Assembly: GCA_964617845.1 (NCBI GenBank)
Contig: CAZUAR010000003.1
Coordinates: 133,908-197,907, forward strand
From: an uncultured Kofleriaceae bacterium
GTDB lineage: Bacteria > Myxococcota_A > Polyangia > Haliangiales > Haliangiaceae
Direction: 5' to 3'
Length of the DNA: 64,000 bases
In this document: in pieces, positions 1 through 64,000 of the stretch
Position numbering within the stretch: position 1 is the first letter of the stretch
Layout: each line of letters starts with the position of its first letter
Translations under genes and position numbers: made by a program
The notes under the pieces: model-generated
What the model saw: only the letters and a program-made list of their open reading frames with translations
Databases searched by the model: none
Told to the model about the DNA's origin: nothing

Positions 1-400
1 ACAGCAGCGGCTTCACGACCTCGCGCGCGCTCGCGAGCAGATCACTCGCGCCGAGAGCGAGCTCGCCGAGGATCCGCTCGAGGAAGTTGCCGTTGCCCTT
101 GATCGCGCCGCGCAGCACCGGGCCGAGCTCGTTCGAGCCGTAGTCGAGCTCGACACCGTCGATGACCTCGATGCGATCGCCCGCGCTGTCGGGCGGCGGC
201 GTCAGACCGACGAGGTCGCGCGTCGGCGCGACGTGCACGCACTTGAGATCGAGATCGCTATCCGGCGACGGAAACCCGTACGCGTGCGCGCCGGACAGGT
301 ACACGACGAGGTGCGTGCGCTCGGCATCGCGCGCGGCGAGGAACGCGCGCGCGACGGTGCGCTGCTTCTCGGTCAGGACGCGCCACGGATCGGTGCTCAA
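1..400 (-). CDS. Pol-beta superfamily nucleotidyltransferase (partial, N-terminal 133 aa; runs off the window start)
   Basis: Minus-strand frame with very high GC3 reads LSTDPWRVLTEKQRTVARAFLAARDAERTHLVVYLSGAHAYGFPSPDSDLDLKCVHV...FLERILGEL. The G[GS]x(9-13)DhD nucleotidyltransferase motif is present. Proposed TTG start at 400..398 overlaps the TGA stop of the upstream gene (TTGA). It is homologous to the 4669..5940 protein. It is not in the ORF track because it lacks an ATG and runs off the edge. Confidence 0.5.
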   Translation of the reverse strand, partial: MSTDPWRVLTEKQRTVARAFLAARDAERTHLVVYLSGAHAYGFPSPDSDLDLKCVHVAPTRDLVGLTPPPDSAGDRIEVIDGVELDYGSNELGPVLRGAIKGNGNFLERILGELALGASDLLASAREVVKPLL

Positions 401-1671
401 TTGACGATTGTCGGAAGCGGCGGAGAGAACGTCGCGCCGGTCGTGGTTTGCGTCGCCGCTTTGATCGTGATGTAGCCCGCGCCGCCGCCACCGCCGCCAC
501 CGCCGGCGCCATCGGGCGAGCCATTGCCCGCGGCCGTGGGACTCGTGCTGCCGGTGCCGCCTTCACCACCCGAGCCACCGGTGCCTCCGTTCGCCGGCGT
601 CACCGAGAGCTGCCCATCCTGTCCGGCACCCGGGTTTCCGTTGCTGCCGCCGCCTTGCGCTCCGCCGCCACCGTTCGCGGCGAGGAGTGCGCCCGGCAGG
701 ATCGTCAACATCGGTGCTTCGAATCCGATCATGCCGCCCGATCCTCCGCCGCCTGCTCCGGCGCTGTCGTTCGTGCCGGGCCGTCCGCCGGCGCCGCTGA
801 CGTTGATGCGAGCCGTCGACACGAGCGAGATCGACGTCTTCGCGGTGAGCTGGACCGCGCCGCCGCCCAGGCCTCCGGCGCCGGCCGGCTGCGCGTTGCG
901 ACCGTTGCCGCCCGTCTGTCCCGGGCAACCCGCGGCGAGCAGCGGCGGCGTCGCGCCTGCCGGCGTGCCGGGCGTTCCGCCGGGTTCGTTGGTGCTGCCG
1001 TCGGCGCCTTCGCCGCCGGCCCCGCCCGCGCTCTGCATCGTTCCACCGGCACCGCCGCCGCCACCTTGGCCACCCGGATCCGGCTGTGTCGCGGGCGCGT
1101 GCGCCGTACAGAACGTCGTCGGGGTCTCGATCGGCATCGCGCCGGGGCCACGCTCGAGGCTCGTGCTGTTCGCCTCGATGCGGCCGCCGAGATCGATCGT
1201 GCTCCACGACGCGATGACGAGCGGATAGTTGCCCTTCACGCGGAGGATCGCTCCATCGGGCAGCGAGAACGACTCGACCGACACGACGCGCATCTCGCTA
1301 CCGGCGGTGCCGACGAGCATGTTCGGTGGCGTCGACGGGTTGTTCGCGAGATCCAGCAGCGTGCCGTCGCTCGTGTTGTAGATGTACGTGCCGGGGCCCG
1401 GCATCGACATCGGGCCCATCGGATCGGGGATGCTGCACGCATCGAAGTGACGCGAGCCGAAGCTCGTGCACGGATCCCCGTCGTCCATCGGCGTGGCATC
1501 GCCGTCACCACCGTCCTCGGGAAGCACGCAGAACCCCGACGGACCGCAGGTACGGCCGCCGTTGCACTCGCTGTCCTCGATGCACGCGTAGCGGTCCGAC
1601 GGCCTCGTGAAGCAGCCCGCGAGAAGCGACATCGCGAAGGCTGAGCGAAGACCGATCGTCATGATGTTCAT
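397..1671 (-). CDS. Glycine-rich secreted lipoprotein with Cys-rich N-terminal module
   Basis: ATG at 1671 gives MNIMTIGLRSAFAMSLLAGC (lipobox LAGC). A Cys-rich segment (CIEDSECNGGRTCGPSGFCV) follows. The C-terminal half is dominated by GGxGG/GxGG tracts. The upstream ORF extension is Arg-rich shadow sequence. The stop overlaps the TTG start of the downstream NTase. Confidence 0.6.
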   Translation of the reverse strand: MNIMTIGLRSAFAMSLLAGCFTRPSDRYACIEDSECNGGRTCGPSGFCVLPEDGGDGDATPMDDGDPCTSFGSRHFDACSIPDPMGPMSMPGPGTYIYNTSDGTLLDLANNPSTPPNMLVGTAGSEMRVVSVESFSLPDGAILRVKGNYPLVIASWSTIDLGGRIEANSTSLERGPGAMPIETPTTFCTAHAPATQPDPGGQGGGGGAGGTMQSAGGAGGEGADGSTNEPGGTPGTPAGATPPLLAAGCPGQTGGNGRNAQPAGAGGLGGGAVQLTAKTSISLVSTARINVSGAGGRPGTNDSAGAGGGGSGGMIGFEAPMLTILPGALLAANGGGGAQGGGSNGNPGAGQDGQLSVTPANGGTGGSGGEGGTGSTSPTAAGNGSPDGAGGGGGGGGAGYITIKAATQTTTGATFSPPLPTIVN

Positions 1672-2543
1672 GGCAACTCCGTGGAAAAGACCAAGGCTGC
1701 ACCGCCCTCGATCGGAACAGGTGTCAGCCTGCGGCTCGTGATCGAGTCGCTGTCGGCCGGCCGCTCGCTGCGCTCCATCACCATGCGAATGATCCCGTAG
1801 CCGAGCGCGACGACACCGACCGCGGTCAACGCGGTCCCGATCGTCTGGCGCTGTGCGCCCTTGTTCTCGAGAGGAACGAGCTCGCGGAAGTCGGCATCGG
1901 TCTTGGGCTTGAACTCTTCCACTTGCTTGCTGATCTGGATCGCGGAGTAGAGGAAGCCCACGCCGGCCGCGGTCGCGGCGCCGCCACCGACGAGGAACAC
2001 CCACGTCGTGCCGCTCACCTCGCCCGTGGCTCTGGGCCGGAGGACCTTGTCCTTGTCGGGGTCGGGCTTGATGGGATCATCCGGTTCTTCGGTGGAGTCG
2101 CAGGTCTCGCCTTCGAACAGCGAGCACGAGAGCTTGATCAGCTCGTCGGCCATCTCGTCGACGGTTCCTTCGACGGTGAATGCGCGCTGCTGGCGATCGG
2201 GACCGGGATCGTAGCGGGTGAGCGTGACCTTGAGCCGATCGTCGTCGAGCATCGCGATCGTGCCGAACACGATCCGCTTCGACTTGTAGTTCTTCGCGAC
2301 GGTCTCGAGGCACGACACGGAATCGGGATCGCAACCCGCGAGTCCGGCCGCGTCGTCGATCGGGAGCGGAGCGACCTGGCCGCCGAGCTCGTCGGCGAGA
2401 GCTTTCGAGAGCTGCTCGGGCGCCGCCGCGATCTTCAGCGGAAGGTTCGGTGCCGTGAGCGGGAAGACGGTCGTCGACGGTTTCGCGAGCGCAGTGGACA
2501 CTCCGAGGCACAGCATCGTCGCGATCAACAGCCTACGTTTCAT
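1668..2543 (-). CDS. Secreted/membrane-anchored hypothetical protein
   Basis: Signal peptide MKRRLLIATMLCLGVSTALA, an acidic PDPDKDK linker and C-terminal hydrophobic segments. ATGA overlaps with both neighbours (2540-2543 and 1668-1671). Confidence 0.6.
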   Translation of the reverse strand: MKRRLLIATMLCLGVSTALAKPSTTVFPLTAPNLPLKIAAAPEQLSKALADELGGQVAPLPIDDAAGLAGCDPDSVSCLETVAKNYKSKRIVFGTIAMLDDDRLKVTLTRYDPGPDRQQRAFTVEGTVDEMADELIKLSCSLFEGETCDSTEEPDDPIKPDPDKDKVLRPRATGEVSGTTWVFLVGGGAATAAGVGFLYSAIQISKQVEEFKPKTDADFRELVPLENKGAQRQTIGTALTAVGVVALGYGIIRMVMERSERPADSDSITSRRLTPVPIEGGAALVFSTELP

Positions 2544-4567
2544 GATCCTCCCTGCAACTGCTCGAGCCTGTTCCGCACGCTCCCACTGTCCTTCGCATTC
2601 GGCACGAGACGCAAATACGTCTTGAACGCCTCGATCGCCTTCTTCGTATTACCCGTGCCCTGATAGAGAATTCCGAGGCCGCGATGCGCGGGCGCGTAGC
2701 TCTTGTTCACCTTGATCGCGCGCTTGTAGGCAGCTTCGGCGGCCTTGAGGTTGCCGCTCATGTGAGCCTGCGAGCCCTCCTCGTACAGCGACTTCGCATC
2801 CGCGCCATCGGACGCGTCGGAGCTCTCGTCTTCGTCGTCGGGCGGCGATGTCTCGGTCTTCTCGGCCTTCTCGGTCTTCTCGGTCTTCTCGACCTTCTCG
2901 GCCTTCGCGATCTTCGTGGTGGTCTTGCGCGTGGTCTTCGTCTGCTTGCTCGTGGTCGCTGGTTCCGTACGCGCGACCGTCTTCTCCGTCACCACGGGTA
3001 CCGGCGCTGGTTGCTGCTGCGTCTGCGCGACCGCAGGCGGCGTCTGTACGGGCGGGGGCACCGTCTGCCGCTTGGTCGGCGCCTCCGGCAGCGCGTTCGG
3101 ATCGAGGACAGGGATCGTCTTGTCCGCGGTCGGCTGCTGTTTCGGCGCCGACTTCGATCCCCCGAGCGTCAAGAACAGCGCCGCCGCGACGCCGAAGATC
3201 GCGCCCGCGATCATCATCGCGAGCATCTTGCTGCTGCGCTCCGTCGGCGACAGCCCCGGCGGCCCCTCGAGCATCACCGGGTGCATCTGATACGGGAGAT
3301 CGCGCACCGACGGTCGCTGCATCGGCATGCCGTGCTGCGGATTCAGCGTGCCGTCGTGCCCGCGTTGCTCCTGGAGGTGCGGCGGCAGTGGGGTCGCGCG
3401 CGCCACGGCGCCGATGTGCGGCATCGAGCCGACGCGTGGAGCCGCGGGAACGAAGGCGCTGCCTCGCTCTGGCGTGTTGATCTCGCCGGAGTGCGGGCGC
3501 TGGTGGTGGCTGACGGGCTCGCTGAACACGCTGAGCGCGTCGCCGCTGAGCTCGTTGACCGCCGCGAACTCGACGGTCGCACGGCGCGCCATCGCGCTGC
3601 GCATCTGCATGCGATCGGCGAACAGCGCGAGCATGTAGTTCTCGATGTCCTTGGTGCCGATGCGCGCCTGCCAGATCGCGTCGTCGATCGCCTGCTTCAG
3701 CTCGCCCATCGTCTGGTACCGATCGGCGGGATCCGGTGCGAGCGCGCGGAGACACGCGATGTCGAGCGCGTGCGGGATCTGCGGGTAGTAGCTCGACGGC
3801 GGAACGCGGTCGGCGGTGAGCACCTGCATCAGCGTCGCGGCGACGTTGTTCGCGTTGAACAGCCGGCGCTGTGCCAGCGCCTCCCACAGGACAACGCCGA
3901 GAGAGAAGACATCGCTGCGCGCGTCCATCTCCTCGTTCTTGATCTGCTCGGGCGGCATGTAGCCGTACTTGCCCTTGAGCTCGCCCTCGCGCGTCGACGT
4001 CACGCGGCCCTCGGCCTTGGCGATGCCGAAGTCGACGACCTTCACGGTGCCGTTGTACTGGACGACGATGTTCGACGGAGACACGTCGCGGTGGACGATG
4101 CCGAGCGGCCGGCCGCTGAGGTCGTTGAGCGTGTGCGCGTGATAGAGACCGTCGGCGGCATCGGCGACGATCTTCGCGACCATGAACGGCGTCATCGGCC
4201 GATGCGAGGTGCGCGCTACCTTGAGCACCTGATGGAGCGACTCCCCCGCGAGGTACTCCATGACGATGTAGAACGTGCCGTACGCCTCGCCGAGCTCGTA
4301 CGTGTGTACGACGTTCGGGTGATCGATCTGCGCGGCGACCTTTGCTTCGTCGAGCAGCATGTTGATCGCCGCAGGGTCCTGCGCGAGATGCGGATGCACG
4401 ACCTTGATGACGACCAGCTTTTCGAATCCGTGCGGACCACGCTGGCGCGCAAGGATCACGCTCGCCATCCCGCCCGTACCAATCGTTGCCAGGAGCTCGT
4501 AGCGCCCTAGCATCGTGCCTGGTGCGAACTGGACGCCGAGCGGTGCCGTCAGCGACGCCGGTGTCAT
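2540..4567 (-). CDS. Hanks-type Ser/Thr protein kinase with TM segment, Pro-rich linker, EKTEK repeats and C-terminal TPR
   Basis: Kinase subdomains are present: GTGGMASV...VIKVV (G-loop/VAIK-like), HRDVSPSNI (catalytic loop), DFG, PPE. One TM helix, KTTTK/EKTEK repeats and a TPR-like tail (AEAAYKRAIKVNKSYAPAHRGLGILY) follow. Confidence 0.9.
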   Translation of the reverse strand: MTPASLTAPLGVQFAPGTMLGRYELLATIGTGGMASVILARQRGPHGFEKLVVIKVVHPHLAQDPAAINMLLDEAKVAAQIDHPNVVHTYELGEAYGTFYIVMEYLAGESLHQVLKVARTSHRPMTPFMVAKIVADAADGLYHAHTLNDLSGRPLGIVHRDVSPSNIVVQYNGTVKVVDFGIAKAEGRVTSTREGELKGKYGYMPPEQIKNEEMDARSDVFSLGVVLWEALAQRRLFNANNVAATLMQVLTADRVPPSSYYPQIPHALDIACLRALAPDPADRYQTMGELKQAIDDAIWQARIGTKDIENYMLALFADRMQMRSAMARRATVEFAAVNELSGDALSVFSEPVSHHQRPHSGEINTPERGSAFVPAAPRVGSMPHIGAVARATPLPPHLQEQRGHDGTLNPQHGMPMQRPSVRDLPYQMHPVMLEGPPGLSPTERSSKMLAMMIAGAIFGVAAALFLTLGGSKSAPKQQPTADKTIPVLDPNALPEAPTKRQTVPPPVQTPPAVAQTQQQPAPVPVVTEKTVARTEPATTSKQTKTTRKTTTKIAKAEKVEKTEKTEKAEKTETSPPDDEDESSDASDGADAKSLYEEGSQAHMSGNLKAAEAAYKRAIKVNKSYAPAHRGLGILYQGTGNTKKAIEAFKTYLRLVPNAKDSGSVRNRLEQLQGGS
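2852..2914. repeat. Seven tandem 9-bp coding repeats (tctcggyct) encoding the EKTEK/EKAEK motif inside the kinase gene
   Basis: Direct reading of 2852-2914: tctcggtct tctcggcct tctcggtct tctcggtct tctcgacct tctcggcct tcgcgatct. Confidence 0.8.
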
Positions 4568-4668
4568 GAGTCATCGATTATTGCACGCGCCCACACGTGG
4601 ATCGCTATCAACTTGGTGTGCGCAAACGCCTACGTCACGTCTCCAAAATGTGCATTTCGTTGCGCAAA

Positions 4669-5940
4669 TCAGTCGTCGTCGAAGCGCGCTTCGGGAGCCG
4701 GCGGCGCGCTCGCGCCCCAAGGGCCCGATTCCTGGAGAAGCCATCGACGCGCAGCGGCATCGCGCGTTCCGCGAAGCACGCGCTCGGCCTGCGCGACGTC
4801 TGGATGACGAGGCAGCGGCGACCCCTGACGCGCCATCTCGAGCTTCGGTGTGAGCTCCCGCGCGAGCGCCATCACGTCGGCCATCGGCACCTCGCCGCGC
4901 TTGATCGCCACGAGCGTCGGACGCAGGCTGTCCGAAACGCGGACAGTCGGCGGTTCGCCCGAGAGCCAGCGGATCGCGCTGTCGAGCAAGCGGATCAGGT
5001 TGTAGGCGTTCTTGGGCCGCAGGTCGCGAGGGAGCTCCATCTCCGTCTTCGCGACGGCGCGCAGTGATGCCCAGTCGTTCGCCGCGATGACGCCCTGATC
5101 GTAGAGCGAGCGATACAGCTGCTTGATGTAGTCGCGCGCGCGTGCGATCGCGTCGGATCTCGACGGTGCCGCGATGCGCGCACTGTCCGCGAGGCGCTCG
5201 GCCGCGGCGTCGAGCTCGAGCGAGGGATCGTCGCGCAGCCAGCCGATGACGGTGACGCGGTGATCGGCGAGCCGCTGGTTGTGCTCCAGCCGATCGAGCT
5301 GCGAGAGCGCGTAGCGACCGAAGCTCCCGTAGATCTCCTGCGAGATGAAGCTCGTGCGCATCGCGACGAGCGCCTCGCCCATCGGATCGACGACGATCGG
5401 ATCCGCGAACAGCATCTCGAGCGTGTTCGGATCCGCACGCAGCGCCTGGCGGATCGCTTTTCCGATCTCCCAGTAGCTCTGCGATCCGTCGAGCGACGAC
5501 AGGTCGAGCGGTGGATCGACGAGCCCCGTCGTCCACGGTGTGGGCAACACGAACACGCCCTTGCGATCCTCGTCGGAGCCCGCGTCGGCGACGCCCCACG
5601 CGCGCGAGCCGACGACCGTATCGATCACGATGCACGCGTGCAGCTGCTCCCACGCGGCTGCCCGGCGCTGGGCGTACTTGGCGACGCCGAGCTTTCGCGG
5701 CGTCACCTCGGCGCGCAGATACGTCGCGCGCTTCCCGTCGAGGAACACGACCTCGACGCGATCGCCGTCGACGGAGGTCACGCGCGCACTCGCCCCCTGC
5801 GGGATCACCCAGTCACCGACGCTGCGGTCGACGCGCGTCGTCACCTCGGTCCCGGCAGGAAGAGGCACCGTCTGGGGATCGAGGTCGGACAGTCCGCCGA
5901 GCCGCAGGGCCATGCCGGAGCGTAGCGCGTGTGAGAACAT
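4669..5940 (-). CDS. Pol-beta superfamily nucleotidyltransferase domain protein (423 aa) with N-terminal beta-rich extension and helical C-terminal domain
   Basis: CIVIDTVVGSRAWGVADAGSDEDRKGVFVLPTP matches the GS-x10-DxD NTase motif. A KNAYNLIRLLDSA helix sits in the C-domain. It is a paralog of the partial gene at 1..400. Confidence 0.65.
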   Translation of the reverse strand: MFSHALRSGMALRLGGLSDLDPQTVPLPAGTEVTTRVDRSVGDWVIPQGASARVTSVDGDRVEVVFLDGKRATYLRAEVTPRKLGVAKYAQRRAAAWEQLHACIVIDTVVGSRAWGVADAGSDEDRKGVFVLPTPWTTGLVDPPLDLSSLDGSQSYWEIGKAIRQALRADPNTLEMLFADPIVVDPMGEALVAMRTSFISQEIYGSFGRYALSQLDRLEHNQRLADHRVTVIGWLRDDPSLELDAAAERLADSARIAAPSRSDAIARARDYIKQLYRSLYDQGVIAANDWASLRAVAKTEMELPRDLRPKNAYNLIRLLDSAIRWLSGEPPTVRVSDSLRPTLVAIKRGEVPMADVMALARELTPKLEMARQGSPLPRHPDVAQAERVLRGTRDAAARRWLLQESGPWGASAPPAPEARFDDD

Positions 5941-5969
5941 CTCGCGCGGGTCGAGCGTTGAAGCGAAGC

Positions 5970-6680
5970 ATGCGCAAGCGACTGTGGATCCTCGGGCTGG
6001 CGACGGTCGTCACCGCGCTGCTCGTCGTTCGGTTCTGGCCGCAGGACGAGCGGCTCGATCTCGACGCGCCGAGCTGCTCCGAGGGGCCCACCACGCCCGG
6101 CATCGACGTCTCGTATCACCAGGGCCGGATCGAATGGTCCAAGGTGCGCCGCGCCGGCATCCGGTTCGCGTTCATCCGCGTCTCCGACGGACTCACCGTC
6201 ACCGATCCGGAGTTCGTGCGGAACTGGGCCAATGCACGCGAGGCCCGGATCGCACGCGGCGCCTATCAGTACTTCCGCCCCGAGCAGAACGCGATCGCGC
6301 AGGCGGACAAGCTGATCGCGGCGATCGCCGACGACAAGGGCGAGCTCGCACCCGTGATCGACGTCGAAGCGACCGGCGGCCTGCGCCCCGCGCAGATCGC
6401 GAAGCAAGTGACGCTGTGGATCGATCGCGTGCGCGCGCGCCTCGGCGTCGAGCCCATCGTGTACACGTCGCCGGACTTCTGGCGCGACGAGGTCGGCGGC
6501 GCGGACCTGTCGTCGCAACCGCTGTGGGTCGCGCACTACACGAGCGGCTGCCCGCGCGTGCCCGCTCCGTGGACGCGCTGGACCTACTGGCAGTACAGCA
6601 AGACGGGCCGCGTCCCCGGCATCAAGGGCCACGTCGATCTGAACGTGTTCCAGGGGCAGATGAAGTCGGCGACGAAATAA
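5970..6680 (+). CDS. GH25 family lysozyme (muramidase)
   Basis: Signal/TM MRKRLWILGLATVVTALLVV. GIDVSYHQGRIEWSKVRRAGIRFAFIRVSDG is the GH25 signature. YTSPDFW and WQYS motifs are present. True ATG at 5970 lies within the longer listed ORF. Confidence 0.85.
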   Translation: MRKRLWILGLATVVTALLVVRFWPQDERLDLDAPSCSEGPTTPGIDVSYHQGRIEWSKVRRAGIRFAFIRVSDGLTVTDPEFVRNWANAREARIARGAYQYFRPEQNAIAQADKLIAAIADDKGELAPVIDVEATGGLRPAQIAKQVTLWIDRVRARLGVEPIVYTSPDFWRDEVGGADLSSQPLWVAHYTSGCPRVPAPWTRWTYWQYSKTGRVPGIKGHVDLNVFQGQMKSATK

Positions 6681-6696
6681 ATCGCCGTCGGGCGAT
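6679..6696 (+). terminator. Stem-loop (7-bp stem aatcgcc/ggcgatt, 4-nt loop) immediately after GH25 stop; no U-tract
   Basis: aatcgccgtcgggcgatt read directly. Confidence 0.2.
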
Positions 6697-6746
6697 TGGC
6701 CGAAACTACCGGACGCCCGATCGCAGCTTCGCGATACGCCTCGCGC

Positions 6747-7322
6747 ATGCGCATCGTCCTCTCCCTCGCGCTTCTCGCTGCCTGTGACTCCGGCGGCACC
6801 TCGGATCCAGGTGTCGATGGTGGCGGCGGCGGAAGCGATGCGGGCTCGAATCAGAACACCGACGGCGGCGGCATGAACAACACCGACGGTGGATCGAGCA
6901 ATCGCATCCACTCGACGCTGACATCGAACTGCGGCGCGACGCTGCAAGGTCGTGCGATCGTCAACTTCAACGGCAACCTCGGCATCGCGTTCACCGAGGA
7001 CGACTCGCCGTACACGTTCCTCGGCTCGGTCCAGTTCGAGCTGCCCGACGGCTTCGTCGGCGCGATTCCGAACCCCGAGGTCTACAACCCGGATCAGCGC
7101 AAGATCGTCGCGATGACCACGCCGAGCTACGAGCTCCACGGCAATCACTGCTGGATGAACACCTCGCCTGCAGGTGGGAGCGTGACCGTCACCGAGTACC
7201 ATCCGAACGATGGAGTGGTGAAAGCAACGTTCGCCTCGTTACCGTTACGCAGCTGTACGGGCTCCTCGATCTGCGTTCTCACGGGAACGATCGAGACGAC
7301 GGGCGAAGGAGTGTTCGACTAG
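6747..7322 (+). CDS. Lipoprotein, hypothetical
   Basis: MRIVLSLALLAAC lipobox, a Gly/Asp-rich linker, and a Cys-containing C-domain. Confidence 0.55.
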   Translation: MRIVLSLALLAACDSGGTSDPGVDGGGGGSDAGSNQNTDGGGMNNTDGGSSNRIHSTLTSNCGATLQGRAIVNFNGNLGIAFTEDDSPYTFLGSVQFELPDGFVGAIPNPEVYNPDQRKIVAMTTPSYELHGNHCWMNTSPAGGSVTVTEYHPNDGVVKATFASLPLRSCTGSSICVLTGTIETTGEGVFD

Positions 7323-7339
7323 GAGTACGATGCTGCTCG

Positions 7340-8839
7340 ATGGGTGACGACGAGCTGCTCGCCAGCGAGCACCGCTTGCAGATGTTGCTCGGGTGTACGA
7401 AGGGCATCGTCTTCGAGCTCGATCGCGAGGGTCGCTACCTCAACGCATGGACGCACGACGAGATGCTCCTCGCGCTCCCGCGCGAACAGCTGATCGGCCG
7501 CACCCTTCGCGAGGTACTCGGCGAGGACGGCGAGCGATGGCACGCATCGATCGCGCGCGTCTACGACACCGGCCAGCCCGAGGCGATGGACTACGAGCTG
7601 GACGTGCAGAGCGGGCATCGCTGGTTCGTCGCCGACCTCGTGCTCGCGCCGGATCGCGCGGGCGTGGTCTGCCTCGTGCGCGACGTGACGGCGCACAAGG
7701 AGCTCGAGGAACAGCTCCGTCAGGCCCAGAAGATGGAAGCGATCGGCCAGCTCGCGGGCGGCATCGCGCACGACTTCAACAACATCCTGACGACGATCAC
7801 CGGATACAGCGAGCTGTTGCTCGACGCGCTCGATGACGACGACCCGAACCATCGCCACGCCGTGCGAATCCGCCAGGCATCGGAGCGCGCGACGCGCCTG
7901 ACGAGCCAGCTCCTCGACTACGCGCGACGTCGCTTGCTCGTCCCCGAGGTGCTCGACGTCAACGCCGTCGTCGCGAACATGGGCCGCATGCTGCGCCCGC
8001 TGATCGGCGAGCACATCGACGTGCGCCTCGATCTCGACATGCGCGCCGGCGGCGCGAAGGCGGATCGCAGCGGCATCGAGCAGGTGATCATGAACCTCGC
8101 GGTCAACGCGCGCGACGCGCTCGGCGCGGGTGGCACGCTGACGCTCGGCACCGAGCTCGTCACGCTCGACGAGATGCAGGCAAAGCACGCCGACCTGCCC
8201 GCCGGACGCTACGTCGCGATCACCGCCGCCGACGATGGCGAGGGCATGGACGCGCAGACGCGCGCGCGCATCTTCGAGCCGTTCTTCACGACCAAGCGCG
8301 TCGGCAAGGGCACCGGCCTCGGTCTCTCGACGGTGTACGGCATCGTCAAGCAGAGCGGTGGTGGCATCCTCGTCGAGAGCGAGGTCGGGCGCGGCACGAG
8401 GTTCCGCGTGTACCTCCCCTCGACGGCGCTGCCGATACCGGTGGAGACGCCGCCCGCACCTCCCGCGCACGCGCCGTCGGCGACCACGACGGTGCTCGTC
8501 GTCGAGGACGAGCCGACCGTCCGCGACCTCGTCGAGCGCTACCTGCGCACCGCCGGCTACGAGGTGCTCGTCGCGAACGATCCGCCGCACGCGCTCGAGC
8601 TCGCGCGCACGCGCACGATCGATCTGCTCGTCACCGACGTCGTGATGCCGATCATGGGCGGCGATGTCCTCGCGCAACGCCTTCGCGAGCTCCAGCCCAG
8701 CGTCCGCGTGCTGTACATCTCGGGCTACCCCGACGACGCGCGCACGGAAGGCCTGCCCCGCGTCTCGAACAGCGTGCTCTTGCCCAAACCGTTCACGCCG
8801 CAGGTGCTCGTTCGCGAAGTAGGGGCGATGTTCGAGTGA
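7340..8839 (+). CDS. Hybrid sensor histidine kinase (PAS - HisKA - HATPase_c - receiver)
   Basis: H-box [23 protein letters not shown] boxes [24 protein letters not shown]-terminal receiver VLVVEDEP...[10 protein letters not shown]...KPF. Confidence 0.85.
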
Positions 8840-9626
8840 GCTCCGCGCAGTAGGCGTCGAAGCGTCGCGTGCCGAGCGCGGGCGCGATCGCATCGTGCTG
8901 GGCGAGGAGCACCGCGAACCGCATGAACTGCGCGAGCCGCGGCGAGAACGGATACGCGAGCGTCGCGTTGATCTTCGCCAGCCACACCGGCACGCGGCGC
9001 AGCTTGATGTCGGGACGCGCCAGTCGTCCCACGCGCAGGAACAGCTCCTCGCGCGTCATCACGTCGGGCCCGCCGCATGGCACGTCGCGCGGACCATCGC
9101 CTTTGGTCGCCTCCGCCACGATCGTCGCGAGGTCCCGCTCGTCGATCGGATTCGTGCGCGCCTTGCCATCACCGATGTCGAACAGCATCCCCTTCTTCGC
9201 GAGCGGTAACAGGGACGCGAACGCGCTGAAGAACCCGAGTGGACGCACGACGACTCCGTCGATCTCCGCCATCGCGTCGACGACGCGCTCGTGCGCTTCG
9301 ACGTACGCGCAGCCGCGGAGAAACGGCGGCGCGAACACCGCGGTGTACACGAGCCGCGCGCCGGTGCTCTTCGCCGCGGCGACCGCCGCCAGGCCGATCG
9401 GCGTGTCGACACCGCCGTAGCCGCGCCAGCCCTTGCCGAAGCCGACCGCGGCGCCCGCGCAGTTGACGATCGCTCCCGCGCCGTCGCACAGCCGCTTCAC
9501 GACGTCTGGGTCGCGCGCGTCGCCATCCTTGCGCCCGAGAGCGCGAACGTTGTCGCCGCGCTTGCGCAGCTCGTCGACGACGAGCTTCCCGAGCCCGCCG
9601 GTTCCACCGAGGACCACCACATCCAT
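8793..9626 (-). CDS. NAD(P)-binding NmrA-like/atypical SDR family protein
   Basis: MDVVVLGGTGGLGK Rossmann motif at the N-terminus. Start set to the ATG at 9626. Convergent 47-bp overlap with the HK 3' end. Confidence 0.7.
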   Translation of the reverse strand: MDVVVLGGTGGLGKLVVDELRKRGDNVRALGRKDGDARDPDVVKRLCDGAGAIVNCAGAAVGFGKGWRGYGGVDTPIGLAAVAAAKSTGARLVYTAVFAPPFLRGCAYVEAHERVVDAMAEIDGVVVRPLGFFSAFASLLPLAKKGMLFDIGDGKARTNPIDERDLATIVAEATKGDGPRDVPCGGPDVMTREELFLRVGRLARPDIKLRRVPVWLAKINATLAYPFSPRLAQFMRFAVLLAQHDAIAPALGTRRFDAYCAELTRTSPLLRERAPAA

Positions 9627-9694
9627 GGCCTTGTGATGCACCAGGTCGGCGTCCGTTTCGTGCGGCACGCCGTCGCTGCGTCATCGCGCCGCGA

Positions 9695-10081
9695 TCACGG
9701 CGTCGCCCCCGACCCGGTCTGCGGGGTCATCGCCTTGACCATGCACTCGCCATACTCCTGCCCGATCGCGGTCATTCGCTCGGCGGCGTCGTCGGACATC
9801 CTCGGCGGCACGCGATCGCCGGCGGCCTGCGCCATCTCTGTCGCCCACTTCGTCATGCGCTCCTGCACCTGATCGGCGCACGCCTTGTCGGGGCACTTGC
9901 ACATGTCGTTCTTGAACGAGGCCATCGTCGCCAGCACCACCTCGACGTCGTCGAGGCGAGCATCGGGCGGGCCGGCGTCCGGGACGATGACGACGTTCGA
10001 TACCGGCGTGGGCGGCGGAGGTTCCTTGCCACCACACGCGACCAGCGCGACCACCACGACGAAGAGCCTCATCGTGGCCAT
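9695..10081 (-). CDS. Small Cys-rich lipoprotein
   Basis: MATMRLFVVVVALVACGG lipobox. CKCPDKAC and EYGECM cysteine pairs. Confidence 0.55.
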   Translation of the reverse strand: MATMRLFVVVVALVACGGKEPPPPTPVSNVVIVPDAGPPDARLDDVEVVLATMASFKNDMCKCPDKACADQVQERMTKWATEMAQAAGDRVPPRMSDDAAERMTAIGQEYGECMVKAMTPQTGSGATP

Positions 10082-10650
10082 GGTAACAGGCGCGGCACGC
10101 GTTGCTTGTACTCCGCGTACGCGTTCGGATCTGCGAGCAGCTCGACGAGGCGCTCTTCTTCGCGTCGCGTGAACCACTGCGCGCCGAGCGCGAACACGGC
10201 ACACGCGACCGCGATCGCGACGTACCCGGTCGCGAGGAACACGCCGAGCTGGAACGCGATGCCCGCCGCGTAGATCGGGTGACGCACGATCGCGTACGCG
10301 CCCGTCGTGACGAGATCGATCGATCCGTTCGTCTCGAAGAACGGCGCGAACGACCGGACGCGGAACCCGATCTGGCGATCGGCGATCGTGCCGGCGACGA
10401 CGACGGCGACGGTGAGGCCCCATCCCGCGACACGGACCGGCCCCGGCATCTCGAGGCGACAAGCGAGCGCGTGGTCGCGCAGGATCGCGACGACGATCGC
10501 AAAGCCGACGAACGAGCCGAGCAGCATCAGATACGTCAGCGCGGCGTGGCGGCGCCAGAATCCGAACCACGTCCAGAAGACGAAGAAATAGACGCTCGCG
10601 ATCGCCGGAACGATCGCGATGACAGCGAGCGCTGTCGTCAGGCCACTCAC
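10069..10650 (-). CDS. Isoprenylcysteine carboxyl methyltransferase (ICMT/PEMT) family membrane methyltransferase
   Basis: Multi-TM protein with TTGAYAIVRHPIYAAG, the ICMT/PEMT SAM-binding motif. Confidence 0.8.
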   Translation of the reverse strand: MSGLTTALAVIAIVPAIASVYFFVFWTWFGFWRRHAALTYLMLLGSFVGFAIVVAILRDHALACRLEMPGPVRVAGWGLTVAVVVAGTIADRQIGFRVRSFAPFFETNGSIDLVTTGAYAIVRHPIYAAGIAFQLGVFLATGYVAIAVACAVFALGAQWFTRREEERLVELLADPNAYAEYKQRVPRLLPWPR

Positions 10651-11042
10651 GCTCCTGGGATGCTACGCCCGCCGCTCGCGTCGCTACTCGATCGGCGCGG
10701 TTTCGTCGCGTGTCGAGCTACGCCGGGTCGGATCGCGCGGTGGGTTCGTGCCCTCGGCGAACGTGCCGTCGAACGTGGGCATCGGACCTCGGATCCGCGC
10801 GGTGCTCAGGCGCGTGATGCCCGGCAGCGTCTCCATCGTCGAGTCCCAGAAGAAGACACGACTCGGTGCGTCGTCGGTCTCGGCCCTGGGGCTCGCCTCA
10901 TCGAGCACACGGCGGGCGCGCGGGAACTTCGAGGGCACACCGCTGGTGCTGCAACGAGAAGGCCGACCCGAGCGCGCTTCAAGTCCGCGGGATTGCACTG
11001 TCAGGCCGCGCACGTGTTGTACGCGCGTGCGAGCTCACACCT

Positions 11043-11588
11043 CTATCGAGGAGGGTGGCCCCACTCACTCGCGAGCACCGCGTAGATCAGCGAGTCGCAC
11101 CACTCGCCCTTGAGGAAGACGTTCTGGACGAGGTGCCCTTCCCGGCGCATGCCGAGGCGCTCCATGACGCGCGCCGAGGCGGGGTTCCGCGGATCGCAGT
11201 CGCCGTGGATGCGATGCATGCCGAGCTCGGCGAACGCGTACGTGACGAGAGCACGCGCGGCTTCGGTGACGTAGCCGTGGCCCTGATGCTCGGGCGCGAT
11301 CACGAACCACAGCTCGCCGAGGCGTGGATCGGCGTCGGCGCGTCGCATGCCGACGCGACCGATGTACGTGTCGTCACCCGGGCGCGTGATCGCGAGATCG
11401 AACACGAGGCGTGGCGCCTCGCGCGCGCAGACCATGATCCCCTGCACGTACTCGCGCGAGCGCGCCTCGTCGTGAACGTCGTTGGCCTGGTAGCGAACGA
11501 CATCGGGCTGCGACTCGATCGCGAACAGCGCGCGCCAGTCGTCCTCGACGAATTCGCGGAGAACGAGGCGCTCGGTCTCGAGCCGCAC
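11043..11588 (-). CDS. GNAT family N-acetyltransferase (RimJ/RimL-like)
   Basis: TERLVLREFVEDDW...HQGHGYVTEAARALVTYAF...RIHGDCDPRNPASARVMERLGMRREG is a typical RimL-type GNAT fold. Confidence 0.85.
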   Translation of the reverse strand: MRLETERLVLREFVEDDWRALFAIESQPDVVRYQANDVHDEARSREYVQGIMVCAREAPRLVFDLAITRPGDDTYIGRVGMRRADADPRLGELWFVIAPEHQGHGYVTEAARALVTYAFAELGMHRIHGDCDPRNPASARVMERLGMRREGHLVQNVFLKGEWCDSLIYAVLASEWGHPPR

Positions 11589-11591
11589 CGA

Positions 11592-12020
11592 TCAGTGCGA
11601 CGCGCTGGCGGCGGCGAGGCGAGCGCGCGCCCAGTCAGCGCGGGCGCGGACGTTGATGTACTCGCCGTCCATCGCCTTGTCGCCCCACGACGCGAGATCC
11701 TTCTCGGCGGCGGCGAGGTCCTTCTTTGCAGCTTCGGTGTCCACGTCGGCGGCGGCTTGCGCTTGCTCGACGAGGATCTCGACCGCGCCCGATGGATCGA
11801 CGCGGAGGTAGCCGCTGCCGACCGCGTACTTCGCGCGGGTCTTGGCGCCGATCGTCAGCACGCCCGGCTTGAGCGCGGTGAGGAGCGGGATGTGTCCCGG
11901 CAGCAGCTCGAACTCGCCGAGCTCGCCCGGCGCCTGGACGCTGTCCGCCTCGGTGTGCGCGATGACGCCACGCGGGGTGACCAGGTTGACGCCGAGGATC
12001 GTGTTGAGCCCGCCTGCCAC
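11592..12020 (-). CDS. atpC: F0F1 ATP synthase subunit epsilon
   Basis: Position immediately after atpD. Beta-sandwich N-domain VNLVTPRGVIAHTEADSVQAPGELGEFELLPGHIPLLTALKPGVLTI and a helical C-terminus. Confidence 0.9.
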   Translation of the reverse strand: MAGGLNTILGVNLVTPRGVIAHTEADSVQAPGELGEFELLPGHIPLLTALKPGVLTIGAKTRAKYAVGSGYLRVDPSGAVEILVEQAQAAADVDTEAAKKDLAAAEKDLASWGDKAMDGEYINVRARADWARARLAAASASH

Positions 12021-12021
12021 G

Positions 12022-13479
<1,458 letters not shown>

Positions 13480-14373
13480 TTACCCCTTGAGAGCCTCGGC
13501 GCCGCCGATGATCTCGAGCAGCTCCTTGGTGATCGACGCCTGACGGGCGCGGTTGTACTGAAGCGTGAGCCGGCTGATCATCTCGCCGGCGTTCTTGGTC
13601 GCGTTCTCCATCGCGGTCATCTGCGCTGCGAAGAACGCGGCGACCGACTCGAGAGCAGCGCGGTAGATCTGGATCTGCACGTACAGCGGGACGAGCCGAT
13701 CGAGCAGGACCTGCTTGTCCGGCTCGTACAGGAAGTCGCCGCTCCCGACATCGTGGCCCTCTCCGACCTTCATCGGCTCGACGGCCGCCTTCTCGGGGAC
13801 GACCGGCAGGACCTGCTTCACGCGGGTGACCTGGCTGATCGCGCTCTTGAACTCGTTGTAGACGATGAACACGCGGTCGACGCGGCCGCTCGTGAAGTCG
13901 TCGATGATCCGGTTCGCCATCTCGCGCGCGACGTCGAGCGCGGTGGCTCCCGTCGGCGCGGCGTCGAAGCTCGTGATCGTCGTGCGACGGCGCGAGAAGT
14001 ACTGGTTGCCCTTGCGGCCGATGATGCGCAGCGACAGCTCGCTCGTGCCCGAGAGCTCGTTCGCGGCGTAGCGCTCGACGGCCTTGATGACGTTCGCGTT
14101 GAACGCGCCCGCCTGACCGCGATCGCTCGTCATGACGACGATCGACGCCTTCTCGAGCGGACGTTCCTCGAACAGCTTGTGCGAGTCGGCGCCGGCGACC
14201 GCCGACAGCTCCGACACCACCTTGGTGATCGCGCTGGAGTACGGCCGCGCCGCGATCAACGCATCCTGGGCGCGCCGCAGCTTCGCCGTCGACACGAGCT
14301 TCATCGCACGCGTGATCTTGCGCGTGTTCTTGACGCTCGTGATGCGCGTGCGGATGGCCTTCAGCGACGGCAT
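13480..14373 (-). CDS. atpG: F0F1 ATP synthase subunit gamma
   Basis: MPSLKAIRTRITSVKNTRKITRAMKLVSTAKLRRAQ N-terminus and C-terminal helix ITKELLEIIGGAEAL. Confidence 0.95.
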   Translation of the reverse strand: MPSLKAIRTRITSVKNTRKITRAMKLVSTAKLRRAQDALIAARPYSSAITKVVSELSAVAGADSHKLFEERPLEKASIVVMTSDRGQAGAFNANVIKAVERYAANELSGTSELSLRIIGRKGNQYFSRRRTTITSFDAAPTGATALDVAREMANRIIDDFTSGRVDRVFIVYNEFKSAISQVTRVKQVLPVVPEKAAVEPMKVGEGHDVGSGDFLYEPDKQVLLDRLVPLYVQIQIYRAALESVAAFFAAQMTAMENATKNAGEMISRLTLQYNRARQASITKELLEIIGGAEALKG

Positions 14374-14376
14374 GGC

Positions 14377-15909
<1,533 letters not shown>

Positions 15910-15927
15910 GGTCGTTCCCTTTGCGCG

Positions 15928-16461
15928 TTACTTCGTCAGCTCGTCGCGGATCGCGCGAAGCTGGGTCTTGAGGCTTCCGTCGTACACCGTGTCGCCAACC
16001 TTCGCGACGACACCACCGAGCAGGCTGGCGTCCTCGCGCTTGACCACGTCGACCTTCTTGCCCGAGAGCTTCTCGAGCGCGAGCGTGATCTGCGTGAGCT
16101 GAGATGCATCGAGCGGCTTGGCCGAGGTGACCTCGGCGGTGATGCGACCGCCCTTTGCCTCGATCATCGCCGCGAGCTCGCGCGAGATGTCCGGCAGTGC
16201 GGACAGTCGCTCGCCGTCGAGCAGCAGGTACACGAGGTTCTTGGTCGTCGGCGCGGCGACGATGCGCGTGAGCAGCGCGTCGATCACCTTGCGGCGGTCG
16301 GCGCGGCGGATCGCGGGGTTCGAGAGCAGTGACTGCAGCTCCTGCGAGCCCTTCATCGCGGCCGCGAGGCTCTTCAGATCCGTACCGAGCTTGTCGACGC
16401 TGGCACCGCCGATCTCGAACACGGCCTTCGCATAACGACGAGCGAGACTACCGGCGGGCAT
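15928..16461 (-). CDS. atpH: F0F1 ATP synthase subunit delta (OSCP)
   Basis: ARRYAKAVFEIG start. 177 aa. Sits between atpF and atpA. Confidence 0.9.
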   Translation of the reverse strand: MPAGSLARRYAKAVFEIGGASVDKLGTDLKSLAAAMKGSQELQSLLSNPAIRRADRRKVIDALLTRIVAAPTTKNLVYLLLDGERLSALPDISRELAAMIEAKGGRITAEVTSAKPLDASQLTQITLALEKLSGKKVDVVKREDASLLGGVVAKVGDTVYDGSLKTQLRAIRDELTK

Positions 16462-17392
16462 CGCTGCCTCCCTTATTGCTGCCGAGGTCGGAGATGAACG
16501 AGCTCACGAGCTTGCTCTGGTCCGTGGGCTGGAGCTTGTCGCGGAGGATCTTCTCGGTCGCCGCCGTGGCAGCGTCGGTGACCTCGCGGGTCAGCGACGC
16601 ACGCGCGCTCTCGATCTCGGCGGCGATCCGGCTCTCGGCGTCGCGCTTCATCTGCGCGGCGAGCTTGTCGGCATTCTCGAGGATGCGTGCCTTGTCGGCC
16701 TCCGCATCCTTGCGGATGCCCTCGACCATCGCCTTGATCTCGTCGTCGGCGGACTTCAGCTTGGACTCGAGCTCTGACAGCTTGGTCTGCGCTTGCTCGC
16801 GGAGCTTCGCGGCCTCTTCGAGCGCGTTCTTGATCTGATCGTGGCGCTCCTCGGCCGCCTTGCGAGCGATCGGTCCACCCTTCCACGCGAGGATGCCGAA
16901 CAGCAGGAGGAAGTTCAGCACCATGAAGATGAAGGGCGCCGACATCGGCTCTTCACCGTTGACGACCTCGCCCGTGTGCGAATCGACCATCTGGCCGTCG
17001 CCGAACTTGCCGCCGTACGCGTCCTTGCCGCGCCAACCGAAGTCGAAGAAGTTGAAGTGCTTGCTCGGATCGCCGTGGCCTTTGTGGGCCTCCTGCTCGC
17101 CGTGCAGTGCGGTGTTGGCGCCGGTGCCGACGCCCGTGTGCTCGTCGACATGGCTCTCGTCGCCCGTCGTGTTCACGTCCGGCGGGGGCTCGTCGGAGGG
17201 CGGCGCGAAGCCGTGGTCGGGCATGCCCGAGCCAGCGGCCGACTCGTCGACCTGCGTCGGCTCGGGATTCTCGGCCGGCTGCGCGACGGCGTCCGCCGCG
17301 CTCATCGCGAGGAACGCGAGGAGGAACGCGCCGACGAAGAACGCCGGCACGGTGACCATCGAAACGATCTTGCTGCGCGCGGTTGGCATCAT
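16448..17392 (-). CDS. atpF: F0F1 ATP synthase subunit b with atypical ~140-aa N-terminal extension (signal/TM + His-rich acidic segment)
   Basis: The C-terminal ~170 aa form a canonical b subunit (TM PFIFMVLNFLLLFGILAW followed by a long charged helix). The in-frame N-terminal extension MMPTARSKIVSMVTVPAFFVGAFLLAFLAMSAADA...HGFAPPSDEPPPD...HKGHGDPSKHFNFFDFGWRGKD keeps high GC3. ATGATG directly abuts the atpF' stop. Confidence 0.8.
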   Translation of the reverse strand: MMPTARSKIVSMVTVPAFFVGAFLLAFLAMSAADAVAQPAENPEPTQVDESAAGSGMPDHGFAPPSDEPPPDVNTTGDESHVDEHTGVGTGANTALHGEQEAHKGHGDPSKHFNFFDFGWRGKDAYGGKFGDGQMVDSHTGEVVNGEEPMSAPFIFMVLNFLLLFGILAWKGGPIARKAAEERHDQIKNALEEAAKLREQAQTKLSELESKLKSADDEIKAMVEGIRKDAEADKARILENADKLAAQMKRDAESRIAAEIESARASLTREVTDAATAATEKILRDKLQPTDQSKLVSSFISDLGSNKGGSDARR

Positions 17393-17866
17393 CTAGGCGA
17401 CCTCCCGTCCGAGGAGCTTGCTCGCCATCGCCTTCGCGAGTGCATCCGCTTGCGGCATGAGCTGCGCGCGGGCCGCGTCCGTCTCGGCGCGCATCTTGGC
17501 CTGTGCCTCGTCGATCGCCTTTTGCGCGGAGGCGCGCGCCTTGTCGGTGACGTCCTTCTCGTGCGCGGCGGCTTCCGCGCGGACCTTGCGACCTTCTTCA
17601 CCGGCGCGGTCACGCGCGGCGGCGAGCTGCTTGTTGTAGTCGGCGAGCTTCGCGTCGGCCTGCGCGGTCATGCGCTCTGCCTCGGCGCGCGCACCCTCGA
17701 TGCCGGCCTTGCGTCGCTCGCGCAGCTGCAGGTACGGCTGGAACAGGAGCTTGTTGGCGACGAGATAGATGACGACGAACAGACCGAACTGAATGACCGC
17801 GGTGAGATCGATATCGATCAGCGGTTGGCCGCCGGATGCGACCGTTACGAGTGTGGTCTGTTCCAT
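17393..17866 (-). CDS. F0F1 ATP synthase subunit b' (second b-type stator subunit)
   Basis: N-terminal TM VIQFGLFVVIYLVANKLLF followed by a charged Ala/Arg/Glu-rich helix. First gene of the atp cluster. Confidence 0.8.
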   Translation of the reverse strand: MEQTTLVTVASGGQPLIDIDLTAVIQFGLFVVIYLVANKLLFQPYLQLRERRKAGIEGARAEAERMTAQADAKLADYNKQLAAARDRAGEEGRKVRAEAAAHEKDVTDKARASAQKAIDEAQAKMRAETDAARAQLMPQADALAKAMASKLLGREVA

Positions 17867-18035
17867 GGAAATGCCTTTACCTTCAGTAGCCTAGCGACTG
17901 GCTCGGGGCCGGCTGCTTATAGTCGGCGCTACCGAGGGTGTCAACGGTGGGATGCCCGTAGTTTGTCGACGGTGTTGCGACAATCCGCCGCGAGGTAATG
18001 ACCGTCGGAGATCTCGTCGGCTAGATTGGTCCCCG

Positions 18036-19913
18036 ATGCTTCCGGGTGTGGATCTCGCGTCCCTGTGGGGAGCACTCGAAGCCGCGGCTGAACAGTCCTC
18101 GATCGCCATCTATGTCGCGCGGATCGATACGGATCCTCCCGCGATCCTCTACGCGAGCCAGCTCGCGGCGGAGATCCTCGGACGGCCGCGCGAATCACTG
18201 ATCGGCGCGACGCCGTGGGGGATCCTGGCAGCCGAGGATCAGGTCCGGATCCAGCAGATGATCGCGCTTCCGACCGCGGACTTGCCGCCCTCGTCGATCG
18301 ATCTGACCGTCGAGCGTCCCGACGGCACGCGCATTCCGATCCGCCTGGGCCGCACCCGACTCGCGATCTCGGACCAGGTGTTCTCGTTCGGCTACTTCCG
18401 CGACGTGTCGCCGGAGCGGGATGCGGTCGAGGCGCTACGCCGATCGGAGGCGCGGTTCCGCTTCCTCGTCGAGGCGGCGCCGGACGGCGTGGTGATCGTC
18501 AGCCGCGGGCAGATCGTGTTCATCAATCGCCGCGGCGCGGAGCTGATCGCGAACGCGACGATCGACGAGGTGATGGGCCGCCCGATCGGAGCGTTCCTGC
18601 CGCCCGACGACGCGGCGGCCGCGGCCGAGCGCATCGGACGGATGTTCGCGACGGGCACCGAGATGCCGCCCAACGAGTACGGGGTGCTTGTCGATCCCGA
18701 GCGCGTCGTCGAGATCAAGTCGATCATCTGCGACTGGGAAGGCACGCCGGCGGTGCTGGCGTTCGCGCGCGATGTCACCGAGCGCAAGCGGTTGCAGCAC
18801 AAGCTGGTCGAGCACGACCGGCTCGCCGCGCTCGGCACGCTGTCCGCCGGTGTGGCGCACGAGATCAACAACCCGCTCACCTACGCGACGCTCGGACTGC
18901 AGCGCATCGAGCGCACGTTGATGGGGGCCGACCTGCCACCGGCGACGCTCGCGCAGGTGCGCGTGCAGATCCGCGAGATCGAGCACGGCATCTCGCGCGT
19001 CGCGTCGATCACGCGGGGGCTACGCACGTTCGCGCGCCCCGACGACGGACCTCCCGGCCCTGTCTCGCTGACGGAGGTGGTCGAGCGCTCGCTGCGCATG
19101 GTCGAGAACGACCTGCGCCACCGCGCGCAGCTCGTCCGCACGATCCTCGACGTTCCACCGGTCACCGGCAACGCGTCGCGCCTCGAGCAGGTCGTGGTGA
19201 ACCTGCTCCTCAACGCGATCCAGTCGCTGCGGCCGGAGCGGCCCCAGAACGAGATCGAGCTGGTGCTGCTCCAGCGCGGCGCGAACGTCGTGCTGACGAT
19301 CCGCGATACCGGTCGCGGCATCCCCGCGCTGCTGCGAGATCGCATCTTCGAGCCGTTCTTCACGACGCGCGCCGTCGGCGAGGGCATGGGGCTCGGCCTC
19401 TCGGTGTGCCGCACGATCGTCGAGGGTTTCGGCGGGACGATCGAGGTCGCATCGACGGAAGGCCAAGGCACGACGATGACGGTCGCGCTGCCGATCCATC
19501 GCGGCTCGCATCCCAGCATCGTGCCGCCCGCGGCACCGACGAGCACGAGCCGCAAGCGCGTGCTCATCATCGACGACGAACCACTGCTGCGCGACGCGCT
19601 GACCCGCTTGCTCGGCGCCGATCACGAGATCACGACCGCGAGCTCCGGTGCCGAGGGGCTCGCCGCGATCGCGCGCGGTCCGTTCGACGTGATCGTGTGC
19701 GACGTGATGATGCCCGGCATGAACGGACAGGAAGTCCACCGGCGGATCGCGTGCGACCATCCCGGCCTCGAGCGACGCATCGTCTTCATCACGGGCGGCA
19801 CGTTCTCGCCCGAGCTGGACGAGTTCTTGGCGAACACCCCCAACCCGCTGCTCGCCAAGCCGTTCCAGCTCGACGACGTGATCGCCGCCGTCGAGAGCGT
19901 CGCGAGCACCTGA
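18036..19913 (+). CDS. Hybrid sensor histidine kinase (2x PAS - HisKA - HATPase_c - receiver)
   Basis: PAS segments. H-box LSAGVAHEINNPLTYATLGL. GRGIP, GEGMGLGLSV. Receiver VLIIDDEP...DVIVCDVMMPGMNG...KPF. ATG at 18036 chosen; the upstream listed extension is Arg-rich. Confidence 0.85.
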   Translation: MLPGVDLASLWGALEAAAEQSSIAIYVARIDTDPPAILYASQLAAEILGRPRESLIGATPWGILAAEDQVRIQQMIALPTADLPPSSIDLTVERPDGTRIPIRLGRTRLAISDQVFSFGYFRDVSPERDAVEALRRSEARFRFLVEAAPDGVVIVSRGQIVFINRRGAELIANATIDEVMGRPIGAFLPPDDAAAAAERIGRMFATGTEMPPNEYGVLVDPERVVEIKSIICDWEGTPAVLAFARDVTERKRLQHKLVEHDRLAALGTLSAGVAHEINNPLTYATLGLQRIERTLMGADLPPATLAQVRVQIREIEHGISRVASITRGLRTFARPDDGPPGPVSLTEVVERSLRMVENDLRHRAQLVRTILDVPPVTGNASRLEQVVVNLLLNAIQSLRPERPQNEIELVLLQRGANVVLTIRDTGRGIPALLRDRIFEPFFTTRAVGEGMGLGLSVCRTIVEGFGGTIEVASTEGQGTTMTVALPIHRGSHPSIVPPAAPTSTSRKRVLIIDDEPLLRDALTRLLGADHEITTASSGAEGLAAIARGPFDVIVCDVMMPGMNGQEVHRRIACDHPGLERRIVFITGGTFSPELDEFLANTPNPLLAKPFQLDDVIAAVESVAST

Positions 19914-19981
19914 CTCCCCACCGCTACCGCGGAACGGGTTGCAAGTGGCCCGACCTCTCGGTATGAGTCGCGCGTTGGCCC

Positions 19982-20890
19982 ATGTCCGAGCTTCGTTCTG
20001 TTCCTGCGACCGTCGTCGAGCCACCTCCGGCTCCCGGTCCCTCGCCGTCCGATAGCTCGCCGATCCCGGTGCTCGCGGAAGGGACCGCGCCGGTCGCGAT
20101 CCGGTATCGACCCGCACCGCGTCGCGCGTGGCCGTTCGTCGCCGCGGGGCTCGCCGTCGCGGCGGCAGCGCTCGGTGGCTACGCGATGTACGCGAAGCGC
20201 GAGGCGCGACGCGAGCTCGAGGTCCGGTATCCGATCGCGGCGACCGCCGCGCAGCAGGCGCAACTCGAGAGCGGCGCCGCGCGCTGGAGCCAGGGCCGCG
20301 ACCGGTTGCTCGCGACGCTCGCGACGTTCGATGCGCCGGACCTCGCGACGCTCAAGGGCGTCGGTGCGTGCACGCTCGACGTGAGCCGCAGCGCGGACGA
20401 GGTCGCGCGCGCCGCGCTCGTCTCCGACGCCGAAGCGCCGTCGTGGGACGATCGCGATCTCGATGTCTCGCTCCGCCACGTGGTGCTGCCGGACGAGTCC
20501 CTCGGGGACCTCGCCGCGCTCGCGCGACCCGAGATCGATCAGTTGATCGATGCGGCCGAGCGCGGGCGGTTCCAGACCGTCGCCGGGCGCGATCACATCC
20601 TCCACGCGGTCGGCGGTGCGTTCGTCGTCGTTCGCGTCGACGAATTGCGCATGCCGGAGCTCGACCGCGCGAATGATGCGCTCGCGCCCGGTGTGCTCGT
20701 GGGCACGGCGTACGCGTTCGACCCCGCGAGCGGCGCGCTGCGCTGCGCTGGAACGGTACGCGCGGTCTCCAGCCAGATCGGCACGCTCAGCGGCTTCTCT
20801 GGACTCGATCGTGCACGCGAGGCAGCGATCCGCGACTTCGAAGTTCGCGTCGAGGCATCCATCGTCTCCTCGCTGCGTTCTGTCGATTGA
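19982..20890 (+). CDS. Hypothetical membrane-anchored protein
   Basis: Pro-rich N-terminus and a single TM helix WPFVAAGLAVAAAALGGYAMYA. High GC3. No recognisable domain. Confidence 0.45.
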   Translation: MSELRSVPATVVEPPPAPGPSPSDSSPIPVLAEGTAPVAIRYRPAPRRAWPFVAAGLAVAAAALGGYAMYAKREARRELEVRYPIAATAAQQAQLESGAARWSQGRDRLLATLATFDAPDLATLKGVGACTLDVSRSADEVARAALVSDAEAPSWDDRDLDVSLRHVVLPDESLGDLAALARPEIDQLIDAAERGRFQTVAGRDHILHAVGGAFVVVRVDELRMPELDRANDALAPGVLVGTAYAFDPASGALRCAGTVRAVSSQIGTLSGFSGLDRAREAAIRDFEVRVEASIVSSLRSVD

Positions 20891-20954
20891 CGCCCACCGA
20901 TAACGAAATCTAGTTGGTGTACATACGACCTGATCGGTGGCAGAGTAGCCGCGC

Positions 20955-21365
20955 ATGGCCCGGCTCTCTCCCGAGCTGATCAGGCTGCTCGAAACTGTTG
21001 TCGACGGTCTCGAGAAGGTCGATATCGCGTGGCACGTCATGACCGCCACGAAGCCGCTGACGATCGACGATCTGGCGCAGCGTACCTACCTCGATGTCCA
21101 GACGCTTCGCGACGCGATCACGGATCTCGTCTCCGCGGGCGTGCTTGTCGCGAACGAGCCGCCGCTGGGCCAGCTCGTCCCCGGACCACGTGCGAAATCG
21201 CCGGATTTCGAAACGTTGATGAAGCACTACACCGAGGACCGTATTCTCGTGGTCAATACGGCGACGAGGATCGCGATGGAGCGCATTCGCAACATGGCGG
21301 CGAGCACGTTCGCGGACGCGTTCCTGCTCCGTCCGCGGCGCAAGAAGGGAGACGACGATGCCTGA
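20955..21365 (+). CDS. Hypothetical protein, possible winged-helix fold
   Basis: LTIDDLAQRTYLDVQTLRDAITDLVSAGVL resembles an HTH recognition helix plus wing. Stop overlaps the start of the next gene (ATGCCTGA). Confidence 0.4.
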   Translation: MARLSPELIRLLETVVDGLEKVDIAWHVMTATKPLTIDDLAQRTYLDVQTLRDAITDLVSAGVLVANEPPLGQLVPGPRAKSPDFETLMKHYTEDRILVVNTATRIAMERIRNMAASTFADAFLLRPRRKKGDDDA

Positions 21366-21615
21366 GCTCGTCTACGGACTCTGTGCCCTCACGAGTCTGT
21401 TCTGCGCCGGTCTCCTGGTGCGCGCCTACTTCGCTCGGCGAACGAAGCTCCTGCTGTGGAGCTCGCTGTGCTTTGTCGGGCTCGCCGTCAATAACATCGT
21501 CCTCGTCGTCGACTTCCTGATCGGAACCACCGCCGACCTGTCGTTGGTTCGAACCTCGATCGCCCTCGTCGCGATGCTCCTGCTGATGGTCGGGCTCGCG
21601 TGGGAGACACGATGA
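21358..21615 (+). CDS. Small 3-TM membrane protein (paralog 1)
   Basis: 85 aa with three hydrophobic helices. ATGA overlap with the next gene. Confidence 0.5.
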   Translation: MPELVYGLCALTSLFCAGLLVRAYFARRTKLLLWSSLCFVGLAVNNIVLVVDFLIGTTADLSLVRTSIALVAMLLLMVGLAWETR

Positions 21616-21881
21616 GTCGCATCCTGAGCATGGAGCTCGGGGCGCTCACGCTCTCGTGCGTGATCGCGGGCGTGTACTTCCTGCGCTACTGGTCGACGAC
21701 GCGCGACCGGTTCTTCCTCTGGTTCGCGGCCGCGTTCGTGACGTTCGCCGTGAACTGGGTGCTGATCGGATTCGGCGTGGGAGGCGAGCACACGCACTTC
21801 GTGTTCGTCGTGCGGCTCGCCGGGTTCTTGATGATCATCGCCGCGATCGTTGGCAAGAACACCTCGACACCCAAGGAGTGA
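21612..21881 (+). CDS. Small 3-TM membrane protein (paralog 2)
   Basis: YFLRYWSTTRDRFFLWFAAAFVTFAVNWVL parallels YFARRTKLLLWSSLCFVGLAVNNIVL of the previous gene. ATG at 21612 overlaps the upstream TGA. Confidence 0.5.
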   Translation: MSRILSMELGALTLSCVIAGVYFLRYWSTTRDRFFLWFAAAFVTFAVNWVLIGFGVGGEHTHFVFVVRLAGFLMIIAAIVGKNTSTPKE

Positions 21882-21918
21882 TGTGGCGCGTGATCGAGAC
21901 GACGGCACGCTGTCGCTC

Positions 21919-22329
21919 ATGCGCGATGTGTGGGCCCTCGGTCACGCGCTCGAGGTCGCGTCGCGCCGCATGCTCGACGAGCTCGGGGTCACCGGACCGC
22001 AGCGGCTCGTGCTACGCGCTGTCGGCGAGCGACCGGGGATCACCCCCGGCGAGATCGCGTCGAACCTGATGTTGCATCCGAGCACGCTGACCGGCATCGT
22101 TCGCCGCCTCGAGCGAGAAGGCTTCCTCGCCCGCGCGTCCGATCCGAAGGACGGCCGTCGAGTTCGCTGTCGGCTCACGGCGCGCGGTCGCGCGATCAAC
22201 GCGACACGACGCGGTACGGTCGAAGCCGCGGTGCGCCGCACGCTACAGCGCTCGACCACCGCGATGATCGAGCACGCCGCGCAGGTCATGCAGCGCCTCG
22301 CGACGGAGCTCGTCGAGGACAAGTCGTGA
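21919..22329 (+). CDS. MarR family transcriptional regulator
   Basis: LGVTGPQRLVLRAVGERPGITPGEIASNLMLHPSTLTGIVRRLEREGFLAR...DGRRVRCRLTARG is the classic MarR wHTH. Start ATG at 21919; the listed ORF starts at an upstream TTG. Confidence 0.8.
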   Translation: MRDVWALGHALEVASRRMLDELGVTGPQRLVLRAVGERPGITPGEIASNLMLHPSTLTGIVRRLEREGFLARASDPKDGRRVRCRLTARGRAINATRRGTVEAAVRRTLQRSTTAMIEHAAQVMQRLATELVEDKS

Positions 22330-24155
22330 TCCGCCGCTTCGCGCAGCTCGTTCGCTTCGAGCGAGGCCAGGAGCTATGGCTCGCCGCGAAGACGCGGTTC
22401 AACCCGACCGAGCAGCAGCGGCTGTTCGGGCTCACGATCCTGATCGGAGGGGTCTGCGGCCTCGTCGCGGTCGCGTTCCATATGGTGATCCGCTGGCTCG
22501 AACGCGCGACGATCGAGCGTGCGTTCGAGGTCAGCGGTCACGGATGGATCCCGTGGGTGATCGTGGTCCCGACGCTCGGTGCCTTGTGCGCGGGCATCGC
22601 TCTCTATTACATCCCCGGCGCACGCGGCAGCGGCGTACCGCAGGTCAAGGTCGCGTATGCGAGCAAGGCGATGAAGCTGCGCATTCGCGACTCGTTCGCG
22701 AAGTTCGCGATCGGCGCGGTGCAGATCGGGACCGGCTCGTCGCTCGGTCGCGAAGGCCCGACCGTGCAGATCTGCTCCGGGATCGCGAAGCTCATGGCGC
22801 GGATCGGCGGCGTCGCCGCGCACAACGTGAAGCTCCTGCTTCCCGTCGGCGTCGCGGCGGGTATCGCGGCGGCGTTCAACGCACCGATCGCCGCGGTGAC
22901 GTTCACGATCGAGGAGGTCGTCGGTAAGCTCGACCAGACGCTGCTGTCGGGTGTGATCGTGGCCGCGGCGCTCGCCGCCGTCGTCGAGCGGTCGATCCTC
23001 GGCGAGAACCCGGTGATGGGAGTCCCTCCGGGCTACGGGCTCGATCACGCGGAGTCGCTGCTCCTCTACGCGGCGATGGGCGTGGCCGCCGCCCTGCTCT
23101 CCGTCGTGTTCACCGATGGCCTGCTCCGCGTGCGCGCGTGGTTCCAGACGTCGCGCCTGCCGGGCTGGTTCCGTCCCGCGATCGGCGGGCTGTTCACCGG
23201 TGGGATCGCCGTCGCCGTGATGCTCACCGTGCGCGTCGGCGGTGTGACCGGCGGCGGATACTCGTCGCTCGTCGATGCGCTGCACGGTCGCTTCGCCGTC
23301 GACGTGCTGATCGTCCTCTGCGTCGCCAAGCTCGTCGCCACGGTGATGTCGTATTCGAGCGGCGGTGCCGGCGGCATCTTCGCGCCGTCGCTGTTCCTCG
23401 GCGCGATGCTCGGCGGCGCGTTCGGTGCGCTCGATATCGAGGTGTTCGATCACAGCCACGTCGAGTACGGCTCGTTCGCGCTCGTCGGCATGGGCGCTGT
23501 CTTCGCCGGCGTGATCCGCGCACCGATCACCTCGGTGCTGATCATCATCGAGATGACGAACGGCTACAGCCTCGCGCTGCCGCTGATGATCGCGAACATG
23601 TCGGCGTACGGCCTCGCGCGCCGCCTCCGCCCGCTCCCGATCTACGAGGCGTTGCTCGTGCAGGATGGAATCGACCTGCACGAAAAGAAGAAGTCGGTCG
23701 ACTCCCTGGAGCTCCTCACCGTGGAGCGGATCGCCGTCACCGACGCGACGTTCACGACATTCTCGCCGGACGAGTCGGCAGACCGGATGCTCCAGGCGAT
23801 CGACAGCACCACGAACCAGCTGCTGTTTCCCGTGCTCGATGCCAATCGTGTCCTCGTGGGCATCGTCACGCTCGAGGACCTGACGTTCTTGGCCGCCGAG
23901 GACCACCTCGAGCTGCTCGTCCGAGCCGCGGACGTCATGCGTCCCCCCATCGCGGTCAAGCGCGTCGATACCCTCGGCGTCGCGCTGTCCATCATGAGCG
24001 CCAACGGCCTGCGCGTGCTGCCGATCGTCGACGACGATCGGCGCGTGATCGCGCTGGTCGACGAGCCCGCGATCGCACACGAATATCTCCGCGCCCGCGC
24101 TGCATCCCTGGCGGATCCGACCGCGTCCGGTGTGATCCACGTGAGCCCTTCGTGA
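22326..24155 (+). CDS. ClC family chloride channel/transporter with C-terminal tandem CBS domains
   Basis: Motifs GSGVP, GREGP, GIFAP. Twelve or more TM helices. C-terminal CBS pair (VERIAVTDATFTTFSPDES...; ADVMRPPIAVKRVDTLGVALSIMSANGLRVLPIV). GTG start at 22326 overlaps the MarR TGA. Confidence 0.85.
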   Translation: MIRRFAQLVRFERGQELWLAAKTRFNPTEQQRLFGLTILIGGVCGLVAVAFHMVIRWLERATIERAFEVSGHGWIPWVIVVPTLGALCAGIALYYIPGARGSGVPQVKVAYASKAMKLRIRDSFAKFAIGAVQIGTGSSLGREGPTVQICSGIAKLMARIGGVAAHNVKLLLPVGVAAGIAAAFNAPIAAVTFTIEEVVGKLDQTLLSGVIVAAALAAVVERSILGENPVMGVPPGYGLDHAESLLLYAAMGVAAALLSVVFTDGLLRVRAWFQTSRLPGWFRPAIGGLFTGGIAVAVMLTVRVGGVTGGGYSSLVDALHGRFAVDVLIVLCVAKLVATVMSYSSGGAGGIFAPSLFLGAMLGGAFGALDIEVFDHSHVEYGSFALVGMGAVFAGVIRAPITSVLIIIEMTNGYSLALPLMIANMSAYGLARRLRPLPIYEALLVQDGIDLHEKKKSVDSLELLTVERIAVTDATFTTFSPDESADRMLQAIDSTTNQLLFPVLDANRVLVGIVTLEDLTFLAAEDHLELLVRAADVMRPPIAVKRVDTLGVALSIMSANGLRVLPIVDDDRRVIALVDEPAIAHEYLRARAASLADPTASGVIHVSPS

Positions 24156-24170
24156 CCCGGAGGTGTGACC

Positions 24171-24196
24171 CTCCCCACCGTCCCGACCGGGTGGGG
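24171..24196 (+). terminator. Stem-loop (8-bp stem tccccacc/ggtgggga) after ClC stop; no U-tract
   Basis: tccccaccgtcccgaccgggtgggga read directly. Confidence 0.2.
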
Positions 24197-24278
24197 ACAT
24201 GTCGGCGGAAGCGACGGTCACTGGCTGCTATGTCCTGATACTGGCAAGGCGCTTCGCGGCGGGGGTACCATTTGCGCC

Positions 24279-25796
24279 ATGCGGGGAACTCTCCTGTCAT
24301 TCGTCGTGGTCGCAGCATTGGTCGGGTGTGGCGACGACGCCGGCAGCGGCGTCGATCAATGCGCCAACGTCGTGCCGCCGCCGGCCGCGTGCATGACGAT
24401 GTGCGATCCCAGCCCCAGCGCGCCGGCCTCCTGTCCCGGCGGCTTCCACTGCACGCCCGACGGAACGTGCAACGCGTTCTGCACGCAAGGCGGCATGGAG
24501 TGCGGCGACGGGTACCGCTGCACGCCCGACGGACGCTGCGTCGGCGAGGACGAGTGCGTTGGCCTCGAGTGCAACATCGTCGACTGCGACGGCATGGGCA
24601 TGCCGCTCACGACGATCTCGGGCACCGTGTACGCGCCGAACGGCACGCTCCCTCTCTACGGCATCAACGTCTACGTCCCGAACCAGGCGATCGCCGATCC
24701 GCCGGAGGGCGCGATCTGCGATCGCTGCACCGACTCGATCCCCGGCTTTCCGCTCTCGAAGGCGACCACCGACGAAGCGGGCAAGTTCACGCTGATCAAC
24801 GTGCCCTCGGGCATGAACGTCCCCGTCATCATCTCGAGCGGCAAGTGGCGCCGCACGATCATGGTCTCCACCGTCGCCGAGTGCACCGACACCGCGCTCC
24901 CCGCCGCCGACACGCGCCTGCCGAAGAACAAGTCCGAGGGCTCGATGCCCAAGATCGCGATCACGACCGGCGGCGCCGACGCGCTCGAGTGCCTCCCCCG
25001 CAAGCTCGGCATCGAAGACTCCGAGATCGGTCCGCCCGGCAGCGCCGCTCGCCTCCACCTCTACGCGGGCAACGGCCGCTCGTCCTTCGCCGCGGGCCAC
25101 GCCGGCGGCACGGGCATGATCCCCTCCGCGACGCCGTTCTGGTCCGACGTCAACAACCTCAAGCCGTACGACATCGTCTTCCTGTCCTGCGAGGGCGAAC
25201 AAAACCCGGACACCAAGCCGCAGGGCGCGCTCGACGCGATGAAGGCCTACGCCGACGCCGGCGGCCGCGTGTTCGCCTCGCACTGGCACAACATCTGGAT
25301 CGGCGGCGACTTCAACAACGAGGCCGGCGGCACGGGCCAGACGCCCGCGGTGTGGAACACGATCGCCGAGTGGGACGCGAACGAGAACCTCAACAACGCG
25401 ACGGACCTGATCGACGAGATGAACAACCCGAAGGGCACGTCGTTCGCCACCTGGATGCTCAACGTGATGGGCTCGACGGTGCGCGGCGAGATCCCCGTGA
25501 CGCAGCCCCGCACCACCGCCAGTGACCTCGACCTCACCAAGGCCGAGCGCTGGGTCTACCTCCCGAGGAACAACACCGAGTTCCCGCAGACGTTCCAGTT
25601 CACGACGCCGAACGAGGCACCTGCCAACGATCGCTGCGGCAAGGTCGTGTTCTCCGACATGCACGTGTCGGCGGACTCCGTCGGTAACGGCGCGTATCCG
25701 GGCGGCTGCTCGACGAACCCGCTCACTCCGCAGGAGAAGGCGCTCGCGTTCATGTTCTTCGACATCGCATCCTGCGTGTCGTCGCCGATCTTCTAA
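24279..25796 (+). CDS. Secreted lipoprotein, paralog A (Cys-rich head, carboxypeptidase-regulatory-like beta domain, large uncharacterised C-domain)
   Basis: MRGTLLSFVVVAALVGCG lipobox. TISGTVYAPNGTLPLYGINVYVP. Conserved KIAITTGGADALECLPRKLGI, FLSCEGEQ, VFASHWHNIW, CGKVVFSDMHVS, LTPQEKALAFMFFDIASCV. About 65% aa identity to 27481..28899. Confidence 0.65.
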   Translation: MRGTLLSFVVVAALVGCGDDAGSGVDQCANVVPPPAACMTMCDPSPSAPASCPGGFHCTPDGTCNAFCTQGGMECGDGYRCTPDGRCVGEDECVGLECNIVDCDGMGMPLTTISGTVYAPNGTLPLYGINVYVPNQAIADPPEGAICDRCTDSIPGFPLSKATTDEAGKFTLINVPSGMNVPVIISSGKWRRTIMVSTVAECTDTALPAADTRLPKNKSEGSMPKIAITTGGADALECLPRKLGIEDSEIGPPGSAARLHLYAGNGRSSFAAGHAGGTGMIPSATPFWSDVNNLKPYDIVFLSCEGEQNPDTKPQGALDAMKAYADAGGRVFASHWHNIWIGGDFNNEAGGTGQTPAVWNTIAEWDANENLNNATDLIDEMNNPKGTSFATWMLNVMGSTVRGEIPVTQPRTTASDLDLTKAERWVYLPRNNTEFPQTFQFTTPNEAPANDRCGKVVFSDMHVSADSVGNGAYPGGCSTNPLTPQEKALAFMFFDIASCVSSPIF

Positions 25797-25811
25797 AAAG
25801 CGCGGCTTCGA

Positions 25812-26363
25812 CTATCGTGGAATGTCGGCAACCGCGATCTCGATCGGCACGTGCAACGGCCTGAGCACGTCGCCATCGCGCATCGTCACCATGCGCGCGT
25901 ACCCATCCGCCGTCGGCTCCGTGTACACCTCGACCGAGACCGCGCCTTCCTTCGAAACGTCGACGACCCAGTACTCGGGCACGCCGCACTCGCCATAGAG
26001 CTCGCGCTTGATGCCGCGGTCTTTGCGCAGCGACGAGTCCGAGATCTCGATCATCAACAAGGCCGTTGATGGATGGGCCACACGCGGATCCTCTCGTGTG
26101 ATCACGAGATCCGGTACCGGCTCCGAATCCTCGTTCGCAGCAAACGGCTTGTCCGGTCGAACGACATATTCGTCTTCCAGCGTTCGCATCAATCGTCGAG
26201 TGAACCAGAGGCTGACACTGACGTGCGGCAGTCCCTCCGGGCTCATCGGAACGAGCACTCCACGCAAGAGCTCGATCCGCTCGTTCTCGAACATGCCCAA
26301 CTCCCCGAGCCGGTCGAACTCGACTCGCGTGATTCGGCGAAGAGGGAGCGCGTCCCGATCCAT
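25812..26363 (-). CDS. Uma2 family (DUF820) putative PD-(D/E)XK endonuclease
   Basis: LRRITRVEFDRLGELGMFENERIELLRGVLVPMSPEGLPHVSVSLWF...LLMIEISDSSLRKDRGIKRELYGECGVPEYWVVDV is the Uma2 signature. ATG at 26363; the upstream listed extension is Arg-rich. Confidence 0.65.
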   Translation of the reverse strand: MDRDALPLRRITRVEFDRLGELGMFENERIELLRGVLVPMSPEGLPHVSVSLWFTRRLMRTLEDEYVVRPDKPFAANEDSEPVPDLVITREDPRVAHPSTALLMIEISDSSLRKDRGIKRELYGECGVPEYWVVDVSKEGAVSVEVYTEPTADGYARMVTMRDGDVLRPLHVPIEIAVADIPR

Positions 26364-26493
26364 GACTTCGAAGGTAGCACCGTGCACCGCTCCGCCTCGG
26401 AGCGAACATCGTGCCACCGCAATCACGTGAAACCGCACGCTCGCCTGTCCGGGCCGTCCGGATCTCGGACGCGTGTCCGGCCGAGATTCGGAC

Positions 26494-26892
26494 TCAGCGA
26501 ACGCCGAGCATGTAGCCGCGCCTCTCGTGCGCCGCGCGACATGCATCGACGTTGCGATAGCCGCTCTTCGCCGAGAAGTAGAACGGCACCGCCAGCCCGG
26601 CATACAGCACCGCCGCGCCGATCAGCATGCCGCCGAACATCTGATTCCAGTCGTCCTCCTCCGTCGCCGCCAGGTACACGCCCGGAATCGCGACCAGCGT
26701 GCCGGCGCCGAAGATCGACGCGAACACCGTGTCGACGATCGGCGCGAGCTTCTCGCGCGTGCAATCGAGCGGCGCCTCCGCGTGCGTCATCCCCGGCGGT
26801 GCACTCGACATCTGCGCGCTCGGCGGTCCCGCGACCATCATCCACGAGCATCCACTTCCAGCGAGTGCGATCACGGCGACGAGGCGCTTCAC
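26494..26892 (-). CDS. Small lipoprotein/membrane protein, hypothetical
   Basis: MKRLVAVIALAGSGC lipobox plus two hydrophobic helices. Confidence 0.45.
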   Translation of the reverse strand: MKRLVAVIALAGSGCSWMMVAGPPSAQMSSAPPGMTHAEAPLDCTREKLAPIVDTVFASIFGAGTLVAIPGVYLAATEEDDWNQMFGGMLIGAAVLYAGLAVPFYFSAKSGYRNVDACRAAHERRGYMLGVR

Positions 26893-27047
26893 GCCCCGAG
26901 GTCATCACCGTTCGCGTCGCGATTCCATTCGAATCGGCTGACCCGCGCTCGCGATGTGAGACGCGCGATGTGTGCAACGATCGTTCACCGCGAGTGGCGG
27001 GATCGATCAGCGCTGAGAGCGGCGCTTCGAGAGTGGCGCGATCCGGG

Positions 27048-27455
27048 CTACTTCACGGGCGTCGGAGTGCTGGGCGCCGGCTTGGGCGCGGGCGGCTTGA
27101 GCCCGCCGTTCGCTGCCTCCATGAACGAGCGGCCCTCGAAGATGACGCCCTTGTCGATCTGCAGCGTCGGCGTGTGCAGGTCGCCCTTCACGCGACCGGG
27201 CGCGTGGATCTCGATCGAGCGCATCGCCTTGATGTTCCCGACCACGGTGCCTTGAATGATGATCTCGCCGATCTCGATCTCGGCTTCGACGATCGCGCCT
27301 TCGCCGATGACGAGCGTGTCGTCGGAGAAGACCTCGCCCTTGAAGCGACCGTCGATGCGGACGGTGCCGTCGAAGGTGAGCTTGCCCTCGAAGGTCGCGC
27401 CGCGACCGAGCAGCGTCGTGATCTCACCCATCGCCTGCTGTTTTGCTGCCACCAT
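27048..27455 (-). CDS. Bactofilin family cytoskeletal protein
   Basis: Repetitive beta-helix pattern LGRGATFEGKLTFDGTVRIDGRFKGEVFSDDTLVIGEGAIVEAEIEIGEIIIQGTVVGNIKA typical of DUF583/bactofilin, with a Pro-rich tail. Confidence 0.8.
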   Translation of the reverse strand: MVAAKQQAMGEITTLLGRGATFEGKLTFDGTVRIDGRFKGEVFSDDTLVIGEGAIVEAEIEIGEIIIQGTVVGNIKAMRSIEIHAPGRVKGDLHTPTLQIDKGVIFEGRSFMEAANGGLKPPAPKPAPSTPTPVK

Positions 27456-27480
27456 GCGTCGAGCACGGTAACACGGCTGA

Positions 27481-28899
27481 TTACTGGATCACGCCGACAC
27501 AGGACGCGATGTCGAAGAAGATGAAGGCGAGCGCCTTCTCTTGTGGCGTCAGGTCGGTCGTGGAGCAGCCGTTGTTGACGCCCGTGCCGGGGAACGACAC
27601 GCTCGAGCTCGAGGTCGATCCTTTCGACACGTGCATGTCGCTGAACACGACCTTGCCGCAGCGCTGATCGGCGGCGACGTCGACCGGCGTCGTGAACAGG
27701 AAGTCCTGGATGCCGGTGCGTCCGAGCGGCGTCGACAGCGTCGGATCGATGTAGACCCAGCGCTCGGCCTTGGTGTTGTCGATCGTCTGGATGATGTAGC
27801 GCGGGTCCTGCACTGGAATCTGCGCGCGGACCGTGGACGCGCCGACGTTCTCGAGCCAGGTCGCGAAGCTCGTTCCCTTGGGGACGGTCTCGTCGACGAT
27901 CGCGAGCTGCGTGGAGTCGGGCTGCGCGGCGCCGAAGTCGAACGTCGCGAGCGGCGACCATGTATCGTTGCGCGGGTCGGCGTCGTTGGTCGCGTTCGCG
28001 TCGTGGTTCACCTGGTTGCCGGACAGCCAGATGTTGTGCCAGTGCGAGGCGAAGACGCGACCGCCGAGATCGGCGTACGCGACCATCGCGTCGACCGACG
28101 TCTGCGGCTTGGTCGTCGCTCGTTGAGAGCCTTCGCAGGACAGGAAGACCATGTCGTAGTTCTTCAGCTTGTTGACGTCATCCCAGAGCGTCGTCGCGTT
28201 CGGGAAGTTGATCGCGCCCGTGGGGTGGGTCGCCGCGAACTTGTTGGTGCCGTTGCCCGCGTACAGGTGCACGTGGCCGGTGCCGGCGTCCGTGGTGAAC
28301 TCGCTGTCGTCGATGCCGAGCTTGCGCGGGAGACACTCGAGCGCGTCCGCGTTGCCGGTCGTGATCGCGATCCTCGGCATGTCGCCTTCCGATGCGTTCT
28401 TGGGCAGCGACGTCTCCGCCGTCGTGAGCGGCACGTCCTGACACGCGGCGACGTTGGGCAGCTTGAGCTGCTTGCGCCACTTGCCGGTCTGGATGACGAG
28501 CGGAACATCGGTGGTCGCGGGAACGTCGACGAGCTGGAAGTGTCCCGCTTCGTCGGTGCGCGTCGACACCCACGAGCCGCCGGGCAAGCCGTTCGCGCAG
28601 CGATCGCAGATCGCGCCCTCGACGAGCGGCCCCGGATCGGAGGCGGGAATGTACACGTTCACGCCGTAGAGCGGCAGCGTTCCGTTCGGTGCGTAGACGG
28701 TGCCGGTGATCGTCGTCGGCGGCAGTCCCTTGCTCGCGCAGTCGACGATGAAGCAGCCGAGCTCGGTGCACGGCGGCCCGTCGACGATCCCGCCGTCGTC
28801 GTCAGCGTCATCGCCGTCGTTGCGCTTTCCGCACGCAGCGAGCGCTGCGAGCGCGACGACACCGACGAGAAACAGCTGAGCGATACAACGGCGCTGCAT
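27481..28899 (-). CDS. Secreted lipoprotein, paralog B (inverted copy of 24279..25796 family)
   Basis: MQRRCIAQLFLVGVVALAALAAC lipobox. TITGTVYAPNGTLPLYGVNVYIP, RIAITTGNADALECLPRKLGI, FLSCEGSQ, VFASHWHNIW, CGKVVFSDMHVS, LTPQEKALAFIFFDIASCV. Confidence 0.65.
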   Translation of the reverse strand: MQRRCIAQLFLVGVVALAALAACGKRNDGDDADDDGGIVDGPPCTELGCFIVDCASKGLPPTTITGTVYAPNGTLPLYGVNVYIPASDPGPLVEGAICDRCANGLPGGSWVSTRTDEAGHFQLVDVPATTDVPLVIQTGKWRKQLKLPNVAACQDVPLTTAETSLPKNASEGDMPRIAITTGNADALECLPRKLGIDDSEFTTDAGTGHVHLYAGNGTNKFAATHPTGAINFPNATTLWDDVNKLKNYDMVFLSCEGSQRATTKPQTSVDAMVAYADLGGRVFASHWHNIWLSGNQVNHDANATNDADPRNDTWSPLATFDFGAAQPDSTQLAIVDETVPKGTSFATWLENVGASTVRAQIPVQDPRYIIQTIDNTKAERWVYIDPTLSTPLGRTGIQDFLFTTPVDVAADQRCGKVVFSDMHVSKGSTSSSSVSFPGTGVNNGCSTTDLTPQEKALAFIFFDIASCVGVIQ

Positions 28900-29050
28900 A
28901 AAATAAATCATAACAGTCCCCTCATCGCTTGGTGCATTCACTCGCGTGGCTCCGTCACGCAGACGATCCACGTCACGAGAACCGACCGATCACCGCCGAC
29001 GTGAAGGTGGTCGTGCGTGGTCATCGCCGAGGACAGTTGTCCCCGGCGGA

Positions 29051-32009
29051 CTACGGCTTGAGCTTGGCGTCGATCTGGATCGAGCCGTTGTCCGGCCAGA
29101 CGAGATCCTGAACGTACGGCTGGTAGTCCTTCAGGCGGAGCTCCAGCTTTTTCGCGGACGACATGTCGACGCCCTTGATCGTCGTCGGGGTGCGGCCGCG
29201 GACTTCGCCGTTGATCCAGACCTCGGCACCTTCGGGCTGACTGAGGATGATCAGCTTTCCTGTCATGGGGTTGAGCACGGCCTTGATGCTCAGCTCGCCG
29301 CCGCGAGTCGGAATGTCGACGGTCTCCGAATAACGCTCGTGGCGCTTCAGCTCGACCTTGATCGTGTGACGGGTGTTGACGGGGATCGATGGGATCGTGA
29401 GGGGCGTCGTACCTGCGAGTCGCACGTCGTCGAAGACAACTTCCGCCCCCGAGGGGATGGATTCGACATGGATCGAGCCGACGGTCGGCGCCGTCTCGCG
29501 CGTCGATCGGATGATCAGAAACGTTGCCGCGGCGGCCACCGAGATGGCGACGAGGCCAGCGACGATGTAGGTGAACCACCGCTTGCGTGCGGCGCCGAGC
29601 TGGTACTGCGACGGCATCTCGTCCACCTCGAAGAGGCGGAGCTGACCCGTCAGCGTCATCGGCTTCTGCGCGGGCTGCATCGAGTACAGCGCGTTCGGCG
29701 TCACCGGCTGTCCGGGATACTGCTGCTGCTGCGGATATCCCTGCTGCTGTGGATGCTGCGGGTATCCGGGCTGCACCGCATACCCCGGATGCCCCGGCGG
29801 GTAGTACTGCGGCTGCGCATACGGTTGCTGCTGCTGCGGATACGGCTGCTGGTACTGCGGCGGCTGTTGGTAGCCGTACTGCGGTTGCGGCGCGGGCGCG
29901 GCGGGAAGTCCGGGCGGCGTCGGGATCGCGAGCGGCAATCCCGATGCATCGGTCGCGTAGCCGGTCGACGGCACCTGCGGTGGAAACGGCGGCGCTGCTT
30001 GTTGCGCGCCGGGCGTCGCGTGCGGGAACTGCGGTGGTGGCGGCGGCGGCGCGGGCGGTTGCTCGATCGATGGCGCCCGCGGCACCGGCATCGGCTCGCT
30101 CGCTTGCTTCGCGACGATCGCCTGCAGCACGTTCGCCTGCGGAACGCCGCCCTGCGGGGTGCGCTTCGACGGACGCGGCTTGCGCAGCTCGCTCACCGCC
30201 GGCGCGTGAATCTTCGCGGCGAGCGCGGCGGGCGGTGGTTGCGCCGGACGCTTCGACACCGACGGCTTCTTCGGACGAATGTCGCGCGCGATCGTCGGAT
30301 CCTCGACGCCTTCCTCCTCGGGCTCGCCGGTCTGCGTGTCCATCTCATCGTCGGACGTATCCTCGGGATCGGGCGCGACCGGCGGTCCCTCGCTGACCAT
30401 CGTCGCTTCGACCTCTTCGCCCGCGTCGCGCATGAAGTTGCGCATCTGCGCCGGCGTCGTGATCATCGTGCTCTCGCCGATGTTCGCGAGCTCGTCGTCC
30501 GCCGGATCTCCGTGCTCCCACGTCGACGGATCCGCGGAGCTTCCCGGCTGGATCGGCCCGCTGTCCTCGGAGTCCGGAGACGCGGGCGCCGCGTAGTCGA
30601 GCTGCCGCGTCTCGTCGGTCGGCTTTCTCGGCTGCGCGGGACGCGCCGGCGCGACCTTCGCGGCCTTGAGCGACGGGATCGGCGCCGCCGACGCGCCGAG
30701 GTTTCCCGTCGGCGGACGCTGCACCTTGTCGGGCCCGACCGGCGGCGGCGGCTCCGTCGGCGCATGCGCGCGCGTCATGTTGCCCGGCGCACGCGCCCCG
30801 GGCGCCGGCTTCACGCCGACGACCTGCTTGGTCGGCGCCGTCGGGGCGCGCTGCTGGGGAGCATCGGGCGCGCCCGCCTGAGGTTTGATCGACTGCCGCG
30901 GCTGCGCGGGGCCCGATCGCGGCTGCATCGTCGGCTTGCTGTTCGGCTTCAGCTCGTCGACGTTGAAGATGACGCTGTTCTCGTCGCGCAGCTCGTCGCC
31001 CGCGTGCACGAGGTCGTTGGTGTCGAGCGTGAACGTCGCGTTCGCGCCATCGTGCACCTCGATATCGGGGAAGTCGTTATCGTTGTTGATGACGACCGGA
31101 TCGCCGACGATCTGGCGTAGCAGCCCCGAGACCTTCGCCGCCGTGAACACCGGCGAGTACGCGTGCAGGAAGCGCTCGAGGTCGGACGCGAGGTCGCCCG
31201 CGCTCTGATAGCGCTCGCCCGGCACCTTCTGCAGCGCGTGCATCACGATCTTCTCGAGCTGCGGCGGCACGCCCTTGCGCAGCTTGCTCGGCGGCGCGAT
31301 GTCGGCCTTGCGCGCCATGTCGAGCAGCCGATGCAGATCCTCCTCGAGGTAGAGCATCTGCCCCGTGATCATCTCGTAGAGCACGATGCCAGCGCTGAAG
31401 ATGTCCGAGCGGAAGTCGATCGGATCGCCCCAGGCCTGCTCGGGGCTCATGTAGTAGTACTTGCCCTTGATCACGCCGACCGCGGTCTGGCGCGCCTTCA
31501 TCGTCGCCTTCGCGATGCCGAAATCGACGAGCTTGACCTCTCCGGAATAGGAGACGAGCACGTTCTGCGGAGAGACGTCGCGGTGCACGATGCCGAGCGG
31601 CTTGCCGGTGTGATCCTTCTTGCGGTGCGCGTGATCGAGCGCGCTCGCGATCTCCTTCGCGATGAACGCGCAGCAGTCGAGCGGCATCTCGAGATCCATC
31701 TCGGAGCCCTTGCGCAGGATCTTGTAGAGATCCGCGCCGTCGACGTACTCCATCGTGATGTAGTACGTGTCGCCGACGCGACCGAGGTCGAACGTCTGCG
31801 CGATGTTGCCGTGCGCGAGCTGCACCGCGATCTTCGCCTCGTCGACGAGCATCTGGATGAATGCCTCGTCCTCCGCGAAGTTCGGGTGGATCATTTTCAG
31901 GGCGACGTACTTCTCGAAGCCGGCGATGCCCTTCGTCTTGGCGAGGTGGATCTCGGCCATCCCGCCCACGGCGATCTGTCTGACGAGTCGATACGGCCCG
32001 AACTGCCGT

Positions 32010-32023
<14 letters not shown>
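29051..32023 (-). CDS. Hanks-type Ser/Thr protein kinase with long Pro- and Gln/Tyr-rich low-complexity region, TM helix and two C-terminal PEGA domains
   Basis: GGMAEIHLA...VALKMI, HRDVSPQNVL, DFG, SPE. Low-complexity stretch QYGYQQPPQYQQPYPQQQQPYAQPQYYPPGHPGY. TM helix WFTYIVAGLVAISVAAAATFLII. PEGA domains IPSGAEVVFDDVRLAGTTP and QPEGAEVWINGEVRGRTP. Confidence 0.9.
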
Positions 32024-33032
<1,009 letters not shown>

Positions 33033-33060
33033 GATGTTCCCGCCGTGGATGATACCGCAA

Positions 33061-35421
33061 TCAGTACTGATAGAGCGCGGTCAGGTAGGCGCGAAAACCC
33101 TGGAGAGGACTGGGCAAGTACTCGAGGTGGGGCTCGTAGTCGGCCAGCGGGTCGGACTCGTAGAAGTGGCCTGCGAAAGCGTTGTAGGCGGTCGCACGGA
33201 TCAGGAGCTTGCTCGTCGGTGTGTACTGAAGTCCGACCGCGAGCTCGGCGACGGGGGGCAGGCGATCGAGGACGAGATCGGTTGCCTCCACGGTCACCGG
33301 GGTCATCGGGTTTCCGAGATCGTCGAACGTCGTCCCGCGGTACTCGATCAGGCGGTTCGCATCCTCGGAGGCACCCACGACCTTGAGGTTCGTCGTGGCG
33401 GAGAGCTTGTCCGACACGAGGTTGAACACGGTCGCGAGGTTGAACCAGTGCTCCGGTAGCGTGCGGAACACGCCGCGATCCGCCGCGTCCACGCGCAGCC
33501 AGGTGTAGCCGAGCTCGAGGCGATGCCCGCCCTGCACGTAGAGCTTGCCGAGGAACTCGACCGAGGCGATGCCGCGGTCCTTCGCGTTCTGGTAGGCGCC
33601 CGACGAGATCTGGATGAAGTCCTTGATCGTCGTGTAGCTGCCGTCGACACGGAACGAGAGCTCGCGGATGCGGCGCTCGCCCTTCCAGATACGTGCGTTG
33701 AGCTCGGCCTGCGCCGCGCGGCTCTCCTCGACGCGGAGGTTCGGATCACCGGCGATGTTGACCGCTTCACCGTTCGTCGTCGTGTTGTTGAACACGGGCG
33801 GACGGAAGCCTTCGGCGTAGTTCAGCTTGAGGTGCCAGTTCTTGACGAAGTTCCAGACGATCGATCCGCCGAACGACGGGTTGACCGCGTACGACAGCGA
33901 GCCGAGCGTGTCCGGCGCGAACTGCACGCGAGCACCGGCGTCGAGGATCAGCGTCTTGCTCGGACGCCACTGCGGGTTCACGTATGCACCCATCACGGTG
34001 CGCGTCGCGGGGAAGCCGAACGTCAGCGGACAGTTCGCGATCGGCCGGATCGCCATCGTCGCCTCGTCGTAGATGCGCGGGCAGAGCAGCGGCAGGCGCG
34101 TCAGATCGTACGGCGCGGGGATGGTCGACTGCGTGCCCTCGCCCTGGCGCGACTCCGTGGTGTTGATCGGGTTCCACTCGCGGAACGCCTCGGCGCCGTA
34201 CAGCACGCGCGTCTTCGGGTTGACCTCGATGTCACCGTCGAGCGCACCACCGGCGCGGTACGCCTTGAGATCCACGGCGAACGCGAGGCCGCCGGGAACG
34301 AGCGCCGACGGCGTGAGCACCTGCAGCGGCGCGAACGTGCGCACGAACTCCTGCATGTAGCCGCGGACGGCGACGCCCGCCTTGCCCTTCGCGAGCCGCG
34401 TGCGGTACTCGAGCACCGCGTAGCGATCGAACTGATCCTCGCGGTTCGAGCGGCTCTTCTTCAGCGGATCGACGCAGCTCGGATCGCTGAGATCGTCGGG
34501 ACACCGCGCGTCCTCGGGGAGCGTCTCGCGGTTCGGGTTACCGGACAGCGCGAGCGGGTTGTACATCTCGCCGAACGGATAGAACACGCGCAGCTGGAGG
34601 TCGCCGTACGTGATCTTGCCGTCGACGGTCGCGAACATCGACGTCGGCTGATCGCTGTCGACGAGAGGACCATAGATGTTGGCGGAGTTGGGCTGCGGGA
34701 GCGCGCCGTGGAACAAGAGCAGCGGCATCCGCTTCTCGGGACCCTTGTAGGTCTCGACGCTGCCGTGCGCGAACACCTTGAGCTTGCCGCCGAGCAGACC
34801 GCTCTTGCCGGCCATCGCGTACGCGCGCGCGACCTGGCGATCACCGTCGCCGTGGCCGAGCGATCCGCCGACCTCGACGCCTTCGATGTCTTCGGCGTCC
34901 TTGGTGATGACGTTGAGAATTCCGAGCAGCGAGTTCGAGCCCCAGAGCACGCCGCCCGGGCCGGTGATCATCTCGACACGCTTGATCAGCTCCATCGGCT
35001 GCACGCGCGAGATCGTCGGGACGTTCGCGAACGGATCGAACAACGAGAGGCCGTCGTGCAGGAACTGCACGGATTGCACCTGCCCGCGCACCATCGGCGT
35101 CGGGAAGACGTTGTAGGCGAGGCCGCTGCGGTTCCAGCCCGGGACCGAGTCGTACAGCTGCGTGATGTCCTGGAACTGGCGATCGCGGATCTCGTCGGGC
35201 GTGACGACCGTGACGATCGCCGGCGCTTCCTGCACCGTGGTCACGCCCTTCGCGGCGGACTGCACGATGTTGGCGAGGTCGAGCGCTTCGTCCTCGGCGG
35301 CCGCCGCGATGTCCTGATCGAGGACGATCGTCGGGACCTCGACGTCGATGACGGCACCTGTGGGCTGTGCCGCGGCCACCGCCGGCGACAATGCGAGAAG
35401 GAGCAGCGCGAGCTTCTTCAT
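33061..35421 (-). CDS. TonB-dependent outer-membrane receptor family protein
   Basis: Signal MKKLALLLLALSPAVAAAQ. Plug region TVQEAPAIVTVVTPDEIRDRQFQD...GVEVGGSLGHGDGD. Long beta-barrel with Y/F-rich strands, ending in a C-terminal aromatic residue. ATGA overlap with upstream OmpA gene stop. Confidence 0.75.
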   Translation of the reverse strand: MKKLALLLLALSPAVAAAQPTGAVIDVEVPTIVLDQDIAAAAEDEALDLANIVQSAAKGVTTVQEAPAIVTVVTPDEIRDRQFQDITQLYDSVPGWNRSGLAYNVFPTPMVRGQVQSVQFLHDGLSLFDPFANVPTISRVQPMELIKRVEMITGPGGVLWGSNSLLGILNVITKDAEDIEGVEVGGSLGHGDGDRQVARAYAMAGKSGLLGGKLKVFAHGSVETYKGPEKRMPLLLFHGALPQPNSANIYGPLVDSDQPTSMFATVDGKITYGDLQLRVFYPFGEMYNPLALSGNPNRETLPEDARCPDDLSDPSCVDPLKKSRSNREDQFDRYAVLEYRTRLAKGKAGVAVRGYMQEFVRTFAPLQVLTPSALVPGGLAFAVDLKAYRAGGALDGDIEVNPKTRVLYGAEAFREWNPINTTESRQGEGTQSTIPAPYDLTRLPLLCPRIYDEATMAIRPIANCPLTFGFPATRTVMGAYVNPQWRPSKTLILDAGARVQFAPDTLGSLSYAVNPSFGGSIVWNFVKNWHLKLNYAEGFRPPVFNNTTTNGEAVNIAGDPNLRVEESRAAQAELNARIWKGERRIRELSFRVDGSYTTIKDFIQISSGAYQNAKDRGIASVEFLGKLYVQGGHRLELGYTWLRVDAADRGVFRTLPEHWFNLATVFNLVSDKLSATTNLKVVGASEDANRLIEYRGTTFDDLGNPMTPVTVEATDLVLDRLPPVAELAVGLQYTPTSKLLIRATAYNAFAGHFYESDPLADYEPHLEYLPSPLQGFRAYLTALYQY

Positions 35422-37356
35422 GGCGTGCCTCCCTGCTGCGACTTGATGAAGTCGACGCGCTCGTTCGCGGGATCCGTCGGTGCGTTCGTGCCCAGCGGAC
35501 GATCGGAACCGATACCGACCGCCTGCAGCTGTTGCGCGGCGACGCCCTGGCCGACGAGGTAGTCGGCGATCGTCTTCGCGCGCTGCTGCGCCTGCTGCTT
35601 GTCGACGCGCTTGCGCGCCGCGATCGCCGCCTTGTTCTTGGACTTCGTGCCCAGCGGCACGTGCACCTCGATGCGAATCGAGAGCTTGCGCCCCTTGATC
35701 AACGTGGCGACCTGACCGAGCAGCTGGCGCGCCGCCGGCGACAGCGTGCCGTTGCGGTTGAACGTGACCTGCTGGCCCTTCAGATCGATGCGGTCCGCGC
35801 GCTCCTCGGGGCCCGTCGTGATGCGAACGTCGGGGCAACCGTCGTCGTCGTCGACGCCGTTGACCGTCTCCGCGTCGTTGGGGCACTTGTCCTGCGCGTC
35901 GGCGAAGCCGTCGCCGTCGTTGTCCTGATCGAGGCAGCCGTCGTCGTCCTCGAAGCCGTCCTGATCCTCGGCCTGATCGGGGCACTTGTCGGCGCTATCG
36001 AGGATGCCGTCGTTGTCGTTGTCCTGCTCGCGGCAACCATCGTCGTCCTTGAAGCCGTCCTTGTCCTCGGGCTCGTCGGGACACTGATCGCCGGCGTCCG
36101 GAATGCCGTCGCCGTCGTTGTCGCCATCGGGACAGCCGTCTTCATCCTGGAAGCCGTCCTTGTCCTCGGTCTCCTGGGGGCAGCCATCGACGCCGTCCGG
36201 CACACCGTCGCCATCGCGATCGTTGCGACCCGGCGCCGCGGCGCCGAGGGGCTGCGGCGCCCACAGGATGCCGATCGTCGTGCGGATATCGTCGCCGCGC
36301 GCACCGAGCTGGCCGGTGCCGACCATGAGCTGCGCCGTGACGTCCGCGCTGACGCGGAACTGCGCGCCTGCGGTCGCGACGAGCGTGAGGTCGCCGCGCT
36401 TCGCGTCGCCGAAGTAGTCGGTGTCGGTGACCGAGCTGCACTGCGCGCCGCTGTACCGCTTGCACGCGCCGATGTTGGTGCTCTCGGGGAGCGGGACCAA
36501 CACCTGCGCTTCGATCGCGAGCGCGGTGCGCGGCGTCATCTCGATCATCGCGCCGGCGCCGACGACCATCTCGCTGCCGACGTCGAGCACGACCTTCGCG
36601 TCGTCCACCGTCTCCATCGCCGGGTCGTACGCTTCGAGCATGCTGCGCTCGCGGAAGCGCGCTCCGACGTTCGCGATGAAGCGCGTCGCGCGGATGCGAT
36701 CCTTGCGCATCTCGAACGCGAGCTTGGGCTCCCACACGAGACCGCGATCGCCGAGCAGCATCTGATCCTCGCCGAACGGGAGGAACATCGAGCCGACGAG
36801 CGTCAACGCCATCTTCTGCGTCGTGACGAGGTTGAGCTTGAGGCCGACGCGCGCGTCGAGCGGACCGGCGAGGCCGTCGCCCAGGTACGACGTGTTATCG
36901 CTCGGGCTCGCGGACGGATCGATGTTCGACAGCGGCCGCAGCGCGATCAGGCCCGTCGAGGGCTCCGCGACGTCGCCGCCGGACCGATAGCGACCGCGAA
37001 CGCCGTAGCCGTCACCGGTCGCCGTGCGATACGCGCCGAAGTCGAGGCCGATCGCGAGGCGCTCGGTGAGCGTCATACCGAACGCCATGTCGAGCGTGAT
37101 CATGTAGTCGAGGACGCGATCGTCTCCGCCGTCGCCGATGCCCGGGATCGCGAAGTCGAGCGGCGACTTCGACCAGCCGGTCAGGACGCGCAGCGAGAGA
37201 TCGCGCTTGGGAAGCAAGCGCGCGCCCTCGAGGCTGAAGATTCCGTTCGAGTCGTACGCGCTGCGGAACAGCGCCCCGTCGACACCGCTCGTCGGATCGG
37301 CGGACGCGATGCCCGCCGAGGCGAGGAGCCCCAGAAGAGCGATCGTCGTCTTCACC
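35418..37356 (-). CDS. OmpA-family protein with N-terminal beta-barrel-like domain and multiple thrombospondin type-3 (Ca-binding DxDxDG) repeats
   Basis: GTG start gives MKTTIALLGLLASAGIASA. TSP3 repeats include DRDGDGVPDGVDGCPQETEDKDGFQDEDGCPDGDNDGDGIPD. The C-terminus (RIEVHVPLGTKSKNKAAIAARKRVDKQQAQQRAKTIADYLVGQGVAAQQLQAVGIGSDRPL) is an OmpA peptidoglycan-binding domain. Confidence 0.8.
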
Positions 37357-38464
37357 GAGGACACGTCATGCCCGGGGCATCGGTGGGACGGAAGATCGAG
37401 ATGAAGACGATGCCCGGCAGCGTCACGCCCGGCGCGGGGATGTACCTGCACTCGGGCGGCAATCCGCCCGTGCCCGTGTAGGCCATGTCGGCGAGGCTGG
37501 CGCCGGAGACGAGCGCGGTGCCGTTCGCGCCGGTCGCGTTCTGCGGCGTGGCGTTGTCGATCGCCTCGCGCGTGACGTCGGTCGCCTTGAAGTAGAAGTC
37601 GTTCCCCGGCACCGGAGTCGGCGTGCCGCCGGGGAGCTTCAGCACGGTGACACCCGCTTGCGTCAAGAAGCCGGTGCGGCGCTGGCGGAACACCGGCGCG
37701 TAGTAGCCACCCGTGAGCGCCGGCCCACCGGTGGTCTGCCACTTCGTCGTCGTCGACACCGGGACGATGTAGCCCTCGAGGTTGTTGATCGAGGTGCCGT
37801 TGGTCGTGATCGCGGTGGCGATACCGACAGCGTTGGTGACGCCGGCCGGGCCCATGCTCGCCGGGTTCGCGTCGTCGATGCCGAGGCCGACGTAGCCGGG
37901 CGGCGGCGGATCATCGATATCGGTCAGGCGGAACCGACCGCAGTCGTCCATGTAGAAGTCCGCGGTCGGCCGCGGCGTCGCGTTCATCGGATCGGTCGCG
38001 AACGCGATCGCGTCGTACGCGCGAATGCCGACGGCGCAGGGCCCCTCCGCGGCGGGAGGCATGTACGTGCAGCGAGCGCCGGTCGCGTTCTCCGCCTGGA
38101 AGATCTCGCCGTCCTCGAACTTGTACATGCGCCCGCAGAGCGTCTGCTTGCCGGGGCTCGGGGCCGGGCATGCGAGTGGTGCCGTGCAGCCGCCGCCGCC
38201 GGCGATCCCGACGCACGTCGTGACGCCGGTGTCGGGATCGACCTCCGGGGTCGACGTCGACAGATCGCACTCCGTCGGTGGGAACATCGGCACGCACTGA
38301 TCACCCTGCAGCTCGGTGAACGGACCGCACTCGGCCGGATCGACCACGAGCTCGGCGGGCTCGCACGAACCGTTGCGTTCGATCGTGCCTTCCGCGCAGT
38401 CGGTCGTCTTGCAGCCGACTTCCGCGGAGGCCAGTACAGCGAGAAGAAGCGTCCATCTCAGCAT
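37352..38464 (-). CDS. Secreted Cys-rich hypothetical protein
   Basis: ATG at 38464 gives MLRWTLLLAVLASAEVGC. About 20 cysteines. GTGA overlap with the downstream OmpA gene. Confidence 0.55.
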   Translation of the reverse strand: MLRWTLLLAVLASAEVGCKTTDCAEGTIERNGSCEPAELVVDPAECGPFTELQGDQCVPMFPPTECDLSTSTPEVDPDTGVTTCVGIAGGGGCTAPLACPAPSPGKQTLCGRMYKFEDGEIFQAENATGARCTYMPPAAEGPCAVGIRAYDAIAFATDPMNATPRPTADFYMDDCGRFRLTDIDDPPPPGYVGLGIDDANPASMGPAGVTNAVGIATAITTNGTSINNLEGYIVPVSTTTKWQTTGGPALTGGYYAPVFRQRRTGFLTQAGVTVLKLPGGTPTPVPGNDFYFKATDVTREAIDNATPQNATGANGTALVSGASLADMAYTGTGGLPPECRYIPAPGVTLPGIVFISIFRPTDAPGMTCPR

Positions 38465-38472
38465 GACTCTCC

Positions 38473-39444
38473 TTAGAAGTGGACCGAGTCCTCGTCGAGA
38501 TCCGAGAAGATCACGAGGTCTGCGGTGAACAGCGGGTTGGCGGGCGAAACGAGCTCGACGTGGCGAACGCCGCGCGTCGAGACATGTGGCGTGCCGTACA
38601 GGAGCAGCGTGCCGGGACCGTCGACGAAGTCCATCTGCCAGTAGATCGCGAAGGCGTCCATGGTGTCGAGATCCTCGTCGACGAACCACTGCGCGCCGCC
38701 GACGGGTCCCTGGTTCACCGGATTGCGACCGTCGACCATTCCGAACGTGGTGCCGTTGAGCGGCAGCGTGAGGATGCGATCGGTGCCTTCCCACAGCTTG
38801 TCGTCGTCGTCCCACGCGGCCTGGCACAGCGCGAGGCGCTGCGCGTTGGAGTCCGCGTCGGTGCACGTCGGCGGCGGGATCATGCCGTCGACGCGCGTGC
38901 AGTCCGGCGCGACGGCGGGATAGTTGCTCGGTGTCGCCGACGTCACGACCTTGATGCCCATCGCACCACCGAGCGCCGTGATGTTGTTCATGCGCTGCTG
39001 CGCCGTCGCGGCGTCGATCTTCTGTTCCTCCGTCGCGCCCGGCGGTGGGTTCGCGAGGTCCGTGATGCCGGTGTCCATCGCGACCTGCGCGCCGAACTGC
39101 GAGACGTGGATGCCGGGATACGGGACGTGCTCGCCGACATCGATGAAGCACGGCGAGCTCACATCGACGATCGGGTGGATCTCGAATCGTTGGAGCTCAA
39201 ACAAACTTTCGCGTTCAGGGCCTTCCTGGATGCCCCAGAGCGTGAAGTGTGCACCGGACGGGATCTGCGTCGCCGTCGGTGTCATTCCGGCGGACGCTTG
39301 GCGTGGCGTGCTCGGCGGCAGATCGATCTGCACGTTGGAGCCGCGAAAGCCCTCGACACAGCCCGCGAGCGCGGCTGCCACGAACAACGATTGGATAAGC
39401 AAACGTTCCCTACGGCGCACGGTTGGTGCGACTCCCCTCAACAC
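38473..39444 (-). CDS. Lipoprotein, hypothetical
   Basis: LFVAAALAGC lipobox. No recognisable domain. Confidence 0.55.
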   Translation of the reverse strand: MLRGVAPTVRRRERLLIQSLFVAAALAGCVEGFRGSNVQIDLPPSTPRQASAGMTPTATQIPSGAHFTLWGIQEGPERESLFELQRFEIHPIVDVSSPCFIDVGEHVPYPGIHVSQFGAQVAMDTGITDLANPPPGATEEQKIDAATAQQRMNNITALGGAMGIKVVTSATPSNYPAVAPDCTRVDGMIPPPTCTDADSNAQRLALCQAAWDDDDKLWEGTDRILTLPLNGTTFGMVDGRNPVNQGPVGGAQWFVDEDLDTMDAFAIYWQMDFVDGPGTLLLYGTPHVSTRGVRHVELVSPANPLFTADLVIFSDLDEDSVHF

Positions 39445-39485
39445 GAATCATAACGAAGGCGACCTAAAAGTCTACACAACGACCA

Positions 39486-40670
39486 TCACCACGCGAATCC
39501 AGTGCTGGCCACGGCGCCTCCTTCTATAGGTGCGAGCGCGAACGGAGGCGGCGCGTCACGGTCGACGGGCCGGCCCGTGATGACCCAGTAGAGACCCGCG
39601 CCGAGCCCCACGGCGGTCGCCGCGAAGGAAATCCCCATCACGCCGTACAGGGCCGTTCTGCTGCTTCCCGTGGCATCTGCGGCGATTGCAGCCGTGACGC
39701 CGCCGACCGCGGCGAAGCCGACGCCGGCGCCGATGAACAACCAGCCACGCGTGCGGACATGTGCGTGCGATGTCTCGAAGTCGGGGACGATCGTTCGCTG
39801 CTGGCGCGCGTCGAGTCGCACGCGCCGTCGCCACGGCTCCATCCCGTCGCGACGGACCTCGACGAGGTGCTCGCCGGGCGCGAGCGAGATCGGCTCGTTC
39901 GCGCGAAACGGCACGGTCGCCCCGTCGAGGACGAGCGTATCGCCGCTCTGGATGGTGAGCCACGCGCTGGTCTCGGCCGGCGTCACGTCGGGACGAAAGC
40001 TCGGATCCTCGACGAGCTCGAAGATCGCATCGGTCACGATCCCGGGTAGGGCGTTCACCGACGCGCGCGCCGGGCGATAGCCTGACTTCTCCACCACGAC
40101 CTCGTGAGTGCCGGGCTTGATCCGCCGGGGCGCGAGCGGCGTGCCGCCGTACGCGAGGCTGTCGATCGTGACGGTCGCACCGGGCACGCTCGTGACCACG
40201 GCGATCGCCGCGCCCTCGCCGAGCTCGTCGCGAAACACCGCGCGGCCCGCGGACGAGCGACACGTGTCGTGGAGCTTGCGCGTGTCCGCGAGCTCGCCGG
40301 AGCGCGGGTTCAGCTCGATCGCGTTGCGCGCCTCCGCGATGCAGTCCTCGAACCTGCCCTGCGCCTGCGCGACCGCGGCGAGGAAGCGATGCGGCCCGGG
40401 CAGCGCGGGGTTCATCGACGCTGCCTTCTCGAGGCGCGCGCGCGCCTCGTCGAGCTTGCCGAGGCGGTACGCATCGACGCCCGCTTCGAACTCGCGTGTG
40501 AGCTTGTCGTCCGCGCCCGCGATGCGGACGGTCAGGAGGAGCGCGAACGCGACGACAACCGATCGCACGCGACAAGCGTACGCGCGTCTGCGCGAAATCT
40601 CCACGATCGCTCGACGCCGCCTCCACGGCTGCTGCGTATGCCCTTGGCCTCGGGGTGGTTGATTCGTCAC
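39486..40670 (-). CDS. TPR + tandem PEGA domain protein with C-terminal TM segments
   Basis: TPR-like YRLGKLDEARARLEKAASMNPALPGPHRFLAAVAQAQGRFEDCIAEARNAIELNP. PEGA domains VPGATVTIDSLAYGGTP...HEVVVEKSGY and SGDTLVLDGATVPF...HLVEVRRDGMEP. The true start may be the internal GTG before VRSVVVAFALLL. Confidence 0.65.
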   Translation of the reverse strand: MTNQPPRGQGHTQQPWRRRRAIVEISRRRAYACRVRSVVVAFALLLTVRIAGADDKLTREFEAGVDAYRLGKLDEARARLEKAASMNPALPGPHRFLAAVAQAQGRFEDCIAEARNAIELNPRSGELADTRKLHDTCRSSAGRAVFRDELGEGAAIAVVTSVPGATVTIDSLAYGGTPLAPRRIKPGTHEVVVEKSGYRPARASVNALPGIVTDAIFELVEDPSFRPDVTPAETSAWLTIQSGDTLVLDGATVPFRANEPISLAPGEHLVEVRRDGMEPWRRRVRLDARQQRTIVPDFETSHAHVRTRGWLFIGAGVGFAAVGGVTAAIAADATGSSRTALYGVMGISFAATAVGLGAGLYWVITGRPVDRDAPPPFALAPIEGGAVASTGFAW

Positions 40671-41218
40671 TGGAGGTCACGATGATGGTCGGGCAGATAT
40701 CTCTGACAGCACCCGCGGCGCCGGCTCTCGCGAGCCCGCGGGTCCTTCCTCTCTTGATGGCGGCGACGACGCCGATCGCGATCGGCGGGCTCGTCGCGAT
40801 GCACGGGACGTCGATCTCGCCGCTGTTCGCGGTGCCCGCCGTCGTGTTCGGCGTGACCGCGGCGACGAGCCCCGCGCTCTACATCGCGACCGCGGCCACC
40901 GGCGCGGCGCCGCCCCTCGCCGCGGTCGTGCGCGCGTTCGGTGTCGCGATCGGCGCGTTCGGGATCGCGCTCGCGGGCCTGCTCTTGCCCGTCGCGTTCC
41001 TGTCGCTCTCGGCCGTCTCCGGATCGACGACGTTCTTCGTCGCATCGGCGGCGATCGCGGGCGCCGGGCTGCTCGGGCTCCGGCGCCTCAAGGACGAGAT
41101 GCACGCGGCGCGACCGATGTCGTTCAGCGGCGACGTCGTGTTCTGGATCTGGGCGAGCGCGACCGCCGGCATCGCCGGCCGCATGTGGTGGGACCTCGCG
41201 CAGGAGGTGCTGTCGTGA
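40655..41218 (+). CDS. Polytopic membrane protein, hypothetical
   Basis: Ala/Gly-rich TM helices. GTGA overlap with the next gene. Confidence 0.5.
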   Translation: MVDSSLEVTMMVGQISLTAPAAPALASPRVLPLLMAATTPIAIGGLVAMHGTSISPLFAVPAVVFGVTAATSPALYIATAATGAAPPLAAVVRAFGVAIGAFGIALAGLLLPVAFLSLSAVSGSTTFFVASAAIAGAGLLGLRRLKDEMHAARPMSFSGDVVFWIWASATAGIAGRMWWDLAQEVLS

Positions 41219-42012
41219 TCGGCACCGGACGCGTGTTCGACGAGCTCGGAACACTGCCAACGGCCCCCGCGGTCCCCGTCGCGACGCCGCGACCCTCGGG
41301 CCCGTTCGCCGCGATCGATCAGCTGCTGCGCGATCGCGACGGGATCCTCGCGCGCATCATCACCGGCAAGGACCTCGTCGCGACGATGAAGGTGATGGTC
41401 GCGACGATCGCGGTGTGCATGGCGATCGTCGGCGCTGCGCTCGGCAGCTATCGCGGCGGCGTGCAGATCGGCTACGCCGCGCTCAAGCTCCCGCTCGTCC
41501 TGCTCGGGACCGCGGCGCTGGCGGCGCCGGCGTTGACGGCGATCGGCGCGGCGGCCGGGCGGCGCGTGCGGCTGACCGCGGACCTCGTGCTCGTCGTGAG
41601 CGCGCTCGCGTTCGGATCGCTCTTGCTCACCGCGTGCACGCCGCTGTTCCTGCTGTGCATCGCGATGAAGCGCGAGTACCACGACATGATCCTCGTGACG
41701 GTCGGGCTGTTCTCGCTCGCGGGCATCGCCTCGCTGCGGATGATCGTGCAAGGGGTGCGCCTCGAGGCGGCGGAGTCGCCGCGCGGATGCACGAGTGCGG
41801 TCCTCGGTCTGTGCATCGTGTTCGCGCTCGTCGGTGGTCAGCTGTCGTGGGCGCTGCGCCCGTACCTGGTGCGCCCGCGCGCGCCGGAGGTCGTGTTCGT
41901 GCGCTCGGTCGAGGGCTCGCTGTTCGACGCGATCACCACGACGCTCGAGTCCGCGCGTGGTCACTTCGAGCGCGACGAGGCGCCGGTGCCCGACGAGGAG
42001 TACTACCGATGA
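41215..42012 (+). CDS. Polytopic membrane protein, hypothetical
   Basis: GTG at 41215 overlaps the upstream TGA. Six or more TM helices. Stop overlaps the ATG of the next gene. Confidence 0.5.
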   Translation: MIGTGRVFDELGTLPTAPAVPVATPRPSGPFAAIDQLLRDRDGILARIITGKDLVATMKVMVATIAVCMAIVGAALGSYRGGVQIGYAALKLPLVLLGTAALAAPALTAIGAAAGRRVRLTADLVLVVSALAFGSLLLTACTPLFLLCIAMKREYHDMILVTVGLFSLAGIASLRMIVQGVRLEAAESPRGCTSAVLGLCIVFALVGGQLSWALRPYLVRPRAPEVVFVRSVEGSLFDAITTTLESARGHFERDEAPVPDEEYYR

Positions 42013-42659
42013 GCCTCGGTCTCCTCGGCGCCGGCTACGCCGCGATCGGTGCGGTGCTCGCGGTCGGGTGTGCCGCGATGCGACGCGCGAGCGTGGGCGA
42101 CGTGATCCTGCTGTTGATCGTATGGCCGATCGCGTTGCCGCTCGTGCTCGCGTCGCGCTCCGACGATGCCGAGAGCGGCGAGCTCGTCGCCGCGCTCGCG
42201 CGCGCTTCCGCATCACCGCTCGCCTCGGTGCTCCCGGACGCGGAGACCGGACGCGTGCTGCAGTCTCGCGTGCGCGAAGCGGCGACGCGGCTCGTCGAGC
42301 TCGACGAGCTGCTCGCGCGACCCGACTTCGATCCCGCCGCCGCCGAGCGCCGCGCGGGCGAGCTCGCATCGCGCGGTGCGGTCGCCGCCGCGACGACGGC
42401 GCAGCTTCGGGTGCGCACGCTCGGGCAGCTCCGCGCGCTGCGCGAGCGCTACCGCGCAGAGCTCGAGGAGGTGCGCGAGCTGATCGCGCAGCTCGTCACG
42501 CAAGCGGAGCTCGTGCGCTTGCAGCCGTCGATCGCGCAGGCGTCGAGCGAGCTGGTGCGAGAGTTGGTCACACGCGTCGAAGGGCTCGACGACCTGTTCG
42601 CGATCCAGGCAAACCTCGATGGCGCGGAATACTCGACGGCGGCGGAGCGTTCGAGCTAG
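42009..42659 (+). CDS. Hypothetical protein with N-terminal TM helices and coiled-coil C-terminus
   Basis: ATG at 42009 (ATGA overlap). MSLGLLGAGYAAIGAVLAVGCAA...ILLLIVWPIALPLVLA, then heptad-like RVREAATRLVELDELLAR...LRERYRAELEEVRELIAQLVTQAELVRLQ. Confidence 0.5.
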   Translation: MSLGLLGAGYAAIGAVLAVGCAAMRRASVGDVILLLIVWPIALPLVLASRSDDAESGELVAALARASASPLASVLPDAETGRVLQSRVREAATRLVELDELLARPDFDPAAAERRAGELASRGAVAAATTAQLRVRTLGQLRALRERYRAELEEVRELIAQLVTQAELVRLQPSIAQASSELVRELVTRVEGLDDLFAIQANLDGAEYSTAAERSS

Positions 42660-42662
42660 GCC

Positions 42663-43349
42663 ATGGCGACCATCCTCGTCGTCGATGATGACGCGCACAT
42701 CCGCGAGGTCGCGCGGTTCGCCCTGGCGCGCGCCGGACACGCGGTCGAGCTCGCGACGGACGGCGCCGCCGCGCTCGCGCGGATCGAGCAGCGCGCGCCC
42801 GACCTCGTCGTCCTCGACGTGCTCATGCCCGAGCTCGATGGTCTCGCGCTGTGCCGCCGCCTGCGCACGCAGTCTCACCGCGTGCCGATCGTGTTCCTGT
42901 CATCGCGCACCGAGGAAGCGGACCGCGTGCTCGGCCTCGATCTCGGCGCAGACGACTATTTGACCAAGCCGTTCTCGCCGCGCGAGCTCGTCGCGCGCGT
43001 GGCCGCGGTCCTGCGCCGCACGTCCGACACCATCGCGGCGGCCGTTCCCGCGGCCCTGCCGCTGCTCGCGGTCGGCGAGGTCGCGATCGATCGCGATCGC
43101 CACGAGGTCACCGTCGGCGGCTCGCAGCTCGATGTCACCGCGACGGAGCTTCGCCTCCTCGCGACGCTCGCCTCGCATCGCGGGCGCGTGCTGTCGCGCG
43201 GCCAGCTGATCGCGACGGTGTACGGCGACGATCATCACATCAGCGAGCGCACGATCGACACCCATGTCCGCAACCTGCGCGCGAAGCTCGCCGCCGCAGG
43301 GGCGCCCGTGATCGAAACGGTCCATGGCGTCGGCTATCGCTGCAGCTAG
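42663..43349 (+). CDS. OmpR-family response regulator
   Basis: Receiver ILVVDDDAHIREV...DLVVLDVLMPELDG...KPF. The winged helix ends with VIETVHGVGYRC. Confidence 0.9.
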   Translation: MATILVVDDDAHIREVARFALARAGHAVELATDGAAALARIEQRAPDLVVLDVLMPELDGLALCRRLRTQSHRVPIVFLSSRTEEADRVLGLDLGADDYLTKPFSPRELVARVAAVLRRTSDTIAAAVPAALPLLAVGEVAIDRDRHEVTVGGSQLDVTATELRLLATLASHRGRVLSRGQLIATVYGDDHHISERTIDTHVRNLRAKLAAAGAPVIETVHGVGYRCS

Positions 43350-44790
43350 GCGCCTCGCACGGCACCTCGCGCGCATTCGCTATCGGCTGCTGCTGATCAA
43401 CCTGATCGTCGCCGCGGTGCCGATCGTCGGCATCTCGTTCGCGAACATGCACGAGCGCCAGCTCCTCGCCGCGCTCGAGCAGGACATGATCCATCAAGCG
43501 CAGCTCGTCCGCGCGCAGATCACGACGGATCCCGCCCGCGCGCTCGAATCCCACCAGTCGACGCTCGTCGTCGCCGCGCGCTCGACGCGTACGCGCATCC
43601 GCATCGTCGACACGACCGGCGCGGTCCGCGCGGACTCGCATCGCGGTGGTCCGCCCGAGGGTGCCGAGCGAGCCGTGCCGCAGCTGTTTGGCGAATCGCC
43701 GACGCATCCGCCCGAGGTGCCGCGGCCGATCGACCTCGCGTCGCGGACCGAGATCCAGGCAGCGCTCGCCGGTCGCTACGGCTCCGCGACGCGGCTCTGG
43801 GACAACCAGGATCGCGTGTACCTGTTCTCCGCGTTGCCGGTGGTGATCGGCAAGAAGGTCACCGCGGTCGTCTACGTCACGCGCTCGACGCACGACGTGA
43901 AGCTCCAGCTCTACGCGCTGCGCACGTGGCTCGTGCGCCTGCTCGTCGCATCGATCGCCGGCACCGCGCTCCTCACCCTGATCCTCGCGACGACGATCGC
44001 GCGCCCGCTCGGACGCCTCACCCGTCGCGCGAAGCGTATCGCCGCGCGTCAGCCCGTCGAGCCAACCGAGCGCTTGACGCGACGCCGCGACGAGATCGGC
44101 GAGCTCGCGCGCGCGGTCGCGACGATGACCGCCGAGCTCGAGCGCCGCGCCCACGACGCACGCACGCTCGCCGCCGACATCTCGCACGAGTTCAAGACAC
44201 CGCTGACCGGCATCCGCGGCGCGGCCGAGCTCCTCCGCGACGGCGCCGCCGAGGACCCCGAGGCGCGCGATCGCTTCCTCGCGATGATCGTCGACGACAC
44301 CGAGCGCCTCGATCGTCTCGTCTCGCGCCTGCTCGAGCTCGCGCGCGTCGACGACGATCGCACGACGCAGCTACCGGTCGATCTCGCGGATCTCGCGCGC
44401 CAGAGCGCGACCGCACGACCGTGGCCCGTGCCCGTCGATGTCGCCGCCGACAGCTGCGTGGTCGCGGGCCGCTCGGCCGCACTCGCCTCCGCGATCGACA
44501 ACCTCGTCGCGAACGCGACCCAGCACGCGGACGCCGGCTCGCGCGTCGCGATCGCGATCACGCGGGACGGCGATCGCGCCCGCGTCTCCGTGTCCAACCA
44601 CGGCCCTGCTCTGTCCGCCGCCGCGCATACGAAGGTCTGGGATCGGTTCTACTCGACGCGTCACGCCGAGGGCGGCTCGGGCCTCGGCCTCGCGATCGTT
44701 CGCTCGGTCGCGCTCGCACATGGGGGCACCGTCGGCGTCGACTGTTCCGAAGGAATTACGACGTTTTGGTTCGAGCTCGCGACCGCGTGA
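43324..44790 (+). CDS. Sensor histidine kinase (TM - HAMP - HisKA - HATPase_c)
   Basis: H-box ADISHEFKTPLTGIRGAAELL. N-box NLVANATQHA. G-boxes SNHGPAL and GGSGLGLAIVRSVA. 26-nt overlap with the regulator gene. Confidence 0.9.
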   Translation: MASAIAAARRLARHLARIRYRLLLINLIVAAVPIVGISFANMHERQLLAALEQDMIHQAQLVRAQITTDPARALESHQSTLVVAARSTRTRIRIVDTTGAVRADSHRGGPPEGAERAVPQLFGESPTHPPEVPRPIDLASRTEIQAALAGRYGSATRLWDNQDRVYLFSALPVVIGKKVTAVVYVTRSTHDVKLQLYALRTWLVRLLVASIAGTALLTLILATTIARPLGRLTRRAKRIAARQPVEPTERLTRRRDEIGELARAVATMTAELERRAHDARTLAADISHEFKTPLTGIRGAAELLRDGAAEDPEARDRFLAMIVDDTERLDRLVSRLLELARVDDDRTTQLPVDLADLARQSATARPWPVPVDVAADSCVVAGRSAALASAIDNLVANATQHADAGSRVAIAITRDGDRARVSVSNHGPALSAAAHTKVWDRFYSTRHAEGGSGLGLAIVRSVALAHGGTVGVDCSEGITTFWFELATA

Positions 44791-44850
44791 CCCGAGGGGG
44801 CTTGCGCGCAAAATGGTCCGGACTTAGCTCCGACTTCGTAAGGAGGTTCG

Positions 44851-45354
44851 ATGCGACGTTTACAAGCTTTGCTGTTCACAGCGGGCTTGGTGGCGGCGCC
44901 TACGAGCGCGGCCGCCGGGACCCCGGACACCAACGGTCCACCGCCCGCCGCACAGACCACCCAGGACAAGGGCCGACTCGGCGTCCTCGTGATGAGCCCC
45001 ACGCCGGAGCTCCGGCTACACATGGGATCGACCCGCGACCGCGGCCTGCTCGTCGCACGTGTAGAGCCGGGTACGCCGGCCGCGGTCGCGGGGATCCAGG
45101 TCGGCGACTTGATCGTCGAGGTGAAGGGGCGCGCTGTCGACACGACGCGCGATCTCGTGACCTCTCTCGCACCGATCGGGAAGAATCAGTCGGTGTCGAT
45201 CGGTCTACTGCGCGACAAGAAGCCGATCACCGTCCAGGCCACGATGAAAGACGACCGGGCAGACACGTGGAGCAGACTCCCCCTCATCAACGAGCTGATG
45301 CGTCCGTTCCTCGCGCCGATCCTGCCCGAGCGTGAGACCGCTTTGCGTACCTGA
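44851..45354 (+). CDS. Secreted PDZ-domain protein
   Basis: Signal peptide and GRLGVLVMSPTPELRLHMG...GLLVARVEPGTPAAVAGIQVGDLIVEVKGRAV (PDZ). Strong RBS AGGAGG 8 nt upstream. Confidence 0.6.
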   Translation: MRRLQALLFTAGLVAAPTSAAAGTPDTNGPPPAAQTTQDKGRLGVLVMSPTPELRLHMGSTRDRGLLVARVEPGTPAAVAGIQVGDLIVEVKGRAVDTTRDLVTSLAPIGKNQSVSIGLLRDKKPITVQATMKDDRADTWSRLPLINELMRPFLAPILPERETALRT

Positions 45355-45380
45355 AGTTCATAGATCGAAGGAGACAACCC

Positions 45381-45842
45381 ATGCAGAGCTATCTCTGGAA
45401 TCCATGGTCGGTCTTCGACGAGCTCGAGCGTTCGATGTTCGCGACGAGCTCGCCGAGCTGGCCGCAATTCGACATCGAAGACACGGAAGACGAAACCATT
45501 CTCACCGCGGACATGCCGGGCATGTCCAACGATGACATCGACATCACCGTTGCCGGCTCGTACCTCACGATCCGCGGTCAGCGCAGAGCGAAAGAAGGAC
45601 GCTATCTGCGCCGCGCACGATTCTGTGGTTCGTTCGAACGCACGTTCCAACTCGGTGAGCAGTACGACCTCGATCATGTCGACGCCAACCTCGTAAACGG
45701 CGAGCTGACGATCCGCTTGGTCAAGGCGGCCAGGGCCAAGCCGCGGAAGATCAAGCTCGGCAGCAGCCTCGCGCAGAAGGTGAAGGGACTCCTCGGCGTC
45801 GAGAAGGAGAAGGACAAGGAGAAACAGGAACAGGCGGCATGA
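45381..45842 (+). CDS. Hsp20/alpha-crystallin family small heat-shock protein
   Basis: ILTADMPGMSNDDIDITVAGSYLTIRGQRR...GSFERTFQLGEQYDLDHVDANLVNGELTIRL is the alpha-crystallin domain. RBS GAAGGAGA upstream. Confidence 0.85.
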   Translation: MQSYLWNPWSVFDELERSMFATSSPSWPQFDIEDTEDETILTADMPGMSNDDIDITVAGSYLTIRGQRRAKEGRYLRRARFCGSFERTFQLGEQYDLDHVDANLVNGELTIRLVKAARAKPRKIKLGSSLAQKVKGLLGVEKEKDKEKQEQAA

Positions 45843-45963
45843 ACCACCGCGCATGGCGGAAGAACCACGACGGCAAGGTCTGGGACCTGATCCAGCTGGC
45901 CACGTCGAGGCCGTCGTACGGGTCTTCCGCCATGCGCGCCCCTTTTCGGATGGACACACGGAG

Positions 45964-46398
45964 ATGAAGACGACCTCGGATATCTGGAGACCGATCGCCT
46001 ACGTCGCACTGCAAGACACGATCACGCGGACGCGCGTGGTCAGCACGCTCGAACGCGCGGGCTGGATGGTGTTCCCGCAGCCAACCGGGTTTCACGTTCT
46101 GTCGGCGATCGCGGACGTGATCGACAACCGCGCGTGGCTCCGGCCCGGTCTCATCGTCATCGACGCGTACGCACGCGGCTGTGCGGGCACGACGATCGCC
46201 GCGGGGCTGCGCGATCTCGGCATCGCGATCCCGATCGTGTTGATCGCGGCGCCGAGCGAAGCCCTGCCGCTGTCGAGCGACGACATGGTTCGCATCACCG
46301 AGAGCGCGAGCGCGGAGACCGTCGTGGACGAGCTCGCGCGGAAGCCGTGGATGATCGAGCCACGCGGGCGACCACCCGGTAACGCGATGGCGAGCTGA
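45964..46398 (+). CDS. Single-domain receiver-like (CheY-like) protein
   Basis: PIAYVALQDTITRTRVVSTLERAGWMV...RPGLIVIDAYARGCAG...IPIVLIAAPSE matches the receiver fold pattern. ATG at 45964. Confidence 0.5.
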   Translation: MKTTSDIWRPIAYVALQDTITRTRVVSTLERAGWMVFPQPTGFHVLSAIADVIDNRAWLRPGLIVIDAYARGCAGTTIAAGLRDLGIAIPIVLIAAPSEALPLSSDDMVRITESASAETVVDELARKPWMIEPRGRPPGNAMAS

Positions 46399-46445
46399 CG
46401 CTGGCCCGGCTTGGCGCACGCGCGGATGTGAGCGAGGATGCGCCG

Positions 46446-47294
46446 ATGAAGCTCTTCGCGTTGGCGTGTGTCGCGCTCCTGGCCGCGTGTCCTCCTCCAG
46501 GAAACACCACCGGTGGCGGCGGTGGCCGTGGTCGGGGCGGCGGTGGCATCAGCCCCGACTCGTGCGGGAAGATCGACACGAACGATACGGGTCGCAAGCT
46601 GTACTCGTTCCTCGTCGCGTCCGCGGAGCTCGACAAGGCGAGCCTCGCGCTCGAGGCCTCGATCGCGGGCGCGTGCCGGCGCATGGCGGCCGAGCTCGGC
46701 GTCGATCAAAGCGGCGACACCAAGACGGTGTGCACGCGCGCGGCCAACGAGCTCGACGCGAACCTGAAGGTCAGCGTGAAGACCGAGTCGCGCCTCGTCA
46801 CGAAGCACACGCCCGCCGTCTGCGAGACGAAGGTCGACCTCGAGGCCGGCTTCATCGCCGAGTGTGAAGGCCGCGCCGTCGCGAACAACGCGGGCGCCAG
46901 CGCGTCCGCCGAGTGCCGGGCGTCCGCCGGGATCCGCGCGACCACGCGCACCGAGTGCACCGAGCCGAAGGTCGAAGTCGTTCGCGAGAACGTCACCGTC
47001 GTCGACGACTCGAAGTTCCAGAAGGCGGTCGCCGCGATCAACGCGGGCATGCCGGCGATCCTGCGGGCGTCGAAGAAGCTCGAGCTCGCGGGCGAAGCGG
47101 TCGCGAACTGGGTGAAGACCGGCGCGGACCTGGTCGCGTCGTCGGGCAAGCTCGTCGCCGATCTCGGCGAGCACGGCGTGTGCGTCGCGGGTCAGCTGGT
47201 TGCCGTGGCAGCCGCGAGCGCGAACATCCAGGCGCGCCTCTCGGTCTCGATCGAGGTCTCCGCGTCGGTCAGCGCATCGGCCGGCGCGCGCTGA
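46446..47294 (+). CDS. Lipoprotein, hypothetical (Cys-rich)
   Basis: MKLFALACVALLAAC lipobox, a Gly-rich linker and several conserved Cys. Confidence 0.55.
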   Translation: MKLFALACVALLAACPPPGNTTGGGGGRGRGGGGISPDSCGKIDTNDTGRKLYSFLVASAELDKASLALEASIAGACRRMAAELGVDQSGDTKTVCTRAANELDANLKVSVKTESRLVTKHTPAVCETKVDLEAGFIAECEGRAVANNAGASASAECRASAGIRATTRTECTEPKVEVVRENVTVVDDSKFQKAVAAINAGMPAILRASKKLELAGEAVANWVKTGADLVASSGKLVADLGEHGVCVAGQLVAVAAASANIQARLSVSIEVSASVSASAGAR

Positions 47295-47300
47295 TCGGCG

Positions 47301-48449
47301 CTAGTCGTCTTCGCCCGGCACCGGCTCTTCGAGGTACGACGACACCGGGCGATCGTTGACGAAGTCATCGACCCACTGCGCGAGCGTCATGTTCTGCGCT
47401 TCGACATCGGAGTCGACGAAGTTGAAGAGCGTGGTGCAGTGGCTGTCGTTGATCGGGCGGTAGTAGGGGATGAAGTAGTAGAGGTTGTCGCGCGTGTTGA
47501 ACTCGTCGACGAGGAGCAGCGTGTCGTCGTTCCAGTGCGACAGGATCTCTTCCTTGTCGGTGTCCTCGTCGAGGTTGTAGAAGCGCTCGTACGAGTACAG
47601 CGAGAAGTTGTAGTCGCGGCGGAAGTACGTCGTACCGAGGCGATCGTTCGGGAACTCGTCGGCGAGCGCCGTGTTGATCGTGCCCATGTCGTCGAGCGTG
47701 AAGCCCTCGGGCATCAGCGGCGTGAGCGAGTCGAGGTTCCACGCCGAGCGGATCTTCTCGTGCAGCGGCTTGGAGAACCCCGACGACGGGAAGATCGGCC
47801 CCGAGTCGTTGATCAGGTACGCCTTCTCGACGGCGCTGACGCCGTTGCGAAGGAAGCGGTAGTTGACGATCGAACCGACACCGCCGGCAGAGCAGCCCGT
47901 CGAGAGCAGCTTCGGCACGTGCGTGAAGTTCGCGTCGATCCACTTCACGACCTCCTGGACGGCGGCGTGACCGTCGTGATGGAACTCGAGATCGGGATCC
48001 ATCTCGTCGCCGCTCTCGTAGACCACCGTGGTCGCGCCGGTGTGGACGTCGCCGGTGCAGTACGGCACCCAGACGTAGTTCCAGTTCATCGACGGGCTCG
48101 TGTCGTCGACGCGGGAGAGGAACGGCGAGATGAACGACGCGAGGTCGTAGTCGGTGTCTTCGAGGCCATCGGGGTGCGCCGCGCCGCGGATGCCGTTGCG
48201 CCCCGCGCACGAGTCGTAGTCCCAGCACGCACCGCCGGGCTCGAACACGACCGCGAGGTTGTCACTCTTGTTCGAGAAGTTGACCCAGAACTTGTACTGG
48301 GTGCCGTTGCCGCAAACGATGCCCGGCGGCTCGATCTTGATCCACTGGTCGTACGCGTCGCGAGCGGGATTCTGGATCGCTTCCTCTCCGTCGAGGTTGT
48401 CACCACACGCCGCGAGCAACGCAACAACGACGAGCCCCACTCGGTTCAT
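47301..48449 (-). CDS. Secreted lipoprotein of pectin acetylesterase/Notum-like alpha/beta hydrolase family
   Basis: MNRVGLVVVALLAAC lipobox. LAVVFEPGGACWDYDSC...VWVPYCTGDVHTG...LSTGCSAGGVGS resemble PAE/Notum motifs, including the GCSAGG nucleophile elbow. Confidence 0.6.
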   Translation of the reverse strand: MNRVGLVVVALLAACGDNLDGEEAIQNPARDAYDQWIKIEPPGIVCGNGTQYKFWVNFSNKSDNLAVVFEPGGACWDYDSCAGRNGIRGAAHPDGLEDTDYDLASFISPFLSRVDDTSPSMNWNYVWVPYCTGDVHTGATTVVYESGDEMDPDLEFHHDGHAAVQEVVKWIDANFTHVPKLLSTGCSAGGVGSIVNYRFLRNGVSAVEKAYLINDSGPIFPSSGFSKPLHEKIRSAWNLDSLTPLMPEGFTLDDMGTINTALADEFPNDRLGTTYFRRDYNFSLYSYERFYNLDEDTDKEEILSHWNDDTLLLVDEFNTRDNLYYFIPYYRPINDSHCTTLFNFVDSDVEAQNMTLAQWVDDFVNDRPVSSYLEEPVPGEDD

Positions 48450-48547
48450 GAAGCCGACGCTACGACGATGTCCCGACGGGGCCAAGCTGAAAAAACTTTC
48501 ACATTCGAATGTGCGAGCTTCACTAAGCCGAGCCGTGGGTGATCGAC

Positions 48548-50818
48548 TCACTGCGTCGGATCATCGCGATTCGAGCCGCGACCACCGCCGTAGCGGTCCC
48601 ACACGTTGACGCCGCCGTTGGTCGTGGTCCCGCTGCCGTCGTGCTTGCCCGACGGACGGCTGGAGCCGCTCTGCGTCGGATCCGACGACTTCGCGGCGAC
48701 GAGCTCGAGCGCGAACTCGCGCGGCGGACCGTCGAGCGTCTGCACCTTGAAGCGCAGCGTGCCCCCGCGACTCGTGAGCGCCGCGTGCTCGTCGGTCGCG
48801 ACCTTGGCGAACGTCTGCGCGTCGGTGACGTCTCGGCCCGAGACCGCGAGCACGATGTACTGCGTGGCGATGCCGAGCTTCTGCAGCGGGCCCGTGTCGA
48901 GCTTGGTCAGGATCGCGCCCGACTCGAGCTTGGGATAGCGCCAGCCGACGAGCGGGAACAAGCCGACGGTGGTGGCGCCGAGCGCCGTGTCCTGCTTCGC
49001 GTACGCCGCGGCGAGCTTCGCGAGCTCGGTCGCGCCGAGCGAGACCTGGGCGAACGCGACCACACGCTTGCCATCGGCGCTCGCGTACTCCTCCCAGTAG
49101 CGGGCCGTCGGCGCCGACGGAACCGCGCCGCCGCTCGTCGCGCGCAGGATGCGGCCGACGGCGTTGCGCGCCTCGCGCACGTCGCGGCGCGCGCTCGTGT
49201 TCGACGGATCGCGATCGAATGCGGCGAGCTTCGCGTCGCGCGTGGCCTGGTAGATCGGCACCACCGCGCGCTTCCACACGGCGTCGTCGATGCGCACCGC
49301 GATCGCGTTCGCGGCGGCGTCGAGCGCCGCGTCGAACGCTTCGTCCTCGGCGTCGTCCTGGCGCGACGACATCGACGAGACACCGACGCACGAGATGCCC
49401 TTCGCCGCGGTCTCGGTGCACGTCACGCTGTTCGGTGCGTCGGCGACGATCCACGCGGGGCGCGTTTCGGCGCTCTTGCTCGTCACCTTGCCGAACTCGG
49501 TCTCGGCGCCGCCCTTGCCCGTCACGCGCTGGTACGCGAGGTAGCCGCCGGCGGCGAGCACGACGGCGATCAGCGCCGCGAGCACCGGAACGAGGAGGCT
49601 CGAGCGCGGCTGCTCGACGGGGATCTGCGGCGACGATGCGACCTGCTTCGCGCTCGGCTTGCGATCGCGATGCACTTGCAGCGCGCGCTCGCGCAGGATG
49701 CCGATCGACTTCACGAGATCGGCCGACGCGGTCGGCTTCGGCAGCAGCGGCAAGAGCGTCATCACGATCTCGCCGGCCTGACACTGCATCGCGTGACGAC
49801 ACGTGGAGCAGCGCAGCTCGGGCGCGGTCGCGAACTTGAGCACGTCGTAGTGCTCCGCGACGTCGATCAGCTCGCCGGTCGTGGTGCCGCAGCTGGTGCA
49901 ACCGTACGGCAGCGTCAGCGTGACGACCTGGCCCTTGGGCGCGAGATCCTCCGGGCTACACAGCTTCTCGAGGAAGGCCGGCGGGACGCTCGCGAGGTAG
50001 ATCGCGTCGACGAGCGGCGCGACCATCTTCACGAAGCCGCGCCACTCGGCGGCGCCCGCGGGCTCGATGCGTCCGATCGACGACAGGTCGACGATCACGC
50101 TGCCCTCGAGGCCCTCGGCGAGCTTCTCGCGCGGGAACGTGCGATCGAGATCGCCGGTGAGCTTGAGGTACGTCGTGCGCCCTTCGATGATCTTGTCGAC
50201 GCGCAGCTTGCGATTGAGATCGCTGACCGCGTAGTTGAGCTTCGCGCCGAGGAAGGCCGCGACCTCGGGCTCGAGCTCGAACTTCGACTGGCTGATCAGG
50301 TACGAGAAGAACGTCGCGCCGTCCTCGTCGAAGTACATCGCTTCTTTGCACGAGGGGCACGGCCGCTCCGCGAGCTTCATCGTCTTGATCGTCTCGAAGT
50401 CCTTGTCGACCTGGAGAAGGACGCGATGCTCCGAGTCGCAGTAGTCACACTTGAACGGCGCGTAGAAGCTGAACACGCGGCCGCCGCCCGTGAAGTTCGC
50501 GACCATGTTGAGCTGGTCGACGACCTTGGGCGTGCACTCGACGAGGATCATCGAGCGGCACAGCTTGTTCGCTGTCGTCACGAAGTCGACCCACTCGCGG
50601 ATACCGAACGACGAGATCTTCTTCACGCCGCCGAGATCGAGGACGAGCGTGTCGCAGCCGGCGGTGGCGCCGAGCTTCTTGCCCTCGAAGCCTTCGTCGA
50701 TCGTGCCGGAGAACTTCAAGCACGCGATGCCGCCGTCGGCGAACTTCTCGACGGAGAGCTTCGGCGCTCCGTCGGCGGGGTAGACCGGTTGGGACGGACG
50801 ATGCGGAACAGCTTGCAT
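48548..50818 (-). CDS. Membrane protein with two tandem STAS-like domains each followed by a Cys4 zinc-ribbon, one TM helix and a periplasmic region ending in a PDZ-like domain
   Basis: ATG at 50818. STAS-like CDTLVLDLGGVKKISSFGIREWVDFV + CDYCDSEH...CPSCKE. Second STAS-like SVIVDLSSIGRIEPAGAAEWRGFV + CTSCGTT...CSTCRH. TM LLVPVLAALIAVVLAAGGYLAY. PDZ-like ILTKLDTGPLQKLGIATQYIVLAVSGRDV. The upstream 318 codons of the listed ORF are Arg-rich shadow sequence. Confidence 0.6.
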   Translation of the reverse strand: MQAVPHRPSQPVYPADGAPKLSVEKFADGGIACLKFSGTIDEGFEGKKLGATAGCDTLVLDLGGVKKISSFGIREWVDFVTTANKLCRSMILVECTPKVVDQLNMVANFTGGGRVFSFYAPFKCDYCDSEHRVLLQVDKDFETIKTMKLAERPCPSCKEAMYFDEDGATFFSYLISQSKFELEPEVAAFLGAKLNYAVSDLNRKLRVDKIIEGRTTYLKLTGDLDRTFPREKLAEGLEGSVIVDLSSIGRIEPAGAAEWRGFVKMVAPLVDAIYLASVPPAFLEKLCSPEDLAPKGQVVTLTLPYGCTSCGTTTGELIDVAEHYDVLKFATAPELRCSTCRHAMQCQAGEIVMTLLPLLPKPTASADLVKSIGILRERALQVHRDRKPSAKQVASSPQIPVEQPRSSLLVPVLAALIAVVLAAGGYLAYQRVTGKGGAETEFGKVTSKSAETRPAWIVADAPNSVTCTETAAKGISCVGVSSMSSRQDDAEDEAFDAALDAAANAIAVRIDDAVWKRAVVPIYQATRDAKLAAFDRDPSNTSARRDVREARNAVGRILRATSGGAVPSAPTARYWEEYASADGKRVVAFAQVSLGATELAKLAAAYAKQDTALGATTVGLFPLVGWRYPKLESGAILTKLDTGPLQKLGIATQYIVLAVSGRDVTDAQTFAKVATDEHAALTSRGGTLRFKVQTLDGPPREFALELVAAKSSDPTQSGSSRPSGKHDGSGTTTNGGVNVWDRYGGGRGSNRDDPTQ

Positions 50819-51747
50819 CAGTGATGACTCCAGAAGTGCAGCGACTTCGCCTGCGTGCGGAACTCTCGGAGGTTCATGTCGAGCTCGAACAACGCGGTGA
50901 CCTCCGTGTGCTTCTGCGGCACGACGTCGAAGAACATCGCCGACGACGCGTTGTGACACACCATCATCCCGAGCCCCGCGCCACCGTGTGTCTGATCCAT
51001 CTCGCCTCCTGCGAGCCCGCGCGCGAGGCCGTCGACGACGTGCCAGCGCTCGAGCCTGCCGAACGGATCGCGAACTTGCAGCACGAGACGCGTGCCGTCG
51101 GTGCCGAACCGCACCGTCGGGCGCTCGTGCACCTCGAGGACGATGTCGGCCTTGCGATCGCCGGCGTAGCGCGGGCGCCCCTGCGAATCGACGGGCGCGT
51201 CGTACATCGCGTTCATGAGCAGCTCGTGCGCGAGCTCGCCGAACATCTCGCCGATGCGCCGGGGCACGCCGAGGCCGTTGACGAGCTCGGCGAGGCGCGC
51301 GACCGCGAGATCGCGATCCGTCGTCGTGCGCACGTCGAGCTCGACGGCGGAGAAGCCCCAGTCGAGGTACGCGGCGAGCGCCGGCGCCGACGAGGACGGC
51401 GATGCGAGGCGCCGCGCGACCATCAGCACCTCCCACGGGCGCGGCGTCGACTCGAAGTCCTTGCGACCCAGGACGTGATCGATCGTGGTCGACTCGATCA
51501 TGTACTTCAGCGAGCGGCGCAGCGGCTCGGCGGTCCACAGCACGCCGCGCATGTTCGGCCTGCCGCGCAAGCGCTCGGCGACGAGGTCGGCATCGAACGT
51601 GTCGGCGCACAGCACGTCCGCGTTCTCGATCGCGGCGGCGACCTGCGCGGGTTCGTCGATCGCCTCGGCGCTCGCACCGGTCGCGAGAAACATGCGTGCG
51701 ACGCGGCGAGCGACGAGCTTGTTGCGATCGAAGATGACGGCGTGCAT
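50818..51747 (-). CDS. Receiver-like domain + RsbW/RsbT-like GHKL (HATPase_c) protein, paralog 2
   Basis: ATG at 51747. N-box GELAHELLMNAMYDAPVD. LQVRDPFGRL. G2 THGGAGLGMMVCHNASSAMFFDV. Clear similarity to 32010..33032 (ELLMNALYDAPVDDKGRP vs ELLMNAMYDAPVDSQGRP). TGA overlaps the ATG of the STAS protein (ATGA). Confidence 0.6.
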   Translation of the reverse strand: MHAVIFDRNKLVARRVARMFLATGASAEAIDEPAQVAAAIENADVLCADTFDADLVAERLRGRPNMRGVLWTAEPLRRSLKYMIESTTIDHVLGRKDFESTPRPWEVLMVARRLASPSSSAPALAAYLDWGFSAVELDVRTTTDRDLAVARLAELVNGLGVPRRIGEMFGELAHELLMNAMYDAPVDSQGRPRYAGDRKADIVLEVHERPTVRFGTDGTRLVLQVRDPFGRLERWHVVDGLARGLAGGEMDQTHGGAGLGMMVCHNASSAMFFDVVPQKHTEVTALFELDMNLREFRTQAKSLHFWSHH

Positions 51748-51943
51748 CGATGGGCGAGGGTTCGCGTTCCAAGACCCCGGCGAACGATCACACGGTACCA
51801 CGGAGATTCCGACGGGAAACCCATATGTTGGGCTACCCGTCGACGACCCGACGATGGTTCGTAATGACCGTGTGCCGTCGTACTTTGGGAGTCGGTGCGT
51901 GTGTGGTGCGTGTGTGATGGTCCCGTGCGATTTCGAGCGAGAA

Positions 51944-51961
51944 CGTGCATCGACCTGCACG
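51944..51961. promoter_or_regulatory. Perfect inverted repeat CGTGCA-N6-TGCACG in divergent intergenic region; adjacent tandem direct repeat (g)gtgcgtgtgtg x2 at ~51894..51916
   Basis: cgtgcatcgacctgcacg read directly. It lies between the divergent paralog-2 operon and the ferritin-like/CDGSH gene. Confidence 0.3.
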
Positions 51962-52040
51962 AGTGTCGAGGGACGCCGGCAGGTTCCCGGGCGATCGGCG
52001 AGCGGCATTGGCACCGCGAGGGCGTGTAGTGTCACGCGCG

Positions 52041-54017
52041 ATGGACACGCGTTCGAGCGAGGCCGAGCCCGAGATCCGCATCGATCACCGCGAGGCGCTC
52101 GCGTATCTGCTGACGGAGGCTGCCGAGATCGAGCACGGCCTCATGGATTGCTATCTCTACGCCGCGTGGAGTCTGGGACCGCGCGGCCTCGAGCGTCCTC
52201 ACGCCGAGGCGATCGAGCGCTGGCGCTCCGAGATCCTCGCGATCGCGCGCGACGAGATGGTCCACCTCGCGCTGGTGGCCAACCTCATCAACGCGATCGG
52301 TGCGACGCCGCACTTCCAGCGCTCGAACTTTCCCGTCGGACCGGGCTATCACCCCGCGGGCGTGGTGGTGCAGCTCGCGCCGTTCTGCCCGGCGACGATC
52401 GATCACTTCGTGTTCCTCGAGCGACCCGAGGGCGTCGACGCGCCCGATGGCGCCGGCTTCACGCCGGGCACGTACACGCGTGCCGCGCGCGAAGGTCGCC
52501 TCGTTCCGGGTGCGCACGACTATCGGACGGTCGGTCACCTCTATCGCGGCATCGAGCGCGGACTCGAGCGCCTGACGGAGCTGCTCGGTGAACAGAACCT
52601 GTTCGACGGCGATCCGCGACTGCAGCTCACATCCTCGATCGTCGGCCTGCCCGGCATCACGGCGATCACCGACCTCGCGAGCGCGCGCGCCGCGCTCGAG
52701 GCGATCGTCGCGCAGGGCGAAGGCGCGCCCGAGCACGGCGATGACTCGCACTACGCGCGGTTCTGCAAGATCCGCGACGAGCTCCACGCGATCCGCGAGG
52801 CCGATCCATCGTTCGCGCCGGCGAGCCACGTCGCGACGAACCCGGTGATGCGCAAGCCTCCGTCGCCGGGAAACCTCGTGTGGATCGACGCCGAGCCAGC
52901 GGCGAGCGTCCTCGACGTGGGGAACGCGATCTACGCGTTCATGCTGCGCGCGCTCAACACGGTCTGCTCGCCGGTCTCGCTCGCACCCGGCGCGCGATCG
53001 CTCGCTCTCGACGCGACGACGCTGTCGATGCGCACGCTGACGCCGGTCGCCGAGCTCCTCACGACGTTGCCGGCATCGGACGCGCACCCCGACATCCACG
53101 CCGGTCTGACGTTCACCATGTCTCGCTCGGTCAACGCGATGCCCGAGCCGCGCGGCGCGTTTCGTGCGCTGTCCGAGGGTGCGCGCGGCATCGTCGGCGG
53201 ACTGCGCGCGCACGTGTTGCCGCTCGCGGCGAGCATCGAGCCCGCGATCGCGGCGCTCGAGCGCCTCGCCGAAGAGCTCGCCGCCACCGCAGATGCTGCG
53301 CCCGCTCCGCACTTCGGTGACACCGGCGTCGCCTCGACGGTGGCGACCGCGCGAAGAGCGCCGCTCGAGTACACGGCGGGCGCGATCGAGACGGCGCGAG
53401 GCGAGAAGGTCACGATCCACTTCGAAGCGAAGCGCTGCATTCACTCGCGCCACTGCGTGCTCGACGCGCCAACGGTGTTCCTGGCGAACGTGAAGGGCCC
53501 GTGGCTCTACCCGGACACCGTCGACGCGGAGCACCTCGCGCACGTCGCGCAGACCTGCCCCTCGGGCGCGATCACCTACGAGCGCCACGACGGCGGCCCC
53601 GAAGAGAAGCCGCCCGCGGTCAACCAGCTGCGCCTTCGCGAGAACGGCCCGTACGCGATCCACGCCGACGTCAGGCTCGTCGGCACGGGCACGCTGCTGC
53701 GTGCGACGCTGTGCCGCTGCGGCGCGTCGGCGAACAAGCCGTTCTGCGATGGCTCGCACAACGTGATCGAGTTCCGCGCGACCGGCGAGCCCGAGACTCG
53801 CGCGTCGGAGCCACTCGCGATCCGCGGCGGCGAGCTCGAGGTGCGCCCGACCGACAACGGCCCGTTGCAGGTGACCGGCAACCTCGAGATCTGCGCCGGC
53901 ACCGGCCGCACCGTCGATCGGGTCACGACCGCCCGGCTGTGCCGATGCGGCGGGTCGGCGACAAAGCCGTTCTGCGACGGAACGCACGCGAAGATCGGCT
54001 TCCGCTCGGACATCTAG
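52041..54017 (+). CDS. Ferritin-like diiron domain protein fused to Fe-S domain and two CDGSH-type iron-sulfur domains
   Basis: N-terminal ferritin-like EAAEIEHGLMDCYLYAAW...DEMVHLALVANLI (ExxH pairs). C-terminal KRCIHSRHCV, then CRCGASANKPFCDGSH and CRCGGSATKPFCDGTH (two CDGSH motifs). Start at 52041 because the upstream in-frame codons have low GC3. Confidence 0.65.
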   Translation: MDTRSSEAEPEIRIDHREALAYLLTEAAEIEHGLMDCYLYAAWSLGPRGLERPHAEAIERWRSEILAIARDEMVHLALVANLINAIGATPHFQRSNFPVGPGYHPAGVVVQLAPFCPATIDHFVFLERPEGVDAPDGAGFTPGTYTRAAREGRLVPGAHDYRTVGHLYRGIERGLERLTELLGEQNLFDGDPRLQLTSSIVGLPGITAITDLASARAALEAIVAQGEGAPEHGDDSHYARFCKIRDELHAIREADPSFAPASHVATNPVMRKPPSPGNLVWIDAEPAASVLDVGNAIYAFMLRALNTVCSPVSLAPGARSLALDATTLSMRTLTPVAELLTTLPASDAHPDIHAGLTFTMSRSVNAMPEPRGAFRALSEGARGIVGGLRAHVLPLAASIEPAIAALERLAEELAATADAAPAPHFGDTGVASTVATARRAPLEYTAGAIETARGEKVTIHFEAKRCIHSRHCVLDAPTVFLANVKGPWLYPDTVDAEHLAHVAQTCPSGAITYERHDGGPEEKPPAVNQLRLRENGPYAIHADVRLVGTGTLLRATLCRCGASANKPFCDGSHNVIEFRATGEPETRASEPLAIRGGELEVRPTDNGPLQVTGNLEICAGTGRTVDRVTTARLCRCGGSATKPFCDGTHAKIGFRSDI

Positions 54018-54094
54018 CGGGGCTTTCGCCCGCACGAGATTCTCGGGTAGCTGCGATTGAACATTCGGCGACCCGCCGCGTCGATCGGTGAGAA

Positions 54095-55243
54095 ATGTCG
54101 GCGCCGAAACGCGCGTGCTACCGTGGGCCGGTGAGGTTCTTCGGCGGAGCCATGCTCGCGCTCGTGTTGCTGGTGCAGGGCGCATCGGCGGCCCCGACGC
54201 CCGAGCTGTTCCACACGGTCAAGACCGGCACCTCGCGCGCGAAGCTGTCCGAGTCCCTCGTCGCACCGGCGAAGAAGGCGGCGAAGGCCCGCGACTGGTC
54301 GAAGGCGATCCCGCTGTATCAGGCGCTCACCGTCGCGCGCGGCGCGGGCTCGCCCGAAGCGAAGCAACTCGCGACGCTGTGGACGCTCGCCGGTCAGAAC
54401 CAGCGCGCGGCCGAGGCGTGGACGTCCTACGCGGAGGCGGTGAAGGACGACAAGGAACGCGAGGCGGCGACCGCCGAGGCGCTGCGGCTGAGCGCCAACG
54501 AAGACCCGTTCGCCGACAAGCTCGCGCTCGCGTCGATGACCGCCGAGGCGAAGAAGGCGTTCGCGGCGGGCCGAAAGGCATACGCGGCCAAGCAGTACGC
54601 GGACGCGATCGTCCAGTTCCACATGGGGATGGTGCTCGCGCCCGATCTGCCCGGCTTCTTGCGCGAGCTCGGGAGCACCTACGACAAGCTCGGTGCGCAG
54701 GCGCAGAAGCGCGAGTTCTACCTGCGCTATCTCGTGCAGCGGCCGATCGGCGCGAACGCCGATGTCGTCCGGGCGGAGCTATCGAAGAACCCCGAGGACA
54801 AGAAGCAGCTCGGCACGCTGATGATCACGTCGAGCTTGCCGTGCGTGGAGCTGTGGGTGAACCGGCAGCGGATCACCGGCAAGCCGCCCGGCAAGGGGAT
54901 CGTCGTCGCGCCCGGCAACTACAAGGGACTCTGCTTCAACCCGAAGTACGAGATGGCGCTGTTCGAGTACGCGAACGTCGAGGCGGGCAAGCCGGCATTG
55001 ATGACGTTCACGTGGGCCATCGTGCAGAACAAGCTCGAGAAGCCGTTCGGCCGGATCGCGCTCGAGAACCCGAAGTCCCCGGGCTTGATGATAGATCTCG
55101 GCATCACCTCGTCGGAGATCGGCGTAGCGGCGCCCGCCGACGGCCGCAAGCTGAAGATGATCCTCAAGGATGATTCGGGTGCGCGAGTCGAGGAGCGCAG
55201 CGTGAAGATCGAGCCCGGGCAGAAGCTCGTCGTCACCTGGTGA
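54095..55243 (+). CDS. Secreted TPR-like repeat protein, hypothetical
   Basis: Signal MLALVLLVQGASA (alternative ATG at 54152). Ala/Lys-rich helical repeats. Beta-rich C-terminus. Confidence 0.5.
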   Translation: MSAPKRACYRGPVRFFGGAMLALVLLVQGASAAPTPELFHTVKTGTSRAKLSESLVAPAKKAAKARDWSKAIPLYQALTVARGAGSPEAKQLATLWTLAGQNQRAAEAWTSYAEAVKDDKEREAATAEALRLSANEDPFADKLALASMTAEAKKAFAAGRKAYAAKQYADAIVQFHMGMVLAPDLPGFLRELGSTYDKLGAQAQKREFYLRYLVQRPIGANADVVRAELSKNPEDKKQLGTLMITSSLPCVELWVNRQRITGKPPGKGIVVAPGNYKGLCFNPKYEMALFEYANVEAGKPALMTFTWAIVQNKLEKPFGRIALENPKSPGLMIDLGITSSEIGVAAPADGRKLKMILKDDSGARVEERSVKIEPGQKLVVTW

Positions 55244-55292
55244 GGATCAGTTACCCGTCGATCGGCCGCCTTTTTAGACCTCGCCTAGATAA

Positions 55293-56510
<1,218 letters not shown>

Positions 56511-56552
56511 CGCGGGAATGCGCGCCTCGCCGGCGGTGGTACCATCACGACG

Positions 56553-57137
56553 ATGGCGAAAACTGACGTCGACTTCGGCCAGGCGAAGCAGATCAGCATC
56601 ATCATCGTCATCGCGACGGCGGCGCTGAATGCCGCGTTCTACTTCCTGTCGCAGATGTACTTCGAGGACCGCGCCGCCACCTACGGCATGGCGTCGCCCG
56701 AGGCGATCAAGGCCACGCGCGTCGCGTTCGGCGTGATGTCCGGCGTCGTCGGCGTCACCGCGATCATCACGCAGTTCGCGCCGCGCCTGCTCGCGCACGC
56801 CCTCGCCGGCATCGTCGCCATCGCCGCGCTCGTCGGTGCGGGCGCTGCCTTCAACAAGGACTACCACCCGGTGCTCGGCGTCGCGCTCGGCCTGATCGGC
56901 GTGTTGCTGATCGTGCTGATCTACCTCTCGCTCCAGAGCAAGTCGCGCCCCGCCTGGTCGTTCCTGGTCGCGACGTGCGCCGTCGGTGCGCTCGTGACGC
57001 TGTTCGGTGCGACGAAGATCCGCAACGCCACCGATGTCAGTCTGTACTACGCGCTGATCCTGCCGGGCATCCTCATCGTCGCGACGGTGATGTTGATCAA
57101 CCTCGCCGACGACTACGCGGAACCCGCAGACCGCTGA
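56553..57137 (+). CDS. Polytopic membrane protein, hypothetical
   Basis: Five hydrophobic helices. No known motif. Confidence 0.55.
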   Translation: MAKTDVDFGQAKQISIIIVIATAALNAAFYFLSQMYFEDRAATYGMASPEAIKATRVAFGVMSGVVGVTAIITQFAPRLLAHALAGIVAIAALVGAGAAFNKDYHPVLGVALGLIGVLLIVLIYLSLQSKSRPAWSFLVATCAVGALVTLFGATKIRNATDVSLYYALILPGILIVATVMLINLADDYAEPADR

Positions 57138-57220
57138 CGGCGGAATCCGGGCCGATCGTGCTTGCCGGCGTGCGGGGCATCCGCTAGAACGGACGTACTT
57201 TCACGATCACGGAGGCCGCC

Positions 57221-57856
57221 ATGGCACTGCAGCTTGGAGACGACGTACCGGATTTCACCGCTGAGACGACCGAGGGCACGATCAACTTCCACGAGTACCT
57301 CGGCAACGGCTGGGGCGTGCTGTTCTCGCACCCCAAAGACTTCACGCCCGTGTGCACGACCGAGCTCGGTCGCGTCTCCGCGCTCAAGCCGGAGTTCGAC
57401 AAGCGCAACGTCAAGGTGGTCGGCCTCTCCGTCGATCCGCTCGGCTCGCACAAGGAGTGGGCGAACGACATCAAGGAGACGCAGGGACACGCGCTCAACT
57501 TCCCGCTCGTTGCCGACGCGGACAAGAAGGTCGCGAACCTCTACGGCATGATCCATCCGAACGCGAGCGACACGCTCACGGTGCGCTCGGTGTTCATCAT
57601 CGGCCCCGACAAGAAGCTGAAGCTGTCGCTCACGTATCCGGCGAGCACCGGCCGCAACTTCGACGAGATCCTGCGCGTGATCGATTCGCTGCAGCTCACG
57701 GCGAAGCACAAGGTCGCGACGCCGTCGGACTGGAAGCAAGGCGGCGACGTGATCATCGTCCCGTCCGTCTCGAACGAGGACGCGCAGAAGGCGTTCCCGG
57801 ACGGATGGAAGACGCTGAAGCCGTACCTCCGCGTCGTCCCGCAGCCGAAGAGCTGA
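57221..57856 (+). CDS. 1-Cys peroxiredoxin (Prx6-type)
   Basis: LFSHPKDFTPVCTTELG with the peroxidatic Cys motif PVCTTE. 211 aa. RBS GGAGG upstream. Confidence 0.9.
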   Translation: MALQLGDDVPDFTAETTEGTINFHEYLGNGWGVLFSHPKDFTPVCTTELGRVSALKPEFDKRNVKVVGLSVDPLGSHKEWANDIKETQGHALNFPLVADADKKVANLYGMIHPNASDTLTVRSVFIIGPDKKLKLSLTYPASTGRNFDEILRVIDSLQLTAKHKVATPSDWKQGGDVIIVPSVSNEDAQKAFPDGWKTLKPYLRVVPQPKS

Positions 57857-57862
57857 CCCGAG

Positions 57863-60838
57863 CTAGTTGCCGAGCGGCTCGTTCGCGCCCGCCGGGACGA
57901 AGCTCGCCCAGTAGAACGGGTGCGCGTAGCCCTTGCGCGATGCGATGTCGAGCTGCGTCTCGCGCAGCGCCGTCGAGCGCGGCTTGTTCGCGCCGAGCTT
58001 CGTGTAGTAGCCGACCATGAGCTCCTTGGTCGCTTCGTCGTCGACTTGCCATAGCGACATGACGAGGCTCTCGGCACCCGCGATCACGAGCGCGCGGCGC
58101 AGGCCGTAGACGCCGTCGCCGTTCGTGACCTTGCCGACGCCGGTCTCGCACGCGGAGAGCACGACGAGCTTGGTGCCCCACAGATCGAGGCCGGTCGCTT
58201 CCATCGCCGTGAGGATGCCGTCGTCGTTGCCGGACTCGAGCTTGTTCGCACCCGCGAACGCGAGGCCCGAGCGGAGCAGCGGGTTCTCCTGCGTCGGTGC
58301 CGCCCCTTGCGTGGGAACGGCCGCGCGCGCATCGCCGTCCTTCACCGCGGGCGGCGGCTCGTCGGGCAGGAAGAAGCCGTGCGTCGCCAGGTGCAGGACG
58401 CGCGGGCCGTGCACCTGCTTGAGCGCGGTCTCGGTCGCCTGCTCCTTGCGGAAGACCTTGAGCTTCATCTTCTTCTCGACCTCGTCGGCTTCCTTGCCGG
58501 TGCCGGGCAGCGGCGGCCACATCAGCGAGGCGAGATCCGACGAGCGCCGACCGCGCGTCGCGCCATCGGCCTTCTGCGCCTTCTGCGTCGCGTCGAACGC
58601 CGGATCCGCGAACATCACGCCGCCGCCTTGCGCCTTGGTGCGAACGGCGAGCCGCATGAGGTCGCGGCCGGACGTGAGGTACGTGAAGTTGTACGTCTTC
58701 AGGAGGAAGTCGCCCTTCGCGTCGACGAGCGCGCTGAACGGCACGACGTTGAGCGCACCGTCGGGTGCGATCAGGATCTCGGTCGTGGTGCCAAGCGCGG
58801 GCGCGATCTTCGCCATCGTCAGATCGAACAGCGCGCGACCGAGCGCGGTCACCTGCTTGTTGTTGGGATCGGCGACGGACTTGCGGAACTTCTCGATCGC
58901 CTCCTCGATCGGCTTCGCGTCGCCGAGCTCGATCAACGTCGGGTCGCCCTTCGCGCCGACGACATACGCCGCGTAGCGCCGCGCCTTCATCACCGGGTTC
59001 ACGATGTTCGAGTACTTGTCGTTCGGATCGTACGGCTGGTAGTTCACGATCTCGACGAGCTTCGCGTTCGCGGGGATCTGCTTCTGCACCGCGGCGAGCG
59101 TGATCGACTGCGAGGCCGCGCGATACGCCGCGCTCTTCTTGCCGACGGCGAGCTCGAGCTTCTGCACCTGATCCTCGAGGGCCGCGACCTCCTTCGCGTA
59201 GCTCTCGGCGCCCGTCGCCGTCGGTCCCGCGACCGTCAGCTTCGCGAGCTGCGCGCGCGCGCTCGCCAGCCCGTCGAGCAGCTTCTTGTCGTCGGGCGAG
59301 AGCTTCGAGCGAATCGTCGACATGCTCGCGGCGGCGGCGTCGAGCGTGCGGCCCTTGCGGCGGAGCAGCGTCGTCAGGCCGAGCCGCGCGGCCCCCGCGC
59401 TCTTCGGCGCGTAGATCACCTCGAAGTTGATCGCCGTGTCGAGCTGGTACGAGTTGCGAGCGAAGTAGATCGCGTGATCTGCCTCGGTGCCGGTCTTGAG
59501 GACGTTCGCGAGATCGCGCTCCGCGAGGTCGAGCGCGACGGTCAGCGCTTTCTGCGCCTTGTCGATCTGCTTCGCGCCCATGTAGACCTTCGCGAGCGCG
59601 AGCTGCGTGTAGCCGTACATCGGGTGGTTCTTCCCGTACTGCTTCTCCGTCGTAGTTAGCGCCCTGAGCAGCAGCGCCTCGGCGCGCTTGAACTGGCCCA
59701 TCTCGCGCAGCGTCTCGGCGATCGTGCTGTCGTAGACGTTCGCCGACAGCGGGTTCAGCGCCGCGAGCTCCTTCGCCCCTTCCTCGTACAGCTTCAACGC
59801 CTCGGGCAGCTTCCCCTGCGCGCGCTTGATCTCGGCGAGCGACGGGCCGTAGCCGACGTAGCCGCCCTTCTTCTTCTGGATCGCGATCGCGCGCTCGATC
59901 CACTTCTCCGCGTTCGCGAAGTCGTTGGTCTGGCGATACGCGAAGCCGAGCTGGCCGATCATGCTCGGCAGCATCGGATCGTCGGGGTTCGCCTTCTCCA
60001 TGCGCGCGATCTCCTTCGCGTACATGTCCGTGATCTGCTGCTGCAGCGGCTTCGCGAGATCGGGGCGACCGCCGTAGCTGTACTGCGCGGCCACGGACCA
60101 CAGCGTCGCGGCGGCGTACGCGATGTTCGTCGCCGCCATCTTGTTCGCGATCTTCACGATGCGATCGAACAGCGCCTGCGCCTTGTTCTTCTGGTTCAGC
60201 TGCCAGTACGTGCTCGCGACGACCTGCAGCGAGCCGACGAGGCTCATGTCGTCCTTCGCGATCGCTTCGGTGATCTTCAGCGACTGCTCGTACATGCGGA
60301 TCGCCGCGGTGTACTCGTTGCGCGCGTTGAGCAGCGTGCCGTACTGGGTGAGCGCCGACGCGTAGTCCTGCGACTGCTCGCCGTGGATCTTCTTCGTGAT
60401 CGCGATCTGTCGCTGGTAGACGGGGTCGAGCTCGTCGAGCCGGTTCTGCGACCACAGCGGACCGATCAGCATCATCAGGCCCTGCAGCACTTCCTTGGAC
60501 TCGGGGCCGTGCTTCTTCTCCAGCGCGACGAGCTGTGCCTTGTACAAGGTGTACGCGGCCGCGTAGTCGCCGGTCTGCATCAGCAGGCCGCCGTACTGCA
60601 TCGCGATGTTCTTGGTCTCCTGCGCGTCCGGCCCCTGCTCCTTCGTGCGCAGGTCGAAGAGCTTCTTCGCGACCTTCACCGCCTTGAACGGCGCTTGCTT
60701 CACCTGGAGATCGAGCAGCTCCTTCTCGAGCTTCGAGAGCTCCGCTTGCACCTTCAGGCTCGGTGGCTTCGGGGCGATCTGCGCGTGAGCAGTGCGAGCA
60801 AACAAGCCGACGAGGAGGAGCACGAGGGCGAGGCGCAT
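57863..60838 (-). CDS. Secreted TPR-repeat protein with C-terminal CHAT (caspase-like) domain
   Basis: Signal MRLALVLLLVGLFARTAHA, about 12 TPR-like repeats, and a C-terminal CHAT region with LHLATHGFF (His) and LVVLSACETG (Cys). Confidence 0.8.
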   Translation of the reverse strand: MRLALVLLLVGLFARTAHAQIAPKPPSLKVQAELSKLEKELLDLQVKQAPFKAVKVAKKLFDLRTKEQGPDAQETKNIAMQYGGLLMQTGDYAAAYTLYKAQLVALEKKHGPESKEVLQGLMMLIGPLWSQNRLDELDPVYQRQIAITKKIHGEQSQDYASALTQYGTLLNARNEYTAAIRMYEQSLKITEAIAKDDMSLVGSLQVVASTYWQLNQKNKAQALFDRIVKIANKMAATNIAYAAATLWSVAAQYSYGGRPDLAKPLQQQITDMYAKEIARMEKANPDDPMLPSMIGQLGFAYRQTNDFANAEKWIERAIAIQKKKGGYVGYGPSLAEIKRAQGKLPEALKLYEEGAKELAALNPLSANVYDSTIAETLREMGQFKRAEALLLRALTTTEKQYGKNHPMYGYTQLALAKVYMGAKQIDKAQKALTVALDLAERDLANVLKTGTEADHAIYFARNSYQLDTAINFEVIYAPKSAGAARLGLTTLLRRKGRTLDAAAASMSTIRSKLSPDDKKLLDGLASARAQLAKLTVAGPTATGAESYAKEVAALEDQVQKLELAVGKKSAAYRAASQSITLAAVQKQIPANAKLVEIVNYQPYDPNDKYSNIVNPVMKARRYAAYVVGAKGDPTLIELGDAKPIEEAIEKFRKSVADPNNKQVTALGRALFDLTMAKIAPALGTTTEILIAPDGALNVVPFSALVDAKGDFLLKTYNFTYLTSGRDLMRLAVRTKAQGGGVMFADPAFDATQKAQKADGATRGRRSSDLASLMWPPLPGTGKEADEVEKKMKLKVFRKEQATETALKQVHGPRVLHLATHGFFLPDEPPPAVKDGDARAAVPTQGAAPTQENPLLRSGLAFAGANKLESGNDDGILTAMEATGLDLWGTKLVVLSACETGVGKVTNGDGVYGLRRALVIAGAESLVMSLWQVDDEATKELMVGYYTKLGANKPRSTALRETQLDIASRKGYAHPFYWASFVPAGANEPLGN

Positions 60839-60863
60839 CGCCGACAGTGGTAACATGGCGCCG

Positions 60864-61145
60864 ATGAGACTCGCCGTCGCTCTCTCGCTCGCCCTGTTCG
60901 CGTGTGGTGGTGGTTCCAAGCCGGCTGCGATGACTCCCGTCACGCCGGAGCCCGCAACCGCGACCGAGCCGGCACCCGTGGAAGCAGTGCCCGAGGCCGC
61001 GCCCGCGGAGCCCGCGCCCGAGCCCGCCGCGGCGATCGCGCCGGCAGCGCCCGCGCCCGCCCCCGAGCCGGCTCCCGCGCCGAAGACGCGTGGAGCACAG
61101 AAGAAGCCGTCGAAGTCGGCGGATCCCTGCGCCGGCGGCGAGTAG
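60864..61145 (+). CDS. Pro/Ala-rich lipoprotein
   Basis: MRLAVALSLALFACGGG lipobox, then PEPA-type low complexity. Divergent from the CHAT gene. Confidence 0.5.
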   Translation: MRLAVALSLALFACGGGSKPAAMTPVTPEPATATEPAPVEAVPEAAPAEPAPEPAAAIAPAAPAPAPEPAPAPKTRGAQKKPSKSADPCAGGE

Positions 61146-61228
61146 TCATCAGCCTGTCAGCCGCTGCACCGCCCCGAGCTCCAGCCGAGGATTGACAGCA
61201 TTTTCAAGCCGCGCTCTAGTAGTCGCAC

Positions 61229-61561
61229 GTGTTGTTGCGCTGGCTGCTCCCGATCGTCGCCGCGATCGCATTGCTCGGCAATGCGGCGGCTGCGTTCGCG
61301 GCGGCGGGCACGTTCGGTCACAGCAAGTGCTGCTGCCCGAGCCCCAAGGTCTGCAAGTGCCACGATCACGACAAGCCGAAGCACGACGAGCAGCTCCGGC
61401 GGTGCTCGGGTGACGCCGTGAAGGTGACGCCCGTGCTCCAGGTCACGGTGATCCCCGAGCCGATCGAGACGGTGGCCCTGATGGCCGAGGTCGAGATCGA
61501 GCACGCCTCCACCCTCGTTCCCGATCAGTTCGTCACCGAGCCAGAGAAGCCTCCGTTCTAG
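61229..61561 (+). CDS. Small secreted Cys/His-rich protein (putative metal-binding)
   Basis: GTG start, signal peptide, then HSKCCCPSPKVCKCHDHDKPKHDE. Confidence 0.45.
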   Translation: MLLRWLLPIVAAIALLGNAAAAFAAAGTFGHSKCCCPSPKVCKCHDHDKPKHDEQLRRCSGDAVKVTPVLQVTVIPEPIETVALMAEVEIEHASTLVPDQFVTEPEKPPF

Positions 61562-61658
61562 CGATCGCGGTCGATCCACAGCCGCATTTCGTTCGAACAC
61601 CAACTACCCGGCCTCGGGCCGGTGATGGATCCGCCGTGATCCATCGGAGGCTTTCTTC

Positions 61659-62366
61659 ATGTTCTCGAAGCAGTTCTTGGTCCTTGCTGGGCTCTGCGTG
61701 TCCAGCTCCACCGCATTCGCTCACATCACCGTCGCCAGCGGCCCGGCGCAGGCCGGCAAGTCCGCGAAGGTCGCGCTCGCGATCAACCACGGCTGCAACA
61801 GCAGCAGCGAGGACACGTTCAAGATCCTCGTCTCGTTCCCCGCGGGGACGTTCTCGAATATCCGTCCCATGCGCTCGGACTTCGGCTCGTACATGTTCGT
61901 CAAGGATGGCAACCAGGCGATCACGGGGATCGAATGGACCAAGCCCGTCGCCGACAAGCGCATGGCCGACGACAGCTACTACGAGCTCGTGTTCAAGGCG
62001 ACGATGCCGAACACCCCGTTCACCAAGGTGAAGCTCGACATCACGCAGACGTGTGTCGATGCCGCCGGTAACACGACGACGCCCGTGCACTGGGACGACT
62101 CGAACAGCGCCGAGCCCGCGCCGCGCCTCACGATCGCCCCGCAGCGCGTGAACACGATCGGCTGGAACAAGATCACGATCCCGGCCAACACGACGGTCGC
62201 GGCCACCGACCTCGCCGCGTACTTCGGTGACGCGTTGATCATCTGGAAGGGCAGCGCCGCGTTCAGCACCAACCCGAACACCGTCGAGCAGATCCACGCG
62301 ACGACCGGCGTGACGCTCCTCGCAGAAGCGCTCGCCGCCGGCGACGTGATCTGGGTCAGGTACTGA
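61659..62366 (+). CDS. DUF1775 (YcnI-like) domain protein, putative copper-binding
   Basis: Signal ...SSSTAFA, then a mature N-terminal His (HITVASGPAQAGKSAKVALAINHG) as in YcnI-like proteins. Confidence 0.55.
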   Translation: MFSKQFLVLAGLCVSSSTAFAHITVASGPAQAGKSAKVALAINHGCNSSSEDTFKILVSFPAGTFSNIRPMRSDFGSYMFVKDGNQAITGIEWTKPVADKRMADDSYYELVFKATMPNTPFTKVKLDITQTCVDAAGNTTTPVHWDDSNSAEPAPRLTIAPQRVNTIGWNKITIPANTTVAATDLAAYFGDALIIWKGSAAFSTNPNTVEQIHATTGVTLLAEALAAGDVIWVRY

Positions 62367-62368
62367 TC

Positions 62369-62596
62369 ATGCGCGCGCTGTTCTTGCTCGTCGCGCTCTC
62401 TGCGTGCGGCGACAACCTGCATCCCGCCGGCCGCGACGCCGGTAGCGATGCCATCGCGGACTCGGGGATCGACACTCCACCGCAAGCGACGGGGCACTGC
62501 CTCGATCGTCCCGGCGCGCTCCCCGCCGAGCTGAACGCACCGTCGGGCGCCCTGCCCTGCGAGATGCTCCCACCCGGCTTCACGGTGTCGCCATGA
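62369..62596 (+). CDS. Small lipoprotein, hypothetical
   Basis: MRALFLLVALSACG lipobox. ATGA overlap with the next gene. Confidence 0.4.
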   Translation: MRALFLLVALSACGDNLHPAGRDAGSDAIADSGIDTPPQATGHCLDRPGALPAELNAPSGALPCEMLPPGFTVSP

Positions 62597-63021
62597 TCCG
62601 TCCCGTCCTCGGACTCGTCGCTCTCCTCGCCGCATGCGGCGACGACGGCGGCGCCGGCGTCGTTGATGCGGATCCCACCGTCGATGTCGCGCCCGATGCA
62701 CCACCGCGCGAGGTCGTGATGGAGACACGCGCGTTGCAGCCGGGCGAGATCGTCGAAGGCATCATGACGTCCGGCCCCGGCGACGCCGCGCGCATCTTGC
62801 TACACGGACAGTTCCCCAACGTGTCGTTCAACATCCACGGCCACGCCGGCGGCGGCACGCAGGTCGTGTACGAGGAGTTCGACAAGATGGATGTCGACTA
62901 CCTGTTCAAACCGACGTCGCAAGCGAAGTGGTACCTGCTCGTTCGCAACGACGGGCAGATCGCACAAGAGGTCGAGGTCAAGGTCGAGATCTACGGAGAG
63001 ATGATGTGGGAGTGGGAATGA
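62593..63021 (+). CDS. Lipoprotein, hypothetical
   Basis: MIRPVLGLVALLAACG lipobox. Beta-rich with a His-rich segment LLHGQFPNVSFNIHGHAGGG. Confidence 0.45.
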   Translation: MIRPVLGLVALLAACGDDGGAGVVDADPTVDVAPDAPPREVVMETRALQPGEIVEGIMTSGPGDAARILLHGQFPNVSFNIHGHAGGGTQVVYEEFDKMDVDYLFKPTSQAKWYLLVRNDGQIAQEVEVKVEIYGEMMWEWE

Positions 63022-63425
63022 AGGCACTCGCGCTTCTCTCCCTCGTCGCGCTCGCGGGGTGTCCCGACGAGCCGCTGTTCGGTCCTCCGACCGAGTCCGT
63101 GTGTCCGCCGACGCAGACGCTGTCGTACGAGAACTTCGGCAAGCCGTTCATGGAGAGCTACTGCACCGAGTGCCACGACAGTCACAAGCGCGGCGAGGAG
63201 CGGCAGGGCGCGACCTCGTTCCACGACTTCGACACGATCTACGGCATTCGCGCGGTCTACGAGCACATCGACTTCACGACGGCGGCCGGGCCGACGGGCA
63301 TCGTCAACGACTCGATGCCGCCCGACGGCGAGCCCAAGCCGACGCTCGAGGAGCGCAAGAAGCTCGGCGAGTGGATCGCGTGCGAGATGCCGACGGACAT
63401 GCAGCTGATGATGTCGTCGCAGTGA
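63018..63425 (+). CDS. Lipoprotein with CxxCH heme-binding-type motif
   Basis: MKALALLSLVALAGC lipobox. YCTECHDSHKR (CxxCH). ATGA overlap with the previous gene. Confidence 0.5.
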   Translation: MKALALLSLVALAGCPDEPLFGPPTESVCPPTQTLSYENFGKPFMESYCTECHDSHKRGEERQGATSFHDFDTIYGIRAVYEHIDFTTAAGPTGIVNDSMPPDGEPKPTLEERKKLGEWIACEMPTDMQLMMSSQ

Positions 63426-63541
63426 CCGCGGTTCGCGATCCGTCGCCCGCGGTAGTCGATCGCGCGGCGCGTCGAGCGGCCTAACTGCGCGGATGCGCTG
63501 GCGCGCGGATCTGGAACGACGCGTGCTGAACACCTGGGGCG

Positions 63542-63841
63542 ATGCCGACCCCGAAGTTCACCTCCCTCGACCTCACCGTCCTGTTTGGCGTTACCGGCGG
63601 AAAGTCCCAAGCAGCGCAGCTCGAGCTCACGGCCGCGCTGGACCGCCTGAAGTCCGGCATCGCGGACCTCGCCCGCAACGACGCGCCGAACGACGCGTTG
63701 CCGCTGGCGATCCTGTTCTCGCTGAGCCGTCGCCGCGGCGGCGGTGGCGGAGCGCCTGCCGAGCTCGGCCTTCCGCAGGCACCGAGCGCGGCGCCGGCGG
63801 CGATCAAGGCCGGGCCGTCGACGCAGTACGCGCAGGCCTAA
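63542..63841 (+). CDS. Hypothetical small protein
   Basis: High-GC3 99-aa ORF. No motif. Convergent with the partial queE-like gene. Confidence 0.3.
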   Translation: MPTPKFTSLDLTVLFGVTGGKSQAAQLELTAALDRLKSGIADLARNDAPNDALPLAILFSLSRRRGGGGGAPAELGLPQAPSAAPAAIKAGPSTQYAQA

Positions 63842-64000
63842 GGAACGTTGATGATCTTGTGGGTCTGAAGTGACAGACGCCATCGCGGACGCGCGTGGAT
63901 CAGCGCGATCGCTCTCTGTAGATGCTGCTCGTAGCGCGCGTCCATCCACGGCTGGAGGAAGTAGTGCTCGCAGCGATAGCGCGCCACGTGCCGATCGAGT
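63838..64000 (-). CDS. queE: 7-carboxy-7-deazaguanine synthase (QueE-like radical SAM), C-terminal fragment; gene continues beyond window end
   Basis: Minus-strand frame reads ...YRCEHYFLQPWMDARYEQHLQRAIALIHARPRWRLSLQTHKIINVP-stop. The WRLSLQTHK C-terminal motif is characteristic of QueE. Confidence 0.5.
   Translation of the reverse strand, partial: LDRHVARYRCEHYFLQPWMDARYEQHLQRAIALIHARPRWRLSLQTHKIINVP

Follow-up and report, generated by a model that had tools for sequence, protein, structure and literature searches.

A receiver-GHKL protein encoded with a tandem STAS-zinc-ribbon membrane protein in Kofleriaceae: a putative partner-switching-type gene pair linked to Hanks-type kinases

Partner switching, as in RsbW/RsbV and SpoIIAB/SpoIIAA, is a textbook regulatory switch whose parts are usually small and soluble and govern a sigma factor. 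In SypE-SypA (Vibrio fischeri), HsbR-HsbA (Pseudomonas), and CrsR-CrsA (Shewanella), the first protein joins a receiver domain to an RsbW-like kinase and the second is the STAS protein on which it acts; the outputs are other than, or additional to, sigma factors. In SypE, HsbR, and CrsR the polypeptide includes a PP2C domain as well, and each of the three has a small, soluble STAS partner. A solved precedent for the receiver plus RsbW-fold architecture is LvrC of Leptospira (PDB 9qih; PMC13269768, 2026). Moreover, fusions of a Hanks-type kinase to a COG1366 STAS domain (ELK-STAS proteins) were reported in Sorangium cellulosum (PMC2887360, 2010).

Here we describe two overlapping genes, A and B, of an uncultured Kofleriaceae bacterium. 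All positions refer to the window, i.e., the whole 64-kb stretch of DNA that was analyzed (contig CAZUAR010000003.1). The features of gene A are as follows:

50818..51747, minus strand: gene A, encoding a cytoplasmic protein of 309 aa (receiver-like plus RsbW/SpoIIAB-type GHKL domain)
51403..51747, minus strand: receiver-like domain of A (residues 1-115), degenerate (beta-alpha)5, with E/D7-R8-N9, D49, T72, and R95-K/R96
50878..51360, minus strand: Bergerat/GHKL domain of A (residues 130-290), with N-box, G1-like, and G2 motifs and T281
51196..51225, minus strand: N-box of A, E175..N179
50959..50985, minus strand: G2 motif of A, G255-G-A-G-L-G260

Gene B, read from its translation, orthologue alignment, and structure, is organized as follows:

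48548..50818, minus strand: gene B, a 756-aa bitopic membrane protein
50501..50755, minus strand: STAS1 (residues 22-106), with the invariant motif I68-S69-S70-F71-G72-I-R-E-W
50609..50611, minus strand: Ser70 codon
50330..50482, minus strand: Cys4 zinc ribbon 1 (residues 113-163); C124, C127, C154, and C157 invariant in orthologues and paralogous modules
49943..50203, minus strand: STAS2 (residues 206-292), with E252-P253 at the acceptor position, assigned by hhalign and secondary structure
49781..49933, minus strand: Cys4 zinc ribbon 2 (residues 296-346); C307, C310, C337, and C340 invariant
49517..49597, minus strand: single transmembrane helix (residues about 408-434), LLVPVLAALIAVVLAAGGYLAY, helix predicted at 410-434
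48995..49492, minus strand: periplasmic domain (residues 443-608) of beta strands and three long helices, with an invariant C467/C477 pair
48701..48994, minus strand: HtrA-type PDZ (residues 609-706)
48551..48685, minus strand: disordered tail (residues 712-756) with the conserved end VNVWD..GG.G...RDDPTQ-COOH

Gene A starts with ATG at 51747 and ends with TGA at 50818..50820, and gene B extends from ATG at 50816..50818 to a stop codon at 48548..50. The junction, cacTGATGcaa, is a 1-nt overlap. The coordinates, reading frames, and stop/start overlap given for the two genes in the first-pass annotation were confirmed. Judged by sequence, A and B are genuine genes rather than high-GC artefacts, because both have many database relatives (1186 for A and 549 for B) with near-full coverage: over the top 120 for each protein, coverage of the query is 96-100% and identity 63-100%. 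A longer open reading frame (48548..51772) was rejected as a single gene, as its first 318 codons run out of frame over A and give an Arg/Ala-rich sequence, and orthologues begin at MQAV/MEAV.

The C-terminal domain of A is a Bergerat alpha/beta sandwich with RsbW and SpoIIAB as the closest folds, and it carries the ATP-binding motifs of these proteins, namely, the N-box E-x3-N, the G1 Asp, and a Gly-rich G2 lid. Two motifs noticed earlier, ELLMNAMYDA and GGAGLGMMV, are present as residues 175-184 and 255-263, respectively; the G1-like motif is DPFG (D227-P-F-G230) instead of DxGxG. Residues E175, N179, D227, G230, G255-G260, and T281 are invariant among 41 family members sharing 25-53% identity. 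The assignment to the RsbW/SpoIIAB class of GHKL proteins is upheld by these folds and motifs. The expected HMM match to HATPase_c or RsbW-like families was not obtained: A had no match at E<=1 in Pfam or NCBIfam, and its relatives gave only sub-threshold matches, to HATPase_c (11 of 41) and HATPase_c_2 (4 of 41, best 2.7e-4). A sequence-profile search of the PDB likewise returned no GHKL chain at a meaningful E-value, only PhoR (E 1.3). As no curated HMM puts A in HATPase_c_2, its putative kinase activity is deduced from fold and motifs only. No Pfam or NCBIfam model covers the A family, although it amounts to 2,470 or more clusters at 50% identity; the annotation of signaling in myxobacteria therefore has a considerable gap here.

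The N-terminal domain of A has a CheY-like (beta-alpha)5 fold, so the receiver-like description stands as far as the fold is concerned; the domain is, however, degenerate. Its phospho-acceptor pocket (canonically DD, D, T/S, K) is incomplete, and Pfam Response_reg (PF00072) gives no match. In orthologues the pocket consists of E/D7-R8, D49, T72, and K/R96, the acidic pair being represented by E/D-R; of the 41 family members only 19 keep D49, and most have W-P in place of the Lys. The domain probably serves dimerisation or regulation, not His-Asp phosphotransfer.

Two STAS-like domains, each followed by a zinc ribbon, had been proposed for B, and this reading holds: CxxC...CxxC occurs twice, all eight cysteines are invariant in 41 orthologues, and hhalign matches the two units to each other with 99.1% probability (E 1e-18). 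The fold of the domains is that of STAS. The HMM evidence is divided, the query itself being sub-threshold against Pfam STAS (PF01740; 18.2 bits, cutoff 22.6), while family-level scans, for B as for A, are weak but consistent, with 38 of 41 orthologues matching STAS at E<=0.1 (best 2.5e-5). In profile searches of the PDB, shallow orthologue alignments were useless, and matches, weak or significant, came only from diverse profiles; a diverse B STAS profile matched the solved STAS domain 4hyl_A (E 1.9e-5). In the same match, I-S69-S70-F-G of STAS1 aligns with MSSAG (the SS pair) of this Haliangium anti-sigma antagonist. Ser70 is invariant in the 41 orthologues and in 11 diverse paralogous units. 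Of the two domains regarded earlier as kinase substrates, STAS1 has a DSSG-type Ser/Thr acceptor before helix alpha2, and STAS2 (E-P-A-G) does not, having Pro at the canonical site.

The predicted order of a transmembrane helix and a periplasmic region was also upheld, with the hydrophobic helix at residues about 408-434 and a C-terminal part of about 320 aa past it. Foldseek found no specific structural match in the PDB for residues 443-608. The PDZ-like fold expected at the end of the periplasmic part proved to be an HtrA-type PDZ with a carboxylate-binding loop (PDZ_Tricorn, E 0.04 in curated HMM libraries), followed by the conserved tail. With its 756 residues, tandem STAS domains, Cys4 ribbons, transmembrane helix, and periplasmic domain, B is not a small, soluble, single-domain antagonist.

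Like RsbW-RsbV and SpoIIAB-SpoIIAA, the A-B pair combines a C-terminal domain with the RsbW/SpoIIAB Bergerat fold, N-box, G1, and G2 and a STAS domain of the RsbV/SpoIIAA fold whose acceptor site is Ser. Shared, too, is the side-by-side placement of the kinase and STAS genes, and a SpoIIE-type PP2C (cf. RsbU/SpoIIE) is encoded in paralogous operons. Sequence similarity of A and B to these proteins is below Pfam thresholds. The differences are that the antagonist is a 756-aa membrane protein with two STAS-Cys4 units, a periplasmic sensor, and a PDZ instead of a 110-aa soluble protein, that A bears a degenerate receiver, and that a Hanks-type kinase, not a sigma factor, is linked. We found nothing specific for the proposed stressosome (RsbT/RsbR/RsbS) analogy: the closest folds of A are RsbW and SpoIIAB, RsbR and RsbS are among the structural matches of the B STAS domains but no stronger than RsbV or SpoIIAA, and neither an RsbR-like N-domain nor an RsbS-like small protein was seen in the conserved-cluster genes examined.

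The receiver of LvrC is canonical and phosphorylatable (D53) and is fed by the histidine kinase LvrB, whereas that of A has no acidic pair and shows no family-wide conservation; sigma factor binding was proposed for LvrC, and no STAS partner was described (PMC13269768). Compared with SypE-SypA, HsbR-HsbA, and CrsR-CrsA, A has no PP2C, and its STAS partner is membrane-anchored and tandem. SiaABCD of Pseudomonas and HenR/All4160 of Anabaena (bioRxiv 10.64898/2026.04.08.717354) differ in their STAS-like partners (SiaC and All4160) and outputs (diguanylate cyclase and polysaccharide enzyme), and have no zinc ribbon, periplasmic PDZ, or linked Hanks kinase. Literature searches yielded no description of the A-B architecture, in agreement with the initial impression; the only related items were the ELK-STAS remark of 2010, the LvrC structure, and the Anabaena preprint. 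We take A-B to be a partner-switching variant with a new architecture.

The gene pair is conserved: B lies directly after A in 78 of 80 Kofleriaceae/Haliangiales genomes (GTDB species representatives). Since close synteny seen in Kofleriaceae only could partly reflect shared ancestry, recurrence across paralogues is the stronger argument for the A-B link. In metagenomic loci of the A family, 58 of them informative, the A-family gene is followed by a STAS-zinc-ribbon gene in 37 cases and by a PP2C gene in 10. Paralogous operons carry this STAS-zinc-ribbon-TM module as a fusion to Hanks kinases or FIST repeats, next to an A-like gene and often also next to a PP2C phosphatase gene. The operon types include [A-like][SpoIIE PP2C][giant FIST protein ending in STAS-ZnR x2] and [FIST...STAS-ZnR x2-TM][Pkinase-STAS-ZnR x2-TM][A-like]; the A-like, PP2C/SpoIIE, and STAS proteins there are a classical kinase/phosphatase/STAS triad. 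The ELK-STAS fusions of Sorangium, also a member of Polyangia, are probably counterparts of the Pkinase-STAS-ZnR-TM paralogues; PMC2887360 records the fusions only, the zinc ribbons, tandem layout, membrane/PDZ part, and obligatory A-like gene being undescribed there. A-B is an uncharacterised but widespread partner-switching variant, consistently linked to eukaryotic-like protein kinases.

The description of A-B as a self-contained pair has to be abandoned, as a divergent operon is co-conserved with it in roughly 70 of 80 loci and kinase-STAS-ZnR fusions occur in paralogues. The operon contains three genes:

54095..55243, plus strand: 382-aa TPR protein with a signal peptide (tblastn; Pfam TPR_9 sub-threshold)
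55293..56510, plus strand: PK405, a 405-aa soluble Hanks-type kinase (Pfam Pkinase, E 2e-32)
56553..57137, plus strand: u194, a 194-aa polytopic (5-6-TM) membrane protein with no family assignment

By tblastn, roughly 70 of the 80 loci (L004-L083, counted by eye) have a match to the TPR gene on the upstream side of A, and u194 follows the kinase gene in at least 45 of 80. PK405 is 67-95% identical across loci. Its motifs are atypical, with the G-loop ARGGMAEV and with NRDVSPSN where HRDLKPxN is usual; the same is true of 70 of 74 orthologues. Matches of PK405 to the PADLOC defence gene PD-T4-6 were rejected as generic kinase-domain matches, and PADLOC defence models did not match A, B, the TPR protein, or u194.

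Given the observed folds, conserved motifs, translational coupling, and conservation of the gene pair and cluster, we consider it reasonably likely that A and B make up a partner-switching-type module tethered to the membrane, in which A would phosphorylate Ser70. B would be an inner-membrane protein in the N-in/C-out orientation, exposing two STAS-zinc-ribbon units to the cytoplasm and a sensor domain, HtrA-type PDZ, and conserved C-terminal tail to the periplasm. A would bind STAS1 and phosphorylate Ser70 with ATP, and the phospho-state of B would decide whether A is held at the membrane or free for its target. The opposing phosphatase may be a PP2C, operon-encoded in the paralogous systems and not encoded at the A-B locus; no homologue of the paralogues' PP2C was found within the 64-kb window. 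The phospho-state of B may be biased by signals that its periplasmic PDZ/sensor part and the secreted TPR protein detect. The target of A is most likely not a sigma factor; the co-conserved atypical kinase PK405 would be a likelier one. In paralogues, a Hanks kinase is covalently fused to the same STAS-zinc-ribbon-TM module.

The locus departs from usual partner switching in that the antagonist itself is a putative transmembrane sensor with a periplasmic PDZ and the kinase carries a pseudo-receiver; the module is also genetically tied to Hanks-type kinases, adjacent here and fused in paralogues. If the proposed mechanism holds, the locus offers a tractable entry to the transfer of envelope signals into cytoplasmic Ser/Thr phospho-networks in Myxococcota, and to the role of the many STAS-kinase fusions in Sorangium-type genomes. 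More speculatively, and with rather low confidence, the RsbW-fold proteins of the A family might be "anti-kinases" that regulate, instead of a sigma factor, a dedicated subfamily of atypical Hanks kinases or pseudokinases (G-loop GGMAE; catalytic loop [HN]RD-VSPxN), which the membrane-tethered tandem STAS-zinc-ribbon antagonists would release. Such a pathway, with thousands of members in Polyangia, would be an undescribed hybrid in which partner switching is wired to eukaryotic-like kinases across the envelope.

Several other explanations were considered. The STAS serine could instead be phosphorylated by the Hanks-type kinase (PK405, or the in-cis fusion in paralogues), with A acting as a non-catalytic or ATP-gated "anti-factor" that reads the phospho-state of B. 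In line with this, Pkinase is fused directly to STAS-ZnR x2 in loci L084, L088, and L091, as in the Sorangium fusions remarked on in 2010 (PMC2887360), no gene of the cluster is more conserved than PK405, and A-family genes adjoin GGMAE-subfamily kinases even where the STAS module is absent (29051..33032 in the window; L128, L166). We nevertheless regard this version as unlikely: the NRD-VSPxN motif and altered Gly loop in 70 of 74 orthologues suggest that these may be weak kinases or pseudokinases, the strict retention of every GHKL ATP-binding motif in A is hard to square with a pure binder, and the known STAS kinases are SpoIIAB/RsbW-fold proteins.

A second scheme, in which a histidine kinase phosphorylates Asp49 and A releases or sequesters a sigma factor encoded elsewhere, with B as the antagonist, appears improbable. 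D49, T72, and K/R96 are invariant in Kofleriaceae orthologues, and a HAMP-HisKA kinase and OmpR-type regulator, a pair recurring in a few loci, are encoded about 5 kb away (42663..44790). Against the scheme speak the E/D-R in place of the acidic pair, the retention of D49 in only 19 of 41 family members, the W-P at the Lys position in most of them, and the missing Response_reg match described above; the HK/RR pair is present in only 2-3 of 80 loci, and the Pfam-annotated gene calls that came with nine related loci include no sigma factor gene. Least of all do we expect A and B to be functionally unrelated, with A a separate ATPase and the STAS domains of B in a transporter or lipid role. STAS also occurs in SLC26/SulP transporters and MlaB, both among the structural matches of B, but B lacks a transporter domain and has one transmembrane helix only. 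In addition, the start codon of B overlaps the stop codon of A, 78 of 80 species have the pair, and paralogous operons show it again together with PP2C. The partner-switching module with A as the Ser70 kinase is the reading that we prefer.

Among the remaining neighbors, a ferritin-like gene was rejected as a part of the system (beside A in 0 of 80 related loci), and a pectinacetylesterase-like gene, present in only 14 of 80 loci, was not accepted as a core component. The window also contains a second A-family paralogue (32010..33032), which pairs with a Pkinase-PEGA protein without a STAS module; the most constant partner of the A family may therefore be a Hanks kinase rather than a STAS protein.

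Two minus-strand genes named in the first-pass annotation, A and B, were confirmed as real despite the GC-rich composition of the region (63-72%) and the abundance of spurious long ORFs across the window. Together with the genes divergent to them they are arranged as follows.

50818..51747, minus strand: gene A, 309 aa, starting MHAVIFDRNK; receiver-like domain joined to an RsbW/SpoIIAB-type GHKL domain
48548..50818, minus strand: gene B, 756 aa, starting MQAVPHRPSQ; membrane protein with tandem STAS-zinc-ribbon units
51945..54017, plus strand: ferritin-like/CDGSH gene, 690-aa ORF between the two divergent operons
54095..55243, plus strand: first gene of the divergent operon, 382-aa TPR protein with a signal peptide
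55293..56510, plus strand: second gene, 405-aa Hanks-type kinase (PK405)
56553..57137, plus strand: third gene, 194-aa membrane protein with 5-6 predicted TM helices

The stop codon of A and the start codon of B have one base in common (cacTGATGcaa), and both start codons were confirmed by orthologue alignments. A 1074-codon ORF (48548..51772) was rejected as a single gene, being gene B plus an out-of-frame read-through across gene A. Database searches gave 1186 relatives of A and 549 of B; among the top 120 for each protein, from Kofleriaceae, Haliangiales and 'Myxococcales' MAGs, query coverage was 96-100% and identity 63-100%.

With each GTDB species represented by one genome, scanning revealed 305 stretches encoding relatives, and the best 80, all from Kofleriaceae, Haliangiales or unclassified myxobacterial MAGs (54-91% identity to A), were compared. 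The A/B pairing is retained, B lying directly 3' of A in 78 of these 80 loci by tblastn (exceptions, L035 and L068). The divergent operon, which that annotation did not mention, is present in roughly 70/80 loci (tblastn table, assessed by eye). Its kinase is the best-conserved gene of the block (67-95% identity across loci), and the 194-aa membrane protein, for which no Pfam or PADLOC family was found, follows the kinase in at least 45/80. The ferritin-like/CDGSH gene, a fusion of Ferritin-like, divergent 4Fe-4S (Fer4_19) and two CDGSH iron-sulfur domains, occurs at that position in none of the 80 related loci and is thus a lineage-specific insertion, placed in the regulatory region that the two operons share. 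A pectinacetylesterase-like gene downstream is found in just 14/80.

Protein A, assigned to the RsbW-like ATPases in the first-pass annotation, has no Pfam or NCBIfam match at E<=1, an outcome that would formally refute the assignment by the criterion given there; however, this verdict is overturned by structural and family-level evidence. Structural comparison yielded the following entries and values.

8ih8_C, UsfX/RsbW: 12.3
1l0o_A, SpoIIAB: 11.7
6m36_A, B. subtilis RsbW: 11.5
3ke6_B, RsbW domain of Rv1364c: 10.9
6kko_B, SiaB: 10.4
9qih_B, LvrC: 8.9

An exhaustive profile search placed A in a large family without any model (2470 clusters at E<=1e-3, 1504 at E<=1e-10). In 41 members with 25-53% identity, residues E175, N179, A180, A184, P185, G190, D217, D227, F229, G230, G256-G260 and T281 are invariant, forming the N-box (ELxMNAxYDAP), a G1-like DPFG and the G2 lid GGAGLG. 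Pfam models match these members weakly: HATPase_c touches 11/41, HATPase_c_2 4/41 (best E 2.7e-4) and Response_reg 1/41; the family profile likewise matches receiver 3hv2_A weakly (E 0.0034). Fusions of the A module to true receivers, HAMP, 7TMR-DISM and PilZ domains, which occur in other lineages, identify it as a module for signalling output or relay.

The layout of B was derived from a structure model (pLDDT 76.7).

22-106: STAS1
113-163: zinc ribbon 1
206-292: STAS2
296-346: zinc ribbon 2
366-384: helix
about 408-434: TM helix
443-608: periplasmic domain
609-706: PDZ-like domain
712-756 (window 48551..48685, minus strand): disordered tail directly after the PDZ domain, with a conserved RDDPTQ end

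An internal duplication accounts for the two STAS-ribbon units (hhalign probability 99.1%, E 1e-18, 26% identity), and all eight ribbon cysteines are invariant in orthologues. In B itself the sole Pfam and NCBIfam matches, to STAS (residues 55-106, 18.2 bits versus a cutoff of 22.6) and PDZ_Tricorn (E 0.04), are sub-threshold; Pfam STAS is matched by 38 of 41 B orthologues. When 11 diverse STAS-ribbon units were combined in one profile, it hit the solved antagonist 4hyl_A at E 1.9e-5, aligning 'issFG' with 'MSSAG'. Ser70 of STAS1 is invariant in all B orthologues aligned and in every paralogous unit examined, within the paralogous-unit motif [IV]-[ST]-S-[FY]-G-[ILV]-R-[EQ]-W; STAS2 has E252-P253 at this position. 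The phospho-acceptor motif of SpoIIAA/RsbV is DSSG, by which we take Ser70 to be the acceptor-equivalent residue.

An N-in/C-out topology of B is probable, as the protein lacks a signal peptide, its STAS domains and Cys4 ribbons need the cytoplasm, and a conserved Cys467/Cys477 pair and the HtrA-type PDZ both lie past the TM helix. In DegS/DegP, the HtrA-type PDZ binds C-termini of unfolded envelope proteins. The tail of B is strongly conserved though disordered, GGVNVWD(K/R)xGGxxGSxRDDPTQ-COOH, and such a free C-terminus beside a C-terminus-binding domain suggests that it may bind the PDZ of its own molecule or in trans.

The strongest argument for the association of A-like and STAS-zinc-ribbon (STAS-ZnR) proteins comes from paralogous systems, in which it survives gene shuffling and domain fusion. 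HMMs built from the B units find the tandem module beside A-like genes that are only distantly related (25-40% identical to A), in two kinds of operon.

L084 and L088: FIST-repeat protein ... STAS-ZnR x2-TM-periplasmic domain; Pkinase-STAS-ZnR x2-TM-periplasmic domain; A-like
L086, L087, L089-L091 and the P0402 contig: A-like; SpoIIE/PP2C; giant FIST protein

The giant FIST proteins carry STAS-ZnR x2 near the C-terminus (E 1e-30 to 1e-36); in L091 a Pkinase-STAS gene follows, and a divergent Trans_reg_C-AAA16 regulator gene accompanies these operons. These FIST/FIST_C-repeat proteins reach about 2,700 to 3,150 aa (L090, 12289..20993; L091, 12221..20464), and in L091 the open frame spans 2747 codons, which the public gene call (1130 aa from 17072) appears to cut short. 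A metagenomic sample provided 80 further A-family loci, and in 58 of them the sequence extends 500 bp or more past the A-like gene, the next gene there being as follows.

STAS-ZnR protein: 37/58
PP2C: 10/58
second A-like gene: 3/58
none of these: 8/58

Among metagenomic loci of at least 6 kb, one or more of a STAS-ZnR module, a GGMAE-type kinase and a PP2C occur in 29/30. With PP2C added, the A-like/STAS-ZnR association mirrors the classical partner-switching triad of kinase, phosphatase and STAS protein.

In 70 of 74 PK405 orthologues NRD-VSPxN replaces HRDLKPxN and ARGGMAEV replaces the GxGxxG loop (the catalytic loop in the window reads NRDVSPSN), while DFG and a VAIK-like Lys are kept; the protein could be an atypical kinase or a pseudokinase. 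All kinases examined next to A-like genes share this G-loop/catalytic-loop signature: PK405, PK990 and those fused to STAS-ZnR modules in L084 and L088. PK990 (29051..32023, minus strand) is a 990-aa Pkinase-(Pro/Gln-rich linker)-TM-PEGA protein with the signature GGMAE / HRDVSPQN. The start of its gene is overlapped by 14 nt by a second A-family paralogue (32010..33032, minus strand, 340 aa; family HMM E 4e-51; motifs EELLMNALYDAP, DRFGRL and YGAGLG), upstream of which lies a TonB-dependent receptor gene (33061..35985); no STAS-zinc-ribbon module was found at 29051..33032.

Beyond the established folds, strictly conserved ATP-binding residues and Ser70, translational coupling and pairing, we infer that the putative A/B module works like RsbW/RsbV-type partner switching, although it does not reach the HMM thresholds of the strict class and its STAS partner, B, is neither small nor soluble. 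A would bind STAS1 and phosphorylate Ser70; the periplasmic region of B, including the PDZ, would modulate this, possibly with the secreted TPR protein or the C-terminal tail of B itself, and the phospho-state would determine whether A stays tethered to the membrane or is free. As no sigma factor gene was called in nine related loci with Pfam-annotated gene calls, and the atypical Hanks kinase is a constant companion, this kinase is, speculatively, the most likely target or partner.

In the main rival reading the Hanks kinase would phosphorylate the STAS serine, with A just reading the state. Cis fusions of Pkinase to the STAS-ZnR module favor that reading, but the catalytic loop of PK405 is degenerate and the GHKL motifs of A are perfectly conserved, which speaks against it. 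Alternatively, A may be an Asp-phosphorylated, LvrC-like anti-sigma factor in this clade, a possible role because Kofleriaceae orthologues retain D49, T72 and K/R96 (the acidic pair being E/D7-R8). Family-wide support is lacking, however: the N-terminal domain has zero invariant residues in the 41 members, Asp occupies position 49 in just 19/41, and the Lys position is mostly W-P.

Receiver-linked RsbW-like kinases acting on STAS proteins include SypE, HsbR and CrsR. LvrC is one solved precedent for the Rec-Bergerat architecture (PDB 9qih; PMC13269768), partner switches with non-sigma outputs include SiaABCD and Anabaena HenR/All4160 (bioRxiv 10.64898/2026.04.08.717354), and a 2010 paper mentions ELK-STAS fusions in Sorangium but does not analyse them further (PMC2887360). 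Full-text searches of a paper library turned up no account of the tandem STAS-Cys4-ribbon unit or its membrane/PDZ context, of the pseudo-receiver-GHKL partner family, or of a systematic linkage between these and a dedicated Hanks-kinase subfamily.

Elsewhere in the window, a 1026-aa TPR-CHAT (caspase-like) protein (57863..60943, minus strand) adjoins a 1-Cys peroxiredoxin gene (57221..57856, plus strand); the latter is syntenic in 20/80 related loci and the former in 0/80. Downstream of the locus, an OmpR-type response regulator, a HAMP-HisKA-HATPase_c kinase, a small PDZ protein (167 aa) and HSP20 are encoded in a row (42663..45842, plus strand) that is common to just 1-3/80 related loci and looks like an envelope- or proteotoxic-stress neighbourhood.
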